Shown: in pieces, positions 1-64,000 of the stretch
How the letters are laid out: each line of letters starts with the position of its first letter
How positions within the stretch are numbered: position 1 is the first letter of the stretch
Origin: a virus
Lineage: Duplodnaviria; Heunggongvirae; Uroviricota; Caudoviricetes
Virus record (IMG/VR): IMGVR_UViG_3300003324_000363
Span: 17,571 to 81,570 of that record
Direction: 5' to 3' (one strand)
Length of the DNA: 64,000 nt
The notes under the pieces: model-generated
What the model saw: only the letters and a program-made list of their open reading frames with translations
Told to the model about the DNA's origin: nothing
The model's database searches: none
Program-made: the position numbers and the translations under genes

Positions 1-1234
1 GTCTTTGCAATCTTGATGAGCCTTCTTCTAAATCACGTATTATGCCAGACTGTGAGCCGTCAACTCTACATACATGATAGCCACCTTGCTTGAATATTGT
101 TGCCACATGTGCAGTCATTGCTTCTGGTGAAGCTCTTGCTATCTGCTGTGCATATTTTATGTAAATGATCCCATCAATCATTTCTGCTCCTACAATTGCA
201 AACTTTGATGAACCATCTGCATTACCATAACCCGGATCGACAGCAAGTACTTTTTCACCATCTTGCATTCGTAAGTCATATGCATCTTGTGTTATGTCAT
301 CTAATGCTGCTCCTTCAAACATGTTGCCACTGCCATAGCCATACTTTAAATTATATTCTTGCTCAAAGCTGCGTAATTTCATAGCTTCAGCAAGCTCTTC
401 TTTTGTGTATATCAATCCTTCACCACGTGTGTATGGCAATATTATTTTGTGATAAGGCGATGTCACATCTCTTTCTATTGTTTCATAAAAGCCACCGGGC
501 ATGTGTGGTGTTGAAACCATAACAATGTATGGATTTGACTTTGCAGTATAACCTTCTGACACTGAAACCACTTCTCTAACCTCATTTGGATTGAAAAAGT
601 CAGCTTCATCAAGAAATATAAATTTCATATTTTCAGGTGAACGTAATGCTTCTGTGTGGTTAGATGGATAAGCTTCTATCTCACAACCATTTAGTATAAT
701 CTGATTTGCTTTGTATTCTTCCGTTAATACATTTGCAAGAATAGTTTTCATTCTATTGACAAGCTTGACCCCAAGCTCCATCTTAGGGCCAACAACAATT
801 GCCATCTGTGCACCAAAATATTCTCTATCACGTAGACACAACCATGCCATATAACGTAAGATAAATTCAGTAACACCAAGTCCACGAGCTTTCTTTACCC
901 ATATTCTTCTGTGTACTTGCATGGCATCATACATTTCTTTTTCATATTCAAACATGCCATGTTCAACACCATTCTTTACAGGCAATCCAATCATGTGATT
1001 GAAGCAACATTTTCTGGTAAGCTTTAGCTGTTCTGGACTTATACGTTTAAGATAATCTTCTTTCTTTTCTATATCGCCAATACCAGGATAGCAGAGTCTC
1101 CGATGTTCTAATTTGTTCCACAGCCAGAAGGCTTTGCCGTAGAACGAATCAAAATTCTGTCTCGGTAAACTCTGACTCTTGCCGTATATCTCCTTGTTGG
1201 CTTCCTTGACTGGTGTTGTTGGTTGGGATGACAT
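1..1234 (-). CDS. terL: Terminase large subunit, N-terminal ~410 aa. The C-terminus runs off the window edge.
   Basis: Reverse-complement translation from the ATG at 1232-1234 is open to position 1. It contains Walker-A-like KKARGLGVTEF, Walker-B IFLDEADFF and a nuclease-domain acidic block VDPGYGNADGSSKFAIV. The ORF track omits it because there is no stop in the window. Confidence 0.85.
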   Translation of the reverse strand, partial: MSSQPTTPVKEANKEIYGKSQSLPRQNFDSFYGKAFWLWNKLEHRRLCYPGIGDIEKKEDYLKRISPEQLKLTRKCCFNHMIGLPVKNGVEHGMFEYEKEMYDAMQVHRRIWVKKARGLGVTEFILRYMAWLCLRDREYFGAQMAIVVGPKMELGVKLVNRMKTILANVLTEEYKANQIILNGCEIEAYPSNHTEALRSPENMKFIFLDEADFFNPNEVREVVSVSEGYTAKSNPYIVMVSTPHMPGGFYETIERDVTSPYHKIILPYTRGEGLIYTKEELAEAMKLRSFEQEYNLKYGYGSGNMFEGAALDDITQDAYDLRMQDGEKVLAVDPGYGNADGSSKFAIVGAEMIDGIIYIKYAQQIARASPEAMTAHVATIFKQGGYHVCRVDGSQSGIIRDLEEGSSRLQR

Positions 1235-1802
1235 ATGTATCTTCACCTGATTTCTTTACCATGTTTATGGCATGTGGCGATGCACTGCCAGACAATACTT
1301 TCTTGGCTGCATCAACATCTGCCTTTATTCTTGCAATAACAAAACTGCCTAACTGATATGTATGGACATTATCATTCAGCTGCATTACTAATTTACGTAA
1401 CTCCATGATTGTATCAATGTCTCGTTCTTCTTTGTTTTTGGTTTCTTCCAAAAGCAAGTCACGTTGAGTATTTTCTAACAGTCTTTCAGCTGTATCTTTT
1501 CTTTCTCTAAAGTCAGTAACAAACCCAAATCTAGCTTGTTCTGACATCCATACATCAGCTGCTTCCTGTGAACGTACAAATTTTAAAATTCTACCATACT
1601 TTGCTTCAGAAACATGTTTGCCAAGCTTGCTTCGTACATAAACCAATGCTGCTTGTATTGGCAAATCAGCACGTTTTGCATCTTTTACAAGTTGGATTAG
1701 ACGAATATTATCAGCCGGCGTATAACGAACAGGTTCTTTACCTTCTTTTGCTGGCTTTATGTCAGCAGGCATAGTAATGCCGGCATCATCAACATTAGAC
1801 AT
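1149..1802 (-). CDS. Putative terminase small subunit or DNA-binding protein immediately upstream of terL. Overlaps the terL start by 86 nt.
   Basis: 217-aa ORF whose position relative to terL matches a small terminase. It has an HTH-like N-terminal region and a coiled-coil middle. I saw no diagnostic motif. Confidence 0.3.
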   Translation of the reverse strand: MSNVDDAGITMPADIKPAKEGKEPVRYTPADNIRLIQLVKDAKRADLPIQAALVYVRSKLGKHVSEAKYGRILKFVRSQEAADVWMSEQARFGFVTDFRERKDTAERLLENTQRDLLLEETKNKEERDIDTIMELRKLVMQLNDNVHTYQLGSFVIARIKADVDAAKKVLSGSASPHAINMVKKSGEDTYVIPTNNTSQGSQQGDIRQESEFTETEF

Positions 1803-1840
1803 CTGTGAAAGAAATGGGAAGTATTAGCTATAAAATAAGT

Positions 1841-2056
1841 TTATGTTGATGGCTTTTGGTGTCCCCAATCATCTTTTCTATCTATTTGCCATGCAACATT
1901 TGTTATATCTTGAGCATCAAGAATAAGTCGTATCATTGCTAATCTTTTTTCAGCCTGTGCTAAGTTAGTAGTGATAAATGACACAGTGACCTTTCTTGAA
2001 TCTCTATTACCTTTAGCCACTGAATTTCTGTTTGGGTTGCTATAGTTTATCACCAT
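1841..2056 (-). CDS. Hypothetical protein, 71 aa
   Basis: ORF packed between neighbouring genes on the same strand. Confidence 0.35.
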   Translation of the reverse strand: MVINYSNPNRNSVAKGNRDSRKVTVSFITTNLAQAEKRLAMIRLILDAQDITNVAWQIDRKDDWGHQKPST

Positions 2057-3171
2057 TAATCTACTCCCCTCTCTTTCAAGTATCTGTCACTCATGTTGCT
2101 TGAATTTAGCTCAAACATGTTTAGCTTGTGTCCCAACAAATCAGGGTCAAAGTGCAATTCATCTTGCTTGTGAATCTTCCAATTGGTGCATACAAAATCC
2201 CATGTGCCTTTTGGGTACATCTTTGTTTGAAGATATGTTGTTATTGGCTTGCCATCTACGTTGTGCTTTCTACATTCTGGGCACTTTATGTCTATGCAGT
2301 TCCATTTCCATGCATCCTGTCTGGTTAATGATAGCAATTCTGTCTTGCTGTTTTCTGACTTTAGAAACTGGGTGCATTTTTTAGTTGTTATATCTGGAAG
2401 ATATTTTATCTTTACAAAGTACTTGGTGCTGAAATGTTTGATTGTAGTCAATGATGTTTTAGCAACAAATGGAAACAGCATAAATGGTAGAATAGCTTGC
2501 CTGCCATCCATGCACTTTTCTGCTGTTTTGTTGATGTTGTAAAACATATCACCTAAAGCTTTGTAATAATCTTGCATATCTTTGTGGTCTTCAAACAATT
2601 CTCCCCAGTTTATTTCAGCATCTTCAGTTTCTCCATTGTCTTTTTCAACTAATTGCTTGTCTTGTTCTAAAACATCACGACATCTTTTTGAAATTTCAAT
2701 AATGTCTGTAAAAAATCTCCAGTATGGATAACGAATGTTATAATACGGTGCGTCTGTTCTGTCCTTGAAGGTATTTAAAGAAACGGAACTATCTAAATCA
2801 CTCTTTTGGAGTGATTTGTCATTTAGTTCTGTTTCAGATGACTCTTCTATAGAACTGTCACTATTATAAACATTGCTATCACCATATGCTCTAGTCCAGC
2901 CATGTTTGGTTGCTACCTTTCTAATCCAACTATCAGCTACAGCCCCAGTTCCTGCATAACCAATTGTTGATGTGAGCTTGACAGCTATTTCTCGTTTTGG
3001 CACACCATCACGTTCAAAAACATCTCCCATAAGCTCAATGAGCTTGACCTTATTTGAAACAGTATCATTCTCCATATCAATTAACTGCTCAAATAGATGT
3101 TGTGCTTCTTGCTTGTTGTCAGCAGACTTTAGAAATCCAAAGTCTGCTTCAATTGCTGTGCTTTCCACCAC
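2056..3171 (-). CDS. Hypothetical protein, 371 aa, with a C-terminal Cys cluster (CPECRKH ... C)
   Basis: Long ORF on the coding strand with a CxxC zinc-finger-like cluster. No recognisable catalytic motif. Confidence 0.55.
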   Translation of the reverse strand: MVESTAIEADFGFLKSADNKQEAQHLFEQLIDMENDTVSNKVKLIELMGDVFERDGVPKREIAVKLTSTIGYAGTGAVADSWIRKVATKHGWTRAYGDSNVYNSDSSIEESSETELNDKSLQKSDLDSSVSLNTFKDRTDAPYYNIRYPYWRFFTDIIEISKRCRDVLEQDKQLVEKDNGETEDAEINWGELFEDHKDMQDYYKALGDMFYNINKTAEKCMDGRQAILPFMLFPFVAKTSLTTIKHFSTKYFVKIKYLPDITTKKCTQFLKSENSKTELLSLTRQDAWKWNCIDIKCPECRKHNVDGKPITTYLQTKMYPKGTWDFVCTNWKIHKQDELHFDPDLLGHKLNMFELNSSNMSDRYLKERGVD

Positions 3172-3221
3172 AATTATTCGGAATCTTTGTTACAGAAGAG
3201 TGAATATAAGCATGTTCCTTT

Positions 3222-3470
3222 TTACAATTCCACGTTTGTTGTATTCCATGTAAGTGTTACTGGAGTGCCGTTGTAATAAGTTTGTAATACCGGCTCCCTA
3301 GGATGCAGCATTTGATCCATAAAGTGAAATATTTTATCAATTGGTTCTTCTGGTTCAGGTGGTGGATATGAAATTGTCGTATAATGAATCCATTGATTAT
3401 ACAAAATTGAATTTGCAGAACTTGTATCGATCCATGTGTTAGTTGCAGCAGAAGTTGTTGAATAAGACAA
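3222..3470 (-). CDS. Hypothetical protein, 82 aa
   Basis: ORF on the coding strand. Confidence 0.35.
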   Translation of the reverse strand: MSYSTTSAATNTWIDTSSANSILYNQWIHYTTISYPPPEPEEPIDKIFHFMDQMLHPREPVLQTYYNGTPVTLTWNTTNVEL

Positions 3471-3506
3471 TGCCTGATAAACAGGCAGGAGAGAATAAAA
3501 ATATTG

Positions 3507-4058
3507 TCATTTCAAGTCATCAATATTGCCAAAATCTTTCATGTTTTGTGGCTCTAGTTGAGCTTCTTCAATAGGTTTAGGGCAACTTGGTTTAAGTTCA
3601 GCAAGAAGTCTTTTCATAAGCCACTCATGCCTGAATTGTACTTTTAATACAGGCAAATTTTTAACATAAGACCACTCAATACGATGTTGTAAATCATGTG
3701 GAATGTTTGCACGAATCCAATCGGCTACATTGACATAAATATTTGGGGATACTTGAATTATAAATGGGTCTAATGGTTCTGGTTCCTCATATCTGACTTC
3801 AGCCTTAGTAGTAAAATCATATGCCGTTAAGCCATAGTCCCAATATTTGTTGTTTGCACGATAATATCTAGTAATGCTACAATAACGGTTTATTGGCGTT
3901 GTTAAAAATTGATGGTATCTTTGCCATGCAACAAACATTGAATCTTCTGTGCCATCATGTACTATAATTTTAGTAGCTCTGTCTATCATTTGATTAGCCC
4001 ATTCATCCAAAGCAGGCGTGCTGCTTGATTTTTTATACGAATTGATTGACATGCCCAA
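3507..4058 (-). CDS. Hypothetical protein, 183 aa
   Basis: ORF on the coding strand with tight spacing. Confidence 0.5.
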   Translation of the reverse strand: MGMSINSYKKSSSTPALDEWANQMIDRATKIIVHDGTEDSMFVAWQRYHQFLTTPINRYCSITRYYRANNKYWDYGLTAYDFTTKAEVRYEEPEPLDPFIIQVSPNIYVNVADWIRANIPHDLQHRIEWSYVKNLPVLKVQFRHEWLMKRLLAELKPSCPKPIEEAQLEPQNMKDFGNIDDLK

Positions 4059-4073
4059 AAAGAAGGGGAGGGA

Positions 4074-5144
4074 TTAGTCAAATCCCATGTTTCGTGAAAT
4101 GCTAGGCTGTATTCCATCTTTTGTTTCCAGTCCTCTACCTCTCTGTCCTGTTAGAATCAGTGCGTGTCCTGATGGAATTGTTTGTACTACTTGCCCATGC
4201 TCTGGATGCTGCAATGTTATTGTACCTTTGCCCTTGTCTGCTGGAATTGCAAGCACATACTGATCTTTCAGAACAGCAAAGTAGCCATCTGTGCCCAGCT
4301 GGTGGTTGCCTAGCTTGATTGTCTTGAACAATCCTTTTTCATAGCTGCTTTCACGAGTGTCTCTAATGAGCTCTGAACTTTGTCCATCACCAAATGGCTT
4401 TTGCAAGTCACGAATGTATAGCTGTGCTCTAGTTGTTGTTTCATCTTCACCAACAACATACTCTGACTTTGAGCCACTCAGTGTCTGTCTCCTACTGCCT
4501 TCATTGACATAATCAATGCGTGCAGTAAAGCCACTTACAGCCTGTCCTAGTATGTCACCCTGCCATCTTGTAGCAAATCCTTCATCTGCTCTGTTTGCCC
4601 AATGCAGAATCTCTTCCATCGTTTTGGTTTTCTCAATTGGCAGTCCTTCAAGCTTGTGGACAAAATACATGCCTTCATCGTTTATGCCGGCTAAGTAGAA
4701 AACACGTGTCAGTTCTTCATACGGCACATCTTTCATGGCTTTCTGTTCTTCAAAATATGGCACTGGCTCAACCTTTGTGTTGGCAATGACTTCAACCTGT
4801 TCATTGCTTGGTCTTTTAGCATCTTTTGAGTTTTCTTTTGTAAAAATGTACTTCCAGTATTCCAGTTGTGTCACTTCTTCTACCTTTCTTGTGCCCTTTC
4901 TCACTTCATATTTCAGCAGCAAAGCATGTTCCCCATCTTCCATGACAACTTCATGATTGGAGTTTGTTATGTCATACTTTGTGCCGTCAGGCAAATCTGT
5001 GCCGTAAAACTTGGGCAGTTCTTCACTTACCTCAAAAAACTTGGTCAGTTCTGCTCCTGTTTCACCTGATACTTTGCCACGTAGCTCGTTTAGCAATTCT
5101 GTGTCCTTCATACCTTTCTTCAGTGCGTATGAAACCTGTTTCAT
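4074..5144 (-). CDS. Hypothetical protein, 356 aa
   Basis: Long ORF. The start codon sits 25 nt downstream of the TATA-like motif at 5169-5187, which suggests a leaderless transcript. Confidence 0.6.
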   Translation of the reverse strand: MKQVSYALKKGMKDTELLNELRGKVSGETGAELTKFFEVSEELPKFYGTDLPDGTKYDITNSNHEVVMEDGEHALLLKYEVRKGTRKVEEVTQLEYWKYIFTKENSKDAKRPSNEQVEVIANTKVEPVPYFEEQKAMKDVPYEELTRVFYLAGINDEGMYFVHKLEGLPIEKTKTMEEILHWANRADEGFATRWQGDILGQAVSGFTARIDYVNEGSRRQTLSGSKSEYVVGEDETTTRAQLYIRDLQKPFGDGQSSELIRDTRESSYEKGLFKTIKLGNHQLGTDGYFAVLKDQYVLAIPADKGKGTITLQHPEHGQVVQTIPSGHALILTGQRGRGLETKDGIQPSISRNMGFD

Positions 5145-5168
5145 TACCTAACAAACGTAAAGTTTAAC

Positions 5169-5187
5169 TATATAAATATATTTAACT
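5169..5187 (-). promoter_or_regulatory. Archaeal-type BRE/TATA promoter motif (TATATAAATATATTTAACT). Copy 1 of seven exact or near-exact copies.
   Basis: On the minus strand the motif contains TTTATATA centred about 26 nt upstream of the ATG at 5144. Exact 19-mers also lie at 23024-23042, 27342-27360, 30195-30213 and 32986-33004. Near-exact copies lie at 18416-18434 and 39721-39740. Confidence 0.5.
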
Positions 5188-5192
5188 ATAGT

Positions 5193-5303
5193 ATGAAGCC
5201 TGAACTATGTAAGCACTGTGAAATGGAGTTTACAACATCGTTCTGTAAAACGTGCAAAAAACCAGTATGCCAAACATGTGCTGTTATTGATTGTGAACTT
5301 TAA
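5193..5303 (+). CDS. Small zinc-ribbon protein, 36 aa (MKPELCKHCEMEFTTSFCKTCKKPVCQTCAVIDCEL). Only candidate on the plus strand.
   Basis: Read directly from the sequence. It has four CxxC pairs and the ATG lies 6 nt after the near-palindromic TATA motif. It may be a shadow of the neighbouring minus-strand gene. Confidence 0.25.
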   Translation: MKPELCKHCEMEFTTSFCKTCKKPVCQTCAVIDCEL

Positions 5304-5413
5304 AACAAATCACTGCAATCACAAAGTGCACCACATTCTTTGCACTTTAGCTCACATGCTTGGACATTTTCCATGATAGCACCACAACGCAGGCATTCAA
5401 ACTTTTCAGCCAT
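5300..5413 (-). CDS. Small zinc-ribbon protein, 37 aa (MAEKFECLRCGAIMENVQACELKCKECGALCDCSDLF)
   Basis: Read from the sequence. CxxC x2. TAATG overlap with the upstream mini-ORF. Confidence 0.4.
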   Translation of the reverse strand: MAEKFECLRCGAIMENVQACELKCKECGALCDCSDLF

Positions 5414-5532
5414 TAGGCACTATCATCTCTATAGCCACATATATTGCAGACACCATCTTCAAAACTGTTGTCTGCATTACATCTTGGGCATGACAGAAGT
5501 ATTTCTTCCATGTGTAATAAATAATATTTCAT
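5413..5532 (-). CDS. Small zinc-ribbon protein, 39 aa (MKYYLLHMEEILLSCPRCNADNSFEDGVCNICGY...)
   Basis: Read from the sequence. CPRC...CNIC pairs. Confidence 0.4.
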   Translation of the reverse strand: MKYYLLHMEEILLSCPRCNADNSFEDGVCNICGYRDDSA

Positions 5533-5548
5533 TGCTTATAAATATTAT

Positions 5549-6658
5549 TTAGCTTACTGTGAAACTGACATTTGGTGTAAATGTCAATGATGTTACTGTT
5601 GAATTCCCTACTTTGTCTGTAGCTTTAACAGTTACAGTATGATTAGCTGTAGATATTGTGGTTGTGAATGTCCACGATGTTGTTCCATTAGCAAGTACAT
5701 ATTGCCCTCCATCTACAGATGCTTCAACTTTTGCCACTCCACTTTCACTGTCTGATGCTGTTCCTGCAAATGTAATTGTTGAACCTGATATGACCTGTCC
5801 TTTTGTTGGGGATGTGATTGTTAAAGTTGGTGCTGTTACATCTGTTGGTGCAGATGTTGTTATTTCTCTTACTGAAACATTCTTGAAGTCATAAGTAGAA
5901 TTGTCTGATCTAAATGATACATAATTGCCTCCCCATGTGATTATTTCATTTTGCTTCATTTCTGTGCCTTTATCACGATTGTATGGAATTGGTGGCTTGG
6001 TTGTGTATAGTCCTTTCAGTTTAGTCATAAATGCAGAAAAGCCACTTGATGCATTCCAGTTTCCTGTATCTGTGTATTCAATGACCTTCTTGAATGTGTT
6101 GTTGTTTGCTACATCAACCCATACTTCCAATTTTGTTTGTGTGTCATTGTTTATGTTGTAGCATATGAATTTCCAAGTTACCCATTTGTTAAGAATGTTG
6201 CCAAGTCCTGAAGCTGTATAGCCAACAGCACTTGCATAGCCAGAATTGTTTGATTCATGATAAAGCTCTTTAATGAAACCAAACGCACCATCAAATCTCA
6301 TTCTTGCTTTATTTGCAGTACCATGCCATGCTTCACTTAAGGTTGTAGAATGTTGCTCTCCACGACAATACATTTGTAAATAAGAGCCAGAGCCTGCATC
6401 AACAAGCTTCATTTGTGCAGTCATCTCAACATTACGCCATGGCTTTGCCCCAGATGGGGTAGTTATAACCCATCGTGGCGTTTCAGATTTGTATATTCTC
6501 CATGAACCATCTGAATTTCTTGTCGTGTTTGAAGGCATTCTGTCAACCATGCCTCCATCTTCTAATTGTGTAAGAGTTGTAGCAGCCATATTGATATAAT
6601 ATTCCCTGCCACCTGTAACAGTAGGATAAATCATTGCTATTCCAAATTTATCATTCAT
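5549..6658 (-). CDS. Putative secreted or structural carbohydrate-binding protein. N-terminal concanavalin-like beta-sandwich (my guess) plus a C-terminal Ig-like Thr/Ser-rich domain.
   Basis: 369 aa. The C-terminal ~90 aa are T/S/V-rich beta repeats (TAPTLTITSPTKGQVISGSTITFAGTASD...) of the kind seen in Big/Ig-like domains. I saw no catalytic motif. Confidence 0.45.
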   Translation of the reverse strand: MNDKFGIAMIYPTVTGGREYYINMAATTLTQLEDGGMVDRMPSNTTRNSDGSWRIYKSETPRWVITTPSGAKPWRNVEMTAQMKLVDAGSGSYLQMYCRGEQHSTTLSEAWHGTANKARMRFDGAFGFIKELYHESNNSGYASAVGYTASGLGNILNKWVTWKFICYNINNDTQTKLEVWVDVANNNTFKKVIEYTDTGNWNASSGFSAFMTKLKGLYTTKPPIPYNRDKGTEMKQNEIITWGGNYVSFRSDNSTYDFKNVSVREITTSAPTDVTAPTLTITSPTKGQVISGSTITFAGTASDSESGVAKVEASVDGGQYVLANGTTSWTFTTTISTANHTVTVKATDKVGNSTVTSLTFTPNVSFTVS

Positions 6659-6702
6659 TTTCTGTTCTTCTAGAACAGTCCCTGCTAAAAAAGGTGTCTA
6701 AA

Positions 6703-7320
6703 TTAGAAATCTATAACTTGAGGCACTATGGCTGCATTTACAAATGTTATGCCATCTTGTATGTGTCTACCTTTACTCTCATGGATATGACCAAATACAT
6801 GCAGTTTAGGCTTTATTCTATCAATAACTTCTACCAGTAATGATATTGAGCCACACTTTTCACCAAAATGGTTTACATCTAAAATATTCATTGGTGGGCT
6901 ATGCGTTATGAGCACATCTGTATTTTTTGGTATCTGCTGCCAATATTTTTGTAATTCCTTCTCAAACCTGATATTGAATGCCATGCCACCAAACATTGGT
7001 TGCCATGGCGTTCCATAGAATTTTATGCCGTCTATTTCACAGCTAGAATCACGTAGATAGTGCACATGTGGGTACTTGTCTAAGATTTCTTTAAGTTCAT
7101 CAAATCTGTTTTGAAAAGCAAAATCATGGTTGCCAGCTATGAATGCAACCTCTTTGTAATATTGCTGATGCCCAGCCCAGTGTATAAAGTCAGCACATTC
7201 TCCAAATCCACCTGTTGCACTTACATCGCCAGCATGAACAAGTATCTTGCCTTCCGGCCAATATGTTTCCCTATATCTATGGCTACTGTGGGTATCAGAA
7301 GCTAAAACTAACCTCGTCAA
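6703..7320 (-). CDS. Calcineurin-like metallophosphoesterase
   Basis: The ordered motifs LVLASDTH, GDV, GNHD and GHIH are all present. Confidence 0.8.
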   Translation of the reverse strand: MTRLVLASDTHSSHRYRETYWPEGKILVHAGDVSATGGFGECADFIHWAGHQQYYKEVAFIAGNHDFAFQNRFDELKEILDKYPHVHYLRDSSCEIDGIKFYGTPWQPMFGGMAFNIRFEKELQKYWQQIPKNTDVLITHSPPMNILDVNHFGEKCGSISLLVEVIDRIKPKLHVFGHIHESKGRHIQDGITFVNAAIVPQVIDF

Positions 7321-7601
7321 TTAGTGAATATCTTTTCCTTTGTTGCACTGTTCAGGTAATATATGTTGTGTTGCTTTGCCATATGGCTCACATTAGATGA
7401 TTCTTCATATCCTGTATCTTGGTTGCAAAGCTTGCAAATGCTTGTTCCAAATAGCCATGCATACATTTCATATGTCCAATTTGCAGCAATACGTGGCTCA
7501 CAATTGCCACAATTTACAAGAACCTCATCCATCTTTAACGGCCACACTATAAACAATCCCCCACATGTTTTACAAAACTTCATTGGAAGTCTAAATGTCA
7601 T
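7317..7601 (-). CDS. Zinc-finger protein, 94 aa
   Basis: CKTCGG...CGNC...CKLC clusters. Confidence 0.5.
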   Translation of the reverse strand: MTFRLPMKFCKTCGGLFIVWPLKMDEVLVNCGNCEPRIAANWTYEMYAWLFGTSICKLCNQDTGYEESSNVSHMAKQHNIYYLNSATKEKIFTN

Positions 7602-7709
7602 TATTGTCTTGCCTCATTATTCTATCGTATAGATCAACACAAGAACGACAGAGTTGCATATTTCCTCTATTGTTGAGATATTTTGCATGTGCCCCACAAT
7701 TAGTGCATT

Positions 7710-8015
7710 TCATAGCTTGCCCGTCCTTTTAGCACGTAATATCTCTTCACGCATTCTACGAAAGTTAGCTTTCAATGCCGGCTTTGGATTTCTACAAGCA
7801 ACTTTTGGAGCTTGTAATTTCAATGGCTGAATGTGCTCAACAATGCCGTGACATTTTGGGCATTTACCTTTTCGTATTAACTCAAAACAACCTGTTTCCT
7901 CAAGCATGTTTACTGCCACTTCAGTTTTGGATAGCTTTGTGTATGTATTGCAATGTGGGCATCCTGTTACTGTTTGTATGTTCATTGCATATAACATTTC
8001 ATATAGTGTTGTCAT
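7710..8015 (-). CDS. Zinc-ribbon protein, 101 aa
   Basis: CPHC...CPKCHG pairs. Basic C-terminus. Confidence 0.5.
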   Translation of the reverse strand: MTTLYEMLYAMNIQTVTGCPHCNTYTKLSKTEVAVNMLEETGCFELIRKGKCPKCHGIVEHIQPLKLQAPKVACRNPKPALKANFRRMREEILRAKRTGKL

Positions 8016-8016
8016 T

Positions 8017-8151
8017 TTAATCTCTTGCCAACATTTCCCATAGCTCTGGATTTTCTGCTCTAATCTGTTTCATATGACATCTGAAACACAAATGCACCCA
8101 TTGGTTATATTCAATGATTTTTTGACAGTCACGGCATACATCAAGACTCAT
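8017..8151 (-). CDS. Small zinc-ribbon protein, 44 aa (MSLDVCRDCQKIIEYNQWVHLCFRCH...)
   Basis: Read from the sequence. ATGA overlap with the upstream ORF. Confidence 0.35.
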   Translation of the reverse strand: MSLDVCRDCQKIIEYNQWVHLCFRCHMKQIRAENPELWEMLARD

Positions 8152-8309
8152 TGTTTTTCACCTGATTGTTTCAAGTATTCTTGTTTCAATTGTTCCAAAT
8201 CAGCAACCATTTCTATATCTTGTGGCTTGAATCTATCATCATGTGATTTTAAGTAGCCTTTGTAATATTTTATTTTAAATTCTAATAACTCTAGAAATTT
8301 ATCAGTCAT
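8148..8309 (-). CDS. Small hypothetical protein, 53 aa
   Basis: Read from the sequence. ATGA overlaps on both sides. Confidence 0.3.
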   Translation of the reverse strand: MTDKFLELLEFKIKYYKGYLKSHDDRFKPQDIEMVADLEQLKQEYLKQSGEKQ

Positions 8310-8458
8310 GCCCCACACATCTCCTTTTGATATTCTGCTATTGATTCTTTAACGACCTCTACGGAATTGCCCATCTTTACAAGCTGGGATTCTATTTCGT
8401 CATAATCATAGCCTTTTGAACGTTGTCTGTTTATTAGTTCAACTAAAGCTTTGGTCAT
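8306..8458 (-). CDS. Small hypothetical protein, 50 aa
   Basis: Read from the sequence. ATGA overlap. Confidence 0.3.
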   Translation of the reverse strand: MTKALVELINRQRSKGYDYDEIESQLVKMGNSVEVVKESIAEYQKEMCGA

Positions 8459-8464
8459 AGCTTC

Positions 8465-8599
8465 TCATTCTCCATAATGATCTTTGCAAGACCATTGTGC
8501 TCCTTTATCCAATCTTAGCAAATCTATGAATGAAAAGTTAGAATAGCCCAACAGCTCACCACATTTATGACAATACATAGGGTGTGTTGTGTCACTCAT
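8465..8599 (-). CDS. Small zinc-ribbon protein, 44 aa (MSDTTHPMYCHKCGELLGY...WSCKDH)
   Basis: Read from the sequence. ATGA overlap with the 8596..8871 stop. Confidence 0.35.
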   Translation of the reverse strand: MSDTTHPMYCHKCGELLGYSNFSFIDLLRLDKGAQWSCKDHYGE

Positions 8600-8871
8600 G
8601 TTACCCACTTTTCACTTTTTACACATTCATTACAAAACTCTACCTTTTCCCAGTATTGCATCTTTTCACTCCATAGATAGCCAATTAGTGTTGGCAATTT
8701 ATCTTCTACTTTGGTTTTGTAGGTAAACATACGATTACAGCCTTTACAGAGATAGCCGGCATGTTCCTTGTCGTTGATGTCATGTAAAAATGGAACTCGA
8801 TACTCTTTGCCGTCTTTATCAGTTGTTAGTATTGTGTGAATTAGCTTGGTCATATTATCCACTTTTGCCAA
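8596..8871 (-). CDS. Zinc-finger protein, 91 aa
   Basis: CKGCNRMF...CNEC. Confidence 0.5.
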   Translation of the reverse strand: MAKVDNMTKLIHTILTTDKDGKEYRVPFLHDINDKEHAGYLCKGCNRMFTYKTKVEDKLPTLIGYLWSEKMQYWEKVEFCNECVKSEKWVT

Positions 8872-9013
8872 AGTTGTCTTTTCTTATGTAAATAGGAAAA
8901 CAGGGAATCAAACATATGAATGCCTCATTGTATGCTCTGTTCTTTTTCCAATACACGCCTATCCAACAATCACGCTTTTCAAATTTAATGCTGACTTGAA
9001 TCATAATATCCAC

Positions 9014-9145
9014 TTATGCCCCGTTTGGTATGAAGTCGATAATCGTCCAGTTTTCACACTCAAGACAGTAAGCATTATTGCCTTCAATTTTATGTAAAGG
9101 GTAAGCATTGCAATTATAGCAGTATAGCATTTTTAGTTTGGTCAT
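9014..9145 (-). CDS. Small zinc-ribbon protein, 43 aa (MTKLKMLYCYNCNAY...CLECENW)
   Basis: Read from the sequence. Confidence 0.35.
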   Translation of the reverse strand: MTKLKMLYCYNCNAYPLHKIEGNNAYCLECENWTIIDFIPNGA

Positions 9146-9270
9146 ACTGTCACCTTTTGACGTGTTTTATGCTTAATTCCTAGTGCCTGTTCCATCGTTA
9201 GCAGTATTACATTAGCAGCACAGTCTGCACAATAGCCTGTGAAAATATCACATGGTTTATGTTTTGTCAT
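9142..9270 (-). CDS. Small Cys-containing protein, 42 aa
   Basis: Read from the sequence. ATGA overlaps. Confidence 0.3.
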   Translation of the reverse strand: MTKHKPCDIFTGYCADCAANVILLTMEQALGIKHKTRQKVTV

Positions 9271-9410
9271 GTTTGCCTTCTGCTCCTTATGTCTATCATA
9301 TTATTTGCATAGCTCAATGGATTGCTTGAACAATATCGTTTGTGTTTGGCAAATTCAGTTTCTCCATATATTGATTCATCACAAAATGGACATGTGAAGC
9401 TTGTTTTCAT
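9267..9410 (-). CDS. Small C2H2-like zinc-finger protein, 47 aa (MKTSFTCPFCDESIYGETEFAKHKRYC)
   Basis: Read from the sequence. TAATG overlap with the 9410..9592 stop. Confidence 0.35.
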   Translation of the reverse strand: MKTSFTCPFCDESIYGETEFAKHKRYCSSNPLSYANNMIDIRSRRQT

Positions 9411-9592
9411 TATGCACACCATCTTGAAAATTCAATGTCTAGCACTTCCAGTACTTTTTTAGCTTCTGGAGTGTCTAATGACCTTATGAAATCTTCAAAC
9501 AAGTCATCTTGCTCTGAATGTGCTCTTTCATCGTCACTTGCTACAGCTTTTATTTCTGCCAATCTTTTCTCTATCTGCTCTATTGTCATCAT
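9410..9592 (-). CDS. Hypothetical acidic protein, 60 aa
   Basis: ORF on the coding strand. Confidence 0.4.
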   Translation of the reverse strand: MMTIEQIEKRLAEIKAVASDDERAHSEQDDLFEDFIRSLDTPEAKKVLEVLDIEFSRWCA

Positions 9593-9595
9593 ATT

Positions 9596-9967
9596 TCAAT
9601 ACCCCAATGCCTTCAGGTATGCACCTACGTCATAAAATGTATAGTGATGAGAATCGTTCAGATGCACCAACATATTGGGCAATTCATCAAACACACGTTC
9701 ACATTCTGGACACGCCAATGAAATGCATATGTCTTTATGTGATAAACCATATTCTTCTAAAACATCTATTGTTGAAGGCAGCATGTATGGATTTTTAAAC
9801 ATAGATTTTACACAGCCAAGTCTACCTACAACACAATAAGCTGACTTATTTGTGTTGTAATATGCTCCAAAGTGCTGTTTTATTTTTGGTGGTGTGTCTA
9901 TCAACACTTGGCTTGGCTTTATTTTTTTAGTCTTCATATGGGTCACACCTATATTGACTAACTTCAA
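9596..9967 (-). CDS. Cys-rich protein. Distant member of the paralog family found at 20901-22999.
   Basis: It shares C(V/A)VGRLGC and a C-terminal CPEC...LNDSHH block with 21769..22131 and 30698..31198. Confidence 0.5.
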   Translation of the reverse strand: MKLVNIGVTHMKTKKIKPSQVLIDTPPKIKQHFGAYYNTNKSAYCVVGRLGCVKSMFKNPYMLPSTIDVLEEYGLSHKDICISLACPECERVFDELPNMLVHLNDSHHYTFYDVGAYLKALGY

Positions 9968-10205
9968 TTTCCTTTGTGTTTGGAATATTAATAAACAGAT
10001 AGTCTTCTGTAGCTTCTATACGCATACCTTTGACCGGTGTTACTGGGAACTTACTCAAAAACTGGTCTATTCTCTTTAGTGCATCTGTAATTTTATTGCT
10101 CACTTCTCGGTTTTTGATCTTTTCTGCCATAGCATATTCCTGCACAAGCTGGTTTTTAACATCCTGCAACACTCTTTGTGGTGGAATTGATATTGTTATT
10201 TTCAT
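9927..10205 (-). CDS. Hypothetical protein, 92 aa
   Basis: ORF on the coding strand. Confidence 0.45.
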   Translation of the reverse strand: MKITISIPPQRVLQDVKNQLVQEYAMAEKIKNREVSNKITDALKRIDQFLSKFPVTPVKGMRIEATEDYLFINIPNTKEIEVSQYRCDPYED

Positions 10206-10352
10206 TTTTTATTCACCTTCTTCATGAACAGCTTGTTTTCTTTCGTCCATATGCCCAACCAGTCGCCAGCTTTTATTCCTAGTTCACTACGTATCTTCTT
10301 TGGAACAGTTATTCTGCCGTTTGTTCCTAAACTCATTTTGTATTCTTTCATA

Positions 10353-10754
10353 CTATGATGCGTGCTCCTTCATCCATTTTTGAACCATGGCGTTCAATAT
10401 GCCAAGCTGATCTAGCTTACGTTGTATATATTCACGGTAATTGGTTATAGTAGCACATGAACCAGATTCAGGTACAGATAATCCTACAGCCTCCCCCACT
10501 GTTTTTGTACTGTATCTGGCACGAAAATGCGTGTCTAATTGCAATCTGTTAGTATAAACAGATGCTATGTAAATGAAACAGCCGGCTACAGTGCGTGGAT
10601 TCATGTTTGTAGTCCAATACTCACCACGTGTATTTTCATACATGTAATCAGCAAAGAACATGGTTGTATCGTCAATCTGTAGCTTGCCATAAGCTTCTAG
10701 CATTAGCTGATGTATTCGATCAGCTATACATTTTCTTACAAATTGTTCACTCAT
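10353..10754 (-). CDS. Cyclin-fold protein resembling the C-terminal core repeat of TFB/TFIIB
   Basis: The segment RTVAGCFIYIASVYTN followed by TKTVGEAVGLSVPESGSCATITNYREY parallels the TFB cyclin repeat (AAC[L/V]YIACR ... LDEIA..VS.KEIGR.YR). The N-terminal zinc ribbon and B-reader are absent. Confidence 0.35.
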   Translation of the reverse strand: MSEQFVRKCIADRIHQLMLEAYGKLQIDDTTMFFADYMYENTRGEYWTTNMNPRTVAGCFIYIASVYTNRLQLDTHFRARYSTKTVGEAVGLSVPESGSCATITNYREYIQRKLDQLGILNAMVQKWMKEHAS

Positions 10755-11095
10755 GTTGATTTCTCACTTGGCTTTGGTCGTTTCTTCTGTCGTTCTACTT
10801 TCTTGAATAGTTGGAATATCTCTTTTTCAGCTTCTCTTTTTGTATAAGTACGTCTAACATCAGATAATAGCCCACCACCACAATATTCGTACAAGTCAAC
10901 CCCATCCATAAAGTAATCTGGAAGATATACCAAACTTACACGTATGTTATCCCAAGTATAGATATTCCACTCTTTCCCAATAATTGGCTTTTCATTGTGT
11001 GGAAATCCCGGCATCTTGCCTTTAATGAAACGTTCCCATTCAGCATAAACAGGATGCACACGTTTTTGATGCTTAATGTCCCTGAATCTTACCAT
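10751..11095 (-). CDS. Hypothetical protein, 114 aa
   Basis: ORF. Basic C-terminus. Confidence 0.45.
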   Translation of the reverse strand: MVRFRDIKHQKRVHPVYAEWERFIKGKMPGFPHNEKPIIGKEWNIYTWDNIRVSLVYLPDYFMDGVDLYEYCGGGLLSDVRRTYTKREAEKEIFQLFKKVERQKKRPKPSEKST

Positions 11096-11370
11096 TACTC
11101 TTCCAACTCCCTTTCATCAACAGAAATATATTTGTCAACAGTGTTTATCCCATGCTGGTCACAAAAACTTTTGAATGCTTTCCACGCCTCTTCTTCTGTG
11201 TTGCCGTCTTTTTCAAATGCTTCAGACCATGCTTTGTTTAAAATGCTTTTATTTTTCATTACTTCTTTCATTTCAATCTCCCATTGCTCTGCTTTTGATT
11301 TTGAAAGATATATGTGATGTATTGTTGAACCTTCTTCATGCCCTGTGTAGCACAAGTAAACTTTAGTCAT
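11095..11370 (-). CDS. Hypothetical protein, 91 aa
   Basis: ORF. Confidence 0.45.
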   Translation of the reverse strand: MTKVYLCYTGHEEGSTIHHIYLSKSKAEQWEIEMKEVMKNKSILNKAWSEAFEKDGNTEEEAWKAFKSFCDQHGINTVDKYISVDERELEE

Positions 11371-11497
11371 TTCTTTGTTACCTCTGTTAAACAGCTCTTT
11401 CCATGACCATCACAAACACTGCAATGTTCCATCCCATCTTTTGCATAATGGCATGTTATAGAATGCAAGCATTTTTTGCATATTTGATAGTTGTTAG

Positions 11498-11722
11498 TCA
11501 TTCTTTACTATCCCCCAATAGTTTTGCTTTATGACATTCAAAATAAGTTTTTGATTGTGGAGTAAGATCAAGTTTTTCTATTTCTGATTTCAATTCTTGC
11601 TTTAGTTTATAAGTTATTTCATGTAGCATCCTTTGTAATTGTTTATCACTGTTGAATGGATGTGCAATAGATATTGTTTGGGTTTCCCATTGCTCAAATA
11701 CTTTATCAATTATTCCATTCAT
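11498..11722 (-). CDS. Hypothetical protein, 74 aa
   Basis: ORF. Confidence 0.4.
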   Translation of the reverse strand: MNGIIDKVFEQWETQTISIAHPFNSDKQLQRMLHEITYKLKQELKSEIEKLDLTPQSKTYFECHKAKLLGDSKE

Positions 11723-11943
11723 TTTTCATTTTTCACCAACTGGATTGATACTGTGACTTTAGATTTCTTGCCTTCCAAGAAGGCTGCATCATTAGCTAAT
11801 GCGTCCAACATCTGTTCTGTCATGTAGCTGATATTTATGTCTGGCACTGCATTGCGTACTTTATCAAGCACCAATGGGTCAATGCTCAAGCATATTGGTC
11901 GTTTTGGTTCACGTATTACACGTATCGTTATTTCTTCATTCAT
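11719..11943 (-). CDS. Small DNA-binding-like protein. Start adjusted to the internal ATG (MNEEITIRVIREP...).
   Basis: The track ORF 11719..12048 has a hydrophobic, odd N-terminus. The internal Met gives an RHH-like beta-strand start. Confidence 0.35.
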   Translation of the reverse strand: MNEEITIRVIREPKRPICLSIDPLVLDKVRNAVPDINISYMTEQMLDALANDAAFLEGKKSKVTVSIQLVKNEK

Positions 11944-12067
11944 GACTGTAAGCCTCCTAACACAAAGAAATGTGGGTGCATATTGGCTAGTTGATGACAA
12001 GCCAAGCAATGAACTCGTATGCACCCACATTCTCTGCCAGATAGCCATCCGTTATCGTAGCAGAGCA

Positions 12068-12217
12068 TTATTTGTTAGCAACTCCTAAATGTCCTTTCAC
12101 TACAGGAAATGGTTCTAGCTCTACAAGCTTTCTGCCTTCAACATATCTTACTTTAGCCACAAATATGTCGCCTTCTTCAATATCCTCTGCATTGTCGCCA
12201 AATACTCGAATTGTCAT
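12068..12217 (-). CDS. Small hypothetical protein, 49 aa
   Basis: Read from the sequence. Overlaps the 12214..12552 stop. Confidence 0.3.
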   Translation of the reverse strand: MTIRVFGDNAEDIEEGDIFVAKVRYVEGRKLVELEPFPVVKGHLGVANK

Positions 12218-12552
12218 TGTTTTTTCTCCTTAGATTGTTCAGTTTTACGAGGTTCGTTTAACCATGCCCTATGCTTTTGTGTTTCATCAAGAATCCTAAA
12301 CATCACATGCATTTGGTCTTCAAGTTCTGCTATTGTTTGAGCCAAGACACCGTTTTGAATCCCTATCCTAATATCATTTGGAATATCGACTAACAACTGT
12401 GTTGGCATGAACAAACGGATTCCACTTGAGCTATGGTAAATACAGGTATCTTGTTGTGACGGGTCAATTCTAACCATTTCCATAGTCTTTCGTTTAGGCT
12501 GCGTGAACATCGGATTCCTTTTAATTTTTGATACAATTTTGTCGTTGGTCAT
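12214..12552 (-). CDS. Hypothetical protein, 112 aa
   Basis: ORF. Confidence 0.45.
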   Translation of the reverse strand: MTNDKIVSKIKRNPMFTQPKRKTMEMVRIDPSQQDTCIYHSSSGIRLFMPTQLLVDIPNDIRIGIQNGVLAQTIAELEDQMHVMFRILDETQKHRAWLNEPRKTEQSKEKKQ

Positions 12553-12655
12553 TATTGATTCTGCTCCATTTTATCTGCACATGATTTGCATAGATACAGG
12601 TCATGTGTTCCTTTAACCCTGTGTACCACAGCTAGATCATTGCAAAATTCACACT

Positions 12656-12883
12656 TCATTGTTTCTTTTGCTCCACTTCCTCTTTACTGAGTAGTCTATG
12701 AGGCACTCTGCCTTCTTTTATAAAGAATAGTGCATTCTTTATTGCCAAGTTGGCAGGCAGTTCTGTCAAGCTATAACTGCCCCACTTGCCGGCAATCTGT
12801 TCTCTTACTATGATGCCATCTGCATATTTTGTAATATAGTCACACAATTCTTCTATTGTTTCTGGCAATTTGTCAGCAGACAT
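12656..12883 (-). CDS. Hypothetical protein, 75 aa
   Basis: ORF. Confidence 0.4.
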   Translation of the reverse strand: MSADKLPETIEELCDYITKYADGIIVREQIAGKWGSYSLTELPANLAIKNALFFIKEGRVPHRLLSKEEVEQKKQ

Positions 12884-13143
12884 TAAACTTCTACTCCTAT
12901 TGATTTATGGTATTCATCCACACATTCGTAGAACAATGTCTCATGCTCCTTTTTGATGTTGTAGCCAACAGCATTATCTTCAAACACTACGGCATCGGCA
13001 AAGGTGTTGCAAAGTGCCCATATCCATTCAACATTGCCAAACAACCAGAACTCACAGCTGGATTCAGTTGAAAGTTCCAAGCCAGCACCGTCAGGATTGT
13101 ATGGCCCTGTTGCTTCAAACACCTTTTGAATTATGGATTTCAT
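12883..13143 (-). CDS. Hypothetical protein, 86 aa
   Basis: ORF. Confidence 0.45.
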   Translation of the reverse strand: MKSIIQKVFEATGPYNPDGAGLELSTESSCEFWLFGNVEWIWALCNTFADAVVFEDNAVGYNIKKEHETLFYECVDEYHKSIGVEV

Positions 13144-13307
13144 AGTTCATCTACCACTTTTTGCACATCAGCATAGAACTTGGCACATTCTGCTTCATTC
13201 TCAAACTCAATTATCAGGTTCAGGCTTTTTCTAGTTGCCCTGAACATATCGGCTCGTTTGCCTTCAAGCTTGGGCAGGTTTTGCTTGTTTAGTGTTATAC
13301 TAACCAA
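13140..13307 (-). CDS. Small protein, 55 aa, with a TTG start preceded by GGAGG
   Basis: AGAGGAGGATAAAGTAAG-TTG gives a Shine-Dalgarno-like spacing of 8 nt. ATGA overlap with the downstream gene. Confidence 0.3.
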   Translation of the reverse strand: MVSITLNKQNLPKLEGKRADMFRATRKSLNLIIEFENEAECAKFYADVQKVVDEL

Positions 13308-13440
13308 CTTACTTTATCCTCCTCTTCTCATGCTGTCGTGAATAATCAACTCGTTTGCACTCCAAAAAAGGCATCCTGCTGATTATTGCATCTGTTTCGT
13401 TCATGCTTATCGTGCTTGTCATCACCCTACACTACAGTAA

Positions 13441-13497
13441 CCATATATATAAAATTATTTATGATATTACGTATGAGTATATAAGTGAATATATAAA
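13441..13497 (-). promoter_or_regulatory. Duplicated AT-rich promoter-like element CCATATATATAAAATTATTTATGAT... Second copy at 17815-17873.
   Basis: A 25-nt exact match plus a conserved tail. On the minus strand, TTTATATA sits about 26 nt upstream of an ATG in both copies. Confidence 0.4.
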
Positions 13498-13519
13498 GCC
13501 CGTAAAATACGGGCTTTTC
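13496..13519. terminator. GC stem-loop (AAGCCCG-taaaata-CGGGCTT) followed by TTT. Terminator-like.
   Basis: Seen directly in the sequence. It lies just 3' of the 13524..14207 stop. Confidence 0.35.
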
Positions 13520-13523
13520 AGTC

Positions 13524-14207
13524 CTAAATTGTGTTTGCCTGCTTTGCAAGTAGCTTTTCAACCACCTTTACAACTTCCTCTTTTGGTATGCCAAAATGTC
13601 CTGCCATTGCTGTAACTTTTTCTACTATTTCCTTATGTTCTTCTGGGTGATGGTCTTTGAAGTGCTGTAGAAAGTTTGTTGCCTTTACATCTGTTTTACA
13701 TATGGTGCATTTACCAGTAATTGTTTCATTCCTGTCTACACCGGGTAGCTTGGATGATTGAAAGTCTTTCATGTCTTTTATTTCTTCAAGTGCTTTTATT
13801 TTCTTATTTTTATCCCTGACTATGTTGAAGGTTTTCATTTTCTTATGTCCGTATATTGACCCACCAACCATAATGACAGCTTCATCTCTCATAGATTCTG
13901 GCAGTTGTGATACACGTAGTTCTCCAGCTTTTAGCTTTGCTAGCATTTCTTCAGAAACGTTATTTGACTTAGCCAGCCATGATTCTGCTGCAAAGAAATA
14001 CATCTGTGCACCAAATTTAGCAACAAGTGGTTTTAGTGAATCCATTGGTGATTTGCCTTCTGAAACTATGCCAACAATTGAAAGCTTGCCATCTTTAGAT
14101 AAAATACAAAATGGCATGTCTACGCCATGATGTAGTCTAGCTTCTTTATCTAGCTCTTCTGCTTTAGTGTAGAATTCCTCAAAGTCTTTGTCTGTTATTG
14201 TGCTCAT
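13524..14207 (-). CDS. Hypothetical protein, 227 aa, with a C-terminal CTICK...HFKDHH zinc-finger-like motif
   Basis: Long ORF. Confidence 0.55.
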   Translation of the reverse strand: MSTITDKDFEEFYTKAEELDKEARLHHGVDMPFCILSKDGKLSIVGIVSEGKSPMDSLKPLVAKFGAQMYFFAAESWLAKSNNVSEEMLAKLKAGELRVSQLPESMRDEAVIMVGGSIYGHKKMKTFNIVRDKNKKIKALEEIKDMKDFQSSKLPGVDRNETITGKCTICKTDVKATNFLQHFKDHHPEEHKEIVEKVTAMAGHFGIPKEEVVKVVEKLLAKQANTI

Positions 14208-14365
14208 AGCTTTATTCGCCTCACCTGTTTTGCTTTCTTGATGTAGCCTTGTCTTGTGATTGGGATTTGGAATGTTCCTTCACCTAACACCTGCTTATCA
14301 GAGCCGTAAACTTTAACGTGTATATCAATATTCATGCCCGGTTTCACTAGAATTTGTTCTTCCAT
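14204..14365 (-). CDS. Small hypothetical protein, 53 aa
   Basis: Read from the sequence. ATGA overlap with the 13524..14207 start. Confidence 0.3.
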   Translation of the reverse strand: MEEQILVKPGMNIDIHVKVYGSDKQVLGEGTFQIPITRQGYIKKAKQVRRIKL

Positions 14366-14366
14366 G

Positions 14367-14663
14367 TTAAGGCACCACCACAATGTCTTTGCTGCATTCT
14401 ATCACTAGCCTGACTTTAGCATTTATGTATGGAGTTACATACAGTTGTTTGTAGCCTAGCTTTTTCAATGCTTTTGTCATTGCAGGCAAGTAGAAGTTCA
14501 TGTTTAGTCCTAGTCGTTTGTTATGGTCATATGTGTACCAACGTTCAACACGTTCTATGTTTAGCTTGTTGTTGACTTTAACAAGTGCATTTTGCACTGC
14601 AAACTCATCCACAACCTGCACTCCTCTTTCCTGCATTCTGCCTTTAATTGCTAGATTTTTCAT
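14367..14663 (-). CDS. Hypothetical protein. Start adjusted to the internal Met (MKNLAIKGRMQ...).
   Basis: The track ORF 14367..14828 overlaps 14644..14970 by 185 nt. The internal Met removes that conflict. Confidence 0.4.
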   Translation of the reverse strand: MKNLAIKGRMQERGVQVVDEFAVQNALVKVNNKLNIERVERWYTYDHNKRLGLNMNFYLPAMTKALKKLGYKQLYVTPYINAKVRLVIECSKDIVVVP

Positions 14664-14970
14664 TAAGTATCCACACCTTTGCATTTTCATCAAACACTGG
14701 GTCTTGATGTGCTGATTCTCTTTTGTCTTCATACCATGGATATGTAAATACACTATCGCATTTATTGCATGTTTCTCTGACTGTTGAAAATGTAAAGTCT
14801 TCAATTGTCTTGTATGATTTATGTTCACATGGTTTTGTCAGATGTATCAATTTAGCCTCGACCACCTTTCCGTTTTTGACCTCTAAATCAAATGCAATTT
14901 CACCAATAGAAAACCCCATGCAGGTATCAGCTACTTTTATCATCTTCTCACCTTCAATTCTTACTTTCAT
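14644..14970 (-). CDS. Cys-containing hypothetical protein, 108 aa
   Basis: ORF. Confidence 0.45.
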   Translation of the reverse strand: MKVRIEGEKMIKVADTCMGFSIGEIAFDLEVKNGKVVEAKLIHLTKPCEHKSYKTIEDFTFSTVRETCNKCDSVFTYPWYEDKRESAHQDPVFDENAKVWILNEKSSN

Positions 14971-15136
14971 TTTTCCTATACCACCTAATTATTGGAGTGC
15001 TTTCTATTTCACGCAGTGTTTGTTTCAGCTCTCGGACTTCTTTCATTGTTAACGTTTCAGCATCTACCTGTTTTTGAATCTCTTCCAGTATCTCTATGGT
15101 TTCCGTTAGAATCTTGTTGACATCTTTTTCTATCAT
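14954..15136 (-). CDS. Hypothetical coiled-coil protein, 60 aa
   Basis: ORF. Confidence 0.35.
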   Translation of the reverse strand: MIEKDVNKILTETIEILEEIQKQVDAETLTMKEVRELKQTLREIESTPIIRWYRKNESKN

Positions 15137-15408
15137 TTTTTCAACTCCTGTATTATTTCATCAATTGTGTTGTTTCTCTCAGAGTCCATTTGACAGGCAG
15201 CACAATGGTTTACTCCACCTAGAACTTCTCTCTTCATGCTGACAAGCTTTGGCAAAAGCACCCATCTGTCATAATAGTTTTTTACAGCTTTATCTACCAG
15301 AATATTGCCTTCTTCTTCACCAAGTTCTCCTGCTTTGAATTTATCTCCTATATCTTGCAGCTCTATTCTAAGTGCAGCAAACGACATAAGCCAATCATAG
15401 TCACCCAA
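15133..15408 (-). CDS. Hypothetical protein, 91 aa
   Basis: ORF. Confidence 0.45.
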   Translation of the reverse strand: MGDYDWLMSFAALRIELQDIGDKFKAGELGEEEGNILVDKAVKNYYDRWVLLPKLVSMKREVLGGVNHCAACQMDSERNNTIDEIIQELKK

Positions 15409-15409
15409 T

Positions 15410-15646
15410 TTACTTCAAATCCTCCGGATTGAAGCTTGCTATTTCAGTTTCTGTTGTATTGTCAACAACTGATTTGCCATCAGTGTATTGATTCATCATG
15501 TCGTTCAATACCTTGTTGAGTATGTCAGATAGTGTGGTTGCTATGGCGAGCTGACTTAGACTGCCACGTTCTACATTGCCTTTTACTTCACTCTTTATGC
15601 CATGTGATGTTTTAATTATCTTTACTGAAAAGATTTCATGATCCAT
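15410..15646 (-). CDS. Hypothetical protein, 78 aa
   Basis: ORF. Confidence 0.4.
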   Translation of the reverse strand: MDHEIFSVKIIKTSHGIKSEVKGNVERGSLSQLAIATTLSDILNKVLNDMMNQYTDGKSVVDNTTETEIASFNPEDLK

Positions 15647-15862
15647 TTACAATCCATCCTCCTTGTATGTGGTGAGTGTGTTTATGATGTCATTTCTGAT
15701 TTCTTCATGTGTGTGCCGTAAGTATTCCAAGTCATGCAGCAGGTTGTTTGCAATCAAATCATTGCGTAGCTCCACTGACGGCACGATTTCTGCAAGTATT
15801 GCCTCACGAGTTTGAAGTGGAAGTAACTCCCACTTTGCACGTGCTATTTCAAATCTAGTCAT
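15647..15862 (-). CDS. Hypothetical protein, 71 aa
   Basis: ORF. Confidence 0.4.
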   Translation of the reverse strand: MTRFEIARAKWELLPLQTREAILAEIVPSVELRNDLIANNLLHDLEYLRHTHEEIRNDIINTLTTYKEDGL

Positions 15863-16004
15863 TATTTCACTACCTCATAATAGACATGCCTGACTACTTT
15901 TGGAAGCACATTCCCTTCAATGTGGTCTAGTTCATCATGTTGCCCATATTTCTTGCAGATGTAGCAATAATGGCTTATTGCCGTTCCTTCATAACAACCT
16001 GCCA

Positions 16005-16178
16005 TTATTCCTTCTCTCCTATATACCAGAGAAAGGCAACAAACTTGTCACCTTTCACACTAGCACCACGAGCTATCACAGAATGCTTGCTTTCTGCTAG
16101 CTTTTTGGACACATCGTTTACTTTACGTTCAAATACACGAAGGTCTTTCTCTGCCACCACTTTAATTTTTGCTGCCAT
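16005..16178 (-). CDS. Small basic protein. Start adjusted to MAAKIKVV...
   Basis: Internal ATG of the track ORF 16005..16208. Confidence 0.35.
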   Translation of the reverse strand: MAAKIKVVAEKDLRVFERKVNDVSKKLAESKHSVIARGASVKGDKFVAFLWYIGEKE

Positions 16179-16344
16179 TTGTTTTCCCCTCCAAGTTTTC
16201 AGTTGCACGTTGCAGTCCCAAGTCTAACAGCTTTCCAATTTCTGCTGTGTGGGTTACTACCCAGATAAAAAAAATGCCAGCTAAGATGACCAAAGCTAGC
16301 CATACAATAGATTCCCACATATTATTCAGCTCCTGCACCATCAA
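16162..16344 (-). CDS. Small membrane protein, 60 aa, with one transmembrane helix
   Basis: Hydrophobic stretch WLALVILAGIFFIWVV. Confidence 0.4.
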   Translation of the reverse strand: MMVQELNNMWESIVWLALVILAGIFFIWVVTHTAEIGKLLDLGLQRATENLEGKTNGSKN

Positions 16345-16939
16345 GTTTCATGGCAGGGTTAATGCCACGATTCTTGTAAGTGTTGCACGCACGGTAGAGT
16401 GTGTTAAGGTAGCTGTTGTCATGGCGAATTTCTGCTTCCAACTCATCAAAGTTGGTGTCTGGCTCATTCTTCTTTCTTGCAGCTAATGATTTTTCCATGT
16501 TACGAATCAAGTTTTCAACGGTCTTGATGCGTTGCATGATTTCATTAGCTTTGAATGGTCTGTCTGGCTTTTTGCCTTCTTTGTCAGTCCATAAGATTTC
16601 ACCAGCAAGTGCTTGGTCACACCACATCAGCTTTTTCTTTGCTTCGTGAAAGTCAGCTCGGAAGCCTTCTTCGTACTGCTGGCGCACCATTGCTGCTTGG
16701 TCAACTGGGTACTCTGGTGTAGTTATGTAGCATCTGATTCTTGGATGCTTGGCACAAATGCCCTGAATTCGTTCATACAATTCAGGGGTATATCTCACCA
16801 TATACACTGACATTGTTACCATTGCTGCACCGTTAGCTTTCAGTTCTGCCCTAAGTTCACCACCTTGTGGTGTGCCTTGAGGGATGTCATACTGCACCAT
16901 GATGAACTGTGGGTCAACCTGCTTGAATTCTGCACCCAT
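16322..16939 (-). CDS. Hypothetical protein, 205 aa
   Basis: Long ORF. Confidence 0.5.
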   Translation of the reverse strand: MGAEFKQVDPQFIMVQYDIPQGTPQGGELRAELKANGAAMVTMSVYMVRYTPELYERIQGICAKHPRIRCYITTPEYPVDQAAMVRQQYEEGFRADFHEAKKKLMWCDQALAGEILWTDKEGKKPDRPFKANEIMQRIKTVENLIRNMEKSLAARKKNEPDTNFDELEAEIRHDNSYLNTLYRACNTYKNRGINPAMKLDGAGAE

Positions 16940-17302
16940 TTAGCAACTCGCCTCCTGCTCTTTTTCTGCTGCACGTTGTGCTTCCTCATCTTCCCGTTTA
17001 AGTTCCTCTTCAAGTTGCTTTGCCTGTGCATCCCTTCCTTCCTGCTTCAAGTATCGGATGGTTGCAACTTTCTTTGCCCTTCGTGCACGGTAACGCTTCA
17101 ACACAGCATTGTTGAAGCTTTGGAATTCTGCATCTGACATCTTGCCAATTATGCCATCCACATCAGCATTGTGCCCATACTGCTCATGTATGATTTCGTC
17201 ACTTATCGGACACCATTCAAAAATGTTTTTCTTCTCTTCTTCTGGCAAGCTGTCCCAGATGTAGGTCGTGCGTCTTACCCGTTCCCTGTATCCAAGACTC
17301 AT
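16940..17302 (-). CDS. Hypothetical protein, 120 aa, with a charged coiled-coil C-terminus
   Basis: ORF. Confidence 0.45.
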   Translation of the reverse strand: MSLGYRERVRRTTYIWDSLPEEEKKNIFEWCPISDEIIHEQYGHNADVDGIIGKMSDAEFQSFNNAVLKRYRARRAKKVATIRYLKQEGRDAQAKQLEEELKREDEEAQRAAEKEQEASC

Positions 17303-17572
17303 TTAGCACGACCTCCCCATCATTGTGCCTAATGTGCCCGGATTTGTGCTGCGTAAGTCAGCTCTTATCAGCTCCAAGTAAAATGCTGGTAAACTTTCAA
17401 TCATGCTATTCATGCCAGTTTCTACCTGCTGCGGCTTTTGCCCAACTTCAATAACTGGGAACTTTATTCTGCTGTTGTATGCAACCTGTGCATACTGTGC
17501 CAGCTTTAACATCCTGCTGGTGATCTTTTGATCTTCACTGGAAAACTCGTTGTGCTTGAAAAGCTCACTCAA
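17303..17572 (-). CDS. Hypothetical protein, 89 aa
   Basis: ORF. Confidence 0.4.
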   Translation of the reverse strand: MSELFKHNEFSSEDQKITSRMLKLAQYAQVAYNSRIKFPVIEVGQKPQQVETGMNSMIESLPAFYLELIRADLRSTNPGTLGTMMGRSC

Positions 17573-17796
17573 ACTTGTTCCACTCCTTCTAATTCATTTA
17601 GTGCATTCACTACATTATTCAATTTGATGCCAATTTGCAAAACAACCATTTTTGTATCAAATTTTACTCCTTCGTCTGCCCTGCTGTAGATGCTCTTAAG
17701 TTCATCCCTGATGGCGGCTAGTTTTTCTAATTGCACACGTCTTGCTTCCACGTTGTCAGTGCTCACAACGTTTTTCTTGTTGACTTGACTTGTCAT
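17569..17796 (-). CDS. Hypothetical coiled-coil protein. The track start is TTG, so I adjusted to the ATG 2 codons in.
   Basis: A TATA-like element at 17815-17873 lies about 27 nt upstream, which suggests a leaderless transcript. Confidence 0.4.
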   Translation of the reverse strand: MTSQVNKKNVVSTDNVEARRVQLEKLAAIRDELKSIYSRADEGVKFDTKMVVLQIGIKLNNVVNALNELEGVEQV

Positions 17797-17891
17797 CAAC
17801 AACCAGTTGTTTTACCATATATATAAAATTATTTATGATTTTTGAATTTAGTATTTAAGTGAGTATATAAATACATTTTACTATATAAAGG

Positions 17892-18176
17892 TCATAGTCT
17901 ATTTTCAACAGGTGCATTTAGTAGCAAAAGCTGGTAAGCTATACGTGGCTCAATGTTGTCCATGTATTTGTTATCTAAAGCCCACTTTCGTTTTGTTTTG
18001 TAACATTGTGGTTTTCGCCTAAGTTTTTGAGAACAACATGGGCAGTTCACTGATATAGTATCAAAATATTTTCTACAGCCGGTGCAAAGCCCATATCCAT
18101 GTTTGTATGGCGATTGATGTCTGCCTAATCCACCTATACCTATTGCATAACAGATGTTTCTACAGGTAAAAGTCAT
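17892..18176 (-). CDS. Zinc-finger protein, 94 aa
   Basis: CTGCRKYF...CPCC clusters. Confidence 0.5.
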   Translation of the reverse strand: MTFTCRNICYAIGIGGLGRHQSPYKHGYGLCTGCRKYFDTISVNCPCCSQKLRRKPQCYKTKRKWALDNKYMDNIEPRIAYQLLLLNAPVENRL

Positions 18177-18388
18177 TTCAATATTTCCTCAATGAACTGT
18201 TTGTGGTTAATTGCCATTGTTAAAACACGTTCTAGCATTTCACGTGTTATACCTTTCTTTGCTAGCTTTTTGTGCATTGGCTTTAAACACTTTTGATGGC
18301 ACCTAAGTATCCCAATATGGTCGTGCTCCCCTATTGGCTTTTCACAGTAGTCACATGGAATGTAATTCCGTCCTTTAGTCTTTGACAA
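18173..18388 (-). CDS. Zinc-finger protein, 71 aa
   Basis: CDYCEK...H..H..C. A promoter motif lies 28 nt upstream. Confidence 0.45.
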   Translation of the reverse strand: MSKTKGRNYIPCDYCEKPIGEHDHIGILRCHQKCLKPMHKKLAKKGITREMLERVLTMAINHKQFIEEILK

Positions 18389-18432
18389 GCTACTATTATT
18401 TTGCCATAAATTTACTATATAAATATATTTAC

Positions 18433-18699
18433 TTATCCGATAAAGAACTCATCGCCACGGTACTTTTCCAGTATGCTGTCTATTGGGGCATTACCTGCAA
18501 ATGTGTTTTCTGTTAATGTTGCACATTTTTCACATGAAAATACAATACATTCTATTTCATTTGTCTTGCCTTGTCTAGCTATCAAAACATGGAATGCCTG
18601 TGTGACATCTTTCAAATGTGAACACATCATAACGTCTTTTACATCATCAATTGGTATTGTTCCTTTTAATTCTGTATCTTTAGTCAGGTCTTCTTCCAT
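18433..18699 (-). CDS. Hypothetical protein, 88 aa
   Basis: ORF. Confidence 0.4.
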   Translation of the reverse strand: MEEDLTKDTELKGTIPIDDVKDVMMCSHLKDVTQAFHVLIARQGKTNEIECIVFSCEKCATLTENTFAGNAPIDSILEKYRGDEFFIG

Positions 18700-18750
18700 T
18701 ATACAGTCCCATGGTATTATGAACAGGAATAAAAAGATGTTACTTGTTCA

Positions 18751-19128
18751 CTAAATAATATTTACTGCCTCTGCACAAGCACGATGATAGTGAACAACAC
18801 GGGTCGTGCCAGCATTGCTGCTTTTAGCACGTCTGCTAACAATAGCTTCCCCAACTTGCAATGATTTTTCACATTTTCTACAAATAATATCCATAGGTTC
18901 TAGCCTACTATGACGTGATTTTCTAAGCTCTTGCTTGGTTGTATTATCAAAATTACGTTTGAACTGCTGTGTTAAAATCAGTTTCCGTTTCTGTTCTGTT
19001 AAAACATATTGTCGTACCATTTGTAGAACCTCTATTAATTGCAGGTAGTTATAAGCATGTTTGTTCAAATGCTCCAACATTACATGCTGGGCAACGCCAA
19101 ATTTTGCCTTTTTCAATAATTGCAACAT
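18751..19128 (-). CDS. Hypothetical protein, 125 aa, with CRKCEK...H..C
   Basis: ORF. Confidence 0.45.
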   Translation of the reverse strand: MLQLLKKAKFGVAQHVMLEHLNKHAYNYLQLIEVLQMVRQYVLTEQKRKLILTQQFKRNFDNTTKQELRKSRHSRLEPMDIICRKCEKSLQVGEAIVSRRAKSSNAGTTRVVHYHRACAEAVNII

Positions 19129-19294
19129 TTAGCATAGCACCATGCTCAATACAAGAAACTGTAGGTAAAGCTAACGGATTTGTGCTTAGCTTGCCATAGA
19201 TTACTTTGCCTTCACTAACACTATTTGCACCATTTGGGACATCACTTATTGTGGATAAATCTAACAGTTTCATTTTGAAATGCCTGCTTGCCAA
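19049..19294 (-). CDS. Cys-containing protein, 81 aa
   Basis: ORF. WRCPACN. Confidence 0.35.
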   Translation of the reverse strand: MASRHFKMKLLDLSTISDVPNGANSVSEGKVIYGKLSTNPLALPTVSCIEHGAMLNVAIIEKGKIWRCPACNVGAFEQTCL

Positions 19295-19479
19295 TTTTCT
19301 ACAACTGAACTACACCCATCACTGGCGATATAGGATATGTTGTTCAAGTTTTCCAAATGTTCTATACAATCAATATGTTTTGATACAAAGATTTGATTAC
19401 ATGGCATAAAAGCTGGACTTGGAAGTATAACCACACCATTACAAATATTGCAATATAGAGTGTCCTTGTTTCTAATCAT
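19270..19479 (-). CDS. Cys-rich protein, 69 aa
   Basis: CNICNG...PCNQ...HIDCIEH. Confidence 0.4.
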   Translation of the reverse strand: MIRNKDTLYCNICNGVVILPSPAFMPCNQIFVSKHIDCIEHLENLNNISYIASDGCSSVVENWQAGISK

Positions 19480-19583
19480 ATTTCTCCACCGTCACAATCT
19501 AAACAATCCCATTCTCCACACTTTCTGCATACATAGCCATTGGTGCTACCACATTTGTCACATTTTGTTGGTTCTTCTTTCAT
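19476..19583 (-). CDS. Small zinc-ribbon protein, 35 aa (MKEEPTKCDKCGSTNGYVCRKCGEWDCLDCDGGEI)
   Basis: Read from the sequence. ATGA overlap. Confidence 0.4.
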   Translation of the reverse strand: MKEEPTKCDKCGSTNGYVCRKCGEWDCLDCDGGEI

Positions 19584-19728
19584 ATGCTTCTCCACTCCTT
19601 TGGACAGTTTTTACATCTTGTAAGGTAATAACATCCTAACATCATACCTAAAAAGTCACAAGAACAATTATTTTGATGTTGGATACCAAGATATTTTAAT
19701 TCATGCCTTCCAAAAAAGCATTTAATAT

Positions 19729-19830
19729 TCATTTTCTTCTACTACTCCATAATCCTAAGAATGTTATTACCAACATAGTTAGCATTCCTATTAATACACC
19801 CATTGGAAAGTCAAAAAATTGTTCAGTCAT
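19729..19830 (-). CDS. Small membrane peptide, 33 aa
   Basis: Read from the sequence. One hydrophobic helix. ATGA overlap with the 19827..20045 stop. Confidence 0.3.
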   Translation of the reverse strand: MTEQFFDFPMGVLIGMLTMLVITFLGLWSSRRK

Positions 19831-20045
19831 TGTTTTAGCCCTCCAAAAACTACTAATGAGTCAACATCTATTGCGCCAAATCCTTTTCCATCACAATAAC
19901 CACATGTTACGGTTTTATTATCATATACAACACGCCTAAAAAACAGAGTGTATTTATTTATCACTCTAGCTTTAGTATGATCAGGTATAGTTATAAATTG
20001 TTCTCCTTTGCATTGAGGACATAGTACAGCTTGTAAATTAGTCAT
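19827..20045 (-). CDS. Zinc-ribbon protein, 72 aa
   Basis: CPQCKG...CGYCDGKG. Confidence 0.45.
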   Translation of the reverse strand: MTNLQAVLCPQCKGEQFITIPDHTKARVINKYTLFFRRVVYDNKTVTCGYCDGKGFGAIDVDSLVVFGGLKQ

Positions 20046-20151
20046 TTTTTATTTCCCATCCGATAGCTAACATATTACCCATACATTGCCTTAATAATTC
20101 TTTCAATTCTTTATCATTGTTTATGTTTATTTTTGGTACCGGTAATCCCAT
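20038..20151 (-). CDS. Small hypothetical protein. Shortened from the track ORF 20038..20259 to start at MGLPVPK.
   Basis: This avoids the 106-nt overlap with 20154..20459. Confidence 0.25.
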   Translation of the reverse strand: MGLPVPKININNDKELKELLRQCMGNMLAIGWEIKND

Positions 20152-20153
20152 GT

Positions 20154-20459
20154 CTAACAAATCTCCCAATGAGCCGGCTTGGCAAGAATTGGAATTGGTG
20201 CAAGAGTAATTCCTACAGCTGCACTGCCACAATATTTGTATCCATGGTCTAATAGCCAAATTAATTCATGTTCAGAAGTATTACCATGTAGCACTATGGA
20301 AGTATCACCTTCAACACCAATATTGTCTTTAACCCAATCTGGCATCTGACTTTGGGCTGTTGCTTGAGGCTCTTGTCGGAGTGCAATTACCCATAAGCCT
20401 CCAACTAAAACTACAACTGCTGCTAACAAAATTATTAGAGTGACATTAGCTCCATTCAT
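20154..20459 (-). CDS. Membrane-anchored protein, 101 aa, with an N-terminal transmembrane helix
   Basis: LIILLAAVVVLVGGLWVIAL. Confidence 0.45.
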   Translation of the reverse strand: MNGANVTLIILLAAVVVLVGGLWVIALRQEPQATAQSQMPDWVKDNIGVEGDTSIVLHGNTSEHELIWLLDHGYKYCGSAAVGITLAPIPILAKPAHWEIC

Positions 20460-20704
20460 TCTCTAAAATCTCCACAGTTGCAGCCTTTTCTTCTACATGG
20501 AACACTTTTTGGGTTAAACATTGCCTCTCTTAATTGTTCCTTGCTTACCTGTATAGGCATTTCCAACACATGAATAGCATCAGAATGCCCACACTTTTTA
20601 CAAAAGGTTGGAGTTTCACCATGTATTTGGAACAAGTCAGCTATGTATGTTTCACGTTCTTGTGGTGTCATTATGTTTCCCATTCTCCAGATACTATACG
20701 CCAT
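20456..20704 (-). CDS. Zinc-finger protein, 82 aa
   Basis: CKKCGH...CRRKGCNCGDF. Confidence 0.45.
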   Translation of the reverse strand: MAYSIWRMGNIMTPQERETYIADLFQIHGETPTFCKKCGHSDAIHVLEMPIQVSKEQLREAMFNPKSVPCRRKGCNCGDFRE

Positions 20705-20901
20705 TTTAGAATATCTGCCAAATCTGTATCTATAACATGGTTGTTGCTTCCCGGAGCTACCAAAATGAGTGATGCCTTACTGCTTCCAAGATAGTGTATT
20801 TCTTGAATTCGTTCCACTTTTCCAAAGTAAATACTCTTACGGACATGAATCTCTAGGACATCGCCAAGCAATTGTTTTGCACGTTCTACCGTCATTGTCA
20901 T
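20671..20901 (-). CDS. Hypothetical protein, 76 aa
   Basis: ORF. Confidence 0.4.
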   Translation of the reverse strand: MTMTVERAKQLLGDVLEIHVRKSIYFGKVERIQEIHYLGSSKASLILVAPGSNNHVIDTDLADILKWRIVSGEWET

Positions 20902-21341
20902 TATGCTAGTCTCTCTGGATGCTTTTCTTCAACATGGTCTACAAATGCAATTATAGCTCTCTGCCAAGTTGCCTCACTTTTGCCATTGTAAAAACTAGGC
21001 TGGAGACAACTTCCCATGCCGAATCTATAGCATTGTGCACAATCGCCAAAACGTGAAGACCATTCGCCACTACCATGATTAAACTCGCCCAGAACACAAG
21101 CTGCTACGTTCTTCATGCTGCCCCAATTTTTGCTGACTTTATTAGTTTTGTATCTGATTGCCCATATAGGACAAAGCTTGTAAAATTTCATGAATGTTTC
21201 ATATGGTACGCCACGAATATCTGTTGATGCTGGTGGCTTGTTTTTACCGTCAATTGTTAATTGTTGCCATTGCCCTTCCAACACATCTTGTGGAATTTGC
21301 AATGGCTGGATTTCTTCTGGCTCTTGCTCTAGCTTGCTCAT
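20901..21341 (-). CDS. Cys-rich paralog family member 5
   Basis: Shares FMKFYKLCPIWAIRY and CVLGEF...C.QC with its neighbours. Confidence 0.55.
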   Translation of the reverse strand: MSKLEQEPEEIQPLQIPQDVLEGQWQQLTIDGKNKPPASTDIRGVPYETFMKFYKLCPIWAIRYKTNKVSKNWGSMKNVAACVLGEFNHGSGEWSSRFGDCAQCYRFGMGSCLQPSFYNGKSEATWQRAIIAFVDHVEEKHPERLA

Positions 21342-21793
21342 TTGTTAAAGACCTCTGGGTGTGATATTTCCAAATGCTTTATGAATTCTGGTATTGCTTT
21401 ATCCCAATCAGTATAAATGCCATTTTTTGAATAAAGAAATCCTGTCACTTTTTTCAGTCCTTCTTTTTTTCTAGCCGTGTTGATATATTTACTCGCAGTA
21501 GTGCCGACATAGTACCCAAACCCATAGCACAAATCACAGCTACGCCACTTATCATCATGATCAAATGTTTCGCCAAGAACACACCTTGAACTGTCTGTCA
21601 TTTCACTGGTATGTCTATCATAAGATAAGTCATTTTCTGCAAATCTCTTTGCCCATTTAGGAGCTACTTTGTAGAATTTGGCAAAAGTTGCTGCATCAAC
21701 TCCTCTTACTGATTCTTGCTCTTGCACTGGCTGTGATGCAACAATTTCTTCTTCATGAATGATTTTGCTCATGCTCCAATACTCTCCAGCCAT
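21338..21793 (-). CDS. Cys-rich paralog family member 4
   Basis: FAKFYKVAPKWAKRF. CVLGETFDHDDKWRSCDLC. Confidence 0.55.
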   Translation of the reverse strand: MAGEYWSMSKIIHEEEIVASQPVQEQESVRGVDAATFAKFYKVAPKWAKRFAENDLSYDRHTSEMTDSSRCVLGETFDHDDKWRSCDLCYGFGYYVGTTASKYINTARKKEGLKKVTGFLYSKNGIYTDWDKAIPEFIKHLEISHPEVFNK

Positions 21794-22131
21794 GCTCCAA
21801 TTTCTTTGAATGGTGCGCCATGTATATCGTTTAGATGTATGATCATATGTTCTATTCTACTGCAGGCATGGTCACATTTAGGACAATTCCTATACACAGA
21901 TCGCAAATCTAGACCTGTCCCCATCAGTGCTAGAGTTATGTTGCCGAAATCTCCGTTAGAATCAGTAACCAGTGCTCCTATGGCACATCTTTTGTTCCCT
22001 TCCCTCAAAGTGCCAAAACATTGTTCGATTTTTGTTGTTTTTAGTATTTCACTTGCCTTTAGCTTCTTTTGCTCTAGTTCACAGGTTATTTCTAACGGTT
22101 TGATTTCTTCATCGTGGATTAGCTTGCTCAT
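21769..22131 (-). CDS. Cys-rich paralog family member 3
   Basis: CAIGALV...CPKCDHACSRIEHMIIHLNDIHG. Confidence 0.55.
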   Translation of the reverse strand: MSKLIHDEEIKPLEITCELEQKKLKASEILKTTKIEQCFGTLREGNKRCAIGALVTDSNGDFGNITLALMGTGLDLRSVYRNCPKCDHACSRIEHMIIHLNDIHGAPFKEIGAWLESIGA

Positions 22132-22601
22132 AGTTTTCTCTCTCCCAAGTGAACTTCATTGTAGTGCTGTTCTAGCTGTGCCAACAATTCATCTACATTC
22201 AAAATGTCGCCATCAGACACGCCAGTGTATGCTGTTTCATAACTATAATCGCACTCCTCATCGTCATCACAATCACATTCATGTTCCCCATATGCTACTG
22301 CCTCCTTGTCTATCTCCCCTCCTGTTGCAAAATTTTCTTGATAATATGCCCATGCTCCAAACTTTTTAGATAGTGTGTCGCAAACTTCACAATCGCCACC
22401 ATCATGTCCAAGTCTAGCTTCCCCAACAACACATGCATGACAATCATGGGCTATTTTAGCAAGTTCTGTGTGTTTCATTAATCCTGCTTTTATTTTTGGA
22501 TACCAAGTTGGTATGATTTCTGCCAGTGATAGCTTTTTTTCTTGTTCCTCAATTGCCTTTCTGAACAGGTTAATGTCTTCATCGTATTTTAATTCACTCA
22601 T
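22128..22601 (-). CDS. Cys-rich paralog family member 2, with an acidic C-terminal tail
   Basis: CHACVVGEARLGHDGGDCEVC. Confidence 0.55.
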   Translation of the reverse strand: MSELKYDEDINLFRKAIEEQEKKLSLAEIIPTWYPKIKAGLMKHTELAKIAHDCHACVVGEARLGHDGGDCEVCDTLSKKFGAWAYYQENFATGGEIDKEAVAYGEHECDCDDDEECDYSYETAYTGVSDGDILNVDELLAQLEQHYNEVHLGERKL

Positions 22602-22999
22602 TTTGAATGCGCCTCATTCACATGTTCTACAGCACTGTTAATTAGAACGTCAAGATCAAGCAGGCCAGCATCATTGTGCGTTTTTACAGGTGTGTTAGCA
22701 TATATTCCCACTGGTACAGCTCTGTGTTGTTTCAGTGTCCCTTCATGTGCCCAGTAACCAAATGCCCTAGAAAGATCACAGCATGTTTCACATCTATCAG
22801 TATTTGTATAACCATCCCCGCCTCTGATCTCACCCATGATGCAAGATGCTGCTTCATTTTTCAATGTTCTTCTTTCTTCAGCTGTGATTTTTCCACGTTT
22901 CAACACTTTGCTCCATTTTGGTGCTAGCTCTTCAAACGTTTTGTAATTGCTTACAAAAGTTTTTACTTCTTCCTGTTGGCTTTCTAACACGGTTGCCAT
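22598..22999 (-). CDS. Cys-rich paralog family member 1
   Basis: FEELAPKWSKVL. CIMGEIRGGDGYTNTDRCETCC. An exact promoter 19-mer lies 25 nt upstream. Confidence 0.55.
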   Translation of the reverse strand: MATVLESQQEEVKTFVSNYKTFEELAPKWSKVLKRGKITAEERRTLKNEAASCIMGEIRGGDGYTNTDRCETCCDLSRAFGYWAHEGTLKQHRAVPVGIYANTPVKTHNDAGLLDLDVLINSAVEHVNEAHSK

Positions 23000-23042
23000 T
23001 ATACAAAGTATAACCCTGAATTGAGTATATAAATATATTTAA

Positions 23043-23234
23043 CTACTCTATTGTGTATGCCCGCCTTCTAAAATCCTGTCTGTGGGCAAATTTTATAATT
23101 TTGGTGTATTCCTCCCGTAAGGCAAGCAGTTCTTTACTAAGTTGTACTTTATTACCAATGCCGGCATCTATCTTTCCCTGTAGTATGGACATCCTATCTT
23201 GCAGGATGTCTAGCTTGTTAAGCTTCACTGTCAT
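23043..23234 (-). CDS. Hypothetical coiled-coil protein, 63 aa
   Basis: ORF. Confidence 0.4.
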   Translation of the reverse strand: MTVKLNKLDILQDRMSILQGKIDAGIGNKVQLSKELLALREEYTKIIKFAHRQDFRRRAYTIE

Positions 23235-23466
23235 AATATATGTCCGTTCTTATTGGATTTTGAAAATCAACAACAACTCTTTTGTGGCATCTATCACATC
23301 TCATGGTGTAGTATTTTACAGCTCTAAAAAATTCATTGACTTCTTTTTCTGTTTCAAACATGCCTGTAATATTAGCATAATGCTTGTTCAATATGTGACA
23401 TTTTATCCAGTTCTTAATTTGCATCAAATACAACCTCAACATCACGGAATAGATAAGTTTTACCAA
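23218..23466 (-). CDS. Zinc-finger protein, 82 aa
   Basis: CH...CDRCHK. Confidence 0.4.
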   Translation of the reverse strand: MVKLIYSVMLRLYLMQIKNWIKCHILNKHYANITGMFETEKEVNEFFRAVKYYTMRCDRCHKRVVVDFQNPIRTDIYYDSEA

Positions 23467-23806
23467 CAGGAGTGTGCCCTAAACATTTGTATATTACACT
23501 TTTTGAACCTGCACTGTTTCCATCCCAAAAGGCAATTACTTTATCAGCATCTGTTATTATTTGATCATTACGAGTATGGTATTTACTTACATCATAGCCA
23601 TCATTAAAGTTTGGAGTGTAGCTTTCTGCATCTGTTTGAAAGCCAAGTGATTTTGCAATTTTGATAGCTTCAGTATCAACACCACGTGCCCCACCTGAAA
23701 TGATTTTTACATTTTCAGCATTGTAGATCAATCTTATCTCTTCCAATTTCTCTCTAACTTTCTTTATATTTTTAAATTCTCTAGAGCCTATAAAAGCTAT
23801 TATCAT
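23414..23806 (-). CDS. SLOG/DprA-like Rossmann-fold protein. Start adjusted to MIIAFIGSREF.
   Basis: Gly-rich loop ISGGARGVDTEA, as in DprA/Smf GxARGID, plus VIAFWDGNSAGSKSVI. The adjusted start abuts the NadV stop. Confidence 0.5.
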   Translation of the reverse strand: MIIAFIGSREFKNIKKVREKLEEIRLIYNAENVKIISGGARGVDTEAIKIAKSLGFQTDAESYTPNFNDGYDVSKYHTRNDQIITDADKVIAFWDGNSAGSKSVIYKCLGHTPVGKTYLFRDVEVVFDAN

Positions 23807-25203
23807 GATAGCAACTCCTTTTTCATTACTTCTATCTTGGCTTTCAACCCATCTGTTATGACACATGCTTCTTGTTCCCCTGTTTGAGCACGAACTCTGT
23901 TGTAAATATCAAGATATGATTGCTCGTATGTTTCATAAGGAGCATAGCCATCGTAGTTGTAGATTGTTTGGTACAAACTTTCACCATCTCTAAAGCCCAT
24001 TTTGTTACGTTCTTCTGTAGTCATCATTGTCATGAACTTGCCAACCATTTGTAATCCAACAATGCCCGGTATGCTTGTTTTGTCTTCTGCTAGCTTTATT
24101 CTATCCTTATTGTTGCTATACACTGTTTTCATTGCCCAGCCTAGCTCATCACGGTGGAATCTTTTAAAGTAGCCAGAACCTACTCCATATGAAACTTTTT
24201 CTAATGGTACTCCGTAAGCCTTAAACAACGTGTCTGCTTCTTTTATCTTTTCAAAATCCATGCCGTCACCAATGATGAATGCCACATGAGGCATCAATTC
24301 TGGATATGGTTTTAGCTTTTCCCACATTTGTATTACTTGAGCCACTGTATCGCCAGAGTCAGGTCTGAAAACAATGATATGATTCCATAATTTTGCTTCT
24401 TCTGCAATATGGATAAAATAATCACTTATGAAACGTTGAGCATTGAATGTGTCAATTACCATAGAGTATGTTGTTTCGCCAGCTTCACGCATTGCTTGTA
24501 TCTGATGCATGTATGCATACAGTTCATTATCAAATTGTTGTGTAGTTTTATGAGCTGATGCCGGTATGCTGCCTTTTGGCACTTCTTTAGGAATAAAACC
24601 ATATGTTAAACAGTCATCTGCACCCGGTAAACTTAGGTGCCATGCTAGATTAGCCCATATTGCATCTTCTATGCTGCGTTGTGCACGCCAGCCAAAGCTA
24701 TGAATACGCCATTCTGATAGTTTTTGACTGTCCAAATACTTACGCATCAGAAATGCTTCTGTGGCACAATTTGATGGGAAATAGCAATGCATGAATGCAC
24801 CTTCAAACCAGCTGACTAGCTCACCAAAGCCTTCAACTGTGTTAGCAACACTTGCAAAAGCTGTGCCTTTAGGCACCCATGTGCCATCAGGTACTGCTTC
24901 GACAGATAATGGAATGTATGCCCCACATTCATCAATAACTCGATACCATAGATCAGCATTGAAACGTTTTGCACCAACCTTTTCTTCTGCCTCTCTTACC
25001 ATCTTGGTTGTTATTTTTCTATTGAGAATGTCTATAACAGTCCAGTTTAGACCAAACAGAATCATGGGTTGGTTACGATTGAACATGTTAGATATTTCCC
25101 AATCTGTGTTGATTTTTAATTTCTCATGCCCAAAGTTGTAGTAATCTGTAAGCAATAATGGGTTTATGCCAAATGCATCAATTGGTATTTGGTATCTATT
25201 CAT
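23803..25203 (-). CDS. nadV: Nicotinamide phosphoribosyltransferase (NAMPT/NadV-like). Start adjusted to MNRYQIP...
   Basis: N-terminal NPLLLTDYYNFGH resembles the NAMPT N-terminus. It carries the PRTase-family signature FRPDSGD, a GVGSG loop, and is ~470 aa. Confidence 0.65.
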   Translation of the reverse strand: MNRYQIPIDAFGINPLLLTDYYNFGHEKLKINTDWEISNMFNRNQPMILFGLNWTVIDILNRKITTKMVREAEEKVGAKRFNADLWYRVIDECGAYIPLSVEAVPDGTWVPKGTAFASVANTVEGFGELVSWFEGAFMHCYFPSNCATEAFLMRKYLDSQKLSEWRIHSFGWRAQRSIEDAIWANLAWHLSLPGADDCLTYGFIPKEVPKGSIPASAHKTTQQFDNELYAYMHQIQAMREAGETTYSMVIDTFNAQRFISDYFIHIAEEAKLWNHIIVFRPDSGDTVAQVIQMWEKLKPYPELMPHVAFIIGDGMDFEKIKEADTLFKAYGVPLEKVSYGVGSGYFKRFHRDELGWAMKTVYSNNKDRIKLAEDKTSIPGIVGLQMVGKFMTMMTTEERNKMGFRDGESLYQTIYNYDGYAPYETYEQSYLDIYNRVRAQTGEQEACVITDGLKAKIEVMKKELLS

Positions 25204-25403
25204 GCCCTTCCCCTCGATGAAAAGAATGACGGATTGTATTGGAAAGAAAACCAAATATGGCATACTGGATTTCTACACATTACATTCCCTGCCTTATTGC
25301 CATCTTTAAAATAATGCCGAATTCTTGGAGCAGAATTACATACTTCACAAAGTTCTCCTTCTACATCTTCTATACGTTCCAAGTTGGCTGGATAAATTGT
25401 CAT
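25200..25403 (-). CDS. Zinc-finger protein, 67 aa
   Basis: CEVC...CRNPVCH. Confidence 0.35.
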   Translation of the reverse strand: MTIYPANLERIEDVEGELCEVCNSAPRIRHYFKDGNKAGNVMCRNPVCHIWFSFQYNPSFFSSRGRA

Positions 25404-25903
25404 TTGTTACCATCCTGCCATTTTTCATCAACTGTATTCCACTCTACGTTTAAAACTGGGCAGTATTTACTTTTCTTTGCTTTCAAGTATTCTATCATAA
25501 GATTTGGCTCGTGAACTTTTAGCTTATGCTCTCTTCTACGCCTTTTCCCAATATGAATAGAATCTACTAACTTGAATAATCTTTTTCCTGCCAATAGAAA
25601 GACCGTCATTGCTACAATAAAGCCGGCTGAATACCAGTCTTGCCTAGAAACGTCCCACGTAAATAACGCAGCATAAATTACAAGAGCAATAAACGTTATT
25701 GTTTGACCTGAAATGCTTAAAGTAGGCTTGGGAAATGCTCTATACATTGCAACAAATGGTGCAGTAACAACTGCAAGTACTACTGACCAGAAATATGGAC
25801 AGAGGTTTATTTGCCTAAGTTTCCCATAGCTGAAGAAATAGTTAGCACCATACGTCCATGTTACTAGACGCATGTGCCAGTCTGTGCTTCTAATTGTTAT
25901 CAT
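25400..25903 (-). CDS. Integral membrane protein, 167 aa, with 3-4 transmembrane helices
   Basis: Several hydrophobic segments. Basic C-terminus. Confidence 0.5.
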   Translation of the reverse strand: MITIRSTDWHMRLVTWTYGANYFFSYGKLRQINLCPYFWSVVLAVVTAPFVAMYRAFPKPTLSISGQTITFIALVIYAALFTWDVSRQDWYSAGFIVAMTVFLLAGKRLFKLVDSIHIGKRRRREHKLKVHEPNLMIEYLKAKKSKYCPVLNVEWNTVDEKWQDGNK

Positions 25904-26864
25904 GTTTCACACGTGCTGTTTTGCTTGCAACACTAGCTCGTGATTCGTATTCTTCCTTGGTTATTGCTCTTACCATGTGGTGGCTATATCCTGTTGCTCT
26001 TGTGTCATCTTTGTGTCTGACTTTTTCATAATAGTACATCTTGCCGTCTTGTAAGTCCCTGTTTACTGTAAGCATTCCCTCTTTGTTGCATTTTGGACAA
26101 ACCATGGTTTTTGTTGCATTATTGTTTGCAACTGGTGCAGGTTTTGGTTCGTCTGGTTCCTGTTCAGACTGTTTCTGTTCTAGCCTTTGTTTCCAAGTTT
26201 GCTCATTGATCATATGCCTTGTAGACCTTCGTTCTTCAAATTCTTCTCTTGAAATTTCATTAATGGCATGGTATGATGCATTGCCGTTAGCTTTCCCGCC
26301 TTTATGTCTGATGGTCATAAAGTATTTTACTTGAGTGTTGCCGTTTTTGTGTGATGTTCTTTTCTGTGGCACTAAAACACCTTCTTGATGGCAATATTCA
26401 CAAGTGACGGTTTGAGCATTTTGTTGTCGTGCTAGAGCTGTTGATGGCTGTATTACAGGATTGTTCTGCTGCCCAAGTGTTCTAAGATAGTTAAGTTCTT
26501 GATTTAATGAATGTGAACGCATTTGCAGAGTATTCATGTACCAGTCTTGGCATTGTGGGGGAACACGATTGAGATTGTTTCGAATGTAGGTTGTCAAAAC
26601 ACTTTCAAATTCCATGCTGATGGCATTTAGTACTTCCTCTTCCGTTGCTGATTCTAGCCTAAGTTTACCATACCTAATGACATCGCCAATAGCCATGCCA
26701 ATTAGATTTAGCAACAGCACACTCTTTAGACCCATCATTATTGATCTGGATTTGAATTCTGGCAAGCTTGCTATCTGTGAGGCTATTTCTAAAGAATTCA
26801 TATAGCCATCAGCCACAGCACGCATGTTCTTTGCCAGTGTTGCTGAATTATATTGCACTATCAA
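25890..26864 (-). CDS. Hypothetical protein, 324 aa, with two internal zinc-ribbon-like repeats
   Basis: CEYCHQEG...KYFMTIRHK and CPKCNKEG...YYYEKVRHK are duplicated modules. Confidence 0.5.
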   Translation of the reverse strand: MIVQYNSATLAKNMRAVADGYMNSLEIASQIASLPEFKSRSIMMGLKSVLLLNLIGMAIGDVIRYGKLRLESATEEEVLNAISMEFESVLTTYIRNNLNRVPPQCQDWYMNTLQMRSHSLNQELNYLRTLGQQNNPVIQPSTALARQQNAQTVTCEYCHQEGVLVPQKRTSHKNGNTQVKYFMTIRHKGGKANGNASYHAINEISREEFEERRSTRHMINEQTWKQRLEQKQSEQEPDEPKPAPVANNNATKTMVCPKCNKEGMLTVNRDLQDGKMYYYEKVRHKDDTRATGYSHHMVRAITKEEYESRASVASKTARVKHDNN

Positions 26865-27292
26865 AAGCTAGTCCTTCCTTTTCTTGCACCAATCATGAAT
26901 CTCATTACTGGTGATTGATCTATGCCAGCACCATATTTTTGTCCTAGTTGTATGGCTCTTGTTGCTGCTGCTGGGCCGCCTACTGCAAACATTTGCCACA
27001 TCAGCATTTTGATGAACAGTGGCTTGTATGAGTCATTGTCTGATACAAAATGTCGTTGGCAAGATTTGTTTTTACAGATATAGCTTGGTTTTTCACCAGC
27101 TACTGGGTTTCTAACAGTTCTGACATATACCTCATTGCCACCGCAGGATGGACATTTTGGTATTTCTGCTTGCACTTGCTCCTTTACAATGTCTCGAATT
27201 TTGTTGACTTGGTTAAACAAGTCTTCATCAAACTCTCTTGCTGCTTTGCTAAAACGTGGTTTTCTGCGTCTAGTTGCTTGTTCTGTCATCAC
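26861..27292 (-). CDS. Zinc-ribbon DNA-binding-like protein, 143 aa. The first codon is GTG, then ATG.
   Basis: CPSCGGNEVYVRTV...YICKNKSCQRHF. Confidence 0.45.
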   Translation of the reverse strand: MMTEQATRRRKPRFSKAAREFDEDLFNQVNKIRDIVKEQVQAEIPKCPSCGGNEVYVRTVRNPVAGEKPSYICKNKSCQRHFVSDNDSYKPLFIKMLMWQMFAVGGPAAATRAIQLGQKYGAGIDQSPVMRFMIGARKGRTSF

Positions 27293-27358
27293 TCTTTGAT
27301 TGACCTTCCATTTGTCATAGTAAAAGTAACCAAATATTTAGTATATAAATATATTTAA

Positions 27359-27565
27359 CTATGTAGTTTTGATTAACCTAATGTGGGCTTCCAGCTTTTG
27401 TAAATCTGTCATTTCATGCTTATATGTTGCATACACATCTGAGGGCATACCCAAGTGCTGCATACGTTCTATTTGCTCTGCACACCATGATATTTTGAAT
27501 GTGATAAGATTCAATATCATAGCCTTATCTTGTTCAGATAGACCAGATGGCACTATTCCGTCCAT
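27359..27565 (-). CDS. Hypothetical protein, 68 aa
   Basis: ORF. Confidence 0.4.
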   Translation of the reverse strand: MDGIVPSGLSEQDKAMILNLITFKISWCAEQIERMQHLGMPSDVYATYKHEMTDLQKLEAHIRLIKTT

Positions 27566-27738
27566 TGTATTTCTCTAATCTTTTGAAAGCTCAAGCCACA
27601 ATACTTGCATCGTCTAGGAACAACTCGTTTGTGCTTATAATGTCTTGTCACAATTACCCATCCATCTGCACTACAATAACACTCAAACTTTGATATATTG
27701 TTACCTTCCCCTTCTGCGTAGCTTAGCTGAACTGTCAT
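27553..27738 (-). CDS. Zinc-finger protein, 61 aa
   Basis: CYCSADG...CKYCG. Confidence 0.4.
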   Translation of the reverse strand: MTVQLSYAEGEGNNISKFECYCSADGWVIVTRHYKHKRVVPRRCKYCGLSFQKIREIQWTE

Positions 27739-28004
27739 ACTATTAGCTCCTTCATGTCTCGTTTGAATATGTCAAATTCTGCCATGCCTTTTGCTGTGAT
27801 TCTATAAAATGTTGCCGGTGTTCTGCCTATGAATCTCTTTTGGTAGCTGATCATACCATTGCTTTCTAATGCTCTAAGATTGCTGGCAAGATTGCCATCC
27901 GTTAAGCTTGTTACTTGTTTCAAGTAACTAAATCTAGCTTGCTCACCATTACTCAACACACTCATTATTTGAATACGATACTTGTTTAGAAATACTGAAT
28001 TCAT
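27735..28004 (-). CDS. Winged-helix transcriptional regulator, 89 aa
   Basis: RIQIMSVLSNGEQARFSYLKQVTSLTDGNLASNLRALESNGMISY matches a helix-turn-helix plus wing pattern. Confidence 0.45.
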   Translation of the reverse strand: MNSVFLNKYRIQIMSVLSNGEQARFSYLKQVTSLTDGNLASNLRALESNGMISYQKRFIGRTPATFYRITAKGMAEFDIFKRDMKELIV

Positions 28005-28216
28005 TCGCCATCTACATCCTTGACTTGAATGTTATCCCTAGTTGCTACTTTCCATACCATGTAAAACATTGCACTAGCCAAGCCTAACAATATCATTGCT
28101 TTAATTGATGGGAATATACGTGGAATTAAAAATTCAGCCACCAGTATTATTGTGCATAATGTGATTGCACAGCCAACCACCAATATCCACATACCTTTAG
28201 TTGTGAATTCTGTCAT
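28001..28216 (-). CDS. Small membrane protein with two transmembrane helices
   Basis: Hydrophobic segments. Confidence 0.4.
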   Translation of the reverse strand: MTEFTTKGMWILVVGCAITLCTIILVAEFLIPRIFPSIKAMILLGLASAMFYMVWKVATRDNIQVKDVDGE

Positions 28217-28365
28217 GAAAATATCACTCCTTTACCAAAGCACGACCTGCATTGAGTTTCACTTGTACTTGCAGCAGTAGAATATCGATATTGATTTTGA
28301 CTATGATAAAATGTTGCCGGAACAAACCCTCTTCCAAGACAAACCGGACATTTATCAACTGTCAT
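28213..28365 (-). CDS. Small zinc-ribbon protein, 50 aa (MTVDKCPVCLGRGF...CRSCFGKG)
   Basis: Read from the sequence. ATGA overlap. Confidence 0.35.
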   Translation of the reverse strand: MTVDKCPVCLGRGFVPATFYHSQNQYRYSTAASTSETQCRSCFGKGVIFS

Positions 28366-28636
28366 TTTTCTTCTCCACCAACACTATGCCATCATGAGGC
28401 AATGTTATCTTTAGCTCATAGTCCTTGATGGTATCAATTAGCTCCTCATAGCCCATGTTGTTATGCTGACATGCACCCTGCAAGCTGTAGCCATTTTCAT
28501 TATGGTCTAGTATTACTTTTGCTAACTTTGTAGCAAGCTCCTTGCTTACAACAGCAGTTGGGTCACTCATTCCATTTCTTACTCCATAGTATTGCTTTTC
28601 TTCTGTCACTTTCTGTATGTATGTACCCACCAGCAT
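28355..28636 (-). CDS. Hypothetical protein, 93 aa
   Basis: ORF. Confidence 0.4.
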   Translation of the reverse strand: MLVGTYIQKVTEEKQYYGVRNGMSDPTAVVSKELATKLAKVILDHNENGYSLQGACQHNNMGYEELIDTIKDYELKITLPHDGIVLVEKKNDS

Positions 28637-28844
28637 GTTGCAGTATTGCTTGATAGTGATTCATACACTCGTAACAATCAGCCACATGTGCCCAGAACTT
28701 TGCCTTGTACTTAGCTTGTCCAATATCACATTCATAATCAATTACATCATCCTCGTTTTCAGTAATCTTTCTGTTCTTAGCAGCATCAGCAAGTTTTTTC
28801 ATACCTTGCAAATGTGTACCGCACTTTTCTATTTTATCAGTCAT
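28563..28844 (-). CDS. Cys/His-containing protein, 93 aa
   Basis: ORF. The 74-nt overlap with the previous ORF makes one of the two starts doubtful. Confidence 0.35.
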   Translation of the reverse strand: MTDKIEKCGTHLQGMKKLADAAKNRKITENEDDVIDYECDIGQAKYKAKFWAHVADCYECMNHYQAILQHAGGYIHTESDRRKAILWSKKWNE

Positions 28845-29092
28845 CTTGAAATTCCACCAGTGTCTCTATTCAACATTTCCATAAATTTTGTCTTGGTGTT
28901 TTTTAGTAATTCTTCAAGCTGCATTGCTTCCTCGTTGTTGACATAATCTATATCTAGCACATTGCAAAATTTACGCATTATGAAATCTATATCTTCAGCT
29001 TTCATGTTAGTCTTGAGCAATTCATTCATGGCAGTTAGTGCTCCGAATCCATACCCAATCATAAATCCACGTTCTAAGGTGTTTTCAGTCAT
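28841..29092 (-). CDS. Hypothetical protein, 83 aa
   Basis: ORF. Confidence 0.4.
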   Translation of the reverse strand: MTENTLERGFMIGYGFGALTAMNELLKTNMKAEDIDFIMRKFCNVLDIDYVNNEEAMQLEELLKNTKTKFMEMLNRDTGGISR

Positions 29093-30185
29093 CGTCTTTC
29101 TTTTCCTCTCCTATTCCACCTTTGCCAATTGAAATCTTGACATCAGAGTATGGATGGTTTGGTGAGTCAACTATTTTTATAACCCGGTTTATTCCTGCCT
29201 TTCGTATGTAGATTCTATATGTGCTTGAATGTGCAACCACGTTGCCGCCAGTTGGCTTTATTGGATCGCCAAACATTACATCAGGACTTGCCATTACTTG
29301 ATTTGTAAATAGCACAAGTACGCCATATACATGGGCAATGTTTGTTAGGTGGTGCAGCAGCTTTTCCAGTCTATTCTGTCTGTCATACAATGTGCCACGA
29401 CCTGAAAACTCGGCTCTGTGTGCTGCAATTATACTATCAATAATCAGCATCTTTGTACCATATTCTGATACCCATTTGCCTAGCTGTTTTACTGTAAGCT
29501 CTAGATTGCTTGCATTAAGTATTCTATTGACGTATATCTTTCCTAGTGTTTCTTTTGCATCCATCCCATTTGCTTCTGCAATTTCAACAATTCTCTCTGG
29601 TCTAAATGTACCTTCTGTGTCTAGAAAGATTACAGAATTGCTACCTAGACCGCCTTGCTCTACTGGCTTTAGTGCACGTACTGCCAAACTATGTGCAACT
29701 TGTGATTTGCCAGAGCCAAATTCGCCATATATTTCATAGGTAGAACCTACTTCAAACCCACCTTGCAGCAAAGTATCAAACTTTTCTGAACCAGTTTTCA
29801 GCCTAAGTAAGCTGTTCCTTCTTTCATATTCTGCTGTAGCTGGCACAAATGACTTGCCAATGATTTCTTTTTCTCTAAGCCAGTCTTGTGCTTGCAGAAT
29901 TAACTGCCCGGCTGCTTCACGTTTCAAGTTAACATTATTTATCAAGTCTTCTGGATTGATAACAGCAAGATCAGGAATAGTTTCAACACCCATTACTTTT
30001 AGCTTCTTTACTACAGTTGGTGATATTTCAGGCAATGCCTTTACACTCAATTCTTTCAAATCTGTAGCTGTAGCTTCTATCCTTTCCTCTTCTACCTTTA
30101 CCTGTTCAACTTCTTTCTCTTCAACAACGGCACGTTTTGTATATTTTCGTTTTACTCTACCTTTAGGCAACGGAACATACAACAA
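29085..30185 (-). CDS. radA: RadA/Rad51-type recombinase. N-terminal helix-hairpin-helix domain plus RecA core.
   Basis: Walker A GEFGSGKSQ, then DTEGTFRPER, Walker-B LIIDSI and an N-terminal LKVMGVETIPDLAV HhH region. There is no in-frame ATG near the N-terminus. The listed start is TTG. Confidence 0.8.
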   Translation of the reverse strand: MLYVPLPKGRVKRKYTKRAVVEEKEVEQVKVEEERIEATATDLKELSVKALPEISPTVVKKLKVMGVETIPDLAVINPEDLINNVNLKREAAGQLILQAQDWLREKEIIGKSFVPATAEYERRNSLLRLKTGSEKFDTLLQGGFEVGSTYEIYGEFGSGKSQVAHSLAVRALKPVEQGGLGSNSVIFLDTEGTFRPERIVEIAEANGMDAKETLGKIYVNRILNASNLELTVKQLGKWVSEYGTKMLIIDSIIAAHRAEFSGRGTLYDRQNRLEKLLHHLTNIAHVYGVLVLFTNQVMASPDVMFGDPIKPTGGNVVAHSSTYRIYIRKAGINRVIKIVDSPNHPYSDVKISIGKGGIGEEKKDDD

Positions 30186-30226
30186 TGTTTTAGTATATAA
30201 ATATATTTAACTTTATAGTTAGAAGA

Positions 30227-30568
30227 TTACTTGTTGCATTTACAGTGATAGAATCCACATTCCCAACAAGCTGTGATTTTCTTCTGGCAATCATCACAAT
30301 ATGTTGTACAACGTGCCAATGCCTGCTCCATTGCATTTGGATTATGCTTTGTTAAACTATCTTCTAGCTTTTTTGAGAATCTTATAATTTGTGGAATTAT
30401 AGTAAATTCTTCAGGCTTGTCTAATTCTGCTATTCCTATAGTAGTCATAACTTTACCTAACCTAGCTTTGTGTTGATATGCTTCCAAGTTAGCTAGAGTA
30501 GAAAAAACACCATGAATTGCCCAAGCACCTTCATGGTTTTCATCACAGAGAAGGTATAGTTTTGTCAT
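30227..30568 (-). CDS. Cys-rich protein with a C-terminal CDDCQKKITACWECGFYHCKC cluster. The track start is GTG, so I adjusted to the ATG.
   Basis: ORF. ATGA overlap with the upstream mini-ORF. Confidence 0.45.
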   Translation of the reverse strand: MTKLYLLCDENHEGAWAIHGVFSTLANLEAYQHKARLGKVMTTIGIAELDKPEEFTIIPQIIRFSKKLEDSLTKHNPNAMEQALARCTTYCDDCQKKITACWECGFYHCKCNK

Positions 30569-30693
30569 TTTTTGCACTTACCACATATTTGTTCTCTTGG
30601 CATTTCACACCATGTAAACCATGGATTAGTCCATTCTCTTTTACAAGATGGGCAAAAATGATATAATGTGTTACCTTCATAGTCTTCACACAT
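30565..30693 (-). CDS. Small zinc-ribbon protein, 42 aa (MCEDYEGNTLYHFCPSCKREW...CGKCKK)
   Basis: Read from the sequence. Confidence 0.35.
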   Translation of the reverse strand: MCEDYEGNTLYHFCPSCKREWTNPWFTWCEMPREQICGKCKK

Positions 30694-30697
30694 ATTT

Positions 30698-31198
30698 CTA
30701 TACCTTTTCCCATTTATCCTCGATTTCTTTACGCACCCACAGGTTTTTCTTCAACTGTTTGCCAATTTCATAAATAGACATGTCCTCTTCATTATCATTT
30801 AGATTCCAAATTAGTTCATCTATTTGAAATCCTACATCATAAGCAAATGGCTTCTCAGTTAGCAACGGAGAGCTGAACATATACCTCATCTCTTTATCTG
30901 TAAAGCCATACTGTCTTACAACGTCATCTTCATCTATGTTGTCTGCTTCATGTTGGGTAAGTCCTGCAAACATGTTTTTTCTGCATCCAAGCCAGCCGAC
31001 AGCACAATATCCTAATACATTGCGCTTGTCGTCAGCCACCGTAGCAGCAACCTTATCCAATTTAATTAATTGGTGTGTTATTTTATTTACTTTGGCTTTC
31101 TTTGATTCCATTAAAGCATCTGTCACTATGTTTATTTTCTTACGCAGTGAGTGTTTTTGTTTCAATGTTAGCTTGCTCATTTTTATGCCACCACACAC
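30698..31198 (-). CDS. Cys-rich protein. Distant member of the 20901-22999 paralog family.
   Basis: CAVGWLGCRKNMFAG, like CVVGRLGC in 9596..9967. Confidence 0.5.
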   Translation of the reverse strand: MCGGIKMSKLTLKQKHSLRKKINIVTDALMESKKAKVNKITHQLIKLDKVAATVADDKRNVLGYCAVGWLGCRKNMFAGLTQHEADNIDEDDVVRQYGFTDKEMRYMFSSPLLTEKPFAYDVGFQIDELIWNLNDNEEDMSIYEIGKQLKKNLWVRKEIEDKWEKV

Positions 31199-31617
31199 TG
31201 ATAGTAGTCGTATGTTGATAGATTCTCGTATCCTACACAGCTAAATGTATAGACTTTTCCAGTTTGTATCTTGCTAAACTCAATGTCGATGTTTGTGTTT
31301 AGAAAGTGTGTTTCACGCAATTGTATTACTCTATCATTGTGAGTGATAATATCTTTGCCAGACACCAAGTAGTATGTCACCTTGTTTTCTGGGTCAACCC
31401 ATGTCTTTGTCACATTCATCTTGATGGTAGTTGGCTTTATGTCTGTGCTTACCCAATGTGTTAGTGCCCAATAGATGCCAAATGCTATTGCAGCAACTAT
31501 ACCTATGGCGATTATTTTTCCTATCAATTTGGTATCTGTGCTCCTTCTTGTAAGCTTTTCAAGTCTAGTAAGAATGGTGCGTTTCCACTCATAACAACAG
31601 GCAACTTCCCGTCCCAA
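31183..31617 (-). CDS. NfeD-like membrane protein (one transmembrane helix plus a C-terminal beta domain), partner of the SPFH protein. The start is uncertain and probably lies downstream of 31524.
   Basis: A transmembrane helix IIAIGIVAAIAFGIYWAL is followed by a ~90-aa beta-rich domain. It sits immediately after the SPFH gene. The first 31 codons overlap the SPFH C-terminus. Confidence 0.4.
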   Translation of the reverse strand: MGREVACCYEWKRTILTRLEKLTRRSTDTKLIGKIIAIGIVAAIAFGIYWALTHWVSTDIKPTTIKMNVTKTWVDPENKVTYYLVSGKDIITHNDRVIQLRETHFLNTNIDIEFSKIQTGKVYTFSCVGYENLSTYDYYQCVVA

Positions 31618-32435
31618 CGCTGCACTTCTAGGTAATGGACGTATTCTGGACTTTGCTTTAATTGTTCGTTGATCAACTTGATTGACTCTGCCTGTCCCTG
31701 TGCTTGAGCTATTGATGCATCTCTTTGACCATTGGCTGTTGCTACGGCTTGCTGTGCTTCAAATTCTACCTGCTTTAACTTGTTTTGTGCTTGTAATGCA
31801 TTCTGCTCTGCTGTTACTTTAGCTTCAATAGCTTGATTGAATTGGTCACTAAAGTCAAAATGTGTGATAAGCACTGAATCAATTATGATGCCTCTATATG
31901 ACAAATCATTAGTCAGGGTGCTTTGTATTGCATCTTTTACTTGCTCTCTTTTTGTAATAAGTTCATCTGCATTGAACTTGGCAGTATTTTGTTTTGTAGC
32001 TTCCTGTATTGCAGGAGCAATAAGCACTGATTCATAGCCTGTTCCTACATCATGGTGTAACTTTGGTGCTTGACTTCCATCAATATGATAGTTGATTGTA
32101 ATTTCTGTTTGAACTGTCTGCAAGTCATTGCTAGCTGATGATGAATTAGCAGATATTTTTTGTACTTTTGTGTTATAGATGTGAACTTCATCTTGAATTG
32201 GTGTTACCTGATGAATTCCACTTCCTAATGGCTGACAATAAATAGGTTCATTTGTCTTATCGTCTTTGCCACAAATTGGAACATTGCCCCATTGAGTAAC
32301 AACTCCAACTTCACCTGTACCTACACTTCTAATTGTTGAAAATGACACAGCTACAATGGCGATTACTACCACCACAGCAATGCCTAAAATTACAAATTTG
32401 GGAATATGAAAACTGCCAGAATCCCTTTTACTCAC
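31524..32435 (-). CDS. SPFH/band-7 (stomatin/prohibitin/HflC-like) membrane protein
   Basis: N-terminal transmembrane helix, then GEVGVVTQWGNV, AKFNADELITKREQV and the Ala/Gln-rich coiled coil AIEAKVTAEQNALQAQNKLKQVEFEAQQAV typical of SPFH domains. Confidence 0.7.
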   Translation of the reverse strand: MSKRDSGSFHIPKFVILGIAVVVVIAIVAVSFSTIRSVGTGEVGVVTQWGNVPICGKDDKTNEPIYCQPLGSGIHQVTPIQDEVHIYNTKVQKISANSSSASNDLQTVQTEITINYHIDGSQAPKLHHDVGTGYESVLIAPAIQEATKQNTAKFNADELITKREQVKDAIQSTLTNDLSYRGIIIDSVLITHFDFSDQFNQAIEAKVTAEQNALQAQNKLKQVEFEAQQAVATANGQRDASIAQAQGQAESIKLINEQLKQSPEYVHYLEVQRWDGKLPVVMSGNAPFLLDLKSLQEGAQIPN

Positions 32436-32755
32436 TTCTGTTGCTGCTCCATTGCTTTTGTGGGATTGTATTCGTCAACTCTTGTTGTAATTTTGTACCA
32501 GTGATCGTTGTGTTTGTACACAAATGCACTTGTCTTTTTGTTGCTTGCAGAGCCATAGCCGCCAACTCTTTCACCTAGTCTGCTTCTAAGCTTGTCTGTT
32601 TGATATTGAGCAATCATTAGATTTCCAATGATGTTTTCTAGTTCTAAGTCACGATCATCCATATCTGCTAGAAAACTTTTGTCAACACCCATTTTCACAA
32701 TATCGTCTTGGGAAAGCTCCTCTGGTTGTCTTTTTGCTGTTACTTTTGTTGGCAT
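32432..32755 (-). CDS. Hypothetical protein, 107 aa
   Basis: ORF. Confidence 0.45.
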   Translation of the reverse strand: MPTKVTAKRQPEELSQDDIVKMGVDKSFLADMDDRDLELENIIGNLMIAQYQTDKLRSRLGERVGGYGSASNKKTSAFVYKHNDHWYKITTRVDEYNPTKAMEQQQK

Positions 32756-32961
32756 TATGGAAGACCTGTCCTTGGTGATACATCATGTGGTGCGTTTTCT
32801 ATGTACCGTTTGCCAGCAATGTCGTAATGAATTTCGTCAATGTAGTATGCTGTATCAGTTACAACACTACACATATTTGCCCCACAAACAGGAACGCCAC
32901 CCATACCATCTTCAGTTACCATATCTGTTTCTTGGTTTTGAACGAACATTTGTTTGCTCAT
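32755..32961 (-). CDS. Hypothetical protein, 68 aa
   Basis: ORF. An exact promoter 19-mer lies 25 nt upstream. Confidence 0.4.
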   Translation of the reverse strand: MSKQMFVQNQETDMVTEDGMGGVPVCGANMCSVVTDTAYYIDEIHYDIAGKRYIENAPHDVSPRTGLP

Positions 32962-33152
32962 TATGATTGTTAACTTAGTATTTACTATATAAATATATTT
33001 AACTATCCTATACCATTTTTTGAATAAGTAATTCTGTATATTTCTTTGTTTTTACCATACGTGCAGCACAATGAACACAAACCTGCTCACGTTTATTTTT
33101 AGCTAGGCTTATGACGTGTGTAGCTACATACTTGCAGTGTTTACATTTTTCA

Positions 33153-33659
33153 TCAGCTTTCAAAAGGCATCCTCACTCTTGTTTTAGTAACAATGTGTTT
33201 GTCAACATCGTTGTAGGCATATAATTCTCCATTGTATGTGCATTTATAGTTGTAGCCTTTTGGTAATCCTGTAACATCATGGTAGAATTCACGTTGTTCA
33301 CGTTTAATGTAAACATTTTCTAGCTTGCCATCCAAGTTTTTTACCCTATCCCTAGTCTTGCCCATAAACCAAAATGCAAGAATTGAACGTCTAACAATAT
33401 ACCCACCTGCAAAGAATTCACAAACATCATTGCATCTTTCTACCTGTTCGGCAGGAACATGAGCTTCAGTTGATTGTGTACTTTTACATTCTATTGACAT
33501 CAATACTCTTACTGTATTATTTACAGCAACCAAATCTGGGAAATCCGTACCACTGCTACCAAGTCTTTTACAAGCATAGCCTTTTGTTTCATTGAATCGT
33601 TTTCTTAATTTGTATTCCCACGCATAGCCACGTTGCCTTCTGATATGCCCAACTCCCAT
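33153..33659 (-). CDS. hjc: Holliday-junction resolvase Hjc-like PD-(D/E)xK nuclease
   Basis: GYAWEYKLRKRF...RLGSSGTDFPDLVAVNN...IECKST matches the Hjc pattern (G.A.E..L...G..SG..PDLV, then E.K). Confidence 0.6.
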   Translation of the reverse strand: MGVGHIRRQRGYAWEYKLRKRFNETKGYACKRLGSSGTDFPDLVAVNNTVRVLMSIECKSTQSTEAHVPAEQVERCNDVCEFFAGGYIVRRSILAFWFMGKTRDRVKNLDGKLENVYIKREQREFYHDVTGLPKGYNYKCTYNGELYAYNDVDKHIVTKTRVRMPFES

Positions 33660-33665
33660 TATTTA

Positions 33666-33884
33666 TTACACTCTTACCAACTTTAGTAGCTTGACTGCAC
33701 GTTGTCTGCATCTTTTGTTTCTACCACGTGTTCGTAAGCTGAAATGGCAACATGGACAGTTTCTACCATCCCATGCCAAGAATATTTGGCAGACAGTGCA
33801 TCTTTTGTAGCCATCGGCATAATATCCAGTATGATAGCCTAGCTTTTTTGCTTTGTATCTAACACACAGCCCATTGCATGTCAT
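33666..33884 (-). CDS. Zinc-finger protein, 72 aa
   Basis: CNGLC...CTVC...CPCCH. Confidence 0.45.
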   Translation of the reverse strand: MTCNGLCVRYKAKKLGYHTGYYADGYKRCTVCQIFLAWDGRNCPCCHFSLRTRGRNKRCRQRAVKLLKLVRV

Positions 33885-35317
33885 GCCGTATCTCTCCTTT
33901 TGCTTAGAAATGGTGCTAGACGGTTCTTTGCAATTTGTATATAGTCTTTGTTTAGCTCTATTCCTACAAAATCTCTACCTAGCTTTGATGCAACTAAGCC
34001 AGCTGTACCTGCCCCAAAGAATGGGTCTAGCACAATTCCGGGCTTTGTATTTGCATTTTCACAATCACAATCTGGATAGTATTCTCCTACCTTTCTTATG
34101 ATTGTCTGTCTGAATTTTGACAAGTCTGAATTATGCAATCCTTTATTTGGATCGTCATCTGTACCACTCTTCATTGTTCCTGTATTCTTACCGGGTCTTG
34201 TGTTAACACGTTTTTCTTCCATGTTTCTTATCCATGGCTTGTTACATATTGTGCAAATTTTTATTGGACAGGTTGCCAGAATTGGTGTTACACATAATGC
34301 TTCTGGGAATACTGCCGTATGTTCCATGTGAAATGATTGTGTTGTTATATCCCACACGCATCTTTTGATCCGTCCAAACAGCACCGGTGCCCATGGCTTT
34401 CCAGAGTATGTTGGGTTTCCATACAATGCTGCTTTGTTTCCTCCAAACTTTGGCATTTTCTTTGCGTATGTTCCGTCAATACGCATTCTGTGTGGGTTGT
34501 TTTGTCTGTGTGGCTCTTTACTGTTTGCACCAGTGTTTGCCAATATTGATTTAATGATATTCCTTTTAGCATCTGATGGATTTTGTGCATTTGCTGATTT
34601 GTAATCTTTTGTTGCCTGTCCTTTGTAAGCTTTTTTTATTTCTTCTAATGTTATGGAACTGTATGGCTCATACTGTGTTTCAAAATAATAATCATCGTCC
34701 TTTACAAACCATAAGATGTATTCCCAATCACGTGTAAAGCCACGTTTATCACTCTGAGGCATTGAATTTGGCTTCTTCCAAATTATCTCACGTTTCAGCT
34801 TCCAACCACTAGCTTTCATTCTGAACCCAAGTGCTGCTGGGATTTGTTGCAAATCACCATCTATCATTTTATCACCCATGTTCACCCAGAAACTGCCTGA
34901 CTTTTTCAGCACTCTTCTGATTTCATCAAATATTTGCATCAAATGGTCAAGATACAAACATACTGTTGGTTCTTGCCCTAATTCGCCATACCAACCACCA
35001 CAGTCTAAGCAAGTGCTATATGAAATTTCAGTATCTGGAACTGGTTCTTGTTCACTATATTTCCCACTCTTTTGTGCATCACCACGACCAGAATGCAATT
35101 TTGTTATTTTCTTTGCTTGTGCAATGTGTGGACAATCTTCAAATTCATCCCACCATTGCAAATCTGTATGATAACTACGCATCCTGTAATAAGGCGGACT
35201 TGTTATGCACATGTCTATGGATTCAGATGGCAACTGCTTCAGGATAGCTAAAGAATGTCCTTGATAGATATGATTTCTAATTAAATCTTGATTGCTCTGT
35301 TGTATTTCTTTTTGCAT
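33881..35317 (-). CDS. DNA amino-methyltransferase (beta-class, N4-cytosine or N6-adenine) with a large Cys-containing insertion
   Basis: Motif IV CITSPPYY is N-terminal and motif I LDPFFGAGTAGLVASKLGRDFVGIELNKDY is C-terminal. That is the beta order. SPPY is most typical of N4C MTases. Confidence 0.75.
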   Translation of the reverse strand: MQKEIQQSNQDLIRNHIYQGHSLAILKQLPSESIDMCITSPPYYRMRSYHTDLQWWDEFEDCPHIAQAKKITKLHSGRGDAQKSGKYSEQEPVPDTEISYSTCLDCGGWYGELGQEPTVCLYLDHLMQIFDEIRRVLKKSGSFWVNMGDKMIDGDLQQIPAALGFRMKASGWKLKREIIWKKPNSMPQSDKRGFTRDWEYILWFVKDDDYYFETQYEPYSSITLEEIKKAYKGQATKDYKSANAQNPSDAKRNIIKSILANTGANSKEPHRQNNPHRMRIDGTYAKKMPKFGGNKAALYGNPTYSGKPWAPVLFGRIKRCVWDITTQSFHMEHTAVFPEALCVTPILATCPIKICTICNKPWIRNMEEKRVNTRPGKNTGTMKSGTDDDPNKGLHNSDLSKFRQTIIRKVGEYYPDCDCENANTKPGIVLDPFFGAGTAGLVASKLGRDFVGIELNKDYIQIAKNRLAPFLSKRRDTA

Positions 35318-35709
35318 TGAAATTCAATCTCCTCAATCACACCTTCATCGTCAGAAGCAGTCTCTTGTTTTGCTGATTTGTTAACGAGCCATTCTGTTGG
35401 TAGTCTTCCTGTCATAAGTCCATATTTTTCCCATAGTTGTGAATCACGAAAATCATCTTGTGCCTTAGCTTGTGTTGTTGTATGCCCTACATTGCCATCA
35501 ACTTCTAGCACTAATGTGCTATCAGCTTTCACTGCCAGCACATCAGCAATATATTCAATTTTTTGTACCGTTGGAAAAACATCAGGTACTTCAATTGCCG
35601 GCAGTTTGAATTCTAAAGATACAGACCAGCCTTTTTGCTCTAGAATATTTTTCAGTCGTAGTTTTCCAGTTAAGTGTTGGACACTTTCGCCACCATTGCC
35701 TCCTGCCAT
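35281..35709 (-). CDS. DUF559/Vsr-like PD-(D/E)xK endonuclease-domain protein
   Basis: IADVLAVKADSTLVLEVDGNVGHTT...DDFRD matches the DUF559 core (DF...LVIEVDG..H...D..R). Confidence 0.45.
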   Translation of the reverse strand: MAGGNGGESVQHLTGKLRLKNILEQKGWSVSLEFKLPAIEVPDVFPTVQKIEYIADVLAVKADSTLVLEVDGNVGHTTTQAKAQDDFRDSQLWEKYGLMTGRLPTEWLVNKSAKQETASDDEGVIEEIEFQCKKKYNRAIKI

Positions 35710-35761
35710 CCCACCGTCTTTCAGGAGAAAGCCAAGCTATAAATGTTACTATAGATTTTTA

Positions 35762-36025
35762 CTATACAGTTTTTGTATTAGCATCACTATATGAAACTAT
35801 AAAGCCATCACGTATTACAAGTTTGATCTTGTCTGTCTTTCTTGATAGCAAAAACAATTGTATGAAAGGTGTCAACTTGTTATCGAGAATAGCTTCATTT
35901 GTGGTTGTTGATAGATTGCTTGCAGCCACTGGCTTTAGCAAATCTTGCTTTTCAATAATTTCTTTAAGTTCGGCAATCTCTTCTAACAAGTCTTGACGAC
36001 TTCTCACATCATACGTTTCTGCCAT
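35762..36025 (-). CDS. Hypothetical protein. The track start is GTG, so I adjusted to the ATG (MAETYDV...).
   Basis: ORF. A 23-nt AT motif lies upstream. Confidence 0.35.
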   Translation of the reverse strand: MAETYDVRSRQDLLEEIAELKEIIEKQDLLKPVAASNLSTTTNEAILDNKLTPFIQLFLLSRKTDKIKLVIRDGFIVSYSDANTKTV

Positions 36026-36213
36026 AGATAGACCAATCCAGCTGGCAACTAATATACCCACTGTTACCCTAAAATTTTATATAAAATATCTTATATAAAA
36101 AATTATATATAGGATATTTGCATTGGTCTTTAGGAATAGTAATGAAGAAGCACATTGCCATTCCTGACATCCCAACCAGAGGTGTGGGATATTACTCCTG
36201 CACCTTTGGGTCT

Positions 36214-37026
36214 TTATCTCACGTTTAGCAGAATTTCATTCTCTCTACGTTTGTTGATACGGATTGCACTGCCCCACTTGCTTTGCAATCGTTTTATGCT
36301 TTCCTGCTCAATTTTAGCTGTTCTGTATTGCACAACTCCACCTTTGTTTGTATAATGTGCAAATTCAGCAAAAATATCATTGTTTCGTAATACTCCACCA
36401 TATTTTTGGATATGCTGTAGTGTATAATCATAGTCTTCCTTTGTCTTAAATTCTTCATCAAAGTAAAGTTCATTTGGCAACACCATTATGAAACTAGCTA
36501 TTATGAAGCTGGCAGTGTTGATTAGCTTTTTTGGATCAAAATAAAACAAATTTGTTGTAGGTGCAACACCTGCTAGCTTTATCATATTTTTCGTGTCTTT
36601 CAAACGAGTTCTCATCAATTCTACTGTAGATGCAAATGTTATGTCACATGTTGATTTTGTCAGTGTTTGTCCTTTTCCTAATGCTTCTGATGGTGCATCA
36701 AGCACTGTTGCAAGCTTTAGCTTTTTCAAGTCATCGTCAAGCATAACACATGGTATGTTTAATTTCCAAGCATCCTTTAATGCTTCATTTCTGCTATGGC
36801 ATAGCCCACTTGCAATCTTTATTTCTACATTTTCCAAATCATGCTTTGTGACTTCTGTTGTATAATCTCGAAGGTCTTGCTCATCAGCTACATACCATGT
36901 TGCACCACCATCTATTTTTTCATACATGTCTGCAACATTTTGAGGTCTTCTGTGGCTGACAATTGCTACAAAAGCATCTACATCTTTTCTATGCGTCATC
37001 TTCCTTTTCCTTTGTTCTGTCCTCAA
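36214..37026 (-). CDS. GT-A-fold glycosyltransferase-like protein, a candidate DNA glycosyltransferase
   Basis: An N-terminal beta-strand FVAIVSHRRPQN and a DxD motif CVMLDDD about 95 aa in. This layout is typical of GT2/GT-A enzymes. It sits next to a 2OG-Fe(II) dioxygenase. Confidence 0.45.
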   Translation of the reverse strand: MRTEQRKRKMTHRKDVDAFVAIVSHRRPQNVADMYEKIDGGATWYVADEQDLRDYTTEVTKHDLENVEIKIASGLCHSRNEALKDAWKLNIPCVMLDDDLKKLKLATVLDAPSEALGKGQTLTKSTCDITFASTVELMRTRLKDTKNMIKLAGVAPTTNLFYFDPKKLINTASFIIASFIMVLPNELYFDEEFKTKEDYDYTLQHIQKYGGVLRNNDIFAEFAHYTNKGGVVQYRTAKIEQESIKRLQSKWGSAIRINKRRENEILLNVR

Positions 37027-37969
37027 CTACTTCTTGGTTTATGGCACTTTCATATGGTATAACTTCACCTGCATCTAATCTACGTTTGACATTTTCCCCA
37101 ACTTTTCCAAACATTTTCATGACTTCTGGATTGTGTATGCCTCCCATTTTTGTAAGCTGCAATCTACGTTGTTCACGTTCTGTCTTTCGTTTTCTTATAC
37201 GTATGATTTCTTCATTGACTGTTTGGCATTTCCACATTTGTTTCAATGTATAGTAAACTATGGTGAATCTATAACCTTCTTTGCTAACTATTTTGAAAGG
37301 TGTGACACCATGCAGTATCTTTTGCCCATCAAAAAATAGCAAGCTGTGGTCAGCTATTTCCAATCCTATGTCATATGATGGTATAGAAAGATGCCCTCCC
37401 TTGCAATCTTTCTTGAATGCTACCATGTTGCTGTAAACATCATCAAAATTGCCAGCATCAAAGTGATACTTTAATGGGTTGTTCTTGTTAATGATTCCAG
37501 AAGTAAATGGTGTGCCTTCTATCACCCAATCTTTCTTTACTTTTTCATTTACAATGTCTTCATGTACTTTGAATATTTCTGGAGCATGAACCTTATACAA
37601 CTCTGTGCAAACCTTGCCAAATTCACATACTTCTGTATGAGTTTTTGGGTCTTCTCTTGCCAAGCTTACTGCACTGCAATAGTCTTTACGAATTGTTTCT
37701 CTAGGCATATAACCAAATATTCTGCTTGTTGTCCTAAGTCCCTGTGTTCTAAAATTGTAGCTGTATTTTATTTTAGCAATGTCTTCAACAAGTTCATGAT
37801 GGCTATCTGGCAAATTCAGATAGATTGCAATAAGTCTATCACCATCATAGATTTTGCATGGATAGTCTATGAATTGATGGTAGTCCTCATCAAGTGCCGT
37901 CCGTTTCTTATATTTAGCTAAATCTATTTCTCTATCTGTTACCCGTACTGTTTCAACCGTGTTGCTCAT
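36989..37969 (-). CDS. 2OG-Fe(II) dioxygenase-superfamily protein, possibly TET/JBP-like nucleic-acid base oxygenase
   Basis: HxD at KYHFDAGNF, a second His in ILHGVTP about 50 aa later, and an Arg in GYRFTIVYY about 10 aa after that. This is the spacing of the double-stranded beta-helix iron site. The DNA-modification context fits. Confidence 0.5.
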   Translation of the reverse strand: MSNTVETVRVTDREIDLAKYKKRTALDEDYHQFIDYPCKIYDGDRLIAIYLNLPDSHHELVEDIAKIKYSYNFRTQGLRTTSRIFGYMPRETIRKDYCSAVSLAREDPKTHTEVCEFGKVCTELYKVHAPEIFKVHEDIVNEKVKKDWVIEGTPFTSGIINKNNPLKYHFDAGNFDDVYSNMVAFKKDCKGGHLSIPSYDIGLEIADHSLLFFDGQKILHGVTPFKIVSKEGYRFTIVYYTLKQMWKCQTVNEEIIRIRKRKTEREQRRLQLTKMGGIHNPEVMKMFGKVGENVKRRLDAGEVIPYESAINQEVVEDRTKEKEDDA

Positions 37970-38591
37970 ATTTGTTCATCAGAAACAATACAGCATCTGT
38001 ATTTGACTCTAGTTTATTTTCTGCCATTATCTTTTCAAACTTTGTAAGCACTTCTTCATATTGCTCTGGCGTAAAATATAGGGTTATCTGTCTAACTGTC
38101 CCATGCAGATATGTATTCAATCTTGATTCTAATGGCGATGGATCTTTTGTAATCAGATTAGGAGAATCGGCATTGCCCATAAGAGCACGCATTGTTTCAA
38201 GTTCTGATTCATTTATACCAAGCAATGATTCCAATCTTGCAGCATCATTTTGCATGATAAGCTCCAACTCAGCAACATCCTTGTCAAGCTGGTGCTCACC
38301 ACGTAGCTTATTCATAGCCTGTCTTATGATTCTACGTTCAATATCATTTTGCACTTCGACTCTAACAACAGGTATGTTAGTTTCACCTTGTGCTTTCATA
38401 ATTAAAAATCTATGCTCACCATCAACAATAACATCATTCTGGTCAATAATTACTGGTTGTAAATAACCAAACTGTCTAATTGATTCTGCCAGTCCAGACA
38501 TCTGCTTGTCATTAAGCTGGTTTGGGTTGTCAGGGTCTAACTTTATGGTATTAACATCAACAATGTCAGTTTTATGGAATTTTATAGCCAT
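37953..38591 (-). CDS. ParB-like nuclease (ParB N-terminal/sulfiredoxin-fold) domain protein
   Basis: LQPVIIDQNDVIVDGEHRF matches the ParB box (L.P..V....ILIDGHHR). Confidence 0.55.
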   Translation of the reverse strand: MAIKFHKTDIVDVNTIKLDPDNPNQLNDKQMSGLAESIRQFGYLQPVIIDQNDVIVDGEHRFLIMKAQGETNIPVVRVEVQNDIERRIIRQAMNKLRGEHQLDKDVAELELIMQNDAARLESLLGINESELETMRALMGNADSPNLITKDPSPLESRLNTYLHGTVRQITLYFTPEQYEEVLTKFEKIMAENKLESNTDAVLFLMNKYEQHG

Positions 38592-38621
38592 CTGCTGATG
38601 GATGCTACAGAGAAGCTGTTA

Positions 38622-38924
38622 TTAAGGCTTGTGAAATACAGTTTCTTGCTCTGCAATTGAATTCAATGTTTCAATTGCCTCTACACCATAGTCTGTTATT
38701 CTCCAGACACCATCAACACATGTAGCCATTTTTTGAGATTTAGCATATTTCAAATATTCTTTGATTTGAGGATGACTTAAACGGGCAGCAAACATGATGT
38801 TTGTCATAAGTATGCCGTTAGCTCCAGAGTTTTTGATATGTTGCAGTACATCACGTAATATTACGTGTCTGCTTCTATATTTTTTCCCCTTATTATTTCT
38901 ACCAATAGATTTAGCATCTGCCAC
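38622..38924 (-). CDS. Winged-helix DNA-binding protein, 100 aa
   Basis: Basic N-terminus, then a recognition-helix-like segment and a wing. Confidence 0.4.
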   Translation of the reverse strand: MADAKSIGRNNKGKKYRSRHVILRDVLQHIKNSGANGILMTNIMFAARLSHPQIKEYLKYAKSQKMATCVDGVWRITDYGVEAIETLNSIAEQETVFHKP

Positions 38925-38981
38925 ATGTTTCCCTACTTTAAAAGTCAGTTAACAAGTAATTAAATATATTTATATAAAATA

Positions 38982-39016
38982 GCTTGTCCGTTATTGCTTC
39001 TAACTAACGGACAAGC
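38982..39016. promoter_or_regulatory. Perfect 12-bp inverted repeat GCTTGTCCGTTA-(11 nt)-TAACGGACAAGC. Candidate operator or terminator between two winged-helix genes.
   Basis: Seen directly. A TATA-like TTTATATAAAATA lies at 38969-38981. Confidence 0.45.
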
Positions 39017-39102
39017 TACACATCACGTCAACAGGTCAGACTGAGAGCCGTGCGTTCCACCGCCAAGAAGCAATAGATAAACTGATTCACTAAAATAAAA
39101 AG

Positions 39103-39381
39103 TTATGGGGACAAATGTATGTTAATTTTTGCCTTCCCATGTGATGTTAGTATGTAAACTGCCTTTATTCTTTCATCTTTGCCTCTTGATGTTACATTTC
39201 TTGGTGGTGGAGCTGCCATGACAGCATTTTCATTGATTAGCTGTTCCAATACTTGTTTTGCTTTTGGCTCGCCAAGTCTAGCTTTCAACATTATGTGGTT
39301 CATATTTACTGCGTCATAGCCTATTGCCGATAAAACAGCAGACACGATTGTTTCAGAATCACGCTTCTTGACCTTTGACAT
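39103..39381 (-). CDS. Winged-helix DNA-binding protein, 92 aa
   Basis: Helix-turn-helix-like ETIVSAVLSAIGYDAVNMNHIMLKARLG. Confidence 0.4.
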   Translation of the reverse strand: MSKVKKRDSETIVSAVLSAIGYDAVNMNHIMLKARLGEPKAKQVLEQLINENAVMAAPPPRNVTSRGKDERIKAVYILTSHGKAKINIHLSP

Positions 39382-39682
39382 CCCTGTGCTCCCTCTGCAT
39401 AATCAAACTTTGTACCATGCCTTGTATTCTGTCCATGACTCCTTCCTCATACATGATTGCTGCTAGAATGTGTTTGCATCTGTAGCCTTCCTTCATTGCC
39501 CGGTACACAAAATCAGGACATGTGCACCCAGCTTTAAACTTGTCCTTGCCATCAACCATTACATCGTAGCCACGTATTTTGTAAAAGCCAGTTATTTTCT
39601 CGTTTGGAAAAACTGCACCCTGATAGTACAGTTCGTTTGCTTTTTCTAGTCTATCCCCTCGTTCTTCCCATGCAACTTGCAT
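39359..39682 (-). CDS. SWIM zinc-finger protein
   Basis: CTCPDF...YRCKHILAA is the SWIM CxCxnCxH signature. Confidence 0.55.
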   Translation of the reverse strand: MQVAWEERGDRLEKANELYYQGAVFPNEKITGFYKIRGYDVMVDGKDKFKAGCTCPDFVYRAMKEGYRCKHILAAIMYEEGVMDRIQGMVQSLIMQREHRDVKGQEA

Positions 39683-39771
39683 TTTGACATCCCATATCCA
39701 TTTTTCAGTAGTAAGAGTATTATATAAATATATTTTAGTTAATTCATATTAAGTTTTATATAAAATAGTTT

Positions 39772-41589
39772 TTAGCTCCAGAAATTGAGTGTAAGTTGAC
39801 CACGTGTTATGGCTCGTATATCCTTTCCCAGCAACTGGAGAATATCGCCAAATGCAGATTCAAATGTCTTCTCATACTCTTTTTTGTCCAAGTCATTAAA
39901 GCTGTTTACTTTAATTGCTACACCATTGTGGGTTTTCCAGTAATATACAACATCACCGGCACTGGCGTTTGCCATCTGCCCTAGCTTTTTGTTTTGGTTC
40001 TCACTTTCATAATCTTCCCAATTTCTTGTAAGCTTGGTTGAATAGAATAGCTGGTTCAAGCTTACATTTCCTGCTCTAAATTCATCGTATGTTGCCTGTA
40101 ACAGTGTTGATGGGTCTAAGCCATTTGCATAGTCACGTGTAAATTGAGCAAATGCTTCATTAATCCATTTTGGTCTATCGTTCTTTTCTGCCTCTATGCC
40201 AGCTACAACAATATCACCATCTTCTTTCACCCCTATGTAGTGTTTTTTGCCTGTAATCATAAATCTTGCATAAGTTTTGTCATGCTCCAATTCCAAGCCT
40301 AGTTTTGCCTTTACATCTTCGATTATCTTACGTGCAGTTTCAGCATCAGAATTAGGGAACATGATAGAATCAGTGTCGCCATATATTACAGTGCAGCCAT
40401 GTGTTTTTGCTATTTCAATAATCTGCATGATATAGTGGCGTTCAAATGCTATTATACTGTCATAACATCTTACATCTGAATATTCATAGTATGGATTGTT
40501 GAATAAACCTGTTTTTGCATTCATTACAATTTTCAAACCATCTGCCATGACTTTATTGCCATTCCTTTTATGCACCATTCTTTCCTCACGCATTTCTGTA
40601 AACTTGGTAGTTACTGCACCTTTCTTCTGTTTGCATGACCATAGCAATGGTTTGTTTGGTACTTTTGAAGATTCTAAATCCCTGCAACATTCACAGCACA
40701 TTGCATCTGGGCTTATGTTATGCTTTATGATTATTGATGGATACAAGCTTGCAACGTCAAGCACTACAACATTTCTATAGTCACCAACAACTGGCTCTAG
40801 CACTATCGGCCCTTGTCGTTTCTTACGTTTTCCATGAGCTGCATCATTTGGCATTTCTGGTCTAAATTCAATAGGTGTTTCTGGCATTTTCATGTCACGC
40901 AGTATCTTTCGCCAGATTGAAGACATGCCAAAGTTACATATGGTTTGAATTGGAAGTCCTGTTTTATCTGCTAAAGCATACATTAATTTCATTAACCCAT
41001 AGTCACGTTTTGGCATCTTTGTTTTCTTGTCTATATCGCCAACCTGTGCCAGCTTGAATGTTAGTCTAGCATCGTTTAGACAGTATTCTTTCTGCTTTTC
41101 AACGGTCATTGATTCGGCAGTTGAACCTGTAATGCCTTCTGTCTTACCTTCACCTAGCAATGCTTTAGCTACACTTTGCAGTTTTTGATCTTTGTATCTC
41201 TTTTTGAAAATATAGTTTCTTACTACACCTTTATCAAATATCATAAACAGGTCAATATGTGTTCTTCCATGTACTGGCTCTGGAAGCATACGTTGTATCT
41301 TTCTAGGATTCACTATTGAACTTAGGTGATATTTTTGACACCTTTGGTGTAGCACATCAAAGTCTGACCCTTCACCAGTTGTATAGTAGCCAATGGTTAA
41401 TGGGTACTTCATTATTTTCTTGTTTATCTTTTCTAATAGTTCCTCTTCATCTGGGAAATCATCTAGATGGTAAACATCTTCATTGCCCATGTCGTCAACA
41501 AAAGCAGCACAATACAACTCCCCTGTTTTCTTCCATTCAAAGTCGAAAGCTGCATAGTTTTCAAAATTGTTAAAGCTAGACATTATCAT
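39772..41589 (-). CDS. polB: Family-B DNA polymerase. Start adjusted to MIMSSF... (the track start is 41715).
   Basis: Exo I FDFEW, Exo II YYTTGEGSDFDVL, Exo III YCLNDARL, motif A LDVASLYPSII, motif B KIVMNAKTG and motif C YGDTDS are all present. Confidence 0.9.
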   Translation of the reverse strand: MIMSSFNNFENYAAFDFEWKKTGELYCAAFVDDMGNEDVYHLDDFPDEEELLEKINKKIMKYPLTIGYYTTGEGSDFDVLHQRCQKYHLSSIVNPRKIQRMLPEPVHGRTHIDLFMIFDKGVVRNYIFKKRYKDQKLQSVAKALLGEGKTEGITGSTAESMTVEKQKEYCLNDARLTFKLAQVGDIDKKTKMPKRDYGLMKLMYALADKTGLPIQTICNFGMSSIWRKILRDMKMPETPIEFRPEMPNDAAHGKRKKRQGPIVLEPVVGDYRNVVVLDVASLYPSIIIKHNISPDAMCCECCRDLESSKVPNKPLLWSCKQKKGAVTTKFTEMREERMVHKRNGNKVMADGLKIVMNAKTGLFNNPYYEYSDVRCYDSIIAFERHYIMQIIEIAKTHGCTVIYGDTDSIMFPNSDAETARKIIEDVKAKLGLELEHDKTYARFMITGKKHYIGVKEDGDIVVAGIEAEKNDRPKWINEAFAQFTRDYANGLDPSTLLQATYDEFRAGNVSLNQLFYSTKLTRNWEDYESENQNKKLGQMANASAGDVVYYWKTHNGVAIKVNSFNDLDKKEYEKTFESAFGDILQLLGKDIRAITRGQLTLNFWS

Positions 41590-42691
41590 GCTCCTCCTGT
41601 TGGGATTTTCTGCCATATGCCAATGGATTTCTGATGCCTGCACAACCACTGTCTTCAAAGCACCATCCCAAGTTCTTGAGCTTGTCACAATTATTTGGAC
41701 TGTAGCCTTTATCAACTATAAAGTTTACCTGATAGTTTGTAACTGATTCCTTGTAATCAGGTGCATTCTTGAACATGTCGGCTATTTCATCAGCCGGCTT
41801 GCCTAGTTTGTTCATGTAGCTAACAAACAATATTCTTGCTGTATGTGGCACATTTTCACCTTTGCTAAATAAGTCCAGCACATGTTGGATGCATGGAGGA
41901 TATTTTTGTGGTACAAAGCTAGCTGTGCTAAACTGTATATTGTATTGCTCACTCAATAATTCAGCAGATTCAATTATTTGAAATGGCATCTTATTCATGG
42001 GCAATTGTAAGGAAGCAATACGGTTTACAAGCAGTTCTTCAATTTCATCTCTTGCAAAACGGATCAGCTCCTTTTCTGATAGTGAAACATAACCACCATG
42101 GACAACCTGATTTACTAGCTTCCAGTCCTTGCTATGGAATTTTACTGACCTTTTCAAGTATTCTGGAACACGTAGCAGGTATGCTAGTTTTGGCTGCCAT
42201 TCTTCACCATGTCTCAGTGCATTTTTCTTTTCAAATTCAATGATGTTTTTACAGTTCTCACAGTCATCAAAAATAGGTCGATGCTCTACTGCCATCTTTA
42301 AATCACGTCTTAGAATTTGTAATACAAACTCATGCATTGCTTTATCTCTAAGTTTAATGTGCTCTGTCAAGCTATCCAGTAAAAACTGCTCTGTTCGTTT
42401 GGCTATTGAAAGTGCAATCTTATGATAGAGTTTTGGATTGTTTGTTAATTTGCAAATTGATAGGATTATAATGTAAAGTTGCGCCTCTGTTTTTACATTT
42501 TCCAAGTTAGTATTGAATTCACTCTTTAGAGCAATATTGATTCGTGACATGGCTTTCTCTACCAGTGTTTCAATATTGGCAGCCTGCATTGTTTCCTCAA
42601 AAAATGAGTTTGGACTAGCAGGTTTTGCATCAGCTAGCCATGGGTATTTGGCTAGATCGTTTCCACCTGCTTCTATTATGCCAGTTTCCAT
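41576..42691 (-). CDS. priL: Archaeo-eukaryotic primase large subunit (PriL) with a C-terminal 4Fe-4S domain
   Basis: The C-terminal block YPPCIQHVL...KGYSPNNCDKL...WCFEDSGCAG parallels the eukaryotic/archaeal PriL FPPCM...KGYSY...C.K...GC iron-sulfur domain. Confidence 0.6.
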   Translation of the reverse strand: METGIIEAGGNDLAKYPWLADAKPASPNSFFEETMQAANIETLVEKAMSRINIALKSEFNTNLENVKTEAQLYIIILSICKLTNNPKLYHKIALSIAKRTEQFLLDSLTEHIKLRDKAMHEFVLQILRRDLKMAVEHRPIFDDCENCKNIIEFEKKNALRHGEEWQPKLAYLLRVPEYLKRSVKFHSKDWKLVNQVVHGGYVSLSEKELIRFARDEIEELLVNRIASLQLPMNKMPFQIIESAELLSEQYNIQFSTASFVPQKYPPCIQHVLDLFSKGENVPHTARILFVSYMNKLGKPADEIADMFKNAPDYKESVTNYQVNFIVDKGYSPNNCDKLKNLGWCFEDSGCAGIRNPLAYGRKSQQEEHDNV

Positions 42692-44766
42692 CCTTCCTCA
42701 CCTTCATAAGTGCCCCAATACATGAAATCGCCATCTTTTTTGTACTTTGCAAGAACTGATCTGGCATCTTCTTCTGTCCACCCATGATTTTCCATCAATC
42801 TTTGTCTTAGTTCTTTAGGAGTTGCAAAATATTCAGTACGTAATGTTCCGTCTTTTAGTGACTTGAATGCTGATCGTAAAATGTCTTCAGTAGATTGCTT
42901 TATCTTTACTTCTCTGGTTGGCATATCGCCATTGGCTATTGCTGGGTCTAGCTTTTGAGTTAGTGGGTCAAATGCTGTTATACGCATTGATGTGTCTAGC
43001 AGTTTTACAGCAACATCAACATCGACCATTTCAACTTCTGGCTTTTGTAAGTATCTAGCATGAGCTAATGCAAATCTAACTGCACTGTTGATGTATCTCG
43101 GAGTAATCAAGCCTTTCAGGTCTTCAACTTGCCTTTTCTTTTGATAGTATTCAACAATGCGTTGATAGATTTCAGGTGTTAGTTTTGGAATTGGCACATG
43201 TTTTGCTACATACATGATGTACTTTTTCATGGTTTTGAAGCCAAATCTTTCTTGTGTGTCATTCATGTATTCTTGCCAGTATTTGTCACTAAAGTTTTCA
43301 AGTACTCTTCGAGCCACCAATGCGTCAGTTTCTGGATTTGGTCTATCTAGTACAACAAAGATAGAGTCAAATCTTGTTATGAAACTAGGTGGCATGAATT
43401 TCAAATTCTTTTGTATGTCTTTTTGCTCATCCCAATATGGGAATACACTGTTGCAGGCAAATAGCCATGCACAATCTGATGGCAGTGTACCTTTCTCTGT
43501 TCCTCTTGCATATGAACAGGTTTTGTTTGACCCTATTTCATGCAGTCTTTGAAATATTTCTGGTGTGCTTTTATCAAACTCATCGCCAGCACTTATGCCT
43601 CTGTGACAGCTTGGGAAAAAACCGGGTGTTATCATAAATTGATTTGTATCTTTGTCTTTACTTGCTATAACTGTCAAACCTGATGGCGTACTTGTTGCAA
43701 ATGATGTGTAGGCTGAATTTGGTGCATATGATGCTGTTCTTAACAGCAAAGCTGTCTTGCCTGTTCCCGGTGTTCCTGCCAAAAGCAGGTTTATGCTAGT
43801 TGCATCAGAATGTGATGGGCTTTTGTTTAATGATTCTGAAAGCAAGTTTATGCTTGCACATTGTAAGATTAATGCTTCTTTTACATCTTCCATGCCAATT
43901 ACTTCTGGAGCAAATGATTTGACAGACTTCTCCCAAAAGTCAGGTTCTTTCGACATGCCGTTGCTGAATTTAGCTACATCGTCTGGTGTTAATTCATACT
44001 CTTCATTTTCATTTCCTGTATCTTCGATGTTGTTAGCCCATAGAACGTATGATGGTTGCTGCTTTTCTGTTGTTGGCATTTCAATTGTAAGATAGCCAAA
44101 TATGTCAATGCTTCTACCTGCATTTATTATTCTGTCACACAGGTCTTTGCCTTTTACCCATACTTTCAAATTCATTGGAGCTGTTGATGCTTTTACTGGC
44201 ATCAAAATTATTGTTCTGGTGTCTTCAACTTCCTGTTCAATTATTGCTGGGAACTTGTCTTTGCAGTTTATGCATTCTTTTGCAGGTCTAGCTTGCTCAA
44301 CATGTGATTGTGAAACTGTTATGCCGTCAAACCCACAGCCCATGCAGTGGTATGTCATTTTTCTTATCCATGGTGTGTTGCTTGTTATGGCACCTACTCT
44401 GCCATTTATTGTAACTAGCTTGCCGTTGTAAAACCCACCAATGTCTTTTAGCCCAATTCTACTGCCTGATATGTTGTGGAATCTTACTATTGGCTCGATA
44501 GCTGAATTGCCATAAATTTCGATTAGAATTAGTCTTACTGCATCAGTGAATGCTTTGTGTGCCAATGGAAAATTGTTTATGATCAAATTCAGTATTTTCT
44601 TGCCATTTTCACTTTCCATTAGATGTTTTCCATCAACAAACACAGTTCTGCTTTCTTGTGTCAGTCCTGATATTATATCTGAGTATATTTTGAAGGTATC
44701 TAGCTCATAACTATCAAGCCATTGCCTGATAGTTTCTACTGTCTTTCCTATTGTTGCTGTTGACAT
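42676..44766 (-). CDS. mcm: MCM replicative helicase
   Basis: N-terminal C4 zinc finger CMGCGFD...CINCKD. P-loop LLAGTPGTGKT. MCM Walker-B DEFDKS. MCM arginine-finger motif TRFDSIFVVLD. Confidence 0.85.
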   Translation of the reverse strand: MSTATIGKTVETIRQWLDSYELDTFKIYSDIISGLTQESRTVFVDGKHLMESENGKKILNLIINNFPLAHKAFTDAVRLILIEIYGNSAIEPIVRFHNISGSRIGLKDIGGFYNGKLVTINGRVGAITSNTPWIRKMTYHCMGCGFDGITVSQSHVEQARPAKECINCKDKFPAIIEQEVEDTRTIILMPVKASTAPMNLKVWVKGKDLCDRIINAGRSIDIFGYLTIEMPTTEKQQPSYVLWANNIEDTGNENEEYELTPDDVAKFSNGMSKEPDFWEKSVKSFAPEVIGMEDVKEALILQCASINLLSESLNKSPSHSDATSINLLLAGTPGTGKTALLLRTASYAPNSAYTSFATSTPSGLTVIASKDKDTNQFMITPGFFPSCHRGISAGDEFDKSTPEIFQRLHEIGSNKTCSYARGTEKGTLPSDCAWLFACNSVFPYWDEQKDIQKNLKFMPPSFITRFDSIFVVLDRPNPETDALVARRVLENFSDKYWQEYMNDTQERFGFKTMKKYIMYVAKHVPIPKLTPEIYQRIVEYYQKKRQVEDLKGLITPRYINSAVRFALAHARYLQKPEVEMVDVDVAVKLLDTSMRITAFDPLTQKLDPAIANGDMPTREVKIKQSTEDILRSAFKSLKDGTLRTEYFATPKELRQRLMENHGWTEEDARSVLAKYKKDGDFMYWGTYEGEEGWKLA

Positions 44767-45146
44767 TATTCATCCCTGTTTATGTCGGCTATCTGCTCGA
44801 CTGTAAATGATACATCAAAGGCATTCTCCATAAAACCTATGAATAATCCAAACTCCCATTCTTTGTTGCATTTGAAACAGAGTGCTTGGTATTTTGAATA
44901 ATTAAACTCAGTGTTAATTTCATGCGTTATGTCTGGAAGTAAATTTTGTTTTGGGTCACAGGTTGTGAATCTGCTGCCACATTCCGGGCAGTATAGAATA
45001 TCATGCACTTTTAGGGTGAATAGGTGATATGATGGTCTTTCCTCGCCTGTGTACCTAGAAATTGTTGTATCTAGTTTAGTTTTTACTTTTGATTTTATTG
45101 TGCTCAAAGCTTCGTATTGTTTTTGATTTTTTGCCATTTCTATCAC
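44766..45146 (-). CDS. Zinc-ribbon protein, 126 aa
   Basis: CPECGSRF...CFKCNKEW. Confidence 0.45.
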   Translation of the reverse strand: MIEMAKNQKQYEALSTIKSKVKTKLDTTISRYTGEERPSYHLFTLKVHDILYCPECGSRFTTCDPKQNLLPDITHEINTEFNYSKYQALCFKCNKEWEFGLFIGFMENAFDVSFTVEQIADINRDE

Positions 45147-45508
45147 TCTTCATTATGCTCTAGCCTTTCTTCCCAATTTGCAATCTCACGTGCGTGGCTT
45201 CTTATACATACTTGAAGCTCTGCCATTTCTTTTTTTGAAACTAACCCTGTTCGGCACATCCACAAGTATGGTCTTGGTGGCTCATTTATTCTCGGCCATA
45301 CCTTGCCATTCTCTGCTCCATTCATTTGAGCATCCCAATACATCATTGCCACACAAATCTCATTTGAAACATTCCTTCCCTCATTCTTCCATCTATTTTT
45401 GATTTCTAAAATTGTTTTTGCGTAGCTTGGTTTCAAGCTGAATGATATTATGTTGCTTGGTAATCTTTTTGCTTCTTCAATCGTTTCTGTTTCAGACATC
45501 CCAATCAT
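45143..45508 (-). CDS. Hypothetical protein, 121 aa
   Basis: ORF. Confidence 0.45.
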   Translation of the reverse strand: MIGMSETETIEEAKRLPSNIISFSLKPSYAKTILEIKNRWKNEGRNVSNEICVAMMYWDAQMNGAENGKVWPRINEPPRPYLWMCRTGLVSKKEMAELQVCIRSHAREIANWEERLEHNEE

Positions 45509-46001
45509 TACACAAACTATAAACCGGTATTATAAAAATCTACTTTAAGATTTTATATAAAATATCTTATATAGAATTTTTTATATAAAATTCTTTTTCA
45601 TTTTACATTACATTACATTACATTACAAGTACATAGTATAAGTACAGCTAGTAAGTAGTAGAAGTAGTAGTAGAAATGATGGTAGTGTTGTACTTGGAAA
45701 CTGAAATTAAATGTTTATAATTATTAATTAAATGTTAAATAAATAAATCAGAATTGAACGTAAAACAGGTGTTTTAAATTTATTAAACTTTTAATTGTAG
45801 TTTTCAAATTTTCTTTCCAACCCATTTTTTCAAAAGCTCAACAGGAAAACTTAGGCAATTAACGTATTAGAAATCACCGGTAGCAGTGACATGATAGGCA
45901 ATCGTTTTCTGCCACCGGTGATTGATGAGTCACGAAGGGTTGGGTCTATACAGAGGATGTCAGCGTGATAGTAGAAAATACGTTGTCATATAAAAATATA
46001 T
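45509..46001. other. ~490-bp AT-rich non-coding region. Candidate replication origin and/or structured non-coding RNA.
   Basis: No ORF of 60 aa or more on either strand. It contains (ACATT)4 at 45605-45624, an AGT-rich tract at about 45654-45675, and a 10-bp perfect inverted repeat AATCACCGGT / ACCGGTGATT (45872-45881 and 45914-45923) nested inside CCAACCC / GGGTTGG pairing (~45823-45829 and ~45934-45940). It lies next to the replication genes. Confidence 0.45.
45605..45624. repeat. Pentanucleotide microsatellite (ACATT)x4
   Basis: Seen directly. Confidence 0.8.
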
Positions 46002-46265
46002 TTACTTAAGATTGCCTCTACAATATTGGATTACGGTTATAGTATCTAGAACACAGCCATAACAGTAATCGCCATTCAAAGAAATTGGAGCATGGTTGAA
46101 TTTAGGATCGCCAGCCATGCCTACAAATTGAAATACAAAATCAAAATCACGTTTGTCTATTCCTTCTCTATTTAGCATATCTTCCAAGCTTTCTGAAAAA
46201 ATAACAGGATTGCCGTCCTCTTCTGTTCTGTAAATATGATGGACGGCACGTATGTCGTCACTCAC
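46002..46265 (-). CDS. Hypothetical protein, 87 aa
   Basis: ORF. Confidence 0.45.
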   Translation of the reverse strand: MSDDIRAVHHIYRTEEDGNPVIFSESLEDMLNREGIDKRDFDFVFQFVGMAGDPKFNHAPISLNGDYCYGCVLDTITVIQYCRGNLK

Positions 46266-46747
46266 TGCCCAAATTCTACCTTCTTTCTCTTCACCAGCTT
46301 GTAAACTACAACTACAGTATTCTCTACTGCATTGAAGTAGTACTCACGGAAGTGCTCGCCGGTACTTGTTCCTGCTGGCTTCCATCCTTGTTCTAGAAGT
46401 TCCTTAACATTTGGCGATGAATAGCTTGCTCCACCATTCAAGATAGAAATGGTTTCAACAATTGTCTTTTCATCTTCTAGCACATAGAATGCTTTATTGT
46501 AGCCACTTTTGAATCCACCTTGTTCCCCAGAAGCTTGCTGTGTTTTTTGTTCTCCTTTATGTTGATGTACAGTGCCATCAGGATTTACAACTCGGTATCC
46601 TTTTGGTTGGCTTACATCATTGATAAAGCCCATCAGCTCGTTTGGGAATCCTCTTTCTTGGCAGATACGGCATTCTTTTGTTGTCTTTGGTTTTGTGAGA
46701 TTGGATTGTCCAGCCGTCCCACTCTGCTGGTTCAATGTCTGTGACAT
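46262..46747 (-). CDS. Hypothetical protein, 161 aa, with an N-terminal CRICQERG zinc knuckle
   Basis: ORF. Confidence 0.5.
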   Translation of the reverse strand: MSQTLNQQSGTAGQSNLTKPKTTKECRICQERGFPNELMGFINDVSQPKGYRVVNPDGTVHQHKGEQKTQQASGEQGGFKSGYNKAFYVLEDEKTIVETISILNGGASYSSPNVKELLEQGWKPAGTSTGEHFREYYFNAVENTVVVVYKLVKRKKVEFGQ

Positions 46748-47061
46748 TGGTGCTGTATGGTTAGAGGTTCTTAATATACCCTGTTGTTGTCTCTCTTAAC
46801 ATGTATTCAATTGCAATTATTGGGAACGCCAACAATACACAAATTCCAAGTGCCAATGATATTATATTGCTTTTTCTATATTTCAATGCCATGGCATCAA
46901 ATCTATCAAGAGTTGGTGTGCTTGTTATCATCACTTCTCTAAATCTTTGTCAATTTGATGACCTATTTGCTCACAAACTTCAAAAATAGTGCCTTCAAAT
47001 GTTTTATTGGCTTTAATCATGTGAACACGTATAAAATCAGCCAAAGATAATCACAAAAAAG

Positions 47062-47400
47062 TTAGGCTGTTTGAGCAGCCTGAAACAGCCCACCTTTTAT
47101 CAGATACTTTTTAGCAATTGAACCTATGCTTTCACCTGTATTTTCATGTATGGCTCGTATTGCATTAGCACATTCTATTGGTATTGCAATTACCGGTGAG
47201 CCACGTGCTTTTTCACTATTTGCAGTTGTTATTCTTTTGTTAGTACGTGGTTTGCTCCATCTTGCAGAATGACAACTTGGACAAGTGCTAGGAGATTTCT
47301 TCCAGCCTTTCCACGTATAACCACAACGTTTGCATGTGTTAGTAATGGTGTATTTTTCTTCACGCCATGCTAAACGTGAATTGTCGGTAGTTTCTGACAC
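47062..47400 (-). CDS. Zinc-ribbon protein, 112 aa
   Basis: CKRCGY...CPSCHS. The C-terminal third is helical and basic. Confidence 0.5.
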   Translation of the reverse strand: MSETTDNSRLAWREEKYTITNTCKRCGYTWKGWKKSPSTCPSCHSARWSKPRTNKRITTANSEKARGSPVIAIPIECANAIRAIHENTGESIGSIAKKYLIKGGLFQAAQTA

Positions 47401-47614
47401 TATTTAACCTGACAGATAAAGCTTAACACAGCTATAAATATATTTGTTGAATGTGCAAAAAATAGAGTTTTCACACTGTTTTTAATTCCCAGCTACAATG
47501 TGAAGGAGAGCTGATCGGTACGGCACGTGATCGCACCAAGTAAAACAACGATGGGATATTTATGTATATTTAATAAAGTTGGGAGAGCAGGTTAGTATAA
47601 AGTTCCTGCTTTGT

Positions 47615-47890
47615 TTATTCGTGAGCTTTGGAAACTACGGCAGTTGCTCCTGCACCTGCCAACGCCATGGTGATAAACAATGCCACATTCCCACCTGCTG
47701 ATTGTGGGTCAAGTGACAGGAAATTTATCACAGCAAGTGCTGGGATTATAGATGCAGTGAGGCCACCAAACAACTTTTTGAAACTGAATTTCTCAGTATC
47801 TGGTGCCTGTAGCCAAGCTCGTATGCTGTTAAGTCCTGCACCGGTTAGTGCACCACCAACAGCCAAAAGAGCAATCGAATCTGCTACCAT
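47615..47890 (-). CDS. Small integral membrane protein, 91 aa, with 2-3 transmembrane helices. A holin-like role is possible but unproven.
   Basis: Ala/Gly-rich hydrophobic segments. It sits at the distal end of the tail module. Its GC content is noticeably higher than the window average. Confidence 0.45.
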   Translation of the reverse strand: MVADSIALLAVGGALTGAGLNSIRAWLQAPDTEKFSFKKLFGGLTASIIPALAVINFLSLDPQSAGGNVALFITMALAGAGATAVVSKAHE

Positions 47891-47925
47891 CGTAAAAGCC
47901 GGTATATGTTTTTGATACTAAGGAA

Positions 47926-48351
47926 CTATCCTTTGTCTATTTTCTTGTTTATAATATCAAATTGCTTCACATCATCATCTGCATGTGCCTTTACAGTACT
48001 TTCAAGTTTGGTAATTTCTTCACCAACATTTTCCAGCTTCAGCAACACGGTTTCAAAAAATGGTGTTCTACTGGCTAAGGAATTCAATATTTCTTTAATA
48101 TCTAAAGCTGATCTGTCGATGTTTTCTTTGTAGGTTTTCAATACAGCAACATCAGCAGACATCTGTTGTACTTTATCAACAATAGGTTCTGTTGTTTCAA
48201 GATGTTCATTGAGTTTAGTTTCTAATCTATCAATACATTGGAGCTTTATGCTAACTCTTATGACAAAAGCAATCATGATGCCGCCAATAGTTATTATTGT
48301 GCCAAGAATGGCAAGAAGCAAGTTTGGGTCTATTTCAAAGGATGCTGACAT
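47926..48351 (-). CDS. Membrane-anchored coiled-coil protein, 141 aa
   Basis: N-terminal transmembrane helix LLAILGTIITIGGIMIAFVI, then a heptad-rich stretch. Confidence 0.45.
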   Translation of the reverse strand: MSASFEIDPNLLLAILGTIITIGGIMIAFVIRVSIKLQCIDRLETKLNEHLETTEPIVDKVQQMSADVAVLKTYKENIDRSALDIKEILNSLASRTPFFETVLLKLENVGEEITKLESTVKAHADDDVKQFDIINKKIDKG

Positions 48352-48425
48352 AGGATGACACTCCTTATCTTTTGAAGCTTATTATTAGAAATACTTTATA
48401 CCAATATTTGGGAACTCACGATATG

Positions 48426-49223
48426 TTAAACATTTTTGTATATCTGTGTGCCGTCCAGTCTAACTGTAGAAGATACTGCGTTCAAACTGCCATCAGTACC
48501 ATGTTGGTTATAAAATCCAATGTCACAATCACTATTGGCTGCAATCATTGAGGCATCTAAAAATCCATCCCCATTTAACTTTGCAAAACCATTTCCATCC
48601 TGCTTATCATACTCAACCCTTATAGTTAATCCAGCACCTGATTCTATCCAAGTAACCCTATATTTCCACCAAGCTCCTCCCGTTGCTGGCTCACTGGAAG
48701 TACCTACGGTCAATGCTTGTAGAGTTGTGGTAACAGTGTCACCTACATCCCTTTTTGACAATAAAAATCTATGAGTGGCCCCAGAAGCTTCACGTTCTAA
48801 TGTAAGAGCATATCCCACCCATGTATTTGTGCTTCCAGTTAGCCCGGAATTCGTTGATGCCGGAGGTCTAGCATTAAGCCGAAAATAGAACCCATGTACT
48901 AAGTTAGTTGTTGTTGTCTTGTACCAAGTCTCCATCTTACCTGTTTTGAAACCTAAAATATTCCTTCCATTTATCGTTCCAGCAGTTGGGAACCATTTTA
49001 TAACATCAGTGGTGCCACTAGCCACTTCTAAGCATGGTGATGACTGACCTGAAGGGTTGTCTACTTGTTGGGATATGCTCCCACCATGAGTGTTATAGAA
49101 AAAAGTCCAATCAGCAAGTGTCATTAATCCCAGTCCTCTTCTGAAGCTAAAGAGAATGTTGGGTCTGGAGAATTGCCCCAGCCTTCTTCTGTAACAAACT
49201 CTGTGCCAAATATCAATTCCCAT
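48426..49223 (-). CDS. Fiber/receptor-binding family protein. This is the body of a split gene, in a different frame from its N-terminal anchor ORF.
   Basis: Shares the G..G.METW/EVW/EMW beta-sandwich motif family with 49348..50082, 50079..50993, 50999..51646 and 58070..59104. Confidence 0.5.
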   Translation of the reverse strand: MGIDIWHRVCYRRRLGQFSRPNILFSFRRGLGLMTLADWTFFYNTHGGSISQQVDNPSGQSSPCLEVASGTTDVIKWFPTAGTINGRNILGFKTGKMETWYKTTTTNLVHGFYFRLNARPPASTNSGLTGSTNTWVGYALTLEREASGATHRFLLSKRDVGDTVTTTLQALTVGTSSEPATGGAWWKYRVTWIESGAGLTIRVEYDKQDGNGFAKLNGDGFLDASMIAANSDCDIGFYNQHGTDGSLNAVSSTVRLDGTQIYKNV

Positions 49224-49351
49224 CCTTCCTGTGCAACTCCAGTAAATAAGGGATTATCGTTAGAAACAATGCCGCCTACTGTTCTAAACGGCCAGTACTC
49301 TGGGTCTTTGAATCTTTGTGTTGTATTTATATTACGTTTATCTTTTATCAT
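49124..49351 (-). CDS. Conserved N-terminal anchor module of the fiber family (MIKDKRNINTTQRFKDPEYWPFR...). It ends at a stop and overlaps the body ORF by 100 nt.
   Basis: Near-identical N-terminus to 50079..50993 and to the TTG-initiated ORF at 51647-51823. Confidence 0.45.
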   Translation of the reverse strand: MIKDKRNINTTQRFKDPEYWPFRTVGGIVSNDNPLFTGVAQEGWELIFGTEFVTEEGWGNSPDPTFSLASEEDWD

Positions 49352-50082
49352 AGTGGTGGATCGGGAACAGTAGTCATCTTGATATTGTCAAAATATGCAT
49401 ATCTGTCGAGACTGTTATCAAAAGAGCCGCCACTATCACCAAACATGAAGAGTTGCTCAGGATTATCTTGCACAGGAACAGCCGGCACCCATTTATTGTT
49501 ATAGATTTCTGTAGTACCAAAAAGAGGGTCGCCTATCAAGTTGAACCATCCGGTATCAACACTTGAACCGATGCCTCTGCCCCAGCATTTCATTTCAAAT
49601 TTATTAGCAGTTCTGTCAGTCCATCTGAATTGAATCCTGAATCCACACCATTGGTTTGTTACAAAATTGTCAGGCAAAGGCGTGTCTGCAAATCCTCCAC
49701 TGCCGGGAGTATTGGGATAAACTGACGTAAGACTAATTCTATGGTTCAACAAATCCCAGTTGATAGCATAATATTGAGTAGAACTAACGATAGGGTATCG
49801 TTTCAAATATACATATGGGCCATTTGTTACAAATCCAGCATTTCCTTGCTTTGTCAAATCCCACATTTCAAACACGCCATCTGTTATGCCTTTTACATTT
49901 GCACCATTTACAGTTCCAAAAGCAGGATAGAATAGTCTTTTTGTAGAAAAACCACCACCAATTGTCCATGGTAGTGAGCCGACTGTCAATGCTGGAGTAA
50001 TGGTGTTATCTTCAACTACTATTGTTGGTGTATTTTGAGGCACTACATTGTCGTCATATATACGCCAGTCGAGCCACGTCAT
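49348..50082 (-). CDS. Fiber/receptor-binding family protein with no anchor module
   Basis: Paralog of the other fiber bodies (GITDGVFEMWDL). Confidence 0.55.
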   Translation of the reverse strand: MTWLDWRIYDDNVVPQNTPTIVVEDNTITPALTVGSLPWTIGGGFSTKRLFYPAFGTVNGANVKGITDGVFEMWDLTKQGNAGFVTNGPYVYLKRYPIVSSTQYYAINWDLLNHRISLTSVYPNTPGSGGFADTPLPDNFVTNQWCGFRIQFRWTDRTANKFEMKCWGRGIGSSVDTGWFNLIGDPLFGTTEIYNNKWVPAVPVQDNPEQLFMFGDSGGSFDNSLDRYAYFDNIKMTTVPDPPL

Positions 50083-50993
50083 GGTACTAAGTAACTCACC
50101 TGTGTGTGTTTTGTGAATTTTACAGAATCTAACAGAACAAAGTGGCTGCCAGCTTGGCCATGGGTAAATGAAAAAATAATTCTACATGTTGGTGCATCTT
50201 GTGCAAGTACATATCCTCCTGATTGTACGGGATATACACCCGGCACCAAATCGTCAATGTCGGCAAACCATGCATTCTTTGAATGTCTAGCAGCATTAAA
50301 ACCTACATTACCATTTTTCAGTAACACACCATCAAGTTCGTAAGTAGTAAAGAACAAGTTGAAAAATTTTGGATGTGCTATTGAGTACCAGTTTATTTTA
50401 TGATGATGCCATGTATTTGCCGTATGTGTCATTGTTGTAGCTCCTAGATTGGCAGTTGCATTTCCTCCACTGTCCAATCTGTCAAGCCTAAATTGGCTAC
50501 CACTCTGAAGATAACGATAACTTGTATCTGCTGGAGATGTGCTTCTTGTCACCAAGCTAAACTTTGGTTTTAATCCAGTAGAGCTCACAGATACATCTGA
50601 ATACATATAGAAATCCAACTCACCAGAGTATATGCCTTGCAAGTTGCCAGTAGTTCCGTTGATCGTTTCTGCATAGAATATTGGATTTTGTGAGCTTGTG
50701 AACAATACTTTTTTCACAGTTCCATGAGGCGCACCACCACTTGGGTCAGTTACATAGCTATAAGTTCCAGTGCCACCGTCAACCCATGAAGCTGATGCTC
50801 CACCTTCAAATGTGTCAGTTCCAATTACTGTTGAAGCACTTGCAGTTGGCAAAATATAATCCCATGTTTCAAGAAAATATGTTTGATACTGACGATAGTT
50901 AGAAACAACTTCACCTGAAAGTGTTCTAAACGGCCAATATTCTGGCTTTTTAAATCTTGAAAATGAGTTAATTTCACGTTTGTCTTTAATCAT
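50079..50993 (-). CDS. Fiber/receptor-binding family protein, full-length (anchor plus body in one frame)
   Basis: The N-terminal MIKDKREINSFSRFKKPEYWPFR anchor is fused to the body. Confidence 0.6.
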   Translation of the reverse strand: MIKDKREINSFSRFKKPEYWPFRTLSGEVVSNYRQYQTYFLETWDYILPTASASTVIGTDTFEGGASASWVDGGTGTYSYVTDPSGGAPHGTVKKVLFTSSQNPIFYAETINGTTGNLQGIYSGELDFYMYSDVSVSSTGLKPKFSLVTRSTSPADTSYRYLQSGSQFRLDRLDSGGNATANLGATTMTHTANTWHHHKINWYSIAHPKFFNLFFTTYELDGVLLKNGNVGFNAARHSKNAWFADIDDLVPGVYPVQSGGYVLAQDAPTCRIIFSFTHGQAGSHFVLLDSVKFTKHTQVSYLVP

Positions 50994-50998
50994 TTATC

Positions 50999-51646
50999 TC
51001 ACGTTTTTGTAAACAATCTAAATCCATCAAATTTCACATATGTTGCATTTGTAGTGCCATTTACGAGATAGCCTAGCCCAGCTTCTGTATTAACATCATC
51101 ACTGTTAGGATTTGTATCTGCAAAATCATTGAATGCAAACTGCCAGCCATTCCCATCAGCTAAATTGTAAAGCACTCTAATGTAGAGGCTATTGCTTGGG
51201 CTGCTTTTCCACCAATACGCACGTAATCCTCGCCATACATTTGGGTCTGTAAATCCAGTTATTGTTCCTGATGTAACAAGTGTGTTTGGGGAACTGTTAG
51301 TTCCTCTTACGACTCTTATTGCAGATGTACTGGCAGCATAAACATGATATGCGTTAGAATTGCTCCATGAAACAGTAGGATTAGCTCTAAATGTTAGTTG
51401 CCAATTAACAGTACTTAGAGTAGAAGTGCTTCTTATTCCCCATACTTCCATGCTGCCTTCTGTAAACCCCTTTGTGGTTTTTCCTTCAACAGTGCCATTT
51501 GTTGGATAAAACCCTTGCATATCAGTCAACGCACTTGTATGCCAGATTTTTACAACTGGGGAAGCTTCACCAACAGGCGGGGTTGTTGTTGTATCACTTT
51601 CAATTACTGCAAAATTATTACTTACACTCCATTCATTTTGTGCCAT
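50999..51646 (-). CDS. Fiber/receptor-binding family protein body (MAQNEW...GFTEGSMEVWGI)
   Basis: Paralog. It is preceded by a separate anchor ORF in another frame. Confidence 0.55.
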   Translation of the reverse strand: MAQNEWSVSNNFAVIESDTTTTPPVGEASPVVKIWHTSALTDMQGFYPTNGTVEGKTTKGFTEGSMEVWGIRSTSTLSTVNWQLTFRANPTVSWSNSNAYHVYAASTSAIRVVRGTNSSPNTLVTSGTITGFTDPNVWRGLRAYWWKSSPSNSLYIRVLYNLADGNGWQFAFNDFADTNPNSDDVNTEAGLGYLVNGTTNATYVKFDGFRLFTKT

Positions 51647-51823
51647 TAATTAAACGCCTCATGTACCAATTCTGTAAATGTTGGAAACGCCAAGTTAAAA
51701 GGCTCATAAACAGCAGATGAACCTAGCTGATTTGTAACTTGTTCTCCAGAAAGTGCACGAAACGGCCAATATTCCGGCCACTTGAATCGTTGTCCACGAT
51801 TTATGTGACGTTTGTCACTTGAC
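51647..51823 (-). CDS. Anchor-module ORF (LSSDKRHINRGQRFKWPEYWPFR...EAFN*) with a TTG start. It ends 1 nt into the ATG of 50999..51646 in the -1 frame.
   Basis: Read from the sequence. Homologous to the N-termini of 50079..50993 and 49124..49351. Confidence 0.4.
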
Positions 51824-51825
51824 AA

Positions 51826-53919
51826 TTACTTTCTCATCATCCTTCTGTTTGGTGTATAATTCTTCTTATCACCGGTGTATGTTGGTCTAGTATAGCCATT
51901 TCTGCTTACAGATTGTGGTGCTTTTGTTGATGTAGTGTTTTTGCTTACTGCATCTTGGCTAGCTTTTAGCAAATCTTTTCTAAGTGCATAAATATCTTCA
52001 ACTGATGTTGTGTTAAATGTGCCAAATCCTATTTGTGCAATCCAATAATTGTTTACAACACTGTTTGCAACATGGTCAACCCGTCTATCTATGCTGTTTA
52101 ATCCGTAATATGGTAAAGTTAATGTGATGTTATTACCGGGTCTTACGTACATGAAATTGTTACTTGAGTATGCCGTATTGCCTGCTCCAGCATATACAAA
52201 AGCTGGGTCAACAGCCACACTTCCTGTAAGTGTTGTATTTTGCACTCTCAACAATTCAGCTGCTGCCATTGTTTGTGCATCTGTTTTGGAAGTTATTGTT
52301 CTATCAAGCAATACAAGCTGTCTTGGAACAGGTCTTGGTGATGTTTTAGATTGGGTGTTCTTTGGTGTGCCATCAATATGGAGATAGCTAATCAATGTCG
52401 GCTTTGAAATGTCAAATGTGATATTGCTAGTATTTCCATTTGTAGCTTGCATTATGAATTGAATTTCATCAATGGTTCTTGGCACTGTTGTGTCTGTACG
52501 TAAGTCAACGTCAGATGCCCAGAAGCTTGTATCAACTTCATCAGGATGTGCAGCTGCATAGCTAGGTAATCTTATCGTCCATTCTTTATGCATTCCTTTT
52601 GACGGCACCCAACTTGGGTCATTAACCAAGTTATTTGTAAGCCAATATCCTTTATAGCCATTCAAGCCGGTACTTAGTTGTATTTTAAATGTTGACAGGT
52701 CAAAATTGTTTTGTAATCCAAAATGCAATGTATCCCAGTCAGCTTCAACATAACCAAGCCCAGTCCATGCTCCACCGGCAAAAGGCGTGCCTTGAACAGT
52801 TGTTGATTGAGTGTCAGTTGTAGGAATAGCAGGAGAACGCAGTGTTACACAAACATCAGAATAGTATGTGCCATTGTTTTGGTATGGTCGCCATCCCAGC
52901 AAACAGCCACTGAAGCAGCCAGAAACAACTGTGCCTGCTTCTAAGAATCCTTGATATACATCAGTTCCGGGCAGTCCACCCGGTAAGCTTCTAACTTCCC
53001 AATACTTGTTATTGGTGCAATATGAATCACCTGTAGGTGTTGCAATTGTCGGCCCTGTAAATGGAGCAGATGCACTTACAATTACAGTATCATAGTGATA
53101 TTCTTCATCACTCCATTTGAATTTAGGATTGCCAATAATGTAAGATTCTGTAAGTGGATTTGTTGCCGGATAACCAGCATAGCCTACAGGAATAATCTTG
53201 ACAAGCTTGTTTGCCATAACTTGGAATTCCATGTTGCACATTGTCATTATTTCTTGGAGTGCTTTACCACAGTATGAGCCAATGAATTCCTTTCCAACAA
53301 ATGGATTGTTTAGTGTAGGATCGCCTAGTGATTCAAACAGTGCTTTCATTCCAGCAGCATCAAGAAATGAAAAATACTTTGCAGCTTTAGTAAGAATATC
53401 ATAAACAACCTGACTTGCCTGTGGTGCTGTAGTTCTATAATCACGTTCAAATGCACGTCCATATAGCCAGAAATCACCATAGCTTACTCCAGAAATATGC
53501 AAAACACGTTCTCTATCTTCACCTACAAGTGGCTCAACTTCTAAAACTACACCATTGTAAACACTGCAATAAACAACATCAGAGTCTGACTTGCATCTAA
53601 TTTCAATTTCATCCCCACCACGTATAACCCAACCATTGTTAGTTGTATATACTCTATCACTTGAATCTAGCAATGTTCTAAATGTGAATCTAGAATCCAC
53701 ACTGCCAGAACTGTCATCAAAGACTGGCAATACAACAGAAAATGGTGATTGCTTGCCACCACTTGCATAATGCCATTCCAAGCCGCCATAGTCTTTGTCT
53801 GTAATTACTGGATAGTCATAATAATACTTGGTTGACCCATCAGTATGTGTGAATGATGTATAGCCACTTAATGCTGTATCAATAATATGTCTGAGCTGAA
53901 AGGTTGCCTGTACTGTCAT
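51826..53919 (-). CDS. Large tail or baseplate structural protein in the Dit/Tal-like position, downstream of the tape measure. 697 aa.
   Basis: Assigned by position after the tape-measure protein and before the fibers. No motif-level support. Confidence 0.5.
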   Translation of the reverse strand: MTVQATFQLRHIIDTALSGYTSFTHTDGSTKYYYDYPVITDKDYGGLEWHYASGGKQSPFSVVLPVFDDSSGSVDSRFTFRTLLDSSDRVYTTNNGWVIRGGDEIEIRCKSDSDVVYCSVYNGVVLEVEPLVGEDRERVLHISGVSYGDFWLYGRAFERDYRTTAPQASQVVYDILTKAAKYFSFLDAAGMKALFESLGDPTLNNPFVGKEFIGSYCGKALQEIMTMCNMEFQVMANKLVKIIPVGYAGYPATNPLTESYIIGNPKFKWSDEEYHYDTVIVSASAPFTGPTIATPTGDSYCTNNKYWEVRSLPGGLPGTDVYQGFLEAGTVVSGCFSGCLLGWRPYQNNGTYYSDVCVTLRSPAIPTTDTQSTTVQGTPFAGGAWTGLGYVEADWDTLHFGLQNNFDLSTFKIQLSTGLNGYKGYWLTNNLVNDPSWVPSKGMHKEWTIRLPSYAAAHPDEVDTSFWASDVDLRTDTTVPRTIDEIQFIMQATNGNTSNITFDISKPTLISYLHIDGTPKNTQSKTSPRPVPRQLVLLDRTITSKTDAQTMAAAELLRVQNTTLTGSVAVDPAFVYAGAGNTAYSSNNFMYVRPGNNITLTLPYYGLNSIDRRVDHVANSVVNNYWIAQIGFGTFNTTSVEDIYALRKDLLKASQDAVSKNTTSTKAPQSVSRNGYTRPTYTGDKKNYTPNRRMMRK

Positions 53920-53921
53920 TT

Positions 53922-55010
53922 CTAACCCACTGCCCCAGCTATTACGTGGTATTGTGACATGTCAGCTTCAGCTTTCAATCCTTCATCTGCACTAACGTTT
54001 ACATTGACATCTATGTGAGCATCTTTGTTGCTAAGAAATCCACGTCCAGCAAATAGATTAGCAAATTCTTCATGGTAGTTTGTAGCCAAACCAGCAATCA
54101 AGCTAAGCCCACCACCTATTGCTGCTCCTATTGGCCCACCCATCATAAAGCCACCCAATGCTCCACTGCCTATGCCACCAAGCAAACCTACAGCTTTTGT
54201 TGTTGGGTCTTCTGAACCTGCTGTCAAGCCAAGTGCTAAAGCTGTTCCACCAATCCCAATTCCCAAGCCAGCCAGACCACGCATTCCACCTAATCTACCA
54301 AGTATTCCACTGGATGAACCTAGAGACGCACTTGTGTTTCTGCCAAATATTGGCAGCCCACCCAATTCGCCAGCTGATGTAGATACAGCACTTGTTCCAA
54401 TGAAACCTTTAATCATATTTGCAATTCCACCTTTTCTAGCTACAGTTGCTTGTAACATTCTCAAGTCTAGTGCTGTTTTACCAATGTCGCCAGCAAATCC
54501 TAGAGCAGACATTCCTAAGCCAAGATACATGCCCGGCAATTGCATTGCCAGTTGCTGTTGTGCTTCCATGGCTTTATTCAATTCTTTTTGAGCATCTGTA
54601 GCTTCTTTTGAACCTGCCCCATATTGTGCCATAGCAGCTGCCACCCGATCTTTAGCATCAGCTACACGTTCATCAGCCTGAGCTTGTCTAATTTGAATAG
54701 CATTATACGATAGAAATATGCTGTTTAGCCTCATGCCTGCATGACCTATGCCAGACATCAATCTGGTAGTTTCATAGAATGTTTGATGCCCAAGCATGAA
54801 TTCACGTCTAATGAAACGTTGTTCACGATAAGCTAAGTTAACTGCCTTAGATTGCTGCAACCATGAATCTTGGTTTGCTTGCAACAATGTGTTATTTTCA
54901 TTAATATCTTGACGAACACCCTGAAATGAGCCACTAATGCTGCTTATGGCTTGACTGGTCTGGTCATTAACACTAATATCAATTTCAACACTTCCGGCAG
55001 AAACAGACAT
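53922..55010 (-). CDS. Tail tape-measure protein (short, 362 aa)
   Basis: Coiled-coil N-terminal half followed by Gly-rich hydrophobic repeats (GLGMSALGFAGDIG...GLAGLGIGIGGTALALG). Located right after the chaperone frameshift pair. Confidence 0.6.
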   Translation of the reverse strand: MSVSAGSVEIDISVNDQTSQAISSISGSFQGVRQDINENNTLLQANQDSWLQQSKAVNLAYREQRFIRREFMLGHQTFYETTRLMSGIGHAGMRLNSIFLSYNAIQIRQAQADERVADAKDRVAAAMAQYGAGSKEATDAQKELNKAMEAQQQLAMQLPGMYLGLGMSALGFAGDIGKTALDLRMLQATVARKGGIANMIKGFIGTSAVSTSAGELGGLPIFGRNTSASLGSSSGILGRLGGMRGLAGLGIGIGGTALALGLTAGSEDPTTKAVGLLGGIGSGALGGFMMGGPIGAAIGGGLSLIAGLATNYHEEFANLFAGRGFLSNKDAHIDVNVNVSADEGLKAEADMSQYHVIAGAVG

Positions 55011-55198
55011 GGTTTATTTTTACCTACGAGTGCCTCTATAGGAACTATTGCCATCAGCATTTTCAAGTGTCTTTTTGAACTGTTTGTCTTTCTCTAGCCA
55101 TATGTGTATCATGTTTTCAACAACATATGCTGGCTCTGCCAAGTATTCTTCCCATGTAAAACCAGCTGGGAAATACTTCATTTCATAAACCAATATAG

Positions 55199-55534
55199 CT
55201 ACATGCTCGCCTGTGAGCTTGGCTCTTTTGAGTTGCCCTGCTGCGAGGTATCCGATGTTTCTAAAAAAGCAGGGTCAATAGAATTCATCTTAAGCACTGC
55301 ATTACGTAAAACATAGCCATCAGTTGGGTCTAATTCATAATATTTTTGTGCAGTTATTGCTCCACTTGTGCTTCTTTCAGCTAACAATGCGTGCAATGTT
55401 CGCCAATCTATCTTGCCAGTAATTTGATTTGTGCATTTATCATCCAGTTCTAAACGTTCTCCCCATGGAATTCTGTGTATTTCAAATGTTTCCTTAGATA
55501 CAGGTAATTCCACAGTCTTAGTATTGGCAGACAT
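55199..55534 (-). CDS. Tail assembly chaperone, G-like product, with a -1 frameshift extension (GT-like) to about 55023
   Basis: Assigned by position between the major tail protein and the tape-measure protein. A slippery heptamer TTTTTTA sits in the zero frame at 55262-55268. The -1 frame stays open for ~57 codons and ends 13 nt before the tape-measure ATG. Confidence 0.55.
   Translation of the reverse strand: MSANTKTVELPVSKETFEIHRIPWGERLELDDKCTNQITGKIDWRTLHALLAERSTSGAITAQKYYELDPTDGYVLRNAVLKMNSIDPAFLETSDTSQQGNSKEPSSQASM
55262..55268 (-). other. Putative -1 programmed ribosomal frameshift slippery site (U UUU UUA)
   Basis: Seen in the sequence. Aligned to the zero frame of the chaperone ORF (GCT TTT TTA). 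Confidence 0.45.
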
Positions 55535-55561
55535 TGAGCATCATTCTACAATAGCTGTATT

Positions 55562-56440
55562 TTAGGATGTGCCAAATGTCAAACTTGAACCCATGTAAGT
55601 CATTTGTTTTGAAACAATGTCTTCTGGCTTCATTGGGTCTAGAGACAAACCTGATGTTTTTGCACTGTTTATTGTTACAGACCATGATGCAGAATTGTCA
55701 ACATTGGTAAGCTTTAGCTTCATTGTTCTTGTTGTGTCATTTGCAATGTCTGAATATTCGTCAAGTGCAGTGCCAGAATCCATATCACGTGTTACCATAA
55801 GATGATGGTCACGTGCTACAGTTTCAAGTGCTCTTGTAGCTCCTGTTGATGGTGTCAATCTACGGATAAAGTTCTTGTTGACTTCAAATTCAACATCCGT
55901 CCAGTCTGTTAATGCTGAACCATCCTTTGAAACTGTTACATATCTGTAATAAATTGGGTCAACATCAGTGCCTGATGGGTCAGCAGCATAACTTCCAGAG
56001 CCAAGTGTTGGAGCTGTAACATCAGTTGTCATTCCAACCAAATCCAAGTCAACTTTAACTTGGTCTTCAATAGCACATCTTACACGTGCTCTATCAATGT
56101 ATGCTCCAAGCAATCTGATATACAGTGAATCTGTTGCATCACGCAATACCAGTGAAAATGGCGTACCCCATGGTGAAGCATTAGCACTTAGCAATGTTGT
56201 AAGAAATGAAACTTTGTTTGGAATAAGTGAAAGCTTGGCTTCCGGCTTTACTGACATGCGTTGATTAATGTAAAAGTCAGGACTCCCAGATGCACGTACT
56301 TGTTTATAGTTTGGATTTGGAGTTGGTGTTCCACTGTCAACATAACCCATGAATACAAAACTTGGATTAGACGGAGTTGTACCTGCTACAGATTCTTGTA
56401 CCCAATATGCCTTCCAACTTGACGGAAGAATTAATGTCAT
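55562..56440 (-). CDS. Putative major tail (tube) protein. Paralog of 59148..60233.
   Basis: Sits immediately upstream of the chaperone and tape-measure genes. Shares SWKAYW...NPSFVF...LRGAY...TRAL blocks with 59148..60233. Confidence 0.5.
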   Translation of the reverse strand: MTLILPSSWKAYWVQESVAGTTPSNPSFVFMGYVDSGTPTPNPNYKQVRASGSPDFYINQRMSVKPEAKLSLIPNKVSFLTTLLSANASPWGTPFSLVLRDATDSLYIRLLGAYIDRARVRCAIEDQVKVDLDLVGMTTDVTAPTLGSGSYAADPSGTDVDPIYYRYVTVSKDGSALTDWTDVEFEVNKNFIRRLTPSTGATRALETVARDHHLMVTRDMDSGTALDEYSDIANDTTRTMKLKLTNVDNSASWSVTINSAKTSGLSLDPMKPEDIVSKQMTYMGSSLTFGTS

Positions 56441-56486
56441 ATAATCAGACAGCTAATCGTAATTCAATCCATAAAAGTAAGAACTA

Positions 56487-56882
56487 TCACACATCATCAC
56501 TTGGTGGCTCTACCTGCAATGAGATATTTGCCATATACTCTTCCATGAATGCTCCAGTTTGAACAATGTCAACTATGTATTCTTTCCCACCAGTCATGTA
56601 GAATTTACCCGGTATGAATCCATCACGATAGTGTTGAAATCCAAATTCTTGGAATATGCTATAGAAAGCATGGGCAATTACTTTGTACCGTGCTTCTTGT
56701 ATTTTCTCCCAGTATATGTTATCACGTAAGTAGCCTGTTTTTACAGGTGCTAAATCTTTAGCTCTATCTTGTGCCTCATCTGCTAAGAATTGAGCAAGAA
56801 CATCATTTCTTTGCTCTGCTGTATTTGCAATGTTGTCTAGTGTTCTTATTAATGAGTCAAAGCCACGTGTTGTTATTGGCAT
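56487..56882 (-). CDS. HK97 gp10-like head-tail connector protein
   Basis: APVKTGYLRDNI resembles the gp10-family PVDTGNLR(R/N)S motif. 131 aa, in the neck-gene position. Confidence 0.5.
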   Translation of the reverse strand: MPITTRGFDSLIRTLDNIANTAEQRNDVLAQFLADEAQDRAKDLAPVKTGYLRDNIYWEKIQEARYKVIAHAFYSIFQEFGFQHYRDGFIPGKFYMTGGKEYIVDIVQTGAFMEEYMANISLQVEPPSDDV

Positions 56883-56883
56883 T

Positions 56884-57411
56884 CTAGTTAGCTTGTTGTG
56901 TTTCAGCTTCTAATCGAACTATCTGCACCCACCATCCAGTAGGCTGTCCTTGGTCATCAAACTCTTTTCTAGGTGGTGAGTCAGCCATGCCAATTGGAAT
57001 AATCTTACGTAATGTGCTCATTATGCCATTTGGTGCAGCACTGATATACTTTTTAATTCCATTTCTATCTGTTGATATAAACAGAGCATTCCATATGCCA
57101 TCAGCCATCTTTTCACACACTTTTGGATTTTTAGAATAACAGCTCATTGTTATGCCCATTCTTGCACGTAATGAAATCAATCCTGAAGATGTTTCTATGC
57201 CACGAATAATATTAGTTTGAACAACAATGCATGGGTCTTGGACTCCTTTTCTATTGCCAACTTCACTCCATTCAAACACAGTTGGTATTACCGGGTCATT
57301 GTTATTTCTAACATTTGCACGCCAATTGTAGCCTGTTTGCCCTGTGCTATCATAGCTAAGCAATGCTTTAATATCCCTGAATGTGCCAGCTCTTGGGTTA
57401 GTGATAGGCAT
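56884..57411 (-). CDS. Head-tail connector or tail-completion protein, 175 aa
   Basis: Assigned by position only. Confidence 0.4.
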   Translation of the reverse strand: MPITNPRAGTFRDIKALLSYDSTGQTGYNWRANVRNNNDPVIPTVFEWSEVGNRKGVQDPCIVVQTNIIRGIETSSGLISLRARMGITMSCYSKNPKVCEKMADGIWNALFISTDRNGIKKYISAAPNGIMSTLRKIIPIGMADSPPRKEFDDQGQPTGWWVQIVRLEAETQQAN

Positions 57412-57414
57412 TGT

Positions 57415-58068
57415 TTACCACCACCAGCTTGTGAAGGTGTTAGAGTTGCCTGAAGCATTCTTACGTCCTTTGTCCCACTTGCCACCTGTCTGGATATTGT
57501 CATTAAATTCATTTGTCAGTATCTTGTCAAATTCTTCTTGGAATCTAGCCAAGTATTCATTTGCTTTCTCACGACTGTTTGGCATACTTTGGAAGATATA
57601 ATATGCAGCAAGCAGTGTTTCTAAATGTCTGATAAGGTCAGCTGAATACTTGTAGCTTACATAGATTTCATAATTTTGTGGAGGAATGCCAGTACTTTTG
57701 AAAAATACTAATCCGTCTTTGCCATGAATCAAGTAATCTGTTGATGCAACCGTATCGTATGTTTCTTGTGTGCCCGGTGCTGTAGTTGTTACAACAATCT
57801 TGGAAGCATCATTTGTCGGCACACCACCAGCTTCTTCTACCTTATCAAGAATTGGATAAAATCTTACACGATATTTGTACTGAACACCATCAGAAGTGCC
57901 AATCCATTCTTTCTCACGAATACCGTCTAAGGTTTCCCCTGCTTTTGCTCTAAGCTCACGCCAAGCATACTCTATTGCAGCTGCAATATCTCGATCTTGC
58001 TTCTCACTTTGCTGTATTCCTGTTATAGCACGAACATGGACAACTGAGGTATAAGGTGGTGGACTCAT
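57415..58068 (-). CDS. Head-tail connector or adaptor protein, 217 aa
   Basis: Assigned by position only. Confidence 0.4.
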   Translation of the reverse strand: MSPPPYTSVVHVRAITGIQQSEKQDRDIAAAIEYAWRELRAKAGETLDGIREKEWIGTSDGVQYKYRVRFYPILDKVEEAGGVPTNDASKIVVTTTAPGTQETYDTVASTDYLIHGKDGLVFFKSTGIPPQNYEIYVSYKYSADLIRHLETLLAAYYIFQSMPNSREKANEYLARFQEEFDKILTNEFNDNIQTGGKWDKGRKNASGNSNTFTSWWW

Positions 58069-58069
58069 T

Positions 58070-59104
58070 TTAGACCACCGTGAATGACAATGTTGATTCT
58101 GTGCTTACATTGTTACCAAAGTCTGTAACTCTGACATATGCAGTATGAGCACCAAGTGAAATGCCTGTATATAATGCCTGCCAGTCAATTGTAATATCAT
58201 CATCTGTAGTTGCATTCACAGAAGTTAATGCCCCAATATTTATGCTAGAATCAGTAAGTGCCATCCAACTTCCACTGTCAACTTTTACCTCAACTGAACT
58301 ATCTGCATAGCTTCCACTATGAACAAATCCCAAGTCGTCTGTAGCAGTTCCATTTATTTTAAAGCCGCCAGATGGTATATCTGGGTCATCATTATTGTTT
58401 TGAATTTGGCTTATTGCAATTGTTGGTGTACCATCAGCAGGTATGCTAGAGGAAGCAGACAGTTTCACATCGTCAATTTTTCTAGATGTGTCTGCTCCTG
58501 TTAAATACAACCCAATTGTCATTTGGTTGGTTGCTGTTAGTGGCTGTGTGTCTATAGCTGCAATTGGACTATCTGGGTTTACAGAAATCAATCCTGCTCC
58601 ACCATTGTCATCAAATTCTATCTTGAAAGCAAGACTTGAAACTGTGTATTGCCACCATGTTAGCTTTAGTTTTTGCCATAACAGGTTGTTTTGAGTTGAA
58701 AAAGTAGGACTGAAATTAAATGTAGCCAATGTTGTTGCTGTGCCAGAAGTATATTTTATCAATTGAAAGCCATCAGTTACACTGGTTCCATAATTTATTG
58801 TTGCAACATAGCCAGAAAACCCACTTACTCCAGAAGATGGAATATTTTTGCCATAGCAGAAAAAGCCATAATTAGCATCAGTTGCTGTACCTTTTCTTAT
58901 CCATGCTTCTAATGTTCCTTCATTGATTCCTTTAGCTCTTTTACCATCAACTGCTCCTGTTATTGGGTACATGAACCTTCTCGTTGAAGCAGCACTATTA
59001 ACATCTAAACATGGAGCAGCCATACCTGATTCTAAAGGTGCAGTATCAGAACTGTCTGATGTTATTGTCCAGCCAGTTGGTTGAAACCAGTCAGAAAGAA
59101 CCAT
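58070..59104 (-). CDS. Fiber-family beta-sandwich protein with a C-terminal Ig-like domain
   Basis: GINEGTLEAWIRKG matches the fiber-family motif. C-terminal T/S/D-rich beta repeats. Confidence 0.5.
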   Translation of the reverse strand: MVLSDWFQPTGWTITSDSSDTAPLESGMAAPCLDVNSAASTRRFMYPITGAVDGKRAKGINEGTLEAWIRKGTATDANYGFFCYGKNIPSSGVSGFSGYVATINYGTSVTDGFQLIKYTSGTATTLATFNFSPTFSTQNNLLWQKLKLTWWQYTVSSLAFKIEFDDNGGAGLISVNPDSPIAAIDTQPLTATNQMTIGLYLTGADTSRKIDDVKLSASSSIPADGTPTIAISQIQNNNDDPDIPSGGFKINGTATDDLGFVHSGSYADSSVEVKVDSGSWMALTDSSINIGALTSVNATTDDDITIDWQALYTGISLGAHTAYVRVTDFGNNVSTESTLSFTVV

Positions 59105-59147
59105 TATTGCACACTTTGTTTGCTATGTAAATAGAAATGAAGTATTG

Positions 59148-60233
59148 CTACCAATCCTCTGTGAATATTGCAGTGTAGCTTGGTTCTGGGTTGCCTGCTC
59201 CTGAAGGTGGTTGCCCTACTATTGGTTCTGCCGGTGTGCCCCATTCTTCTGTAAACAATTCTGTCATTCCTGTTGGACTTGAAGTTACCGGAGCATCAGG
59301 TGGGCTTAGAATTGTTGATGCTACAGATGTGAAGGTTATGCCATTTGCTGAGTAAGTGTAACGTGCTTCACTGTCAGTTACTTCACCACTTGCAGTTGCT
59401 TGTTTTTGACCATCAACCATAATTGTGCCTGTTGGCTGTGCATTGGTAAGTGTGGCACCCCATGTTTCTGTTGATGTTGTTAATTCTAATTTCAAAGTAG
59501 ATGCTGTTCCTGCAATTATGGCTGAGTTTTGAGTTAATGCGTCACTGGCTAAAACTGCTCTATCTATTGAAAACTTGATTTCTGTTTTTACATGGGCTAA
59601 AGCTCTAGTTGAACCATCTGTTGGATTGATTCTACGAACAATTTTCTTTGCTACAACAAGTTCAAATTTTGACCATACCTCAATAACATCCCTGCCTGTT
59701 GCTGTATCTATAACACCAATATTTCTTATCTGAACATTTTGAACAGGTATGCTTGTTACAGCAAACTTTGGGTCATTTGCAAAGACACTTCCAACAGGGT
59801 CTGTATCTGTACTTTCAATACTTGTTGCTATAACGCCAAGCTCAATTATAACATACGCATCAGCTTTATTTGTTGCTTTTATTGCACATCGTTCAACATA
59901 TGCTCCACGTAGTATAACATTCAACTTTTCATCAGTATTTCTAAATATTAAAGTGAAGGGCTGAGTTGTATTTATAAAATCATTCAGTATATCTAAATCT
60001 GATATTTGTAACGTGATTGTGCAAGAAGGTTTTACTGCCATCAGTTGAGTAGAATATGGAAATAGATTGCCACTAGCCATCGTGTTTTTGTATTTTAGTT
60101 TAGGGTCAACATTGAATTGTGTAATGCTTGTTAGAAATACAAAAGATGGATTTGTTGGTGTTATGCCCGGCAATGTTTCTAGACAGTAGTAAGCTTTCCA
60201 ACTTGTTGATGTGACAGTTTGTACAGTGCTCAT
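59148..60233 (-). CDS. Structural protein paralogous to the putative major tail protein, with an extended Thr/Pro-rich C-terminus
   Basis: Homology blocks with 55562..56440, seen by eye. Confidence 0.5.
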   Translation of the reverse strand: MSTVQTVTSTSWKAYYCLETLPGITPTNPSFVFLTSITQFNVDPKLKYKNTMASGNLFPYSTQLMAVKPSCTITLQISDLDILNDFINTTQPFTLIFRNTDEKLNVILRGAYVERCAIKATNKADAYVIIELGVIATSIESTDTDPVGSVFANDPKFAVTSIPVQNVQIRNIGVIDTATGRDVIEVWSKFELVVAKKIVRRINPTDGSTRALAHVKTEIKFSIDRAVLASDALTQNSAIIAGTASTLKLELTTSTETWGATLTNAQPTGTIMVDGQKQATASGEVTDSEARYTYSANGITFTSVASTILSPPDAPVTSSPTGMTELFTEEWGTPAEPIVGQPPSGAGNPEPSYTAIFTEDW

Positions 60234-60619
60234 TATGGCCAGCTTTCAAAACTTCTATCTGTTGTTGTGCTAAGTCTTGCATCTTTTATGATGAGTGGGA
60301 ACTCTTCATAAGGTTCACTGTATGTAGTTGAAGGACTTGCCGTGTTTTCAAGCCATAATTCAGCATCATAAAACCCAACAGCCGGCAATTCACTTGATAG
60401 AACTGTCCATTTCACTGTGCCTGTAGAAAGATTCACATTGGTTAACAGCTTGTTTAATGCTGTCTGTCTAGAAAATCTGTCAACAATGTATAGTCTCACT
60501 TGACCACTGTAACCATTGAGAGTTGTAATATTACGGGCAACTCCAGCCTCATTCAAAATCTGAAAAGTGTAATCTTTATTGTCAGCACCTTTCTTAATGA
60601 TTACTTCTGGTAAAACCAT
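60233..60619 (-). CDS. Structural protein, 128 aa
   Basis: ORF in the structural operon. Confidence 0.45.
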   Translation of the reverse strand: MVLPEVIIKKGADNKDYTFQILNEAGVARNITTLNGYSGQVRLYIVDRFSRQTALNKLLTNVNLSTGTVKWTVLSSELPAVGFYDAELWLENTASPSTTYSEPYEEFPLIIKDARLSTTTDRSFESWP

Positions 60620-60662
60620 GTTAGCTCACAAACACTGCCTAAGAAAATAAAATATGAACTAT

Positions 60663-61511
60663 CTAGCCATTTGGCTCTGCTTCGTACTCATCGTCTACTT
60701 GGTCTGGAGTTATGGGATTCTGCTTTGATGTTGGCTCAACACGTATTACGTCATCTTGCATTGAAGTTGGTGCCTGTATCTCAATAGGCACGCCAATATC
60801 GTATTTATGTACAAACGCTTTCACAACTCCTGTTAATTTATTGTATATATGTGTGAACGACTGGGATGTAACATCTGACAGATTGTTGTAGATATGTGTA
60901 AAGCTTGCATTGCTAGATATTGTGGTTAGGCTATCATAGATGTGGGTAAAGCTAGGCAATATTTGGGCAAGCATATTGTATTTGTGTGTATATGATTGTG
61001 AAACTTCTGTAAGTTTATCATATCTGTGTGTATAGCTTGCTGCTACAACATTGGCTATCTTATCATAAATGTGAGTAAATGTTACAGGAATGTACAATAA
61101 AGCTTTGTAGATATGCGTGAAGGATTGTATTACTAGAGAAAACAAATGATACTTTTGAGTAAACGACTGTGTTATCAGTGCAAGAAAATTATACTTGTGG
61201 GTGTATGAAGCATTTGAAGCAATTGTAACAAGAGCATGATAGAAATGCGTGTATGATGGCACAACTTGAGTGAGAAGTTTAGCAATATGAGTATAACTTG
61301 GGTTTACATAACTGAGAGCATGGTATTTGTGGGTGTAGGCAGCTGGTGTAATTGGTGATTTATAATATTTGTACCATGCATCTAGTTTTGTTGCATGTGG
61401 ATTGTGAACTGCAACATGCTCCATGCCATGAACTGCATTAGCATGATATGCAGCAGTTTCATTTAGGAATGCTGAATTGTTTACTGCTGCTATATAATCA
61501 GTAACAGACAA
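60663..61511 (-). CDS. Tandem-repeat structural protein with about 13 copies of a 14-aa unit (S-[YF]-T-H-[KI]-Y-x-x-L-x-x-[IV]-x-x)
   Basis: Repeats SYTHKYNFLALITQ, SFTQKYHLFSLVIQ, SFTHIYKALLYIPV and so on, read in the translation. This implies a 42-nt tandem repeat at the DNA level. Confidence 0.55.
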   Translation of the reverse strand: MSVTDYIAAVNNSAFLNETAAYHANAVHGMEHVAVHNPHATKLDAWYKYYKSPITPAAYTHKYHALSYVNPSYTHIAKLLTQVVPSYTHFYHALVTIASNASYTHKYNFLALITQSFTQKYHLFSLVIQSFTHIYKALLYIPVTFTHIYDKIANVVAASYTHRYDKLTEVSQSYTHKYNMLAQILPSFTHIYDSLTTISSNASFTHIYNNLSDVTSQSFTHIYNKLTGVVKAFVHKYDIGVPIEIQAPTSMQDDVIRVEPTSKQNPITPDQVDDEYEAEPNG

Positions 61512-61527
61512 TTCAGTTTACCTGCTT

Positions 61528-61992
61528 CTATTCCCGCCACTCCAGCCTACAGTTGACAACCTTTGAAGCTTGGTCACAGATTATATTAAGTCCAATAATC
61601 TGTGCAGTGTTTGACACAATCATGTCTTGGTCATCACGAGCCACCCAATCAAATCCAGCTCTACCGTTAAAGTTAGGACTCATTACCAAGTCAACTGCTG
61701 TGCCAGCTGCAAAAGCAGATGTACCGTTTTTAACCTGTGTAGTTGAAGCTGCTGTTGCTGACATAAGTGGGTCTTTCTTTACAATCGTGCCTGCAACAGA
61801 GCCTGTTCCTTGGGCAGACTTTCTGATTATCTTGATGTTGTATCTGCTATCATCAGAAGCTGTGTTTACAGTGACTGATATTCTAACAATTTTTACAATG
61901 CGCCCAGATGCTGGAGTAATATCAATAAAAGAGTCCTCCGTTCCTCCACTACTATTTGTTGTAGCAGAAACTAATGTAACATATTGCCCCAT
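61528..61992 (-). CDS. Structural protein, 154 aa
   Basis: ORF in the structural operon. Confidence 0.45.
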   Translation of the reverse strand: MGQYVTLVSATTNSSGGTEDSFIDITPASGRIVKIVRISVTVNTASDDSRYNIKIIRKSAQGTGSVAGTIVKKDPLMSATAASTTQVKNGTSAFAAGTAVDLVMSPNFNGRAGFDWVARDDQDMIVSNTAQIIGLNIICDQASKVVNCRLEWRE

Positions 61993-62002
61993 TCTATATC
62001 AC

Positions 62003-62509
62003 TCACTGGTTTGTGTCACAGCTGACTTTCAAGATGTATGTGTCATTATCTTGTGCTGTGCCGCCTGCTGTCACAATTCTTTTTATCCATACTGCTTTGT
62101 GTTGCCCAAATGGTAAATCACCAATTGAAAGTTCTGTTCCTACACCCGGCTGTGAAAATGTTACTCCAGTTGGTGCAGTACTTTCATTTGCAACAGTCTG
62201 CTCTGTTCCGTTAACTGCTGAAGTACCAAGTCCAAGATAAATTGCTGTATAACTTGAAGTTGTATCTGTATCTATCCAAATCTTTGAAGAATATGCAGTT
62301 AAACTACCGTGACCATTATGAATATAAACACATCTGTATTCAGTATCGCCTGCTGTAGATTCTGCACCACTTACATTGTCCCATAAATTATTCAAAGTGT
62401 TGTCAGTAACAGCCGTTGTGGATTTTGCTCCACCTAGTGAAGCATTTGGGTCTGTGTTGCCAGAACCACCACTCAATCTCATTACAATATCAGAAGCTAC
62501 AATCGCCAC
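62003..62509 (-). CDS. Structural protein, 168 aa
   Basis: ORF in the structural operon. Gly/Ser/Thr-rich. Confidence 0.45.
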   Translation of the reverse strand: MAIVASDIVMRLSGGSGNTDPNASLGGAKSTTAVTDNTLNNLWDNVSGAESTAGDTEYRCVYIHNGHGSLTAYSSKIWIDTDTTSSYTAIYLGLGTSAVNGTEQTVANESTAPTGVTFSQPGVGTELSIGDLPFGQHKAVWIKRIVTAGGTAQDNDTYILKVSCDTNQ

Positions 62510-62547
62510 AGCTAGTCAAAGCTTCAGTTTTTAAGCAAAAGAACTAA

Positions 62548-63273
62548 CTATACTGTGACTTTTATTGTGTATGTGCATGTTGCAGAGTTGCCGTTGGTTA
62601 TGGTTTGAGTAACCAAATCTCTTGCAATCATCCATGTTGAAGCTGCCGAGTTTGAAGCAGCTGTAGTATTTGCATACAGCCCAACTTCATTGACCGTTAT
62701 TGAGCCTCCAGAACTGTTTGTAAACTGTCTTGAAATCAGCATTGTTGTGTCTTGCCCAGAGGTCGTCATTTTCTGATTAGTCATGTTGCCATACTGCAAC
62801 GTCCCACTGGTTACTCCAGATTGAATCAGTGTGCCTAATGCACTCTGGGTTGGACTGGTATTTACACCAGAACCTGTCCCAACAACCAAACCTGCTGGAG
62901 CAGCCAACGTTCCCGGGTTTCCATGATTAATATAAAAGTTAGCACCAGCTGCTAAAGCTGTGGCTGTTCCTGAGATAACCTTTGTTGGAACTGTATCACC
63001 TGTAGCAGTGGCGTTATTTGCAGAGTTAACATAAAAGAACCCAATCATGTTTGAGACAAAGCTTCTAGAAGGCTGTGTTTTTTCAGCCATCACTATTGGG
63101 CATTTATACGCAGTGCCAAGATGGGTTGTCCATGTAACATAAGCTTCAAGTGGATGCCCATCAAGCTTATTTTTTAGTCTTGAAATTACATCTTCGTCAA
63201 TTCCATTACGTCTTAACGTTTCATATACTGCCTCTCTTTCATTATCAGACAGAGAGCCAAAGGTTGCAGACAT
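62548..63273 (-). CDS. Structural protein, 241 aa, Thr/Ser/Gly-rich
   Basis: ORF in the structural operon. Confidence 0.45.
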   Translation of the reverse strand: MSATFGSLSDNEREAVYETLRRNGIDEDVISRLKNKLDGHPLEAYVTWTTHLGTAYKCPIVMAEKTQPSRSFVSNMIGFFYVNSANNATATGDTVPTKVISGTATALAAGANFYINHGNPGTLAAPAGLVVGTGSGVNTSPTQSALGTLIQSGVTSGTLQYGNMTNQKMTTSGQDTTMLISRQFTNSSGGSITVNEVGLYANTTAASNSAASTWMIARDLVTQTITNGNSATCTYTIKVTV

Positions 63274-63310
63274 TCAAAAACATGAGCCTTCTACAATAGT
63301 AAAATGAAGT

Positions 63311-63631
63311 TTATGGTGTTGACCAAGCTGCCGTTGCCACAATGCTGGCGGCAGAAGGATTCATTTCCGTTGTTTCAATCACTGTTGTAGCAATCAGTGC
63401 AGCTGCCGATGGGTTCATCTCTGTGGTTTCTATAACAGCCGTAGCAACCATGGTACAAACAGGCTTTACTTCACAGCTTGTGCCACCTATAACATTCCAG
63501 TTAGCACCGTCAAATAACCATAGCTTCAACGTGTTTGTTTCGGCAAATACTGAATTTGTAGGAACATTTGTAGGCTTAGTGTCAGAAGAAACACCAGTCA
63601 AGAAATTAGAAGCTAAATATACAATTGTCAT
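63311..63631 (-). CDS. Small structural-module protein. Start adjusted to MTIVYLASN... with an ATGA overlap.
   Basis: Paralog of the upstream 50-aa ORF. Contains the internal duplication TAVIETTEMNPSAA / TTVIETTEMNPSAA. Confidence 0.4.
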   Translation of the reverse strand: MTIVYLASNFLTGVSSDTKPTNVPTNSVFAETNTLKLWLFDGANWNVIGGTSCEVKPVCTMVATAVIETTEMNPSAAALIATTVIETTEMNPSAASIVATAAWSTP

Positions 63632-63780
63632 GTTATTTGCAACACATTCCAAGAAGCTCCGTCAAACATCCATATACGAAGATTATCTGTTTCAATGAAC
63701 ATGAAATTAGTAGGCACAGAAGTTGGCTTAGTGTCACTACTTAATCCTGTTGCCCATAAAGCATAATATACAACGGTCAT
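63628..63780 (-). CDS. Small paralog, 50 aa (MTVVYYALWATGLSSDTKPTSVPTN...)
   Basis: Read from the sequence. Shares SSDTKPT.VPTN and W(M/L)FDGA(S/N)WNV with 63311..63631. Confidence 0.35.
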   Translation of the reverse strand: MTVVYYALWATGLSSDTKPTSVPTNFMFIETDNLRIWMFDGASWNVLQIT

Positions 63781-64000
63781 ACTATCTGAACCTCTGTAAA
63801 GCTTCCGTTTCTCTTCAGTAAAACAAAAAAGCCGTCATTATTTGCATCAATTTGTTTAACATAAAATCTGCCATCATTGGCTGCCGGATTGCCGGGTGCT
63901 GCTATTCTTGTTACATCAAAATAGTGTGCCCCAAATGTGTTGTCTTGTGCATTGTGAATTACCGTGCTGTCCCATGTTGGAGCTGCACTGATAGTCCCAT
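63778..64000 (-). CDS. Partial CDS (C-terminal part ...FYVKQIDANNDGFFVLLKRNGSFTEVQIV*). The N-terminus lies beyond the window end.
   Basis: Open to the window edge on the minus strand. ATGA overlap with the next gene. Confidence 0.35.

Follow-up and report, generated by a model that had tools for sequence, protein, structure and literature searches.

The DNA-modification locus of this virus is smaller than the six-gene island proposed in the first-pass annotation. Its core is an overlapping triad of genes encoding a ParB-like protein, a TET/JBP-family dioxygenase and a TET-associated glycosyltransferase (hereafter ParB, TET and GT), which form a translationally coupled three-gene unit that is probably co-transcribed with a small winged-helix (wHTH) gene upstream. 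We consider it fairly probable that ParB-TET-GT converts thymine in the viral DNA to a base-J-like glycosyl-5-hydroxymethyluracil (glycosyl-5hmU). The window, i.e. the whole stretch of DNA analysed, covers 64 kb of a 99.7 kb source contig, so that about 36 kb (36%) lie outside it. The virus is tailed and, as had been proposed, has an archaeal-type replisome, with genes for MCM, PriL, PolB, RadA and Hjc. The six open reading frames (ORFs) listed earlier for positions 33153-38591 have exact ends and all lie on the minus strand, but the interval contains eight: a 72-aa and a 99-aa ORF were missing from that list. The features are:

33153-33659, minus strand: Hjc-type Holliday junction resolvase, 168 aa (Pfam Hjc, phrog_6591)
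33666-33884, minus strand: 72-aa Cys-rich (zinc-ribbon-like) ORF; its first 4 nt overlap the end of the methyltransferase gene
33881-35317, minus strand: beta-class amino-DNA methyltransferase, 478 aa (Pfam, PHROG)
35281-35709, minus strand: 142-aa protein with a Vsr/DUF559-like PD-(D/E)xK pattern (weak Pfam matches and sequence pattern)
35762-36061, minus strand: 99-aa ORF, outside the conserved module
36062-36213, minus strand: AT-rich spacer downstream of GT, containing runs of T and two TATA-like boxes, at 36078-36085 and 36092-36099
36214-37026, minus strand: TET-associated glycosyltransferase (TAGT) of GT-A fold (sub-threshold Pfam match, motifs, AF2 model)
36989-37969, minus strand: TET/JBP-family Fe(II)/2-oxoglutarate 5-methylpyrimidine dioxygenase (5mYOX), 326 aa (Pfam, motifs, AF2 model)
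37953-38591, minus strand: ParB-like protein, 212 aa, with an N-terminal ParB/Srx CTPase-type domain, a linker and a conserved C-terminal domain
38622-38924, minus strand: small winged-helix protein, 100 aa (weak NCBIfam match to Sso10a_fam, 7.7e-9, below cut-off)

Profiles were searched in Pfam, with the gathering cut-off (GA) as threshold, and in PHROG and NCBIfam; conservation was counted over 89 related loci, with ParB and GT scored within 4 genes of TET. At 36989-37969 a genuine DNA dioxygenase of the TET/JBP family is encoded. Its product matches Tet_JBP (PF12851, E 8e-14, 51.6 bits against a GA of 34.9), while neither AlkB nor PhyH gives a Pfam match at E<=1. The HxD...H...R geometry read earlier from the sequence is real: H169, D171, H220, R234 and C248 are invariant in an alignment of 30 homologues, and more than 1000 metagenomic homologues exist. 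The best PDB matches of the AF2 model (pLDDT 87) are NgTET1 (2.5e-13), CcTet, CMD1 and human TET2, all DNA-acting TETs; AlkB/FTO folds score no better than 1e-7. We rejected a prolyl hydroxylase or AlkB identity. Beyond the conserved Cys248 the enzyme carries a 78-aa C-terminal extension, and a helical extension past the last common Cys is conserved in its homologues. According to O'Toole et al. (PNAS 2026, PMC13229309), only ParB-dependent enzymes have such an extension. In its features the dioxygenase agrees with the phage 5mYOX subclass of thymine dioxygenases that depend on ParB.

Immediately upstream, and overlapping the TET start by 17 nt, lies the ParB gene. Its product matches ParB_N (PF02195, E 8.5e-8), which upholds the domain in the earlier claim of a ParB-like nuclease; the nuclease role gives way to that of a predicted activator partner of the adjacent dioxygenase, which is the most likely function. 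The alignment of the ParB profile with chromosomal ParBs is confined to the CTPase N-domain. No HTH was found in the protein (37953-38591). Residues G58..R61, N94 and Q168 are invariant, the C-terminal domain has a conserved KQIxLYF motif and helices, and one putative CTP-contact residue differs, with NPN here in place of NPR. ParB lies at most four genes from TET in 83 of the 89 related loci, and five of the six loci that lack a nearby ParB are cut by a contig end.

The gene at 36214-37026 encodes a TET-associated GT-A enzyme, although its match to TAGT (PF20691, E 9.7e-5, 22.8 bits) stays below the GA of 27.5; this shortfall is offset by structure, motifs and homologues, which support the same family. 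Among the homologues, 27/30 match TAGT and no other Pfam family. The GT-A (DxD) identification made previously agrees with the AF2 model (pLDDT 90.6) and with a DDD motif; in the homologue alignment R27, D98-D99 (LDDDL), K196-E-D-Y-D200 and H224 are invariant. The motif R...DDD...EDY has been reported from GT-A enzymes associated with phage 5mYOX and from the trypanosome JGT. The best BFVD match (E 4.7e-21, TM 0.81/0.89) is to a protein named for a 'TET-Associated Glycosyltransferase domain', a further one is to the Klebsiella phage PKO111 enzyme, and the protein also matches phrog_842. The probable start codon is the ATG at 36999 (the JGI call, 261 aa), which gives GT an 11-nt overlap with the TET stop. 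A GT of TAGT type occurs within four genes of TET in 52/89 loci, so that the association of TET with ParB and GT is far beyond chance. The order ParB-TET-GT recurs in loci L004/L005, L010, L046, L072, L074, L075 and L085 and in the cultured Arthrobacter phage Lilmac1015. In relatives, TET is also followed by sugar-handling genes, namely UDP-glucose dehydrogenase and an epimerase (L094) and a PIG-L deacetylase.

The boundaries of the unit are probably marked by TATA-like boxes. The wHTH gene (38622-38924) lies 30 nt upstream of ParB with no TATA-like box in the gap, and has the box TTTATATA upstream of it (38971-38978); it is probably the first gene of the transcription unit. The window contains 23 copies of this box where 4.3 would be expected, and in 0/100 shuffles was it as frequent; nearly all copies precede genes, in intergenic gaps on the minus strand. 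Downstream of GT, the spacer at 36062-36213 is likely a terminator/promoter boundary, where the modification unit ends and the one after it begins. Together the TATA-like boxes suggest that wHTH, ParB, TET and GT are co-transcribed, separately from the methyltransferase/nuclease block.

How this unit might act can be proposed. Folds, catalytic residues, gene order, the conserved triad and the lack of a C5-MTase in the window are observations, and from them we infer the substrate base, the dependence on ParB, the identity of the sugar and the biological role. After replication, the dioxygenase would hydroxylate thymine at its C5-methyl group, producing 5-hydroxymethyluracil in the double-stranded viral DNA, with iron bound by H169/D171/H220 and 2-oxoglutarate bound by R234. 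To act on duplex DNA it would need its ParB-like partner, a protein with a nucleotide-binding and a C-terminal domain and without a DNA-binding HTH, as in 5mYOX176/ParB176. The GT-A enzyme (R27...D97-D99...E197-D198-Y199) would then transfer a sugar from a host nucleotide-sugar to the new hydroxyl, so that a subset of the T sites would become base-J-like glycosyl-5hmU.

The choice of thymine over 5-methylcytosine (5mC), favoured already in the first-pass annotation, agrees with three lines of evidence. No C5-MTase, ThyA or ThyX was found in the 64 kb window (Pfam on about 110 ORFs; tblastn); the same search detected C5-MTases near ParB-TET in 2/89 related loci (L035, L038), which serve as its positive control. 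[quoted passage not shown] How active the enzymes are is uncertain, since most ParB-dependent homologues yielded <5% 5hmU in E. coli. It is conceivable, if unlikely, that a C5-MTase encoded in the 36% of the contig outside the window, or by the host, supplies 5mC, which TET oxidises to 5hmC and GT glycosylates; a dCMP-modifying enzyme could also be encoded there. Pathways of phage TET, C5-MTase and GT to glycosyl-5hmC are experimentally established, the precedent being the clade A/B phage systems (Burke et al. 2021, PMC8256090), and 5mC is an in vitro substrate of characterised phage T-dioxygenases as well. However, 5mC systems normally have the C5-MTase adjoining TET, a place taken here by ParB and GT, and T-directed activity is what has been demonstrated for the ParB-associated clade. 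Far less probable again, indeed hardly credible, is that TET, in the manner of the 6mA-directed fungal CcTet, acts on m6A or m4C made by the amino-methyltransferase nearby. 6mA-DNA-bound CcTet is among the best structural matches and the N6/N4 methyltransferase lies 1.7 kb from TET, but no related locus has this enzyme beside TET, whose conserved partners are ParB and GT. Glycosyl transfer moreover needs a hydroxymethyl group that is stable, and N-hydroxymethyl adducts are not; their instability is established AlkB/TET N-demethylation chemistry. A non-DNA target of GT, such as a virion protein or a host envelope component, would leave 5hmU (or 5fU/5caU) as end product, which we hold to be very unlikely: the PDB matches to its GT-A fold are polysaccharide and protein glycosyltransferases, and archaeal viruses encode GT-A enzymes of unknown target, e.g. 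STIV A197, yet the gene overlaps the TET stop codon, its family accompanies TET in 52/89 loci, TAGT is the sole Pfam family matched and the motif is that of DNA-acting phage GT-A enzymes and JGT.

Another question regards the genes beyond the spacer. The beta-class SPPY methyltransferase named earlier is confirmed (N6_N4_Mtase, PF01555, E 4.1e-39; phrog_67, 1e-55), with SPPY close to the N-terminus and DPFFGAGT close to the C-terminus, the order typical of the beta class, and with a Cys-rich insert some 200 aa long; its NCBIfam matches all fall far below cut-off. Its SPPY motif IV suggests N4-cytosine specificity (m4C), and it is a modification enzyme independent of the triad. The Hjc-like resolvase likewise holds (PF01870, E 3.3e-9, 37 bits against a GA of 21.1; PD...ExK pattern, DFPDL...IECK); it is part of the replication/recombination backbone, outside the modification module, and in archaeal viruses Hjc has an ordinary recombination/packaging function. 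For the supposed DUF559/Vsr-like nuclease (35281-35709) the sequence pattern is present ('EVDG..H.......D.RD..L...G'), but Pfam reported no PF04480/DUF559 match and the nuclease-fold matches are weak (CoiA_nuc 1.2e-4, MTES_1575 0.06). The 72-aa and 99-aa ORFs match nothing in Pfam, PHROG or NCBIfam. One could see all eight genes, methyltransferase, Hjc, Vsr-like protein and a ParB 'nuclease' included, as a joint modification-plus-nuclease system in which, for example, viral nucleases degrade unmodified host DNA and spare the modified viral DNA. The genes are contiguous and co-directional, and 5mYOX contigs in the literature include endonucleases (17%) and N6/N4 methyltransferases (~2%). We find this distinctly improbable: the methyltransferase and the two small ORFs have no homologue near TET in the 88 other loci, and the spacer intervenes before GT. 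Hjc and the Vsr-like gene, both at most 8 kb from TET in the sister archaeal-type virus L001, are shared near TET with that virus only, and since it also has MCM and PriL in common, this sharing points to the backbone rather than the module. The island of six genes with three nuclease-fold proteins is thus not supported; only the triad is conserved, while the genes for the methyltransferase, Hjc and the Vsr-like protein, like the small ORFs, merely adjoin it and serve functions of their own.

The ParB-TET-GT unit resembles a kind known from bacteriophages (2021-2026 descriptions), so the arrangement itself is not new. Clade C1 (5mYOX176/ParB176; O'Toole et al., PMC13229309) shares PF12851 with an adjacent ParB-like gene, a ParB with nucleotide-binding and C-terminal domains and no HTH, a dioxygenase extended beyond the last conserved Cys, no neighbouring C5-MTase and downstream hypermodification enzyme(s). 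It differs in the downstream genes (a kinase/AADT/GATase set is stressed there, a TAGT is found here), in the NPR motif and in the replisome, which is archaeal here. GT neighbours are typical of the ParB-independent clade C2, and kinases/AADTs of the ParB-dependent clade (O'Toole et al., PMC13229309), so that ParB together with GT makes our locus intermediate between these descriptions. Phage C5-MTase/TET/GT clusters (Burke et al., PNAS 2021, PMC8256090; bioRxiv 10.1101/2023.12.21.572611) also use post-replicative TET followed by a TAGT-type GT-A, often with ParB and terminase genes nearby, but their 5mC, with GpC preference, comes from an adjacent C5-MTase. Genes 65-69 of Lilmac1015 have the same order, ParB, (small ORF), TET, GT, plus an extra glucosaminyl deacetylase, and the GT is homologous to ours along its full length, with the same motifs. 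In Rhodococcus phage Tonitrus (genes 1-7) aGPT-Pplase2 and a kinase replace GT. Identity to these two phages is 23-34% and their hosts are bacteria; we found no literature report of DNA modifications in actinophages of this type. With T-even hmC glucosylation the locus shares the GT family (TAGT, to which the T2/T6 beta-glucosyl-HMC-alpha-glucosyltransferase belongs; phrog_842) and a sugar on a 5-hydroxymethylpyrimidine of viral DNA. There, however, hydroxymethylation precedes replication and takes place on the nucleotide, and the TAGT adds a second glucose onto a sugar, whereas here oxidation would be post-replicative and the single GT would have to act on the base. Trypanosomatid base J (JBP1/JBP2 and JGT) follows the two steps predicted here, T to 5hmU to the glycosylated base, with a GT-A of the same motif. 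Our dioxygenase has no J-binding or SNF2 domain and a separate, predicted ParB activator instead, the context is viral rather than chromosomal, and sequence kinship to JBP/JGT is at superfamily level only.

The main interest of this locus is its archaeal-virus host context, given by MCM, PriL, PolB, RadA and Hjc. The likely benefit to the virus would be the shielding of its DNA from host nucleases, or perhaps a mark that tells self from non-self.

The interval 33153-38591 holds eight co-directional ORFs on the minus strand. The first-pass annotation had read it as a DNA-modification island of six genes; all six are present, with ends exact, but the count fell short, as two more small ORFs lie in the interval. 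The block includes:

37953-38591, minus strand: ParB-like protein (ParB_N, 8.5e-8, residues 11-83, its sole Pfam match)
36989-37969, minus strand: TET/JBP dioxygenase (TET), 326 aa
36214-36999 (or 37026), minus strand: glycosyltransferase (GT)
35762-36061, minus strand: small ORF, 99 aa
33881-35317, minus strand: N6_N4_Mtase methyltransferase, 478 aa (profile E 4.1e-39)
33666-33884, minus strand: Cys-rich ORF, 72 aa, labelled a zinc ribbon
within the block, minus strand: Hjc resolvase (PF01870, E 3.3e-9, 37 bits against a gathering cut-off of 21.1)

The first three genes overlap. The ParB gene lies directly upstream of TET and overlaps its start by 17 nt, and the probable GT start, an ATG at 36999 preceded by a purine-rich stretch, overlaps the TET stop by 11 nt. 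GT is followed downstream by an AT-rich spacer of 152 nt that contains T-runs and two TATA-like boxes. In the window as a whole there are 23 copies of the octamer TTTATATA where 4.3 would be expected, and nearly all of them lie on the minus (coding) strand, in intergenic gaps ahead of genes (for example at 5169, 17820-17889, 23026, 27342, 32986, 36078-36099, 38971, 39721-39764 and 45554-45589). Judged by strand and placement, these copies look like archaeal TATA boxes, and they may be an aid to mapping the transcription units of the window. The nearest one upstream of the triad (38971-38978) precedes a winged-helix (wHTH) gene at 38622-38924, and a scan for TTTATATA finds none between that gene and GT. 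From the spacer and the box placement we read two putative transcription units, one (38978 to about 36100) comprising wHTH, ParB, TET and GT, the other (36099 to about 33000) the 99-aa ORF, a Vsr-like gene, the methyltransferase, the zinc ribbon and Hjc. The modification unit and the wHTH gene apparently use one promoter. That gene belongs to a small group (38622-38924, 39103-39381 and 39359-39682) that sits between the DNA polymerase gene and the ParB-TET-GT genes and encodes two small winged-helix proteins with weak matches to Sso10a, an archaeal chromatin protein family, and a SWIM zinc-finger protein.

TET matches Tet_JBP (PF12851, E 8e-14, 51.6 bits against a gathering cut-off of 34.9), the sole Pfam family above cut-off, and no J-binding domain or SNF2 ATPase is fused to it. 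More than 1000 metagenomic homologues were found at about 50% identity, and PF12851 is present in 120 of 120 among the matches listed. Across 30 aligned homologues H169-x-D171, H220, R234 and C248 are invariant; H169, D171 and H220 would form the HxD...H iron triad and R234 would be the 2OG-binding arginine, with H220 aligning to the HG motif of CMD1 when the profile is compared with the PDB. Sequence searches against the PDB were otherwise uninformative (no match for the single sequence, a marginal one to CMD1 alone for the profile), and comparison of structures was therefore required. With the AlphaFold model (pLDDT 87), the best 26 PDB matches by Foldseek are NgTET1, CcTet, CMD1 and human TET2 (E 2.5e-13 to 6e-10), and ALKBH2 and FTO rank behind them at 1e-7. 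Since the best folds are all of TET type and AlkB-type folds appear only at that level, the prolyl-hydroxylase-like identity that the first-pass annotation had raised as a danger to its oxygenase is excluded. Pfam likewise gives no prolyl-hydroxylase, AlkB or PhyH match, and the fold ranking supports none of these identities. Past C248 the protein continues for 78 residues, with a long predicted helix (251-275) and conserved E254, R257 and R269; this helical extension is conserved in the homologues.

The ParB-like protein had been taken for a nuclease domain, a reading that we abandon. In a PDB search with a profile built from 24 ParBs encoded beside TET, the only part matched is the N-terminal CTPase domain of Myxococcus ParB, Noc and Spo0J, over positions 9-125 of 199; what remains is a linker and a conserved C-terminal domain in which helices come after 'KQIxLYF'. 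No helix-turn-helix was found by Pfam, by the PDB profile alignment or in the family alignment. This is the architecture of the activators of thymine dioxygenases described by O'Toole et al. (PNAS 2026; PMC13229309), as far as sequence can tell. The label 'ParB-like nuclease' is misleading in annotation pipelines, and so is 'queuine tRNA-ribosyltransferase', which the PHROG of the TET family (phrog_6059) carries as a propagated label; PHROG assignments otherwise agree with Pfam for the genes of the block. Homologues of TET in Mycobacterium phages (e.g. NC_024145, NC_023603, NC_028742) are annotated as queuine tRNA-ribosyltransferase or as 'DpdA-like tRNA-guanine transglycosylase'. Pfam and fold results contradict a queuine tRNA-ribosyltransferase role for TET and indicate that the mycobacteriophage labels are wrong.

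The GT-A (DxD) assignment of the third gene stood: the model (pLDDT 90.6) has a GT-A fold by its PDB structure matches and the sequence carries a DDD motif, although its own score for the TET-associated glycosyltransferase family (TAGT, PF20691, E 9.7e-5, 22.8 bits) is under the gathering cut-off of 27.5. The same family, and no other in Pfam, is matched by 27 of 30 close homologues (best 2.8e-10), and the best viral structure match in BFVD is a TAGT-domain protein (E 4.7e-21, TM 0.81/0.89, rmsd 2.2). Homologues number about 300. The source of one of them calls it a 'TET-Associated Glycosyltransferase', and many share a contig with TET homologues. Invariant among 30 aligned sequences are R27, D98-D99 (within LDDDL), K196-E-D-Y-D200 and H224. 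Conserved too is the R...DDD...EDY/F motif (R27, D97-D99, E197-D198-Y199), which has been reported for the phage GT-A enzymes associated with 5-methylpyrimidine dioxygenases (5mYOX) and for the trypanosome base-J glucosyltransferase.

Beyond the triad, two assignments in the block were borne out. Hjc scores above the gathering cut-off and carries the PD...(D/E)xK catalytic pattern as DFPDL...IECK (its NCBIfam equivalog score is below cut-off). The methyltransferase is of the amino type and beta class by its profile match and motif order, SPPY being close to the N-terminus and FGAGT to the C-terminus. SPPY in motif IV points to N4-cytosine specificity, and by this rule the enzyme may be N4-cytosine-specific. 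It is unusually long, with an insert of about 200 residues between motif IV and motif I; the many cysteine pairs of this insert (CLDCGG, CPIKICTIC, CDCEN) may mark a zinc-binding target-recognition domain. For the 142-aa protein called DUF559/Vsr-like, a motif recognised by eye and faint nuclease-fold matches in Pfam (CoiA_nuc, 1.2e-4, N-terminal 44 residues; MTES_1575, 0.06) speak for the label, but neither PF04480 nor PF03852 matches at E<=1; the likeness is weak and mainly that motif. At the DNA level, 33000-39000 shows no similarity to known phages.

To place the triad among its relatives, ORFs were called, clustered and profile-searched in 88 related loci, 89 with the window locus. In 83 of the 89 a ParB gene is at most four genes away from TET (of the six exceptions, five end at a contig edge), and a GT of the window's type is near TET in 52, of which 34 have a strict profile match; at least 10 loci show ParB-TET-GT in exactly this order. 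Other frequent neighbours of TET are terminase genes, a P-loop kinase 3, an FkbM methyltransferase, a second GT, a PIG-L deacetylase, an FAD oxidoreductase and a SPASM radical-SAM protein. Cultured phages carry versions of the module: Arthrobacter phage Lilmac1015 has ParB, a small ORF, TET, GT (a full-length homologue of ours with its motifs kept) and a glucosaminyl deacetylase, and Rhodococcus phage Tonitrus has ParB, TET, aGPT-Pplase2 and a kinase. One related locus, L094 (8453-13557), has ParB, a NUMOD3 homing endonuclease, TET, a 244-aa gene, a UDP-glucose dehydrogenase and an epimerase; another, L006/L007 (7452-10708), which lies on a contig that was binned into a Nitrosopumilus MAG, has ParB, TET, a SPASM radical-SAM protein and GT. 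The closest GT (48%) is on the 39-kb contig L004, in a ParB-TET-GT triad beside terminase. L004 (496-5911) and the window (48426-60233) also have tail genes in common at 24-34% identity, so smaller relatives of this virus group carry the same module. The sister virus L001, also archaeal-type (100.7-kb contig, Logan SRR33230370), has MCM, PriL, RadA and Hjc as in the window. At 9253-14490 it encodes ParB-TET-ParB-TET, followed by a gene faintly matching ADDT, an amino-acid:DNA transferase, and an FAD-dependent oxidoreductase in place of GT. This suggests that a close relative may make a different thymine hypermodification.

For the triad we see directly its folds, its catalytic residues, how its operon is built and that it is conserved; we infer the substrate base, the dependence on ParB, the sugar and the biological role. 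We hold it to be probable that the ParB-like protein would enable the dioxygenase to convert thymine to 5-hydroxymethyluracil (5hmU) in the replicated viral duplex, and that the TAGT enzyme would add a sugar from a host nucleotide-sugar to the 5hmU hydroxyl, giving a base-J-like base. The main rival is oxidation of 5mC, with a C5-cytosine methyltransferase (C5-MT) supplied by the host or encoded elsewhere in the 99,684-bp source contig, of which the window covers 64 kb. This seems unlikely: neither a C5-MT nor ThyA was found in the window (Pfam on about 110 ORFs; tblastn), and a search of the loci seeded with M.HhaI and M.HaeIII returned a C5-MT in only 2 of the 89, these two serving as its positive control.

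The block could also be one integrated eight-gene island, along the lines of the first-pass annotation. Hjc and the Vsr-like gene do occur near TET in L001, but in no other related locus, and no related locus has, near TET, a homologue of the methyltransferase, the 99-aa ORF or the 72-aa ORF. With the spacer and its TATA-like boxes after GT, this makes a single island quite improbable, and we regard the methyltransferase as an independent enzyme outside the TET module. That GT acts on something other than DNA is very unlikely. A capsule or lipid glycosyltransferase, the match feared in the first-pass annotation, is rejected, having surfaced only as WcaA at E 4e-3, far under its cut-off. Least probable of all is oxidation of N-methyl bases by TET. 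Formation of glycosylated 5hmU with the help of ParB stays our preferred account of the triad.

It was not until 2025-2026, and only with bacteriophage-derived sequences, that ParB-activated TET/JBP enzymes were established to oxidise thymine post-replicatively. In the survey of O'Toole et al. (PMC13229309), 5mYOX176 needed co-expressed ParB176 to make its roughly 35% 5hmU in E. coli DNA, the ParB requirement was specific to duplex DNA, and ParB-dependent enzymes had an extra C-terminal extension. A C5-MT was present on only about 6% of 5mYOX contigs, and the commonest co-occurring domains were GT (31%) and ParB (27%). The window unit appears to fit their clade C1 of ParB-dependent T-dioxygenases in each feature examined, namely its adjoining ParB gene without HTH, the C-terminal extension of TET and the lack of a neighbouring C5-MT within the 64 kb. 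It departs from the emphasis of that survey in that its downstream enzyme is a GT, which was stressed more for the ParB-independent clade (PMC13229309). Its two predicted steps are those of base J synthesis, but unlike JBP1 and JBP2 its TET has neither a J-binding nor an SNF2 domain; the unit would work like base J synthesis without being a member of the base J system. The reasoning of the first-pass annotation was largely right, but the type of system is already described and is not a new kind.

The unit is carried by a tailed virus whose replication set is of archaeal type, as had been claimed:

29085-30185: RadA (Rad51 profile, 2e-73)
39772-41715: DNA polymerase B (PolB)
41576-42691: primase large subunit (PriL)
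42676-44766: MCM
55562-56440: tail tube protein

Sso10a-like wHTH proteins are also present (NCBIfam), and no tRNA genes were found in the window. At 647 aa, PolB is short; it has an exonuclease region of RNase_H_2 type and overlaps the primase ORF by 140 nt as called (41576-41715). Its start (TTG at 41715) probably lies further downstream. Further genes include an SPFH/Band 7 (stomatin/prohibitin-like) membrane protein amid the replication and recombination block (31524-32435, PF01145, 1.7e-29), with a 40% homologue in related locus L084, and a nicotinate phosphoribosyltransferase-like gene (23803-25263, PF04095, 2.4e-13), which could, with a small ORF matching wHTH-PRTase_assc, serve an auxiliary NAD-salvage function. 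The lineage is rare, as MCM has six relatives among 5.8 billion proteins; by tblastn against phage records it is 21-26% identical to those of haloarchaeal, Thermococcus and Altiarchaeum viruses. For RadA, the matches in a GTDB scan reached only 36-37%, to one Nitrosopelagicus MAG and one unclassified MAG contig. Genome size and a gene content resembling Magrovirales are all that suggests a magrovirus-like nature; a sequence link between the window and Magrovirales was not found.

We give even chances to a broader proposal, that a rare lineage of tailed viruses of Archaea, some 100 kb in size and represented by the window, L001 and perhaps L004 and the related loci L030/31, converts thymine to glycosyl-5hmU post-replicatively through a ParB-activated TET/JBP enzyme; L001 would have exchanged GT for the ADDT-like gene and FAD oxidoreductase. 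The archaeal share of the 5mYOX superfamily is below 1% (O'Toole et al., PMC13229309), and in the literature we found no published link of TET/JBP or hydroxymethyluracil hypermodification to archaeal viruses. The remaining value of the finding lies in this archaeal-virus context, its noteworthy aspect, and in experimental testing, for which the triad offers a compact three-gene set for heterologous work. Such viral DNA may give biased results in restriction-based and nanopore/bisulfite-type analyses. With a clear ParB-TET-TAGT operon alongside MCM, PriL, PolB, RadA and Hjc, this chemistry would reach viruses of Archaea, and base-J-like DNA is predicted in them. If true, this would be, as far as we found, the first case of thymine hypermodification, and of a base-J-like base, in an archaeal virus, and the ParB/5mYOX/TAGT module would cross the boundary between bacterial and archaeal viruses.

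Follow-up and report, generated by a model that had tools for sequence, protein, structure and literature searches.

Iteron-plus-AT-rich origins that lie beside replication genes are known from lambda ori, P1 oriR and theta-type plasmids. Transcription-activated origins include the T7 primary origin, T4 ori(uvsY) and ori(34), and ColE1 RNA II, and lambda oop RNA is a small phage-encoded RNA that likewise sits beside replication genes. We know of no mapped origin for an MCM-encoding archaeal tailed virus, and to our knowledge it is not known how MCM-carrying archaeal viruses choose where replication starts and load the helicase. Few non-coding RNAs described from archaeal viruses have come to our attention.

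Here we describe a gap in 64 kb of DNA from an uncultivated tailed virus of archaeal type (the window, meaning the whole stretch analysed). The gap is a control region that separates the tail genes of this virus from its replication genes. The sequence indicates that this gap probably holds a small non-coding RNA gene beside an AT-rich stretch of repeats, and the latter is a plausible candidate for a replication origin. Read on the minus strand, the region would thus consist of two adjacent, separable elements, an RNA unit and a candidate origin; we put forward this combined reading tentatively, at a little under an even chance.

A gap between tail genes and replication genes

As an earlier note on this DNA had stated, the largest ORF-free gap in the window (ORFs of at least 40 aa, all six frames) is 45509-46001. 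It measures 493 bp, which is 2.5-3 times the length of other operon boundaries, and it is AT-rich, again as noted (27.2% GC vs 38.2% for the window). No 120-bp stretch of the window is lower in GC than 45527-45646 (15%), which lies inside it, as do 4 of the 18 TRF rows for the window, in 0.8% of the sequence. The earlier note had placed the gap downstream of the MCM, PriL and PolB genes. This is wrong: the minus strand carries every gene on either side, which puts the gap 5' (upstream) of the MCM/PriL/PolB operon. Its features and neighbours are as follows.

46262-46747, minus strand: ORF161, which precedes ORF87; conserved last gene of the tail-side module
46002-46265, minus strand: ORF87, the last ORF ahead of the gap; its stop codon TAA (46004-46002) lies within the promoter motif
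45988-46007, minus strand: orphan copy of the promoter motif, AAGTAAATATATTTTTATAT, matching in type the virus consensus (AT)AGTTAAATATATTTATATA
45817-45966, minus strand: GC-rich island (44% GC), candidate non-coding transcript with a predicted start at ~45964 +/- 3
45872-45923, minus strand: hairpin with a 15-bp stem and a 22-nt loop; CUCAUCA stands ahead of it
45815-45600: AT-rich repeat stretch (19-26% GC) with inverted repeats and short tandem repeats
45680-45815: AT-rich core (19% GC), candidate unwinding element
45649-45677: tandem 12-nt units AGTAGTAGAAGT / AGTAGTAGAAAT with the core TAGTAGA, candidate protein-binding repeats
45603-45627: (TTACA)5, which is (TGTAA)n on the gene strand; TRF period 5, 5 copies, 100% match
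45526-45595, minus strand: cluster of TATA-like palindromes recurring every 14 nt (TTTTATATAAAAT), putative replication-operon promoters
39772-45508, minus strand: replication operon served by the gap (ORF121, Zn-ribbon ORF126, MCM, PriL, PolB)
45143-45508, minus strand: ORF121, first gene of the replication operon
44766-45146, minus strand: Zn-ribbon ORF126
42676-44766, minus strand: MCM
41576-42691, minus strand: PriL
39772-41715, minus strand: PolB

ORF121 and ORF126 gave no informative family match, and the predicted structure of ORF121 is poor (pLDDT 60). PriS was not detected in the window, where PriL stands alone.

The collections hold only four lineages, the window included, so that covariation rests on single pairwise comparisons, and transcription and origin function are inferred. 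The nearest relative, L002 (MCM 51% identical), has a gap between the same flanking genes; L003 and L008 are more distant. Directly ahead of the equivalent element, a homologue of ORF161 is found in L002 (50% identity) and in L008 (E = 6e-9). Searches of IMG/VR with single ORF121, ORF161 and MCM proteins gave no further relatives. An ORF161 alignment found nothing in JGI metagenomes or IMG/VR, a five-sequence MCM alignment found nothing in GTDB genomes or IMG/VR, and protein searches with the ORF161 and ORF121 alignments returned only the window itself and L002. Two RadA matches at 36-37% identity (a Nitrosopelagicus MAG and an 'uncultured bacterium') were uninformative on the host.

An orphan promoter motif and a candidate structured RNA

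The window contains 11 exact minus-strand sites of the motif AAATATATTT. Ten of them stand 13-54 nt ahead of where an ORF starts, a specificity for promoter positions that exceeds chance. The gap copy is the sole site with no ORF behind it, the next ORF being 485 nt away. A small protein gene in the gap was also rejected, as no ORF of at least 20 aa starts behind this promoter. Three of the virus's consensus promoters have their ATG 24-26 nt past the end of the TATATA box; this spacing suggests leaderless mRNAs, and from it we infer a transcript start at ~45964 +/- 3 for the orphan copy. The earlier note had seen one promoter-like motif at both edges of the gap. Two copies of TTTTATATAAAAT(A/T) are indeed present (45551-45564 and 45579-45592), but both are at the low-coordinate edge, and the motif at the high edge is AAATATATTT.

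In the reading that we favour, the orphan promoter (46007-45988) would start minus-strand transcription at ~45964, giving a GC-rich RNA of roughly 100-150 nt that would fold around the hairpin at 45923-45872 and end in U-rich sequence. The hairpin would work at the level of RNA, defining or stabilising the 3' end, and not as a DNA binding site. On the minus strand its stem has 14 Watson-Crick pairs and one G.U pair. With a predicted energy of -25.6 kcal/mol it ranks first among 31,976 52-nt windows on both strands, i.e., it is the most stable in the 64 kb, and fold z-scores for the island range from -2.9 to -3.3. Candidate 3' ends are the U-runs at ~45850-45847 and ~45834-45831, or GGGUUGG at 45823-45817. 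No run of at least five U follows the window hairpin, only UUU, and a terminator scan found nothing. Within the window, matches to possible antisense targets of the island RNA are near chance only. Features of a stand-alone small RNA are present: the candidate has a promoter motif of its own at the right distance, no ORF, and a structure kept in one close and two distant lineages.

The 10-bp inverted repeat of the earlier note is present, with arms AATCACCGGT (45872-45881) and ACCGGTGATT (45914-45923), although 32 nt rather than 28 nt separate them. If one mismatch is allowed, the arms lengthen to 15 nt (45872-45886 / 45909-45923) and 22 nt remain between them. The enclosing pairing of CCAACCC (45817-45823) with GGGTTGG (45937-45943) also exists, but a 7-bp long-range pairing is at chance level (about one expected per 190 nt) and L002 is without a counterpart. 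Similarly, the 8-mer TAGGCAAT does occur twice (45852-45859 and 45895-45902), but the duplication is not significant because about two repeated 8-mers are expected in 493 bp.

In L002, the promoter motif GTAAATATATTT is found at 5625, straight after a stop codon and with no ORF behind it, and the spacing from the motif to a non-coding structured segment is the same as in the window. This structure begins at the predicted transcript start (fold z-score -4.0) and includes a hairpin (5720-5763) with UCAUCA ahead of it and UUUUUAUUUU after it. Between the two stems, 7 of 15 pairs are changed on both sides; none is broken, and one base is bulged. The 12-nt promoter motif is the only significant sequence similarity of the window and L002 here. 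Conservation of the inverted repeats in relatives, which the earlier note had named as a check, is thus seen for the pairing and not for the arm sequence, a pattern that points to an RNA or structural element rather than a binding site. Fold energies show no preference for the sense strand in either the window or L002, and assignment of the strand by energy failed. A second GC-rich gap in L002 (4788-5156), considered as a similar RNA, was rejected as an uncalled Cys-rich ORF of ~86 aa.

In L003 and L008 a rod-like fold of ~90 nt has a TATA box 24 nt ahead of its base, and the two lineages have a 19-nt apical hairpin in common; the L008 fold strongly prefers the sense strand (-41.9 vs -26.6 kcal/mol). 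No significant similarity was detected between the window type and the L003/L008 type, and a four-way alignment of the GC-rich elements was unreliable. The two types may therefore be analogous rather than homologous, and we do not claim homology. A search with the hairpin as a DNA pattern gave one unrelated palindrome, in L001, and a search with the L003/L008 19-mer gave no matches. A joint pattern of the promoter motif and the block at the predicted start had 14 metagenome matches and was discarded, all of them being chance matches with no related proteins nearby.

The earlier note had also proposed that the GC-rich nested inverted repeat is bound as DNA by an initiator, with the adjoining AT-rich DNA unwinding. 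An inverted repeat, AT-rich DNA and replication genes do adjoin one another, 3 of the 9 window copies of ACCGGT are in the gap (one of them at the ORF121 promoter, 45523-45528), and the GGTGATT of both arms is similar to the core GTGATT in the repeats of L003 and L008. However, GTGATT enrichment in the window is weak (P about 0.05), L002 keeps the pairing without the arm sequence, and a spacer of 22-32 nt is long for a cruciform or a dimer site. The core of the archaeal origin recognition element ORB is the motif TTCC...GAA (PMC1904270); the gap holds no TTCC-N3-5-GAA, and the 18 matches in the window are unclustered. No Orc1/Cdc6-type domain was found among the 50 ORFs scanned against Pfam, which come from the 64-kb window of a 99.7-kb contig and take in only part of its small ORFs; the sole AAA+ match was the MCM. 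The proposal is unsupported as it stands, and we consider a dyad origin of this kind improbable.

We also asked whether the gap could be a familiar element. The candidates were an overlooked gene for a small protein, a fragment of a tRNA or of attP, a MITE, and an RNA of some curated family. A GC-rich island within an AT-rich gap, with 7-bp inverted ends, might suggest as much, but there is no conserved ORF and ARAGORN finds no tRNA, and a tRNA or attP fragment was rejected on that result; nor do the scanned ORFs include an integrase domain. There is no second copy in the window, where the longest match elsewhere is 15 nt (promoter module aside), and a MITE was rejected on this single copy and the lack of a target-site duplication. 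Neither the window nor the gaps of its relatives had a match to Rfam 15 at the gathering threshold. Weaker matches (E = 0.3-9), at chance level in all four lineages, are to unrelated miRNA and snoRNA models that differ between lineages. A C/D-box RNA and a hammerhead ribozyme were rejected as well: the plus strand has UGAUGA, but a box D, the core arrangement and an Rfam match are all missing. Taken as a class, these identities are hardly credible.

AT-rich repeats and the candidate origin

Beyond the island, the minus-strand reading continues into the AT-rich stretch 45815-45600, which would be the likeliest place for the viral MCM to meet an opened duplex. In the core of this stretch, 45694-45717 and 45784-45807 form an imperfect inverted repeat of 24 nt (83% complementary), and AATTAAATGTT occurs as a direct repeat at 45705-45715 and 45726-45736. 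The (ACATT)4 reported by the earlier note at 45605-45624 is present and belongs to the five TRF copies at 45603-45627; its AGT-like tract is found at 45649-45673. The 12-nt units occupy 45654-45665 and 45666-45677. Three of the six window copies of TAGTAGA fall in the gap, and the same core occurs in the gaps upstream of MCM in L003 and L008. Together with CTACTAC (three copies) and ACATTAC (four copies), TAGTAGA forms short, tandem, microsatellite-like tracts, which slippage alone can generate. The TAGTAGA and TGTAA(T) repeats would, in our favoured reading, be binding sites for a virus-encoded DNA-binding protein.

The relatives have private repeats in the corresponding position. In L002, GTAATAC occurs five times in the gap and nowhere else (P = 1.6e-11), and TAGAGAGTGATT in L003 and TGAAACGTGATTACAC in L008 lie directly upstream of the replication genes. 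In L002 and L008 the corresponding gap is enriched in TGTAAT as well (5 copies, P = 8e-4, and 2 copies, P = 5e-3, respectively). Iteron-like clustering is clear in L002, L003 and L008, whereas the window copies form tandem, microsatellite-like tracts.

At the low-coordinate end, the promoter cluster (45595-45526) would then drive the replication operon. A proximal TATA, TTTTTATAATA, is located at 45538-45528, ~20 nt ahead of the ORF121 ATG, and TTATATAAAAT is found 19 times vs 4.75 expected. A 24-nt stretch of the cluster (45550-45573) is an exact repeat of 36074-36097, ahead of another operon.

These observations could instead describe a plain operon boundary with no separate RNA gene and no origin, which we regard as rather unlikely. 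The late/tail operon would then have the hairpin and island as its structured 3' end, acting as terminator or stabiliser. The T-rich box would either terminate transcription or serve the replication operon as an upstream promoter with a long leader, and the AT-rich repeats would be operators or slippage products, in keeping with their microsatellite-like form. Strong hairpins that are followed by promoters at another operon boundary fit such an element: a strong hairpin and U-rich sequence at 39020-38970 of the window precede a promoter at 38971, and in L002 a strong hairpin at 12142-12178, again with U-rich sequence after it, precedes a promoter at 12186. The box of the orphan promoter includes T5 straight after the stop codon and so could be the terminator of the preceding operon, and the 24-nt module is shared with the start of another operon. 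Yet the box fits the promoter motif in both the window and L002, and the L002 box has only T3. The structures in L002, L003 and L008 begin where promoter spacing predicts the transcript start. In addition, the gap is considerably longer than the other boundaries, and the high enrichment of private repeats in each lineage, for example the L002 repeat counted above, would not be expected in a mere spacer. Finally, archaeal termination generally relies on oligo-T, and the RNA polymerase needs no hairpin.

The earlier note had suggested a search for a skew inflection at the gap. Within the window, the A-T, purine and keto skews have their change point at 45492. Counted at four-fold degenerate sites, A-T skew is not the same on the two sides of this position (P = 0.005); the change point coincides with a boundary between gene modules and gene classes. 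The G-C skew has its change point elsewhere, at 41669, and no skew changes sign; nor does gene orientation switch across the gap, which speaks against an origin. AT richness (in both the core and the 15% GC segment at 45527-45646, which together supply the unwinding-element feature), clustered repeats, the private repeats of the relatives and the skew change at 45492 make the AT-rich stretch a plausible candidate origin. Of the two proposals in the earlier note, the structured RNA is better supported than the origin, provided that the minus strand was meant: the TATA-like element that it named is a minus-strand promoter motif with no ORF behind it and a counterpart in L002, from which transcription would be expected.

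It is conceivable that the RNA unit and the origin are one device, in which the orphan transcript opens or primes the adjoining AT-rich DNA. The promoter without a gene reads into a 19% GC stretch ~150 nt downstream, the window, L002 and L003 share the order of promoter, structured element and AT-rich repeats, and the window has PriL with no PriS detected. In L008, however, two genes lie between the structured element and the repeat gap, which argues for separable modules. Moreover, the RNA is not G-rich, so a stable R-loop is not favoured, and the U-rich stretches and hairpin ahead of the AT-rich core suggest termination. We give such a transcription-coupled origin only a slim chance. The same low expectation applies to a more specific version, in which a structured viral RNA licenses or primes an origin that recruits the viral MCM without Orc1/Cdc6, with the RNA and the repeats again acting as one device.

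Comparison with known systems

For the two-element reading, the gap offers a small, concrete origin candidate, in which lineage-specific repeats and an AT-rich stretch stand ahead of MCM-PriL-PolB in a comparison of four lineages, as well as a candidate virus-encoded structured RNA outside the Rfam families. If an RNA-coupled origin were true, it would be the first defined, and the first RNA-coupled, origin for an MCM-encoding archaeal tailed virus. Should the region have neither function, it would still record a promoter motif and an operon-boundary architecture in a very sparsely sampled virus group.

Hairpin-plus-U intrinsic terminators resemble the hairpin in having a stable GC-rich stem, and L002 has UUUUUAUUUU after its stem; similar hairpins also precede a promoter at another operon boundary in both genomes. 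The window stem differs in its 22-nt loop and in being followed by UUU only. Like lambda oop RNA, the candidate would be a short RNA with its own promoter and a hairpin end at the edge of a replication module, but it would be sense to its neighbours, with no overlapping target gene, and it belongs to no Rfam family.

With transcription-activated origins the gap shares, at the level of sequence, a gene-less promoter that reads toward an AT-rich segment upstream of replication genes. It departs from them in that the predicted RNA is not G-rich, a hairpin and U-rich sequence come before the AT-rich core, and genes separate the two parts in L008. The gap resembles archaeal chromosomal origins (ORB/mini-ORB, orc1/cdc6) in its AT-rich core with an imperfect inverted repeat on its flanks (45694-45717 / 45784-45807) and in its place beside a replicative helicase gene. 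It differs in being without the TTCC...GAA core (PMC1904270) and in adjoining a viral MCM operon, and none of the window ORFs scanned was recognised as Orc1/Cdc6.

Iteron origins differ from the gap in two respects: the window repeats are tandem tracts of 5-12 nt rather than spaced iterons of 17-22 bp, and ORF121 and ORF126, encoded next to the repeats, are proteins without an informative family match. The gap resembles them in that clustered short repeats, nearly confined to one non-coding region, adjoin AT-rich DNA beside replication genes, and in that each related genome has repeats of its own, which would fit co-evolution with a binding protein.

Position and composition of the gap

The window comes from a 99.7-kb metagenomic contig of a tailed virus whose replication genes are of archaeal type. 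Nearly every long ORF in the window is on the minus strand, and transcription was taken to run from high to low coordinates. Although the earlier note had placed the ORF-free gap downstream of the MCM, PriL and PolB genes, the gene order and minus-strand transcription indicate that it lies upstream of the replication operon.

Gene layout around the gap, in the direction of transcription
Down to 46002, minus: tail-side block with a weak tail-tube match, ending with ORF161 and ORF87
46262-46747, minus: ORF161
46002-46265, minus: ORF87, adjoining the gap
45509-46001: gap, between ORF87 and the replication operon
After the gap, minus: replication operon, in the order ORF121, Zn-ribbon ORF126, MCM, PriL, PolB
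Beyond PolB: ParB_N, TET/JBP dioxygenase, TAGT-like glycosyltransferase, DNA methylase, Hjc, RadA

The glycosyltransferase gene (36214-37026, minus) is grouped with those for the dioxygenase (36989-37969) and the ParB_N protein (37953-38591), and an N6/N4 DNA methylase gene (33881-35317, minus) lies slightly beyond; taken together, 33881-38591 (minus) resembles a cassette for DNA hypermodification, here in a tailed virus of archaeal type. A very stable hairpin (36161-36212, plus, -23.5 kcal/mol), whose fold is the stronger one in the antisense direction of the genes, occupies the gap past the glycosyltransferase gene. No tRNA genes were detected in the window by ARAGORN; three tandem tRNA genes are present at L002:1665-1918, on a related virus contig.

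All of the elements that the earlier note had listed in the gap are present at or near the positions assigned to them, with three adjustments. The spacer of the 10-bp inverted repeat is 32 nt, and the repeat can be extended to 15 nt with one mismatch. Two copies of TTTTATATAAAAT, described as marking the gap edges, do exist, but both are at the low-coordinate edge, and a different motif is found at the other edge. Several features stand above chance. With ORFs of at least 40 aa counted in all six frames, no ORF-free stretch in the window is larger than the gap, and it contains the lowest-GC 120 bp (15% GC) and 4 of the 18 TRF rows. The hairpin at 45872-45923 ranks first in fold stability among 31,976 52-nt windows taken from the two strands; it lies in the GC-rich island (45817-45966), which is 44% GC versus 27% for the gap. 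By contrast, the outer 7-bp pairing and the 8-mer duplicate are at chance level for this much sequence, and conservation was seen for neither.

Judging from the sequence of four lineages, the reading we prefer, tentatively, is that the gap may be a composite control region containing a minus-strand RNA unit plus a candidate origin or operator.

An orphan promoter and a structured element

The palindromic core AAATATATTT, inside the consensus (AT)AGTTAAATATATTTATATA, has 11 exact copies on the minus strand. For 10 of them, an ORF starts 13-54 nt further on, and in three of these 10 promoters an ATG follows the TATATA box by 24-26 nt, which suggests leaderless mRNAs. The eleventh copy, AAGTAAATATATTTTTATAT (46007-45988, minus), overlaps the ORF87 stop codon; 485 nt separate it from the next ORF start, and no ORF of at least 20 aa starts behind the motif. 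Given the spacing at the other promoters, a transcript would start at ~45964 and from there enter the GC-rich island. The first part of the composite region would be this short, structured, promoter-driven non-coding RNA on the minus strand. Complementary matches of the island RNA elsewhere in the window total near chance; its segment UUGCCUAAGUUU (45847-45858), which lies immediately 3' of the hairpin, shows complementarity to mRNA-sense sites at 18026, 25811-25822 and 26666.

A different motif, GATAGTTC, has 6 copies in the window versus 1.4 expected, and is also present in L003, another related contig. The three copies checked of the six (47923, 56481 and 60656) lie ~33-41 nt before ORF starts of the tail-side block, and the motif may be a late-promoter element.

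Copies of GATAGTTC
47923-47930, 56481-56488, 56916-56923, 58296-58303, 60656-60663 and 2786-2793, all minus

Four lineages in all, including that of the window, were found across the collections searched, and additional protein, alignment and DNA-pattern searches of these collections yielded no further relatives. L002 is the nearest (MCM 51% identical to that of the window); the MCMs of L003-L007, which are mutually identical in this region, and of L008/L009 are each 39% identical. The orthologous gap of L002 is 467 bp, flanked by ORF161 and ORF121 homologues. There, GTAAATATATTT, a motif that precedes genes elsewhere in L002, directly follows the stop codon with no ORF behind it, and the start of a fold (z-score -4.0) coincides exactly with the predicted transcript start. 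UCAUCA stands ahead of the hairpin in both viruses, and UUUUUAUUUU follows it in L002.

When the two stems were aligned from their bases, 7 pairs were changed on both sides and 1 on one side, and no pair was broken except for a one-base bulge. Thus, of the inverted-repeat conservation that the earlier note had proposed to examine, the pairing is kept and the arm sequence is not. Because pairing is conserved rather than sequence, the comparison argues for a role that would be RNA-level or structural, and not for a conserved protein-binding dyad. For the same reason we regard the origin model proposed earlier, in which the GC-rich dyad serves as an initiator site, as improbable.

In L003 and L008, the base of a ~90-nt rod-like fold comes 24 nt after a TATA box. 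A 19-nt apical hairpin that includes U.G pairs is common to both, and the L008 fold has a large sense-strand energy preference. No significant sequence similarity was found between this type and that of the window, so we treat the two as putative positional analogues and do not claim homology. Neither Rfam nor ARAGORN gave a match for the element in any of the four lineages. A stretch of L002 considered as a GC-rich non-coding gap was rejected, since it holds an uncalled Cys-rich ORF (L002:4861-5121, ~86 aa) that starts 33 nt behind a consensus promoter.

The order of strong hairpin, U-rich sequence and next promoter recurs at another operon boundary, both in the window and in L002.

Stems at the other operon boundary
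38980-38993 / 39005-39018, minus, window: perfect 14-bp stem, then promoter at 38971
12142-12178, L002: stem, then promoter at 12186

Given this recurrence, the gap hairpin could be a mere boundary or 3'-end element, and the gap an ordinary boundary between operons that serves no special purpose. We consider this somewhat less likely than the composite reading. Unlike the other boundary, the gap has a promoter-motif copy that is an orphan, its length is 2.5-3 times as great, and ~270 bp of AT-rich, repeat-rich DNA separates its hairpin from the operon promoters. The other boundary itself holds a second conserved non-coding element (38925-39102, minus), after PolB and two small ORFs, with ~90 nt of GC-rich sequence, a hairpin at the end and the next promoter immediately after. 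Its syntenic counterpart, L002:12061-12227, differs in stem sequence; it has the tail UUUCUUUAU and, upstream, a near-consensus promoter.

The AT-rich repeat half

The second part of the composite region would be the adjacent AT-rich, repeat-bearing segment, the best candidate for an origin or an operator of the replication operon.

Features of the AT-rich half
Beyond the island: AT-rich stretch, 19% GC, with a 24-nt imperfect inverted repeat
AT-rich half of the gap: tandem AGTAGTAGAAGT units
AT-rich half of the gap: (TGTAA)5
Before ORF121: TATA-palindrome cluster with a 14-nt period

Within the palindrome cluster, the 24-nt ATTTTATATAAAATATCTTATATA (45550-45573) recurs exactly and in the same orientation at 36074-36097, before another operon, and is probably a promoter/operator module common to the two. 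At the equivalent site, directly upstream of the replication genes, a strongly enriched repeat particular to the lineage occurs in every relative: GTAATAC in L002 (5 in the gap, 0 elsewhere in 13.4 kb; P = 1.6e-11), TAGAGAGTGATT in both orientations in L003, and TGAAACGTGATTACAC in L008. There is weak sharing of cores between lineages, namely of TGTAAT (window, L002, L008) and TAGTAGA (window, L003, L008). The latter, repeated in the window gap, is also found inside TTAGTAGAAGAATCTTTAAGTTCA, ~23 nt conserved directly upstream of the MCM start (L003:9933-9955, L008:2072-2095). In L008, ParB and one further gene lie between the structured element and the repeat gap; therefore, the two halves are separable modules.

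Comparison with known origins

The skew analysis proposed in the earlier note was run on 64 of the 99.7 kb. In the detrended cumulative curves, A-T, purine and keto skews have a common turning point at 45492 and G-C skew turns at 41669; no skew changes sign within the window. At four-fold degenerate sites, A-T skew differs between the two sides (0.237 versus 0.112, permutation P = 0.005) and G-C skew does not. The pattern is compatible with replication-related asymmetry, as weak evidence, because the turn coincides with a gene-class boundary and only 64 of 99.7 kb are covered. We give little credence to a transcription-coupled origin. The window also encodes RadA/Rad51 (29085-30185), Hjc resolvase (33153-33659), a calcineurin-like phosphoesterase (6703-7320) and a NAPRTase-family protein (23803-25263), and its recombination toolkit could back recombination-dependent replication.

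The ORB core motif, TTCC...GAA (PMC1904270), is absent from the gap. Since no Orc1/Cdc6 domain was seen among the 50 ORFs scanned either, we conclude that the region is not a canonical origin of the archaeal chromosomal type. To our knowledge, next to nothing has been charted of either the origins or the non-coding RNAs in archaeal tailed viruses that encode an MCM, and it is this that lends the gap a moderate interest.

Follow-up and report, generated by a model that had tools for sequence, protein, structure and literature searches.

An array of fibre genes lies directly downstream of a tape-measure-like gene (53922-55010) and the baseplate-type gene p697, and in this array a conserved N-terminal anchor is fused to a lectin-like body in one gene but encoded as a small gene of its own in two others. 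The preliminary description of the window (the whole 64,000-nt stretch of viral DNA analysed) offered programmed recoding, exchange of modules on a constant anchor or gene decay as explanations. Does the split state reflect one of these, or is it a working gene organisation? The window belongs to an archaeal tailed virus, with MCM, PriL, PolB and RadA genes, and it also encodes a tail-tube-like and an HK97-gp10-like protein. The virus is uncultured and siphovirus-like. To our knowledge, almost nothing is known about host recognition by tailed viruses of non-halophilic archaea. The region probably encodes the receptor-binding apparatus of the virus, with its products presumably located on the virion.

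Three modules of the type DKRxINxxxRFKxPEYWPFR had been described, and these are indeed present in A1, at the N-terminus of A2B2 and in A4, and nowhere else in the window. An anchor HMM matched only these three among 1037 six-frame ORFs, and pairwise BLAST between the three modules gave E values of 5e-13 to 1e-11 in a 10-protein comparison set. No Pfam or PHROG family was matched by A1, A2B2 or A4 at E up to 0.1. The adaptors share one layout: an anchor of about 38 aa is followed by one to four repeats of about 15 aa each (one to three in the window) ending in (T/H/Y)E-x-(W/F), and some adaptors also bear a body of their own or another C-terminal domain. The repeats are evenly spaced, their motifs ending for instance at residues 42/57/72, 44/60/76 or 27/42/57/72. 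Two repeat motifs 13-17 residues apart occur in 5 of 140 window ORFs, A1 and A4 among them. In several genomes, the anchor-only ORFs stop exactly at a repeat end.

The anchor-only adaptor A1 (51646..51825, minus strand, 59 aa) consists of anchor residues 1-38 and two repeats of about 15 aa (..VYEPF and ..VHEAF). Its TTG start aligns with the ATG of its paralogs A2B2 and A4, and its ortholog in the related genome L008 (3522-3749, 75 aa) has three repeats, with VYEPFNL and TE.LHE.F common to both proteins. A4 (49124..49351, minus strand, 75 aa) is likewise anchor-only and carries three repeats (..AQEGW, ..TEEGW and ..SEEDW). A2B2 (50079..50993, minus strand, 304 aa) is, on reading the sequence, a single ORF for anchor and body as had been stated, with anchor residues 1-38, one repeat (FLETW) and then a concanavalin A (ConA)-like body. 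Its orthologs P0035 (L005) and P0036 (L010) are fused in the same way. In the AF2 model of A2B2, the body is ordered and anchor residues 1-44 have low confidence (pLDDT 43-51).

As for the bodies, four to five paralogs with the motif G(F/I)xxGxxExW had been counted. Five bodies are present, of which B0, B1, B3 and B4 carry the motif, while that of A2B2 deviates from it (QGIYSGELDFY). The A2B2 body is a true homolog, as indicated by an HMM built from the canonical bodies only (E 1.7e-11) and by hhalign (probability 94.8%). Three free bodies are interspersed with the adaptors on the minus strand: B1 (50999..51646, 215 aa, starting MAQNEW), B3 (49348..50082, 244 aa, starting MTWLDW and ending PDPPL) and B4 (48426..49124, 232 aa from ATG 49124, starting MTLADW). 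Beyond the window, an exhaustive profile search retrieved 41 homologs of the bodies, of which nearly all are free-standing proteins of 205-243 aa that start with M.L.DW. Three have an N-terminal extension, which is a PEYWPF anchor in P0035 and P0040 but of divergent sequence in P0036. In the alignment of 41 sequences, the free-body start M-x-(L/V)-x-(D/E)-W has an invariant M1 and a W6 conserved in at least 90%. Fused and free bodies form separate clusters: the B1 and B4 lineage is free-standing in all genomes seen, and the A2B2 body sits in a separate clade of always-anchored bodies.

The AF2 model of B4 (pLDDT 86.9, pTM 0.86) was matched by Foldseek to the CRDs of Emp46p/Emp47p, legume lectins, GH16 and heparinase I (probability 1.0, E 2e-6 to 1e-4, TM-score 0.5-0.6), and PL7 lyases are also among the fold matches of the bodies. 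The A2B2 body model gave similar matches to ConA-like lectins and lyases, and BFVD returned viral ConA-like proteins as well as proteins containing an Mtd N-terminal domain. The bodies are modelled as ConA-like lectin/glucanase jelly rolls, i.e. curved two-sheet beta-sandwiches. They share their predicted fold with the ConA-like superfamily (Emp46p/Emp47p/ERGIC-53, legume lectins, GH16, heparinase I, PL7/PL14) without a sequence-level match: no Pfam family was found at E up to 0.1, and the best hit in a PDB-sequence profile search had an E value of 0.31. Judging by the fold, the bodies may bind carbohydrates. Glycoside hydrolases and polysaccharide lyases are also housed in the ConA-like fold.

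A1 ends in TAA and the ATG of B1 overlaps it as TAATG, and the TTG of A1 directly follows the TAA of p697, both as described before; this TTG is in frame with that TAA. The 100-nt overlap reported between A4 and B4 (49124-49223), by contrast, is an artefact of choosing the longest ORF, ATG 49223 being merely the first start of an open frame. Because all free bodies of the family begin with M-x-(L/V)-x-(D/E)-W, the start of B4 is placed at ATG 49124, which turns the A4/B4 junction into the same TAATG. B3, the free body paired with A2B2, has an ATGA overlap at both ends, and in L005 and L010 its orthologs P0023 and P0028 come after those of A2B2, again with the ATGA overlap. Such 1- or 4-nt stop/start overlaps are the usual way for genes to adjoin in this genome, as they are found in 34 of 115 adjacent gene pairs on the minus strand (1-nt overlaps in 10).

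The same pairing is seen in the relatives, which are metagenomic viruses: a free body gene adjoins a repeat-bearing gene in every locus with a readable flank. This adjacency was observed in 10 loci; L011 and L012, with too short an upstream flank, were left out. Three cassettes of a fused adaptor-body and a free body each are present in L005. L008 also has three, with anchor-only adaptors of 75 and 79 aa among them, L010 has one, and in L016 a 74-aa protein with four repeats precedes the free body. The two cassettes of L017 combine an anchor and three repeats with a C-terminal domain; its anchor-headed proteins measure 184, 208 and 605 aa, and the 605-aa protein has no free body after it. In L013, L018, L019 and L020, repeat proteins adjoin one to three free bodies, with the order reversed in L018 (body before repeat gene). 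Since the fused A2B2 itself precedes a free body and the B1/B4 lineage is always free, the array consists of three cassettes and not of one intact and two broken copies. Modular exchange on a constant anchor came nearest to the evidence among the earlier proposals, but its framing as fused versus split has to be corrected.

The receptor-binding apparatus is best explained as three cassettes of two tightly coupled genes each, A1+B1, A2B2+B3 and A4+B4, in each of which the adaptor holds the free body (probability roughly 0.6). The anchor peptide of about 38 aa would probably attach to p697 (51826..53919, minus strand, 697 aa), which directly follows the tape-measure-like gene and, from this position, is presumed to be the distal-tail or baseplate protein receiving the anchors. 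It has no match in Pfam or PHROG. Orthologs with 33-42% identity are found at the same position in L005, L008 and L017 and are always followed by PEYWPF-type anchors, while more distant p697-like clades (L016/L010 and L019/L020) accompany different adaptor N-termini, so that the kind of anchor changes along with the p697-like clade. The adaptor, whose gene lies immediately upstream, would most likely keep the free body on the virion by non-covalent contact of its repeat region with the N-terminal heptapeptide of the body. Translational coupling through the overlapping stop and start codons (TAATG, ATGA) would lead to joint synthesis of the partners, and the differing bodies would give the virion several carbohydrate-binding specificities.

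A repeat-type tail also occurs on an unrelated scaffold. p361 (59148..60233, minus strand) is a paralog of the tail-tube-like p292 (BLAST E 1e-34), itself a weak match to Phage_tube_2, with a C-terminal extension of 60 aa. This extension bears ..LFTEEW and ..IFTEDW, and the protein ends exactly at the last W. The score of its alignment with the A4 tail was reached in 14 of 5000 shuffles, and that with the L016 repeat protein in 1 of 2000. Directly downstream, 43 nt past the end of p361, lies the free body B0 (58070..59104, minus strand), which starts with MVLSDW and has an extra C-terminal domain. The Ig-like nature attributed to this domain is only weakly supported, by a match to Big_13 (E 0.052) that is below the Pfam cut-off. 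Both p361 and B0 are lacking from the syntenic L005.

Small genes beside fibre genes often encode chaperones. The anchor-only proteins might therefore act as chaperones or scaffolds in the assembly of the downstream body and be absent from the mature particle; an anchor predicted as disordered or helical with low confidence would fit such a role, and the tight translational coupling would suit it equally. However, the same anchor heads proteins that continue into a full lectin body or another C-terminal domain (A2B2, P0035, P0040 and the three L017 proteins), which fits a structural attachment peptide better than a chaperone. The co-variation of anchor type with the baseplate-protein clade and the repeat tail on a tail-tube paralog, a structural protein, also speak against this explanation, which is considered unlikely.

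Just as improbable is that adaptors and free bodies are not bound together and that the repeats and the M.L.DW peptide each dock to a common baseplate site on p697 or another tail protein. The body N-terminus (M-x-L-x-D-W-x) does resemble a single repeat end, ..(D/E)W, and the number of repeats does not track that of the bodies, with five repeats for two bodies in L019 and four for three in L020. On the other hand, repeat and free body genes are strictly adjacent in diverged genomes, including those without a PEYWPF anchor, p361 and B0 are paired outside the baseplate module, and independent docking would leave an anchor-only protein without receptor-binding domain functionless.

If adaptor and body do bind each other, a more specific, tentative possibility is that the repeats are a portable docking socket of this archaeal virus group. 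Each repeat might capture the M-x-L-x-D-W peptide of one body, so that a three-repeat adaptor could hold three bodies or one trimer, and the socket could be grafted onto the PEYWPF anchor, other N-termini or a p361-like tube paralog, displaying lectins at different places on the tail.

Programmed -1 frameshifting, or readthrough at the p697/A1 junction, would yield anchored and free forms of the bodies and is very improbable. It is true that both split junctions put the body in the -1 frame with respect to the anchor, that about 43 codons preceding ATG 49124 are free of stops in the B4 frame, and that the TTG of A1 is in frame with the stop of p697. Yet A1 and A4 contain neither an in-register X_XXY_YYZ heptamer nor a homopolymer of at least five, so frameshifting has no slippery site to act on, and a TAA that closes the B1 frame two codons ahead of the ATG leaves almost no room for fusion. 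The translation of the open frame upstream of B4 is unlike any family member. No recoding geometry is conserved in the relatives. Their adaptor and body genes meet in a TAATG or an ATGA or stand 3 to about 55 nt apart, and in place of the in-frame TAA-TTG between p697 and the adaptor they have an overlap of 1 or 4 nt or a gap of 9 nt, with these two genes out of frame in L008 and L017. Overlaps of the TAATG and ATGA kind are, moreover, the norm throughout the genome.

That the split genes are single-base assembly errors or recent pseudogenes of fused anchor-body genes is hardly credible: insertion of one base within the two final codons of A1 or A4 would presumably join the frames, but the independent and diverged assemblies L007, L008 and L009 keep 75- and 79-aa anchor-only ORFs intact, the TAATG junction is identical in L008 although B1 and its free-standing ortholog P0009 are only 50% identical, B1 and B4 belong to an always-free lineage with conserved Met-1 and W6, and the anchor-only ORFs end precisely at a repeat. 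The comparison with related genomes thus found the split state conserved, and the same layout and TAATG argue against both an indel error and gene decay. The split fibre genes are genuine and conserved pairs, each made up of a small adaptor gene and, after it, the gene of a free lectin-like body.

The proposed adaptors have analogues in bacterial viruses. In the lactococcal phage TP901-1, the siphovirus baseplate adaptor BppU, encoded upstream, holds the separately encoded small receptor-binding proteins (RBPs) BppL. In contrast to that pair, the proteins found here have no Pfam match, and the adaptors are far smaller (59-79 aa) and built from repeats. The closest working analogue is the group of anchor-branch/adaptor RBP systems of T7-like and Klebsiella phages such as K1-5 (gp37) and KP32, which the cassettes resemble. 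Adaptor or anchor-branch dual RBP systems comprise gp37 of K1-5/K1E/SP6, gp66/gp63.1 of G7C and groups A-D of KP32virus; gp37 of K1-5 is a pure adaptor, the first RBP of KP32 group D is truncated, and the second RBP has a short conserved N-terminal peptide of down to 7 residues, e.g. MALxxLV (PMC6872550). As in those systems, the first protein bears the tail-anchoring N-terminus with its own receptor-binding domain being optional, the adjoining second RBP has only a short conserved N-terminal peptide, and the distal domains vary while anchor and peptide remain constant.

There are also clear differences. No sequence relationship to K1-5, KP32 or G7C was found by Pfam or PHROG matching, and these searches detected neither a T7 gp17-like N-terminal anchor in A1, A2B2 and A4 (E up to 0.1) nor a T4gp10-like branching domain, the position of which is occupied by the tandem ..E-x-W/F repeats. 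The heads are modelled as small ConA-like jelly rolls instead of beta-helical depolymerases, and the host virus is an archaeal, siphovirus-like one with up to three tandem cassettes. Binding of adaptor and RBP is experimentally established in the bacterial systems, whereas here we infer it. Taken together, the comparison suggests that an adaptor-plus-branch logic arose independently here, from unrelated sequences.

For the study of these viruses, a false lead is removed, as the junctions show neither recoding nor gene decay. The proteins match no curated family, and what the comparison offers is a testable list of their parts: the anchor peptide, the repeats as a "socket", the heptapeptide at the body N-terminus as a "plug" and the ConA-like lectin head. 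If the docking is true, searches with the peptide and the repeats could pick out receptor-binding genes in archaeal virus metagenomes, and the swapping of modules could be predicted from them. Should the socket reading also be true, the cassettes would form a plug-and-socket system for host-range modules, with an evolutionary origin separate from that of the bacterial T4gp10-like branching domain.

The recurring unit of the fiber-gene array is a cassette, in which an adaptor gene is followed by the gene for a free-standing, lectin-like body. All genes of the window lie on the minus strand and, read 5' to 3', the gene order starts with a tape-measure-like gene (53922-55010), directly followed by p697 (51826-53919), which encodes a presumed baseplate-type protein. 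Next come the anchor-only adaptor A1 (51646-51825, 59 aa), the free body B1 (50999-51646, 215 aa), A2B2 (50079-50993, 304 aa), an adaptor fused to its own body, the free body B3 (49348-50082, 244 aa), a second anchor-only adaptor, A4 (49124-49351, 75 aa), and the free body B4 (48426-49124, 232 aa), after which two small membrane-type ORFs follow on the same strand. At the p697/A1 junction, TAA is followed in frame by TTG without spacer. A1/B1 and A4/B4 overlap as TAATG, A2B2/B3 and B3/A4 as ATGA, and 5 nt separate B1 from A2B2. Short overlaps of this kind (1 or 4 nt) are usual in this genome. They occur in 34 of the 115 adjacent gene pairs, also where the genes are unrelated, as at the junction of MCM with the gene upstream of it. 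Because all 41 aligned free bodies start with M-x-(L/V)-x-(D/E)-W, a motif with an invariant M1 and at least 90% conservation of W6, the start of B4 was set at the ATG at 49124 (MTLADW). The 100-nt overlap between A4 and B4 in the preliminary description was an artefact of taking the first ATG in the open frame (49223); save for this one mis-set start codon, the array as described is real.

The anchor, an N-terminal module of ~38 aa (DKRxINxxxRFKxPEYWPFR), occurs three times. E values between these copies range from 5e-13 to 1e-11 (in a comparison set of ten proteins), and an anchor HMM retrieved the three anchor ORFs and no others from the 1037 six-frame ORFs of the window. Among the bodies, B1, B3, B4 and the more upstream B0 are plainly paralogous to one another (E 1e-5 to 1e-18). 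The A2B2 body reaches E 1.7e-11 with an HMM of the canonical bodies only and a hhalign probability of 94.8%; judged from these profile comparisons, it is divergent yet homologous to the others. An exhaustive profile search with the five bodies as query yielded 41 homologs outside the window, nearly all of 205-243 aa and starting at Met-1 with M.L.DW. Three of them carry N-terminal extensions, namely the PEYWPF anchor in P0035 and P0040 and a divergent N-terminus, weakly alignable to it, in P0036.

When the array proteins were all scanned against Pfam and PHROG, the only hits were weak ones to Big_13 (B0) and Phage_tube_2/phrog_290 (the tail-tube-like p292), and the body profile had no significant match among PDB sequences. 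Against 50,697 phage records, megablast of 48.0-60.7 kb detected no shared DNA and tblastn of p697 no homolog. A word-indexed protein search with the anchor profile found only A1 and A4 of the window itself, whose database entries come from a single JGI contig (99,684 bp); P0035 and P0040 were missed by that index. Searches of viral contigs revealed no related locus with A2B2 and p697 as queries and no match to a DNA pattern for RFKxPEYWPFR, nor did the anchor profile match in metagenome contigs. Four matches to an FKxPEYWPF DNA pattern in metagenome and genome contigs each proved to be a chance match once translated. An exact-sequence look-up of P0001 gave no record.

Next to the body homologs, related metagenomic viruses show comparable cassettes. 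The syntenic 35.6-kb contig L005, which also encodes MCM and PriL, carries p605, the fused P0035 (A2B2 ortholog), a B3-like free body, the fused P0040, a free body, a fused protein of 301 aa and a free body, in this order. In L008, p711 is followed by a 173-aa protein (anchor, three repeats and a ~100-aa domain), a free body, a 75-aa anchor-only protein, P0009 (the B1 ortholog), a 79-aa anchor-only protein and a free body. L010 has P0036, a divergent anchor fused to a body, followed by a B3-like free body, and L016 has p589, a 74-aa four-repeat protein (VTEDW, SEIW, TEQW and TETW-stop) without PEYWPF anchor and a free body. L017 contains two cassettes (anchor, three repeats and C-terminal domain, then free body), behind which comes a 605-aa anchor-bearing protein. 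In L013, L018, L019 and L020, repeat-bearing proteins stand beside one, one, two and three free bodies, respectively, with the order reversed in L018; the sequence flanking P0007 and P0010 was too short to be informative. The repeat protein of L020 (~1870-2215) is absent from public gene calls and the 301-aa fused protein of L005 was called from an internal start, by which the anchor was lost (13135-13233). Automated annotation would therefore hide this system.

Adaptors occur in several forms. A1, A4 and two proteins of L008 (75 and 79 aa) consist of the anchor and repeats alone, and one L008 protein (173 aa) and two of L017 (184 and 208 aa) have another domain in addition. In A2B2 and the three fused proteins of L005, the anchor and a single repeat precede a ConA-like body, and in L016, L018, L019 and L020 the repeats stand behind a different N-terminus. 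In the 605-aa protein of L017 (8666-10483), an anchor-like N-terminus (..FNKPEYWVF..) is followed by a linker rich in Gly and Ser and then by a large C-terminal part that is unrelated. A larger, quite different distal module with no free body behind it can thus be borne by the same anchor. Since the fused bodies (A2B2, P0035, P0036, P0040 and the 301-aa L005 protein) have one another as best matches and free bodies have free bodies, B1 and B4 are, on sequence grounds, members of an always free-standing lineage and not halves of a recently broken fusion. The pair of A2B2 and its free partner B3 is kept in L005 and L010. The earlier proposal of a constant anchor with exchangeable receptor-binding modules is right in spirit. 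It is better restated as adaptor-plus-free-lectin cassettes, since A2B2 too has a free partner.

Pseudogenisation or an indel error had also been considered for the split genes. B1 and P0009 are 50% identical, and the junction between the 75-aa anchor-only protein of L008 and P0009 is likewise TAATG. The split state thus persists despite substantial divergence and recurs in independent assemblies (L007, L008 and L009), which argues strongly against both assembly error and pseudogenisation. Programmed frameshifting or stop bypass, suggested as a source of anchored and free forms, is not supported, given the lack of any in-register X_XXY_YYZ heptamer or homopolymer run of at least 5 in the A1 and A4 ORFs, the closure of the B1 frame by a TAA two codons upstream of the ATG, and the variation of equivalent junctions among relatives, from 1-nt and 4-nt overlaps up to gaps of ~55 nt. 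In L008 and L017, the adaptor is not in frame with the p697-type gene before it, so that readthrough from p697 into A1 is not conserved.

Elsewhere in the module, an in-register T_TTT_TTA heptamer (55262-55268, minus strand) is located within a 111-aa gene (55199-55534) between the tail-tube-like and tape-measure genes, and a -1 shift at this site reads without a stop into the next ORF of 57 aa (55020-55193). It looks like the canonical frameshift of a tail assembly chaperone (lambda G/GT-type) and would be the plausible place for recoding in this module.

Behind the anchor, the adaptors contain tandem units of ~15 aa, each closed by (T/H/Y)E-x-(W/F). This motif terminates at residues 41/56 in A1, at 42/56/72 in A4, and at 42/57/72, 44/60/76, 41/57/73, 43/58/73, 27/42/57/72 and 25/40/55/70 in relatives, a very regular spacing, with the C-terminus of the anchor-only adaptors at the last W/F or at most 2 residues from it. 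Two such motifs 13-17 residues apart are found in 5 of the 140 window ORFs, including A1 and A4. The N-terminus of the free bodies (..L-x-D-W) looks like one more repeat end, and it aligns with W70 of A2B2. A rule of one repeat per downstream body was rejected, being inconsistent with the numbers in L019 and L020.

A repeat-like tail (..LFTEEW....IFTEDW-stop) is also present in the 60-aa C-terminal extension of p361 (59148-60233), a paralog of the tail-tube-like p292 (55562-56440; E 1e-34). The score of this tail against that of A4 was reached in 14 of 5000 shuffles, and against the L016 repeat protein in 1 of 2000. B0 starts 43 nt past the end of p361, and since the syntenic L005 has one tube gene only and neither p361 nor B0, the two behave as a module. 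The gene for p361 has the putative capsid genes on one side and the head-tail connector genes on the other, and this second tube paralog may be a scaffold for neck or tail decoration.

The AF2 model of B4 (41 sequences) is confident, with a pLDDT of 86.9 and a pTM of 0.86, and shows a jelly roll of the concanavalin A-like lectin/glucanase type. Among its Foldseek matches are the CRDs of Emp46p/Emp47p, legume lectins, GH16 glucanases, heparinase I and alginate lyases and, in viral models, ConA-like proteins (one from a Nitrosopumilus spindle-shaped virus), Mtd N-terminal-domain proteins and haloarchaeal tailed-virus proteins. In the A2B2 model (pLDDT 70), the B4-type fold extends from ~residue 50 on and anchor residues 1-44 form a helix of low confidence, which fits a peptide that folds only once partner-bound.

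The window encodes an MCM, an archaeo-eukaryotic primase large subunit, a family B DNA polymerase with an RNase H-like exonuclease and RadA/Rad51 (an archaeal-type replication/recombination set at 39772-44766 and 29085-30185), besides an HK97-gp10-like and a tail-tube-like protein. Judged by this gene content, the virus is an archaeal tailed virus. The identity of its MCM to those of haloarchaeal tailed viruses and an Altiarchaeum virus is no more than ~25%, as it is to the nearest MCMs in cultured viruses. A farmland soil metagenome and other environmental runs are the source of some relatives, and a soil archaeon is a reasonable guess for the host. The gene at 23803-25263 may be an auxiliary metabolic gene for NAD salvage in an archaeal virus; its 486-aa product has a domain of the nicotinate phosphoribosyltransferase family (Pfam NAPRTase, E 2e-13). 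Distant from the structural module, a 369-aa protein (5549-6658) has a C-terminal Big_7 Ig-like domain, and L017 encodes a 513-aa Big_7 protein (12443-13984) close to a TrmB-like regulator; the Big_7 protein possibly serves as an additional surface or adhesion protein.

Based on adjacency, conservation and analogy to known RBP systems, we infer that the anchor binds the p697-type baseplate protein and that the repeat region would hold the free body by its conserved N-terminal peptide. The stop/start overlap would couple synthesis of adaptor and body, and several different lectin heads might provide several glycan specificities. Anchor types and clades of the p697-type protein vary together. 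Adaptor/anchor-branch RBP systems have been described for K1-5/K1E/SP6 (adaptor gp37), G7C and Klebsiella KP32-type phages (PMC6872550). In these systems, the first protein bears the anchor and its own enzymatic domain may be absent or truncated, and conservation at the N-terminus of the second RBP is confined to a short peptide of as few as 7 residues (PMC6872550). The array cassettes follow the same logic. In contrast to the K1-5/KP32-type systems, however, the Pfam and PHROG scans gave neither a T7 gp17-like anchor nor a T4gp10-like domain in the array proteins. On these sequence-defined features, the array is set apart from the bacterial anchor-branch family, and would represent adaptor/branch logic in archaeal viruses, made of unrelated parts. 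The principle of an adaptor with a second RBP is already known from bacterial phages. The pairing of repeat and peptide appears to be a conserved, previously undescribed feature of archaeal virus host-recognition modules and merits a targeted experiment.
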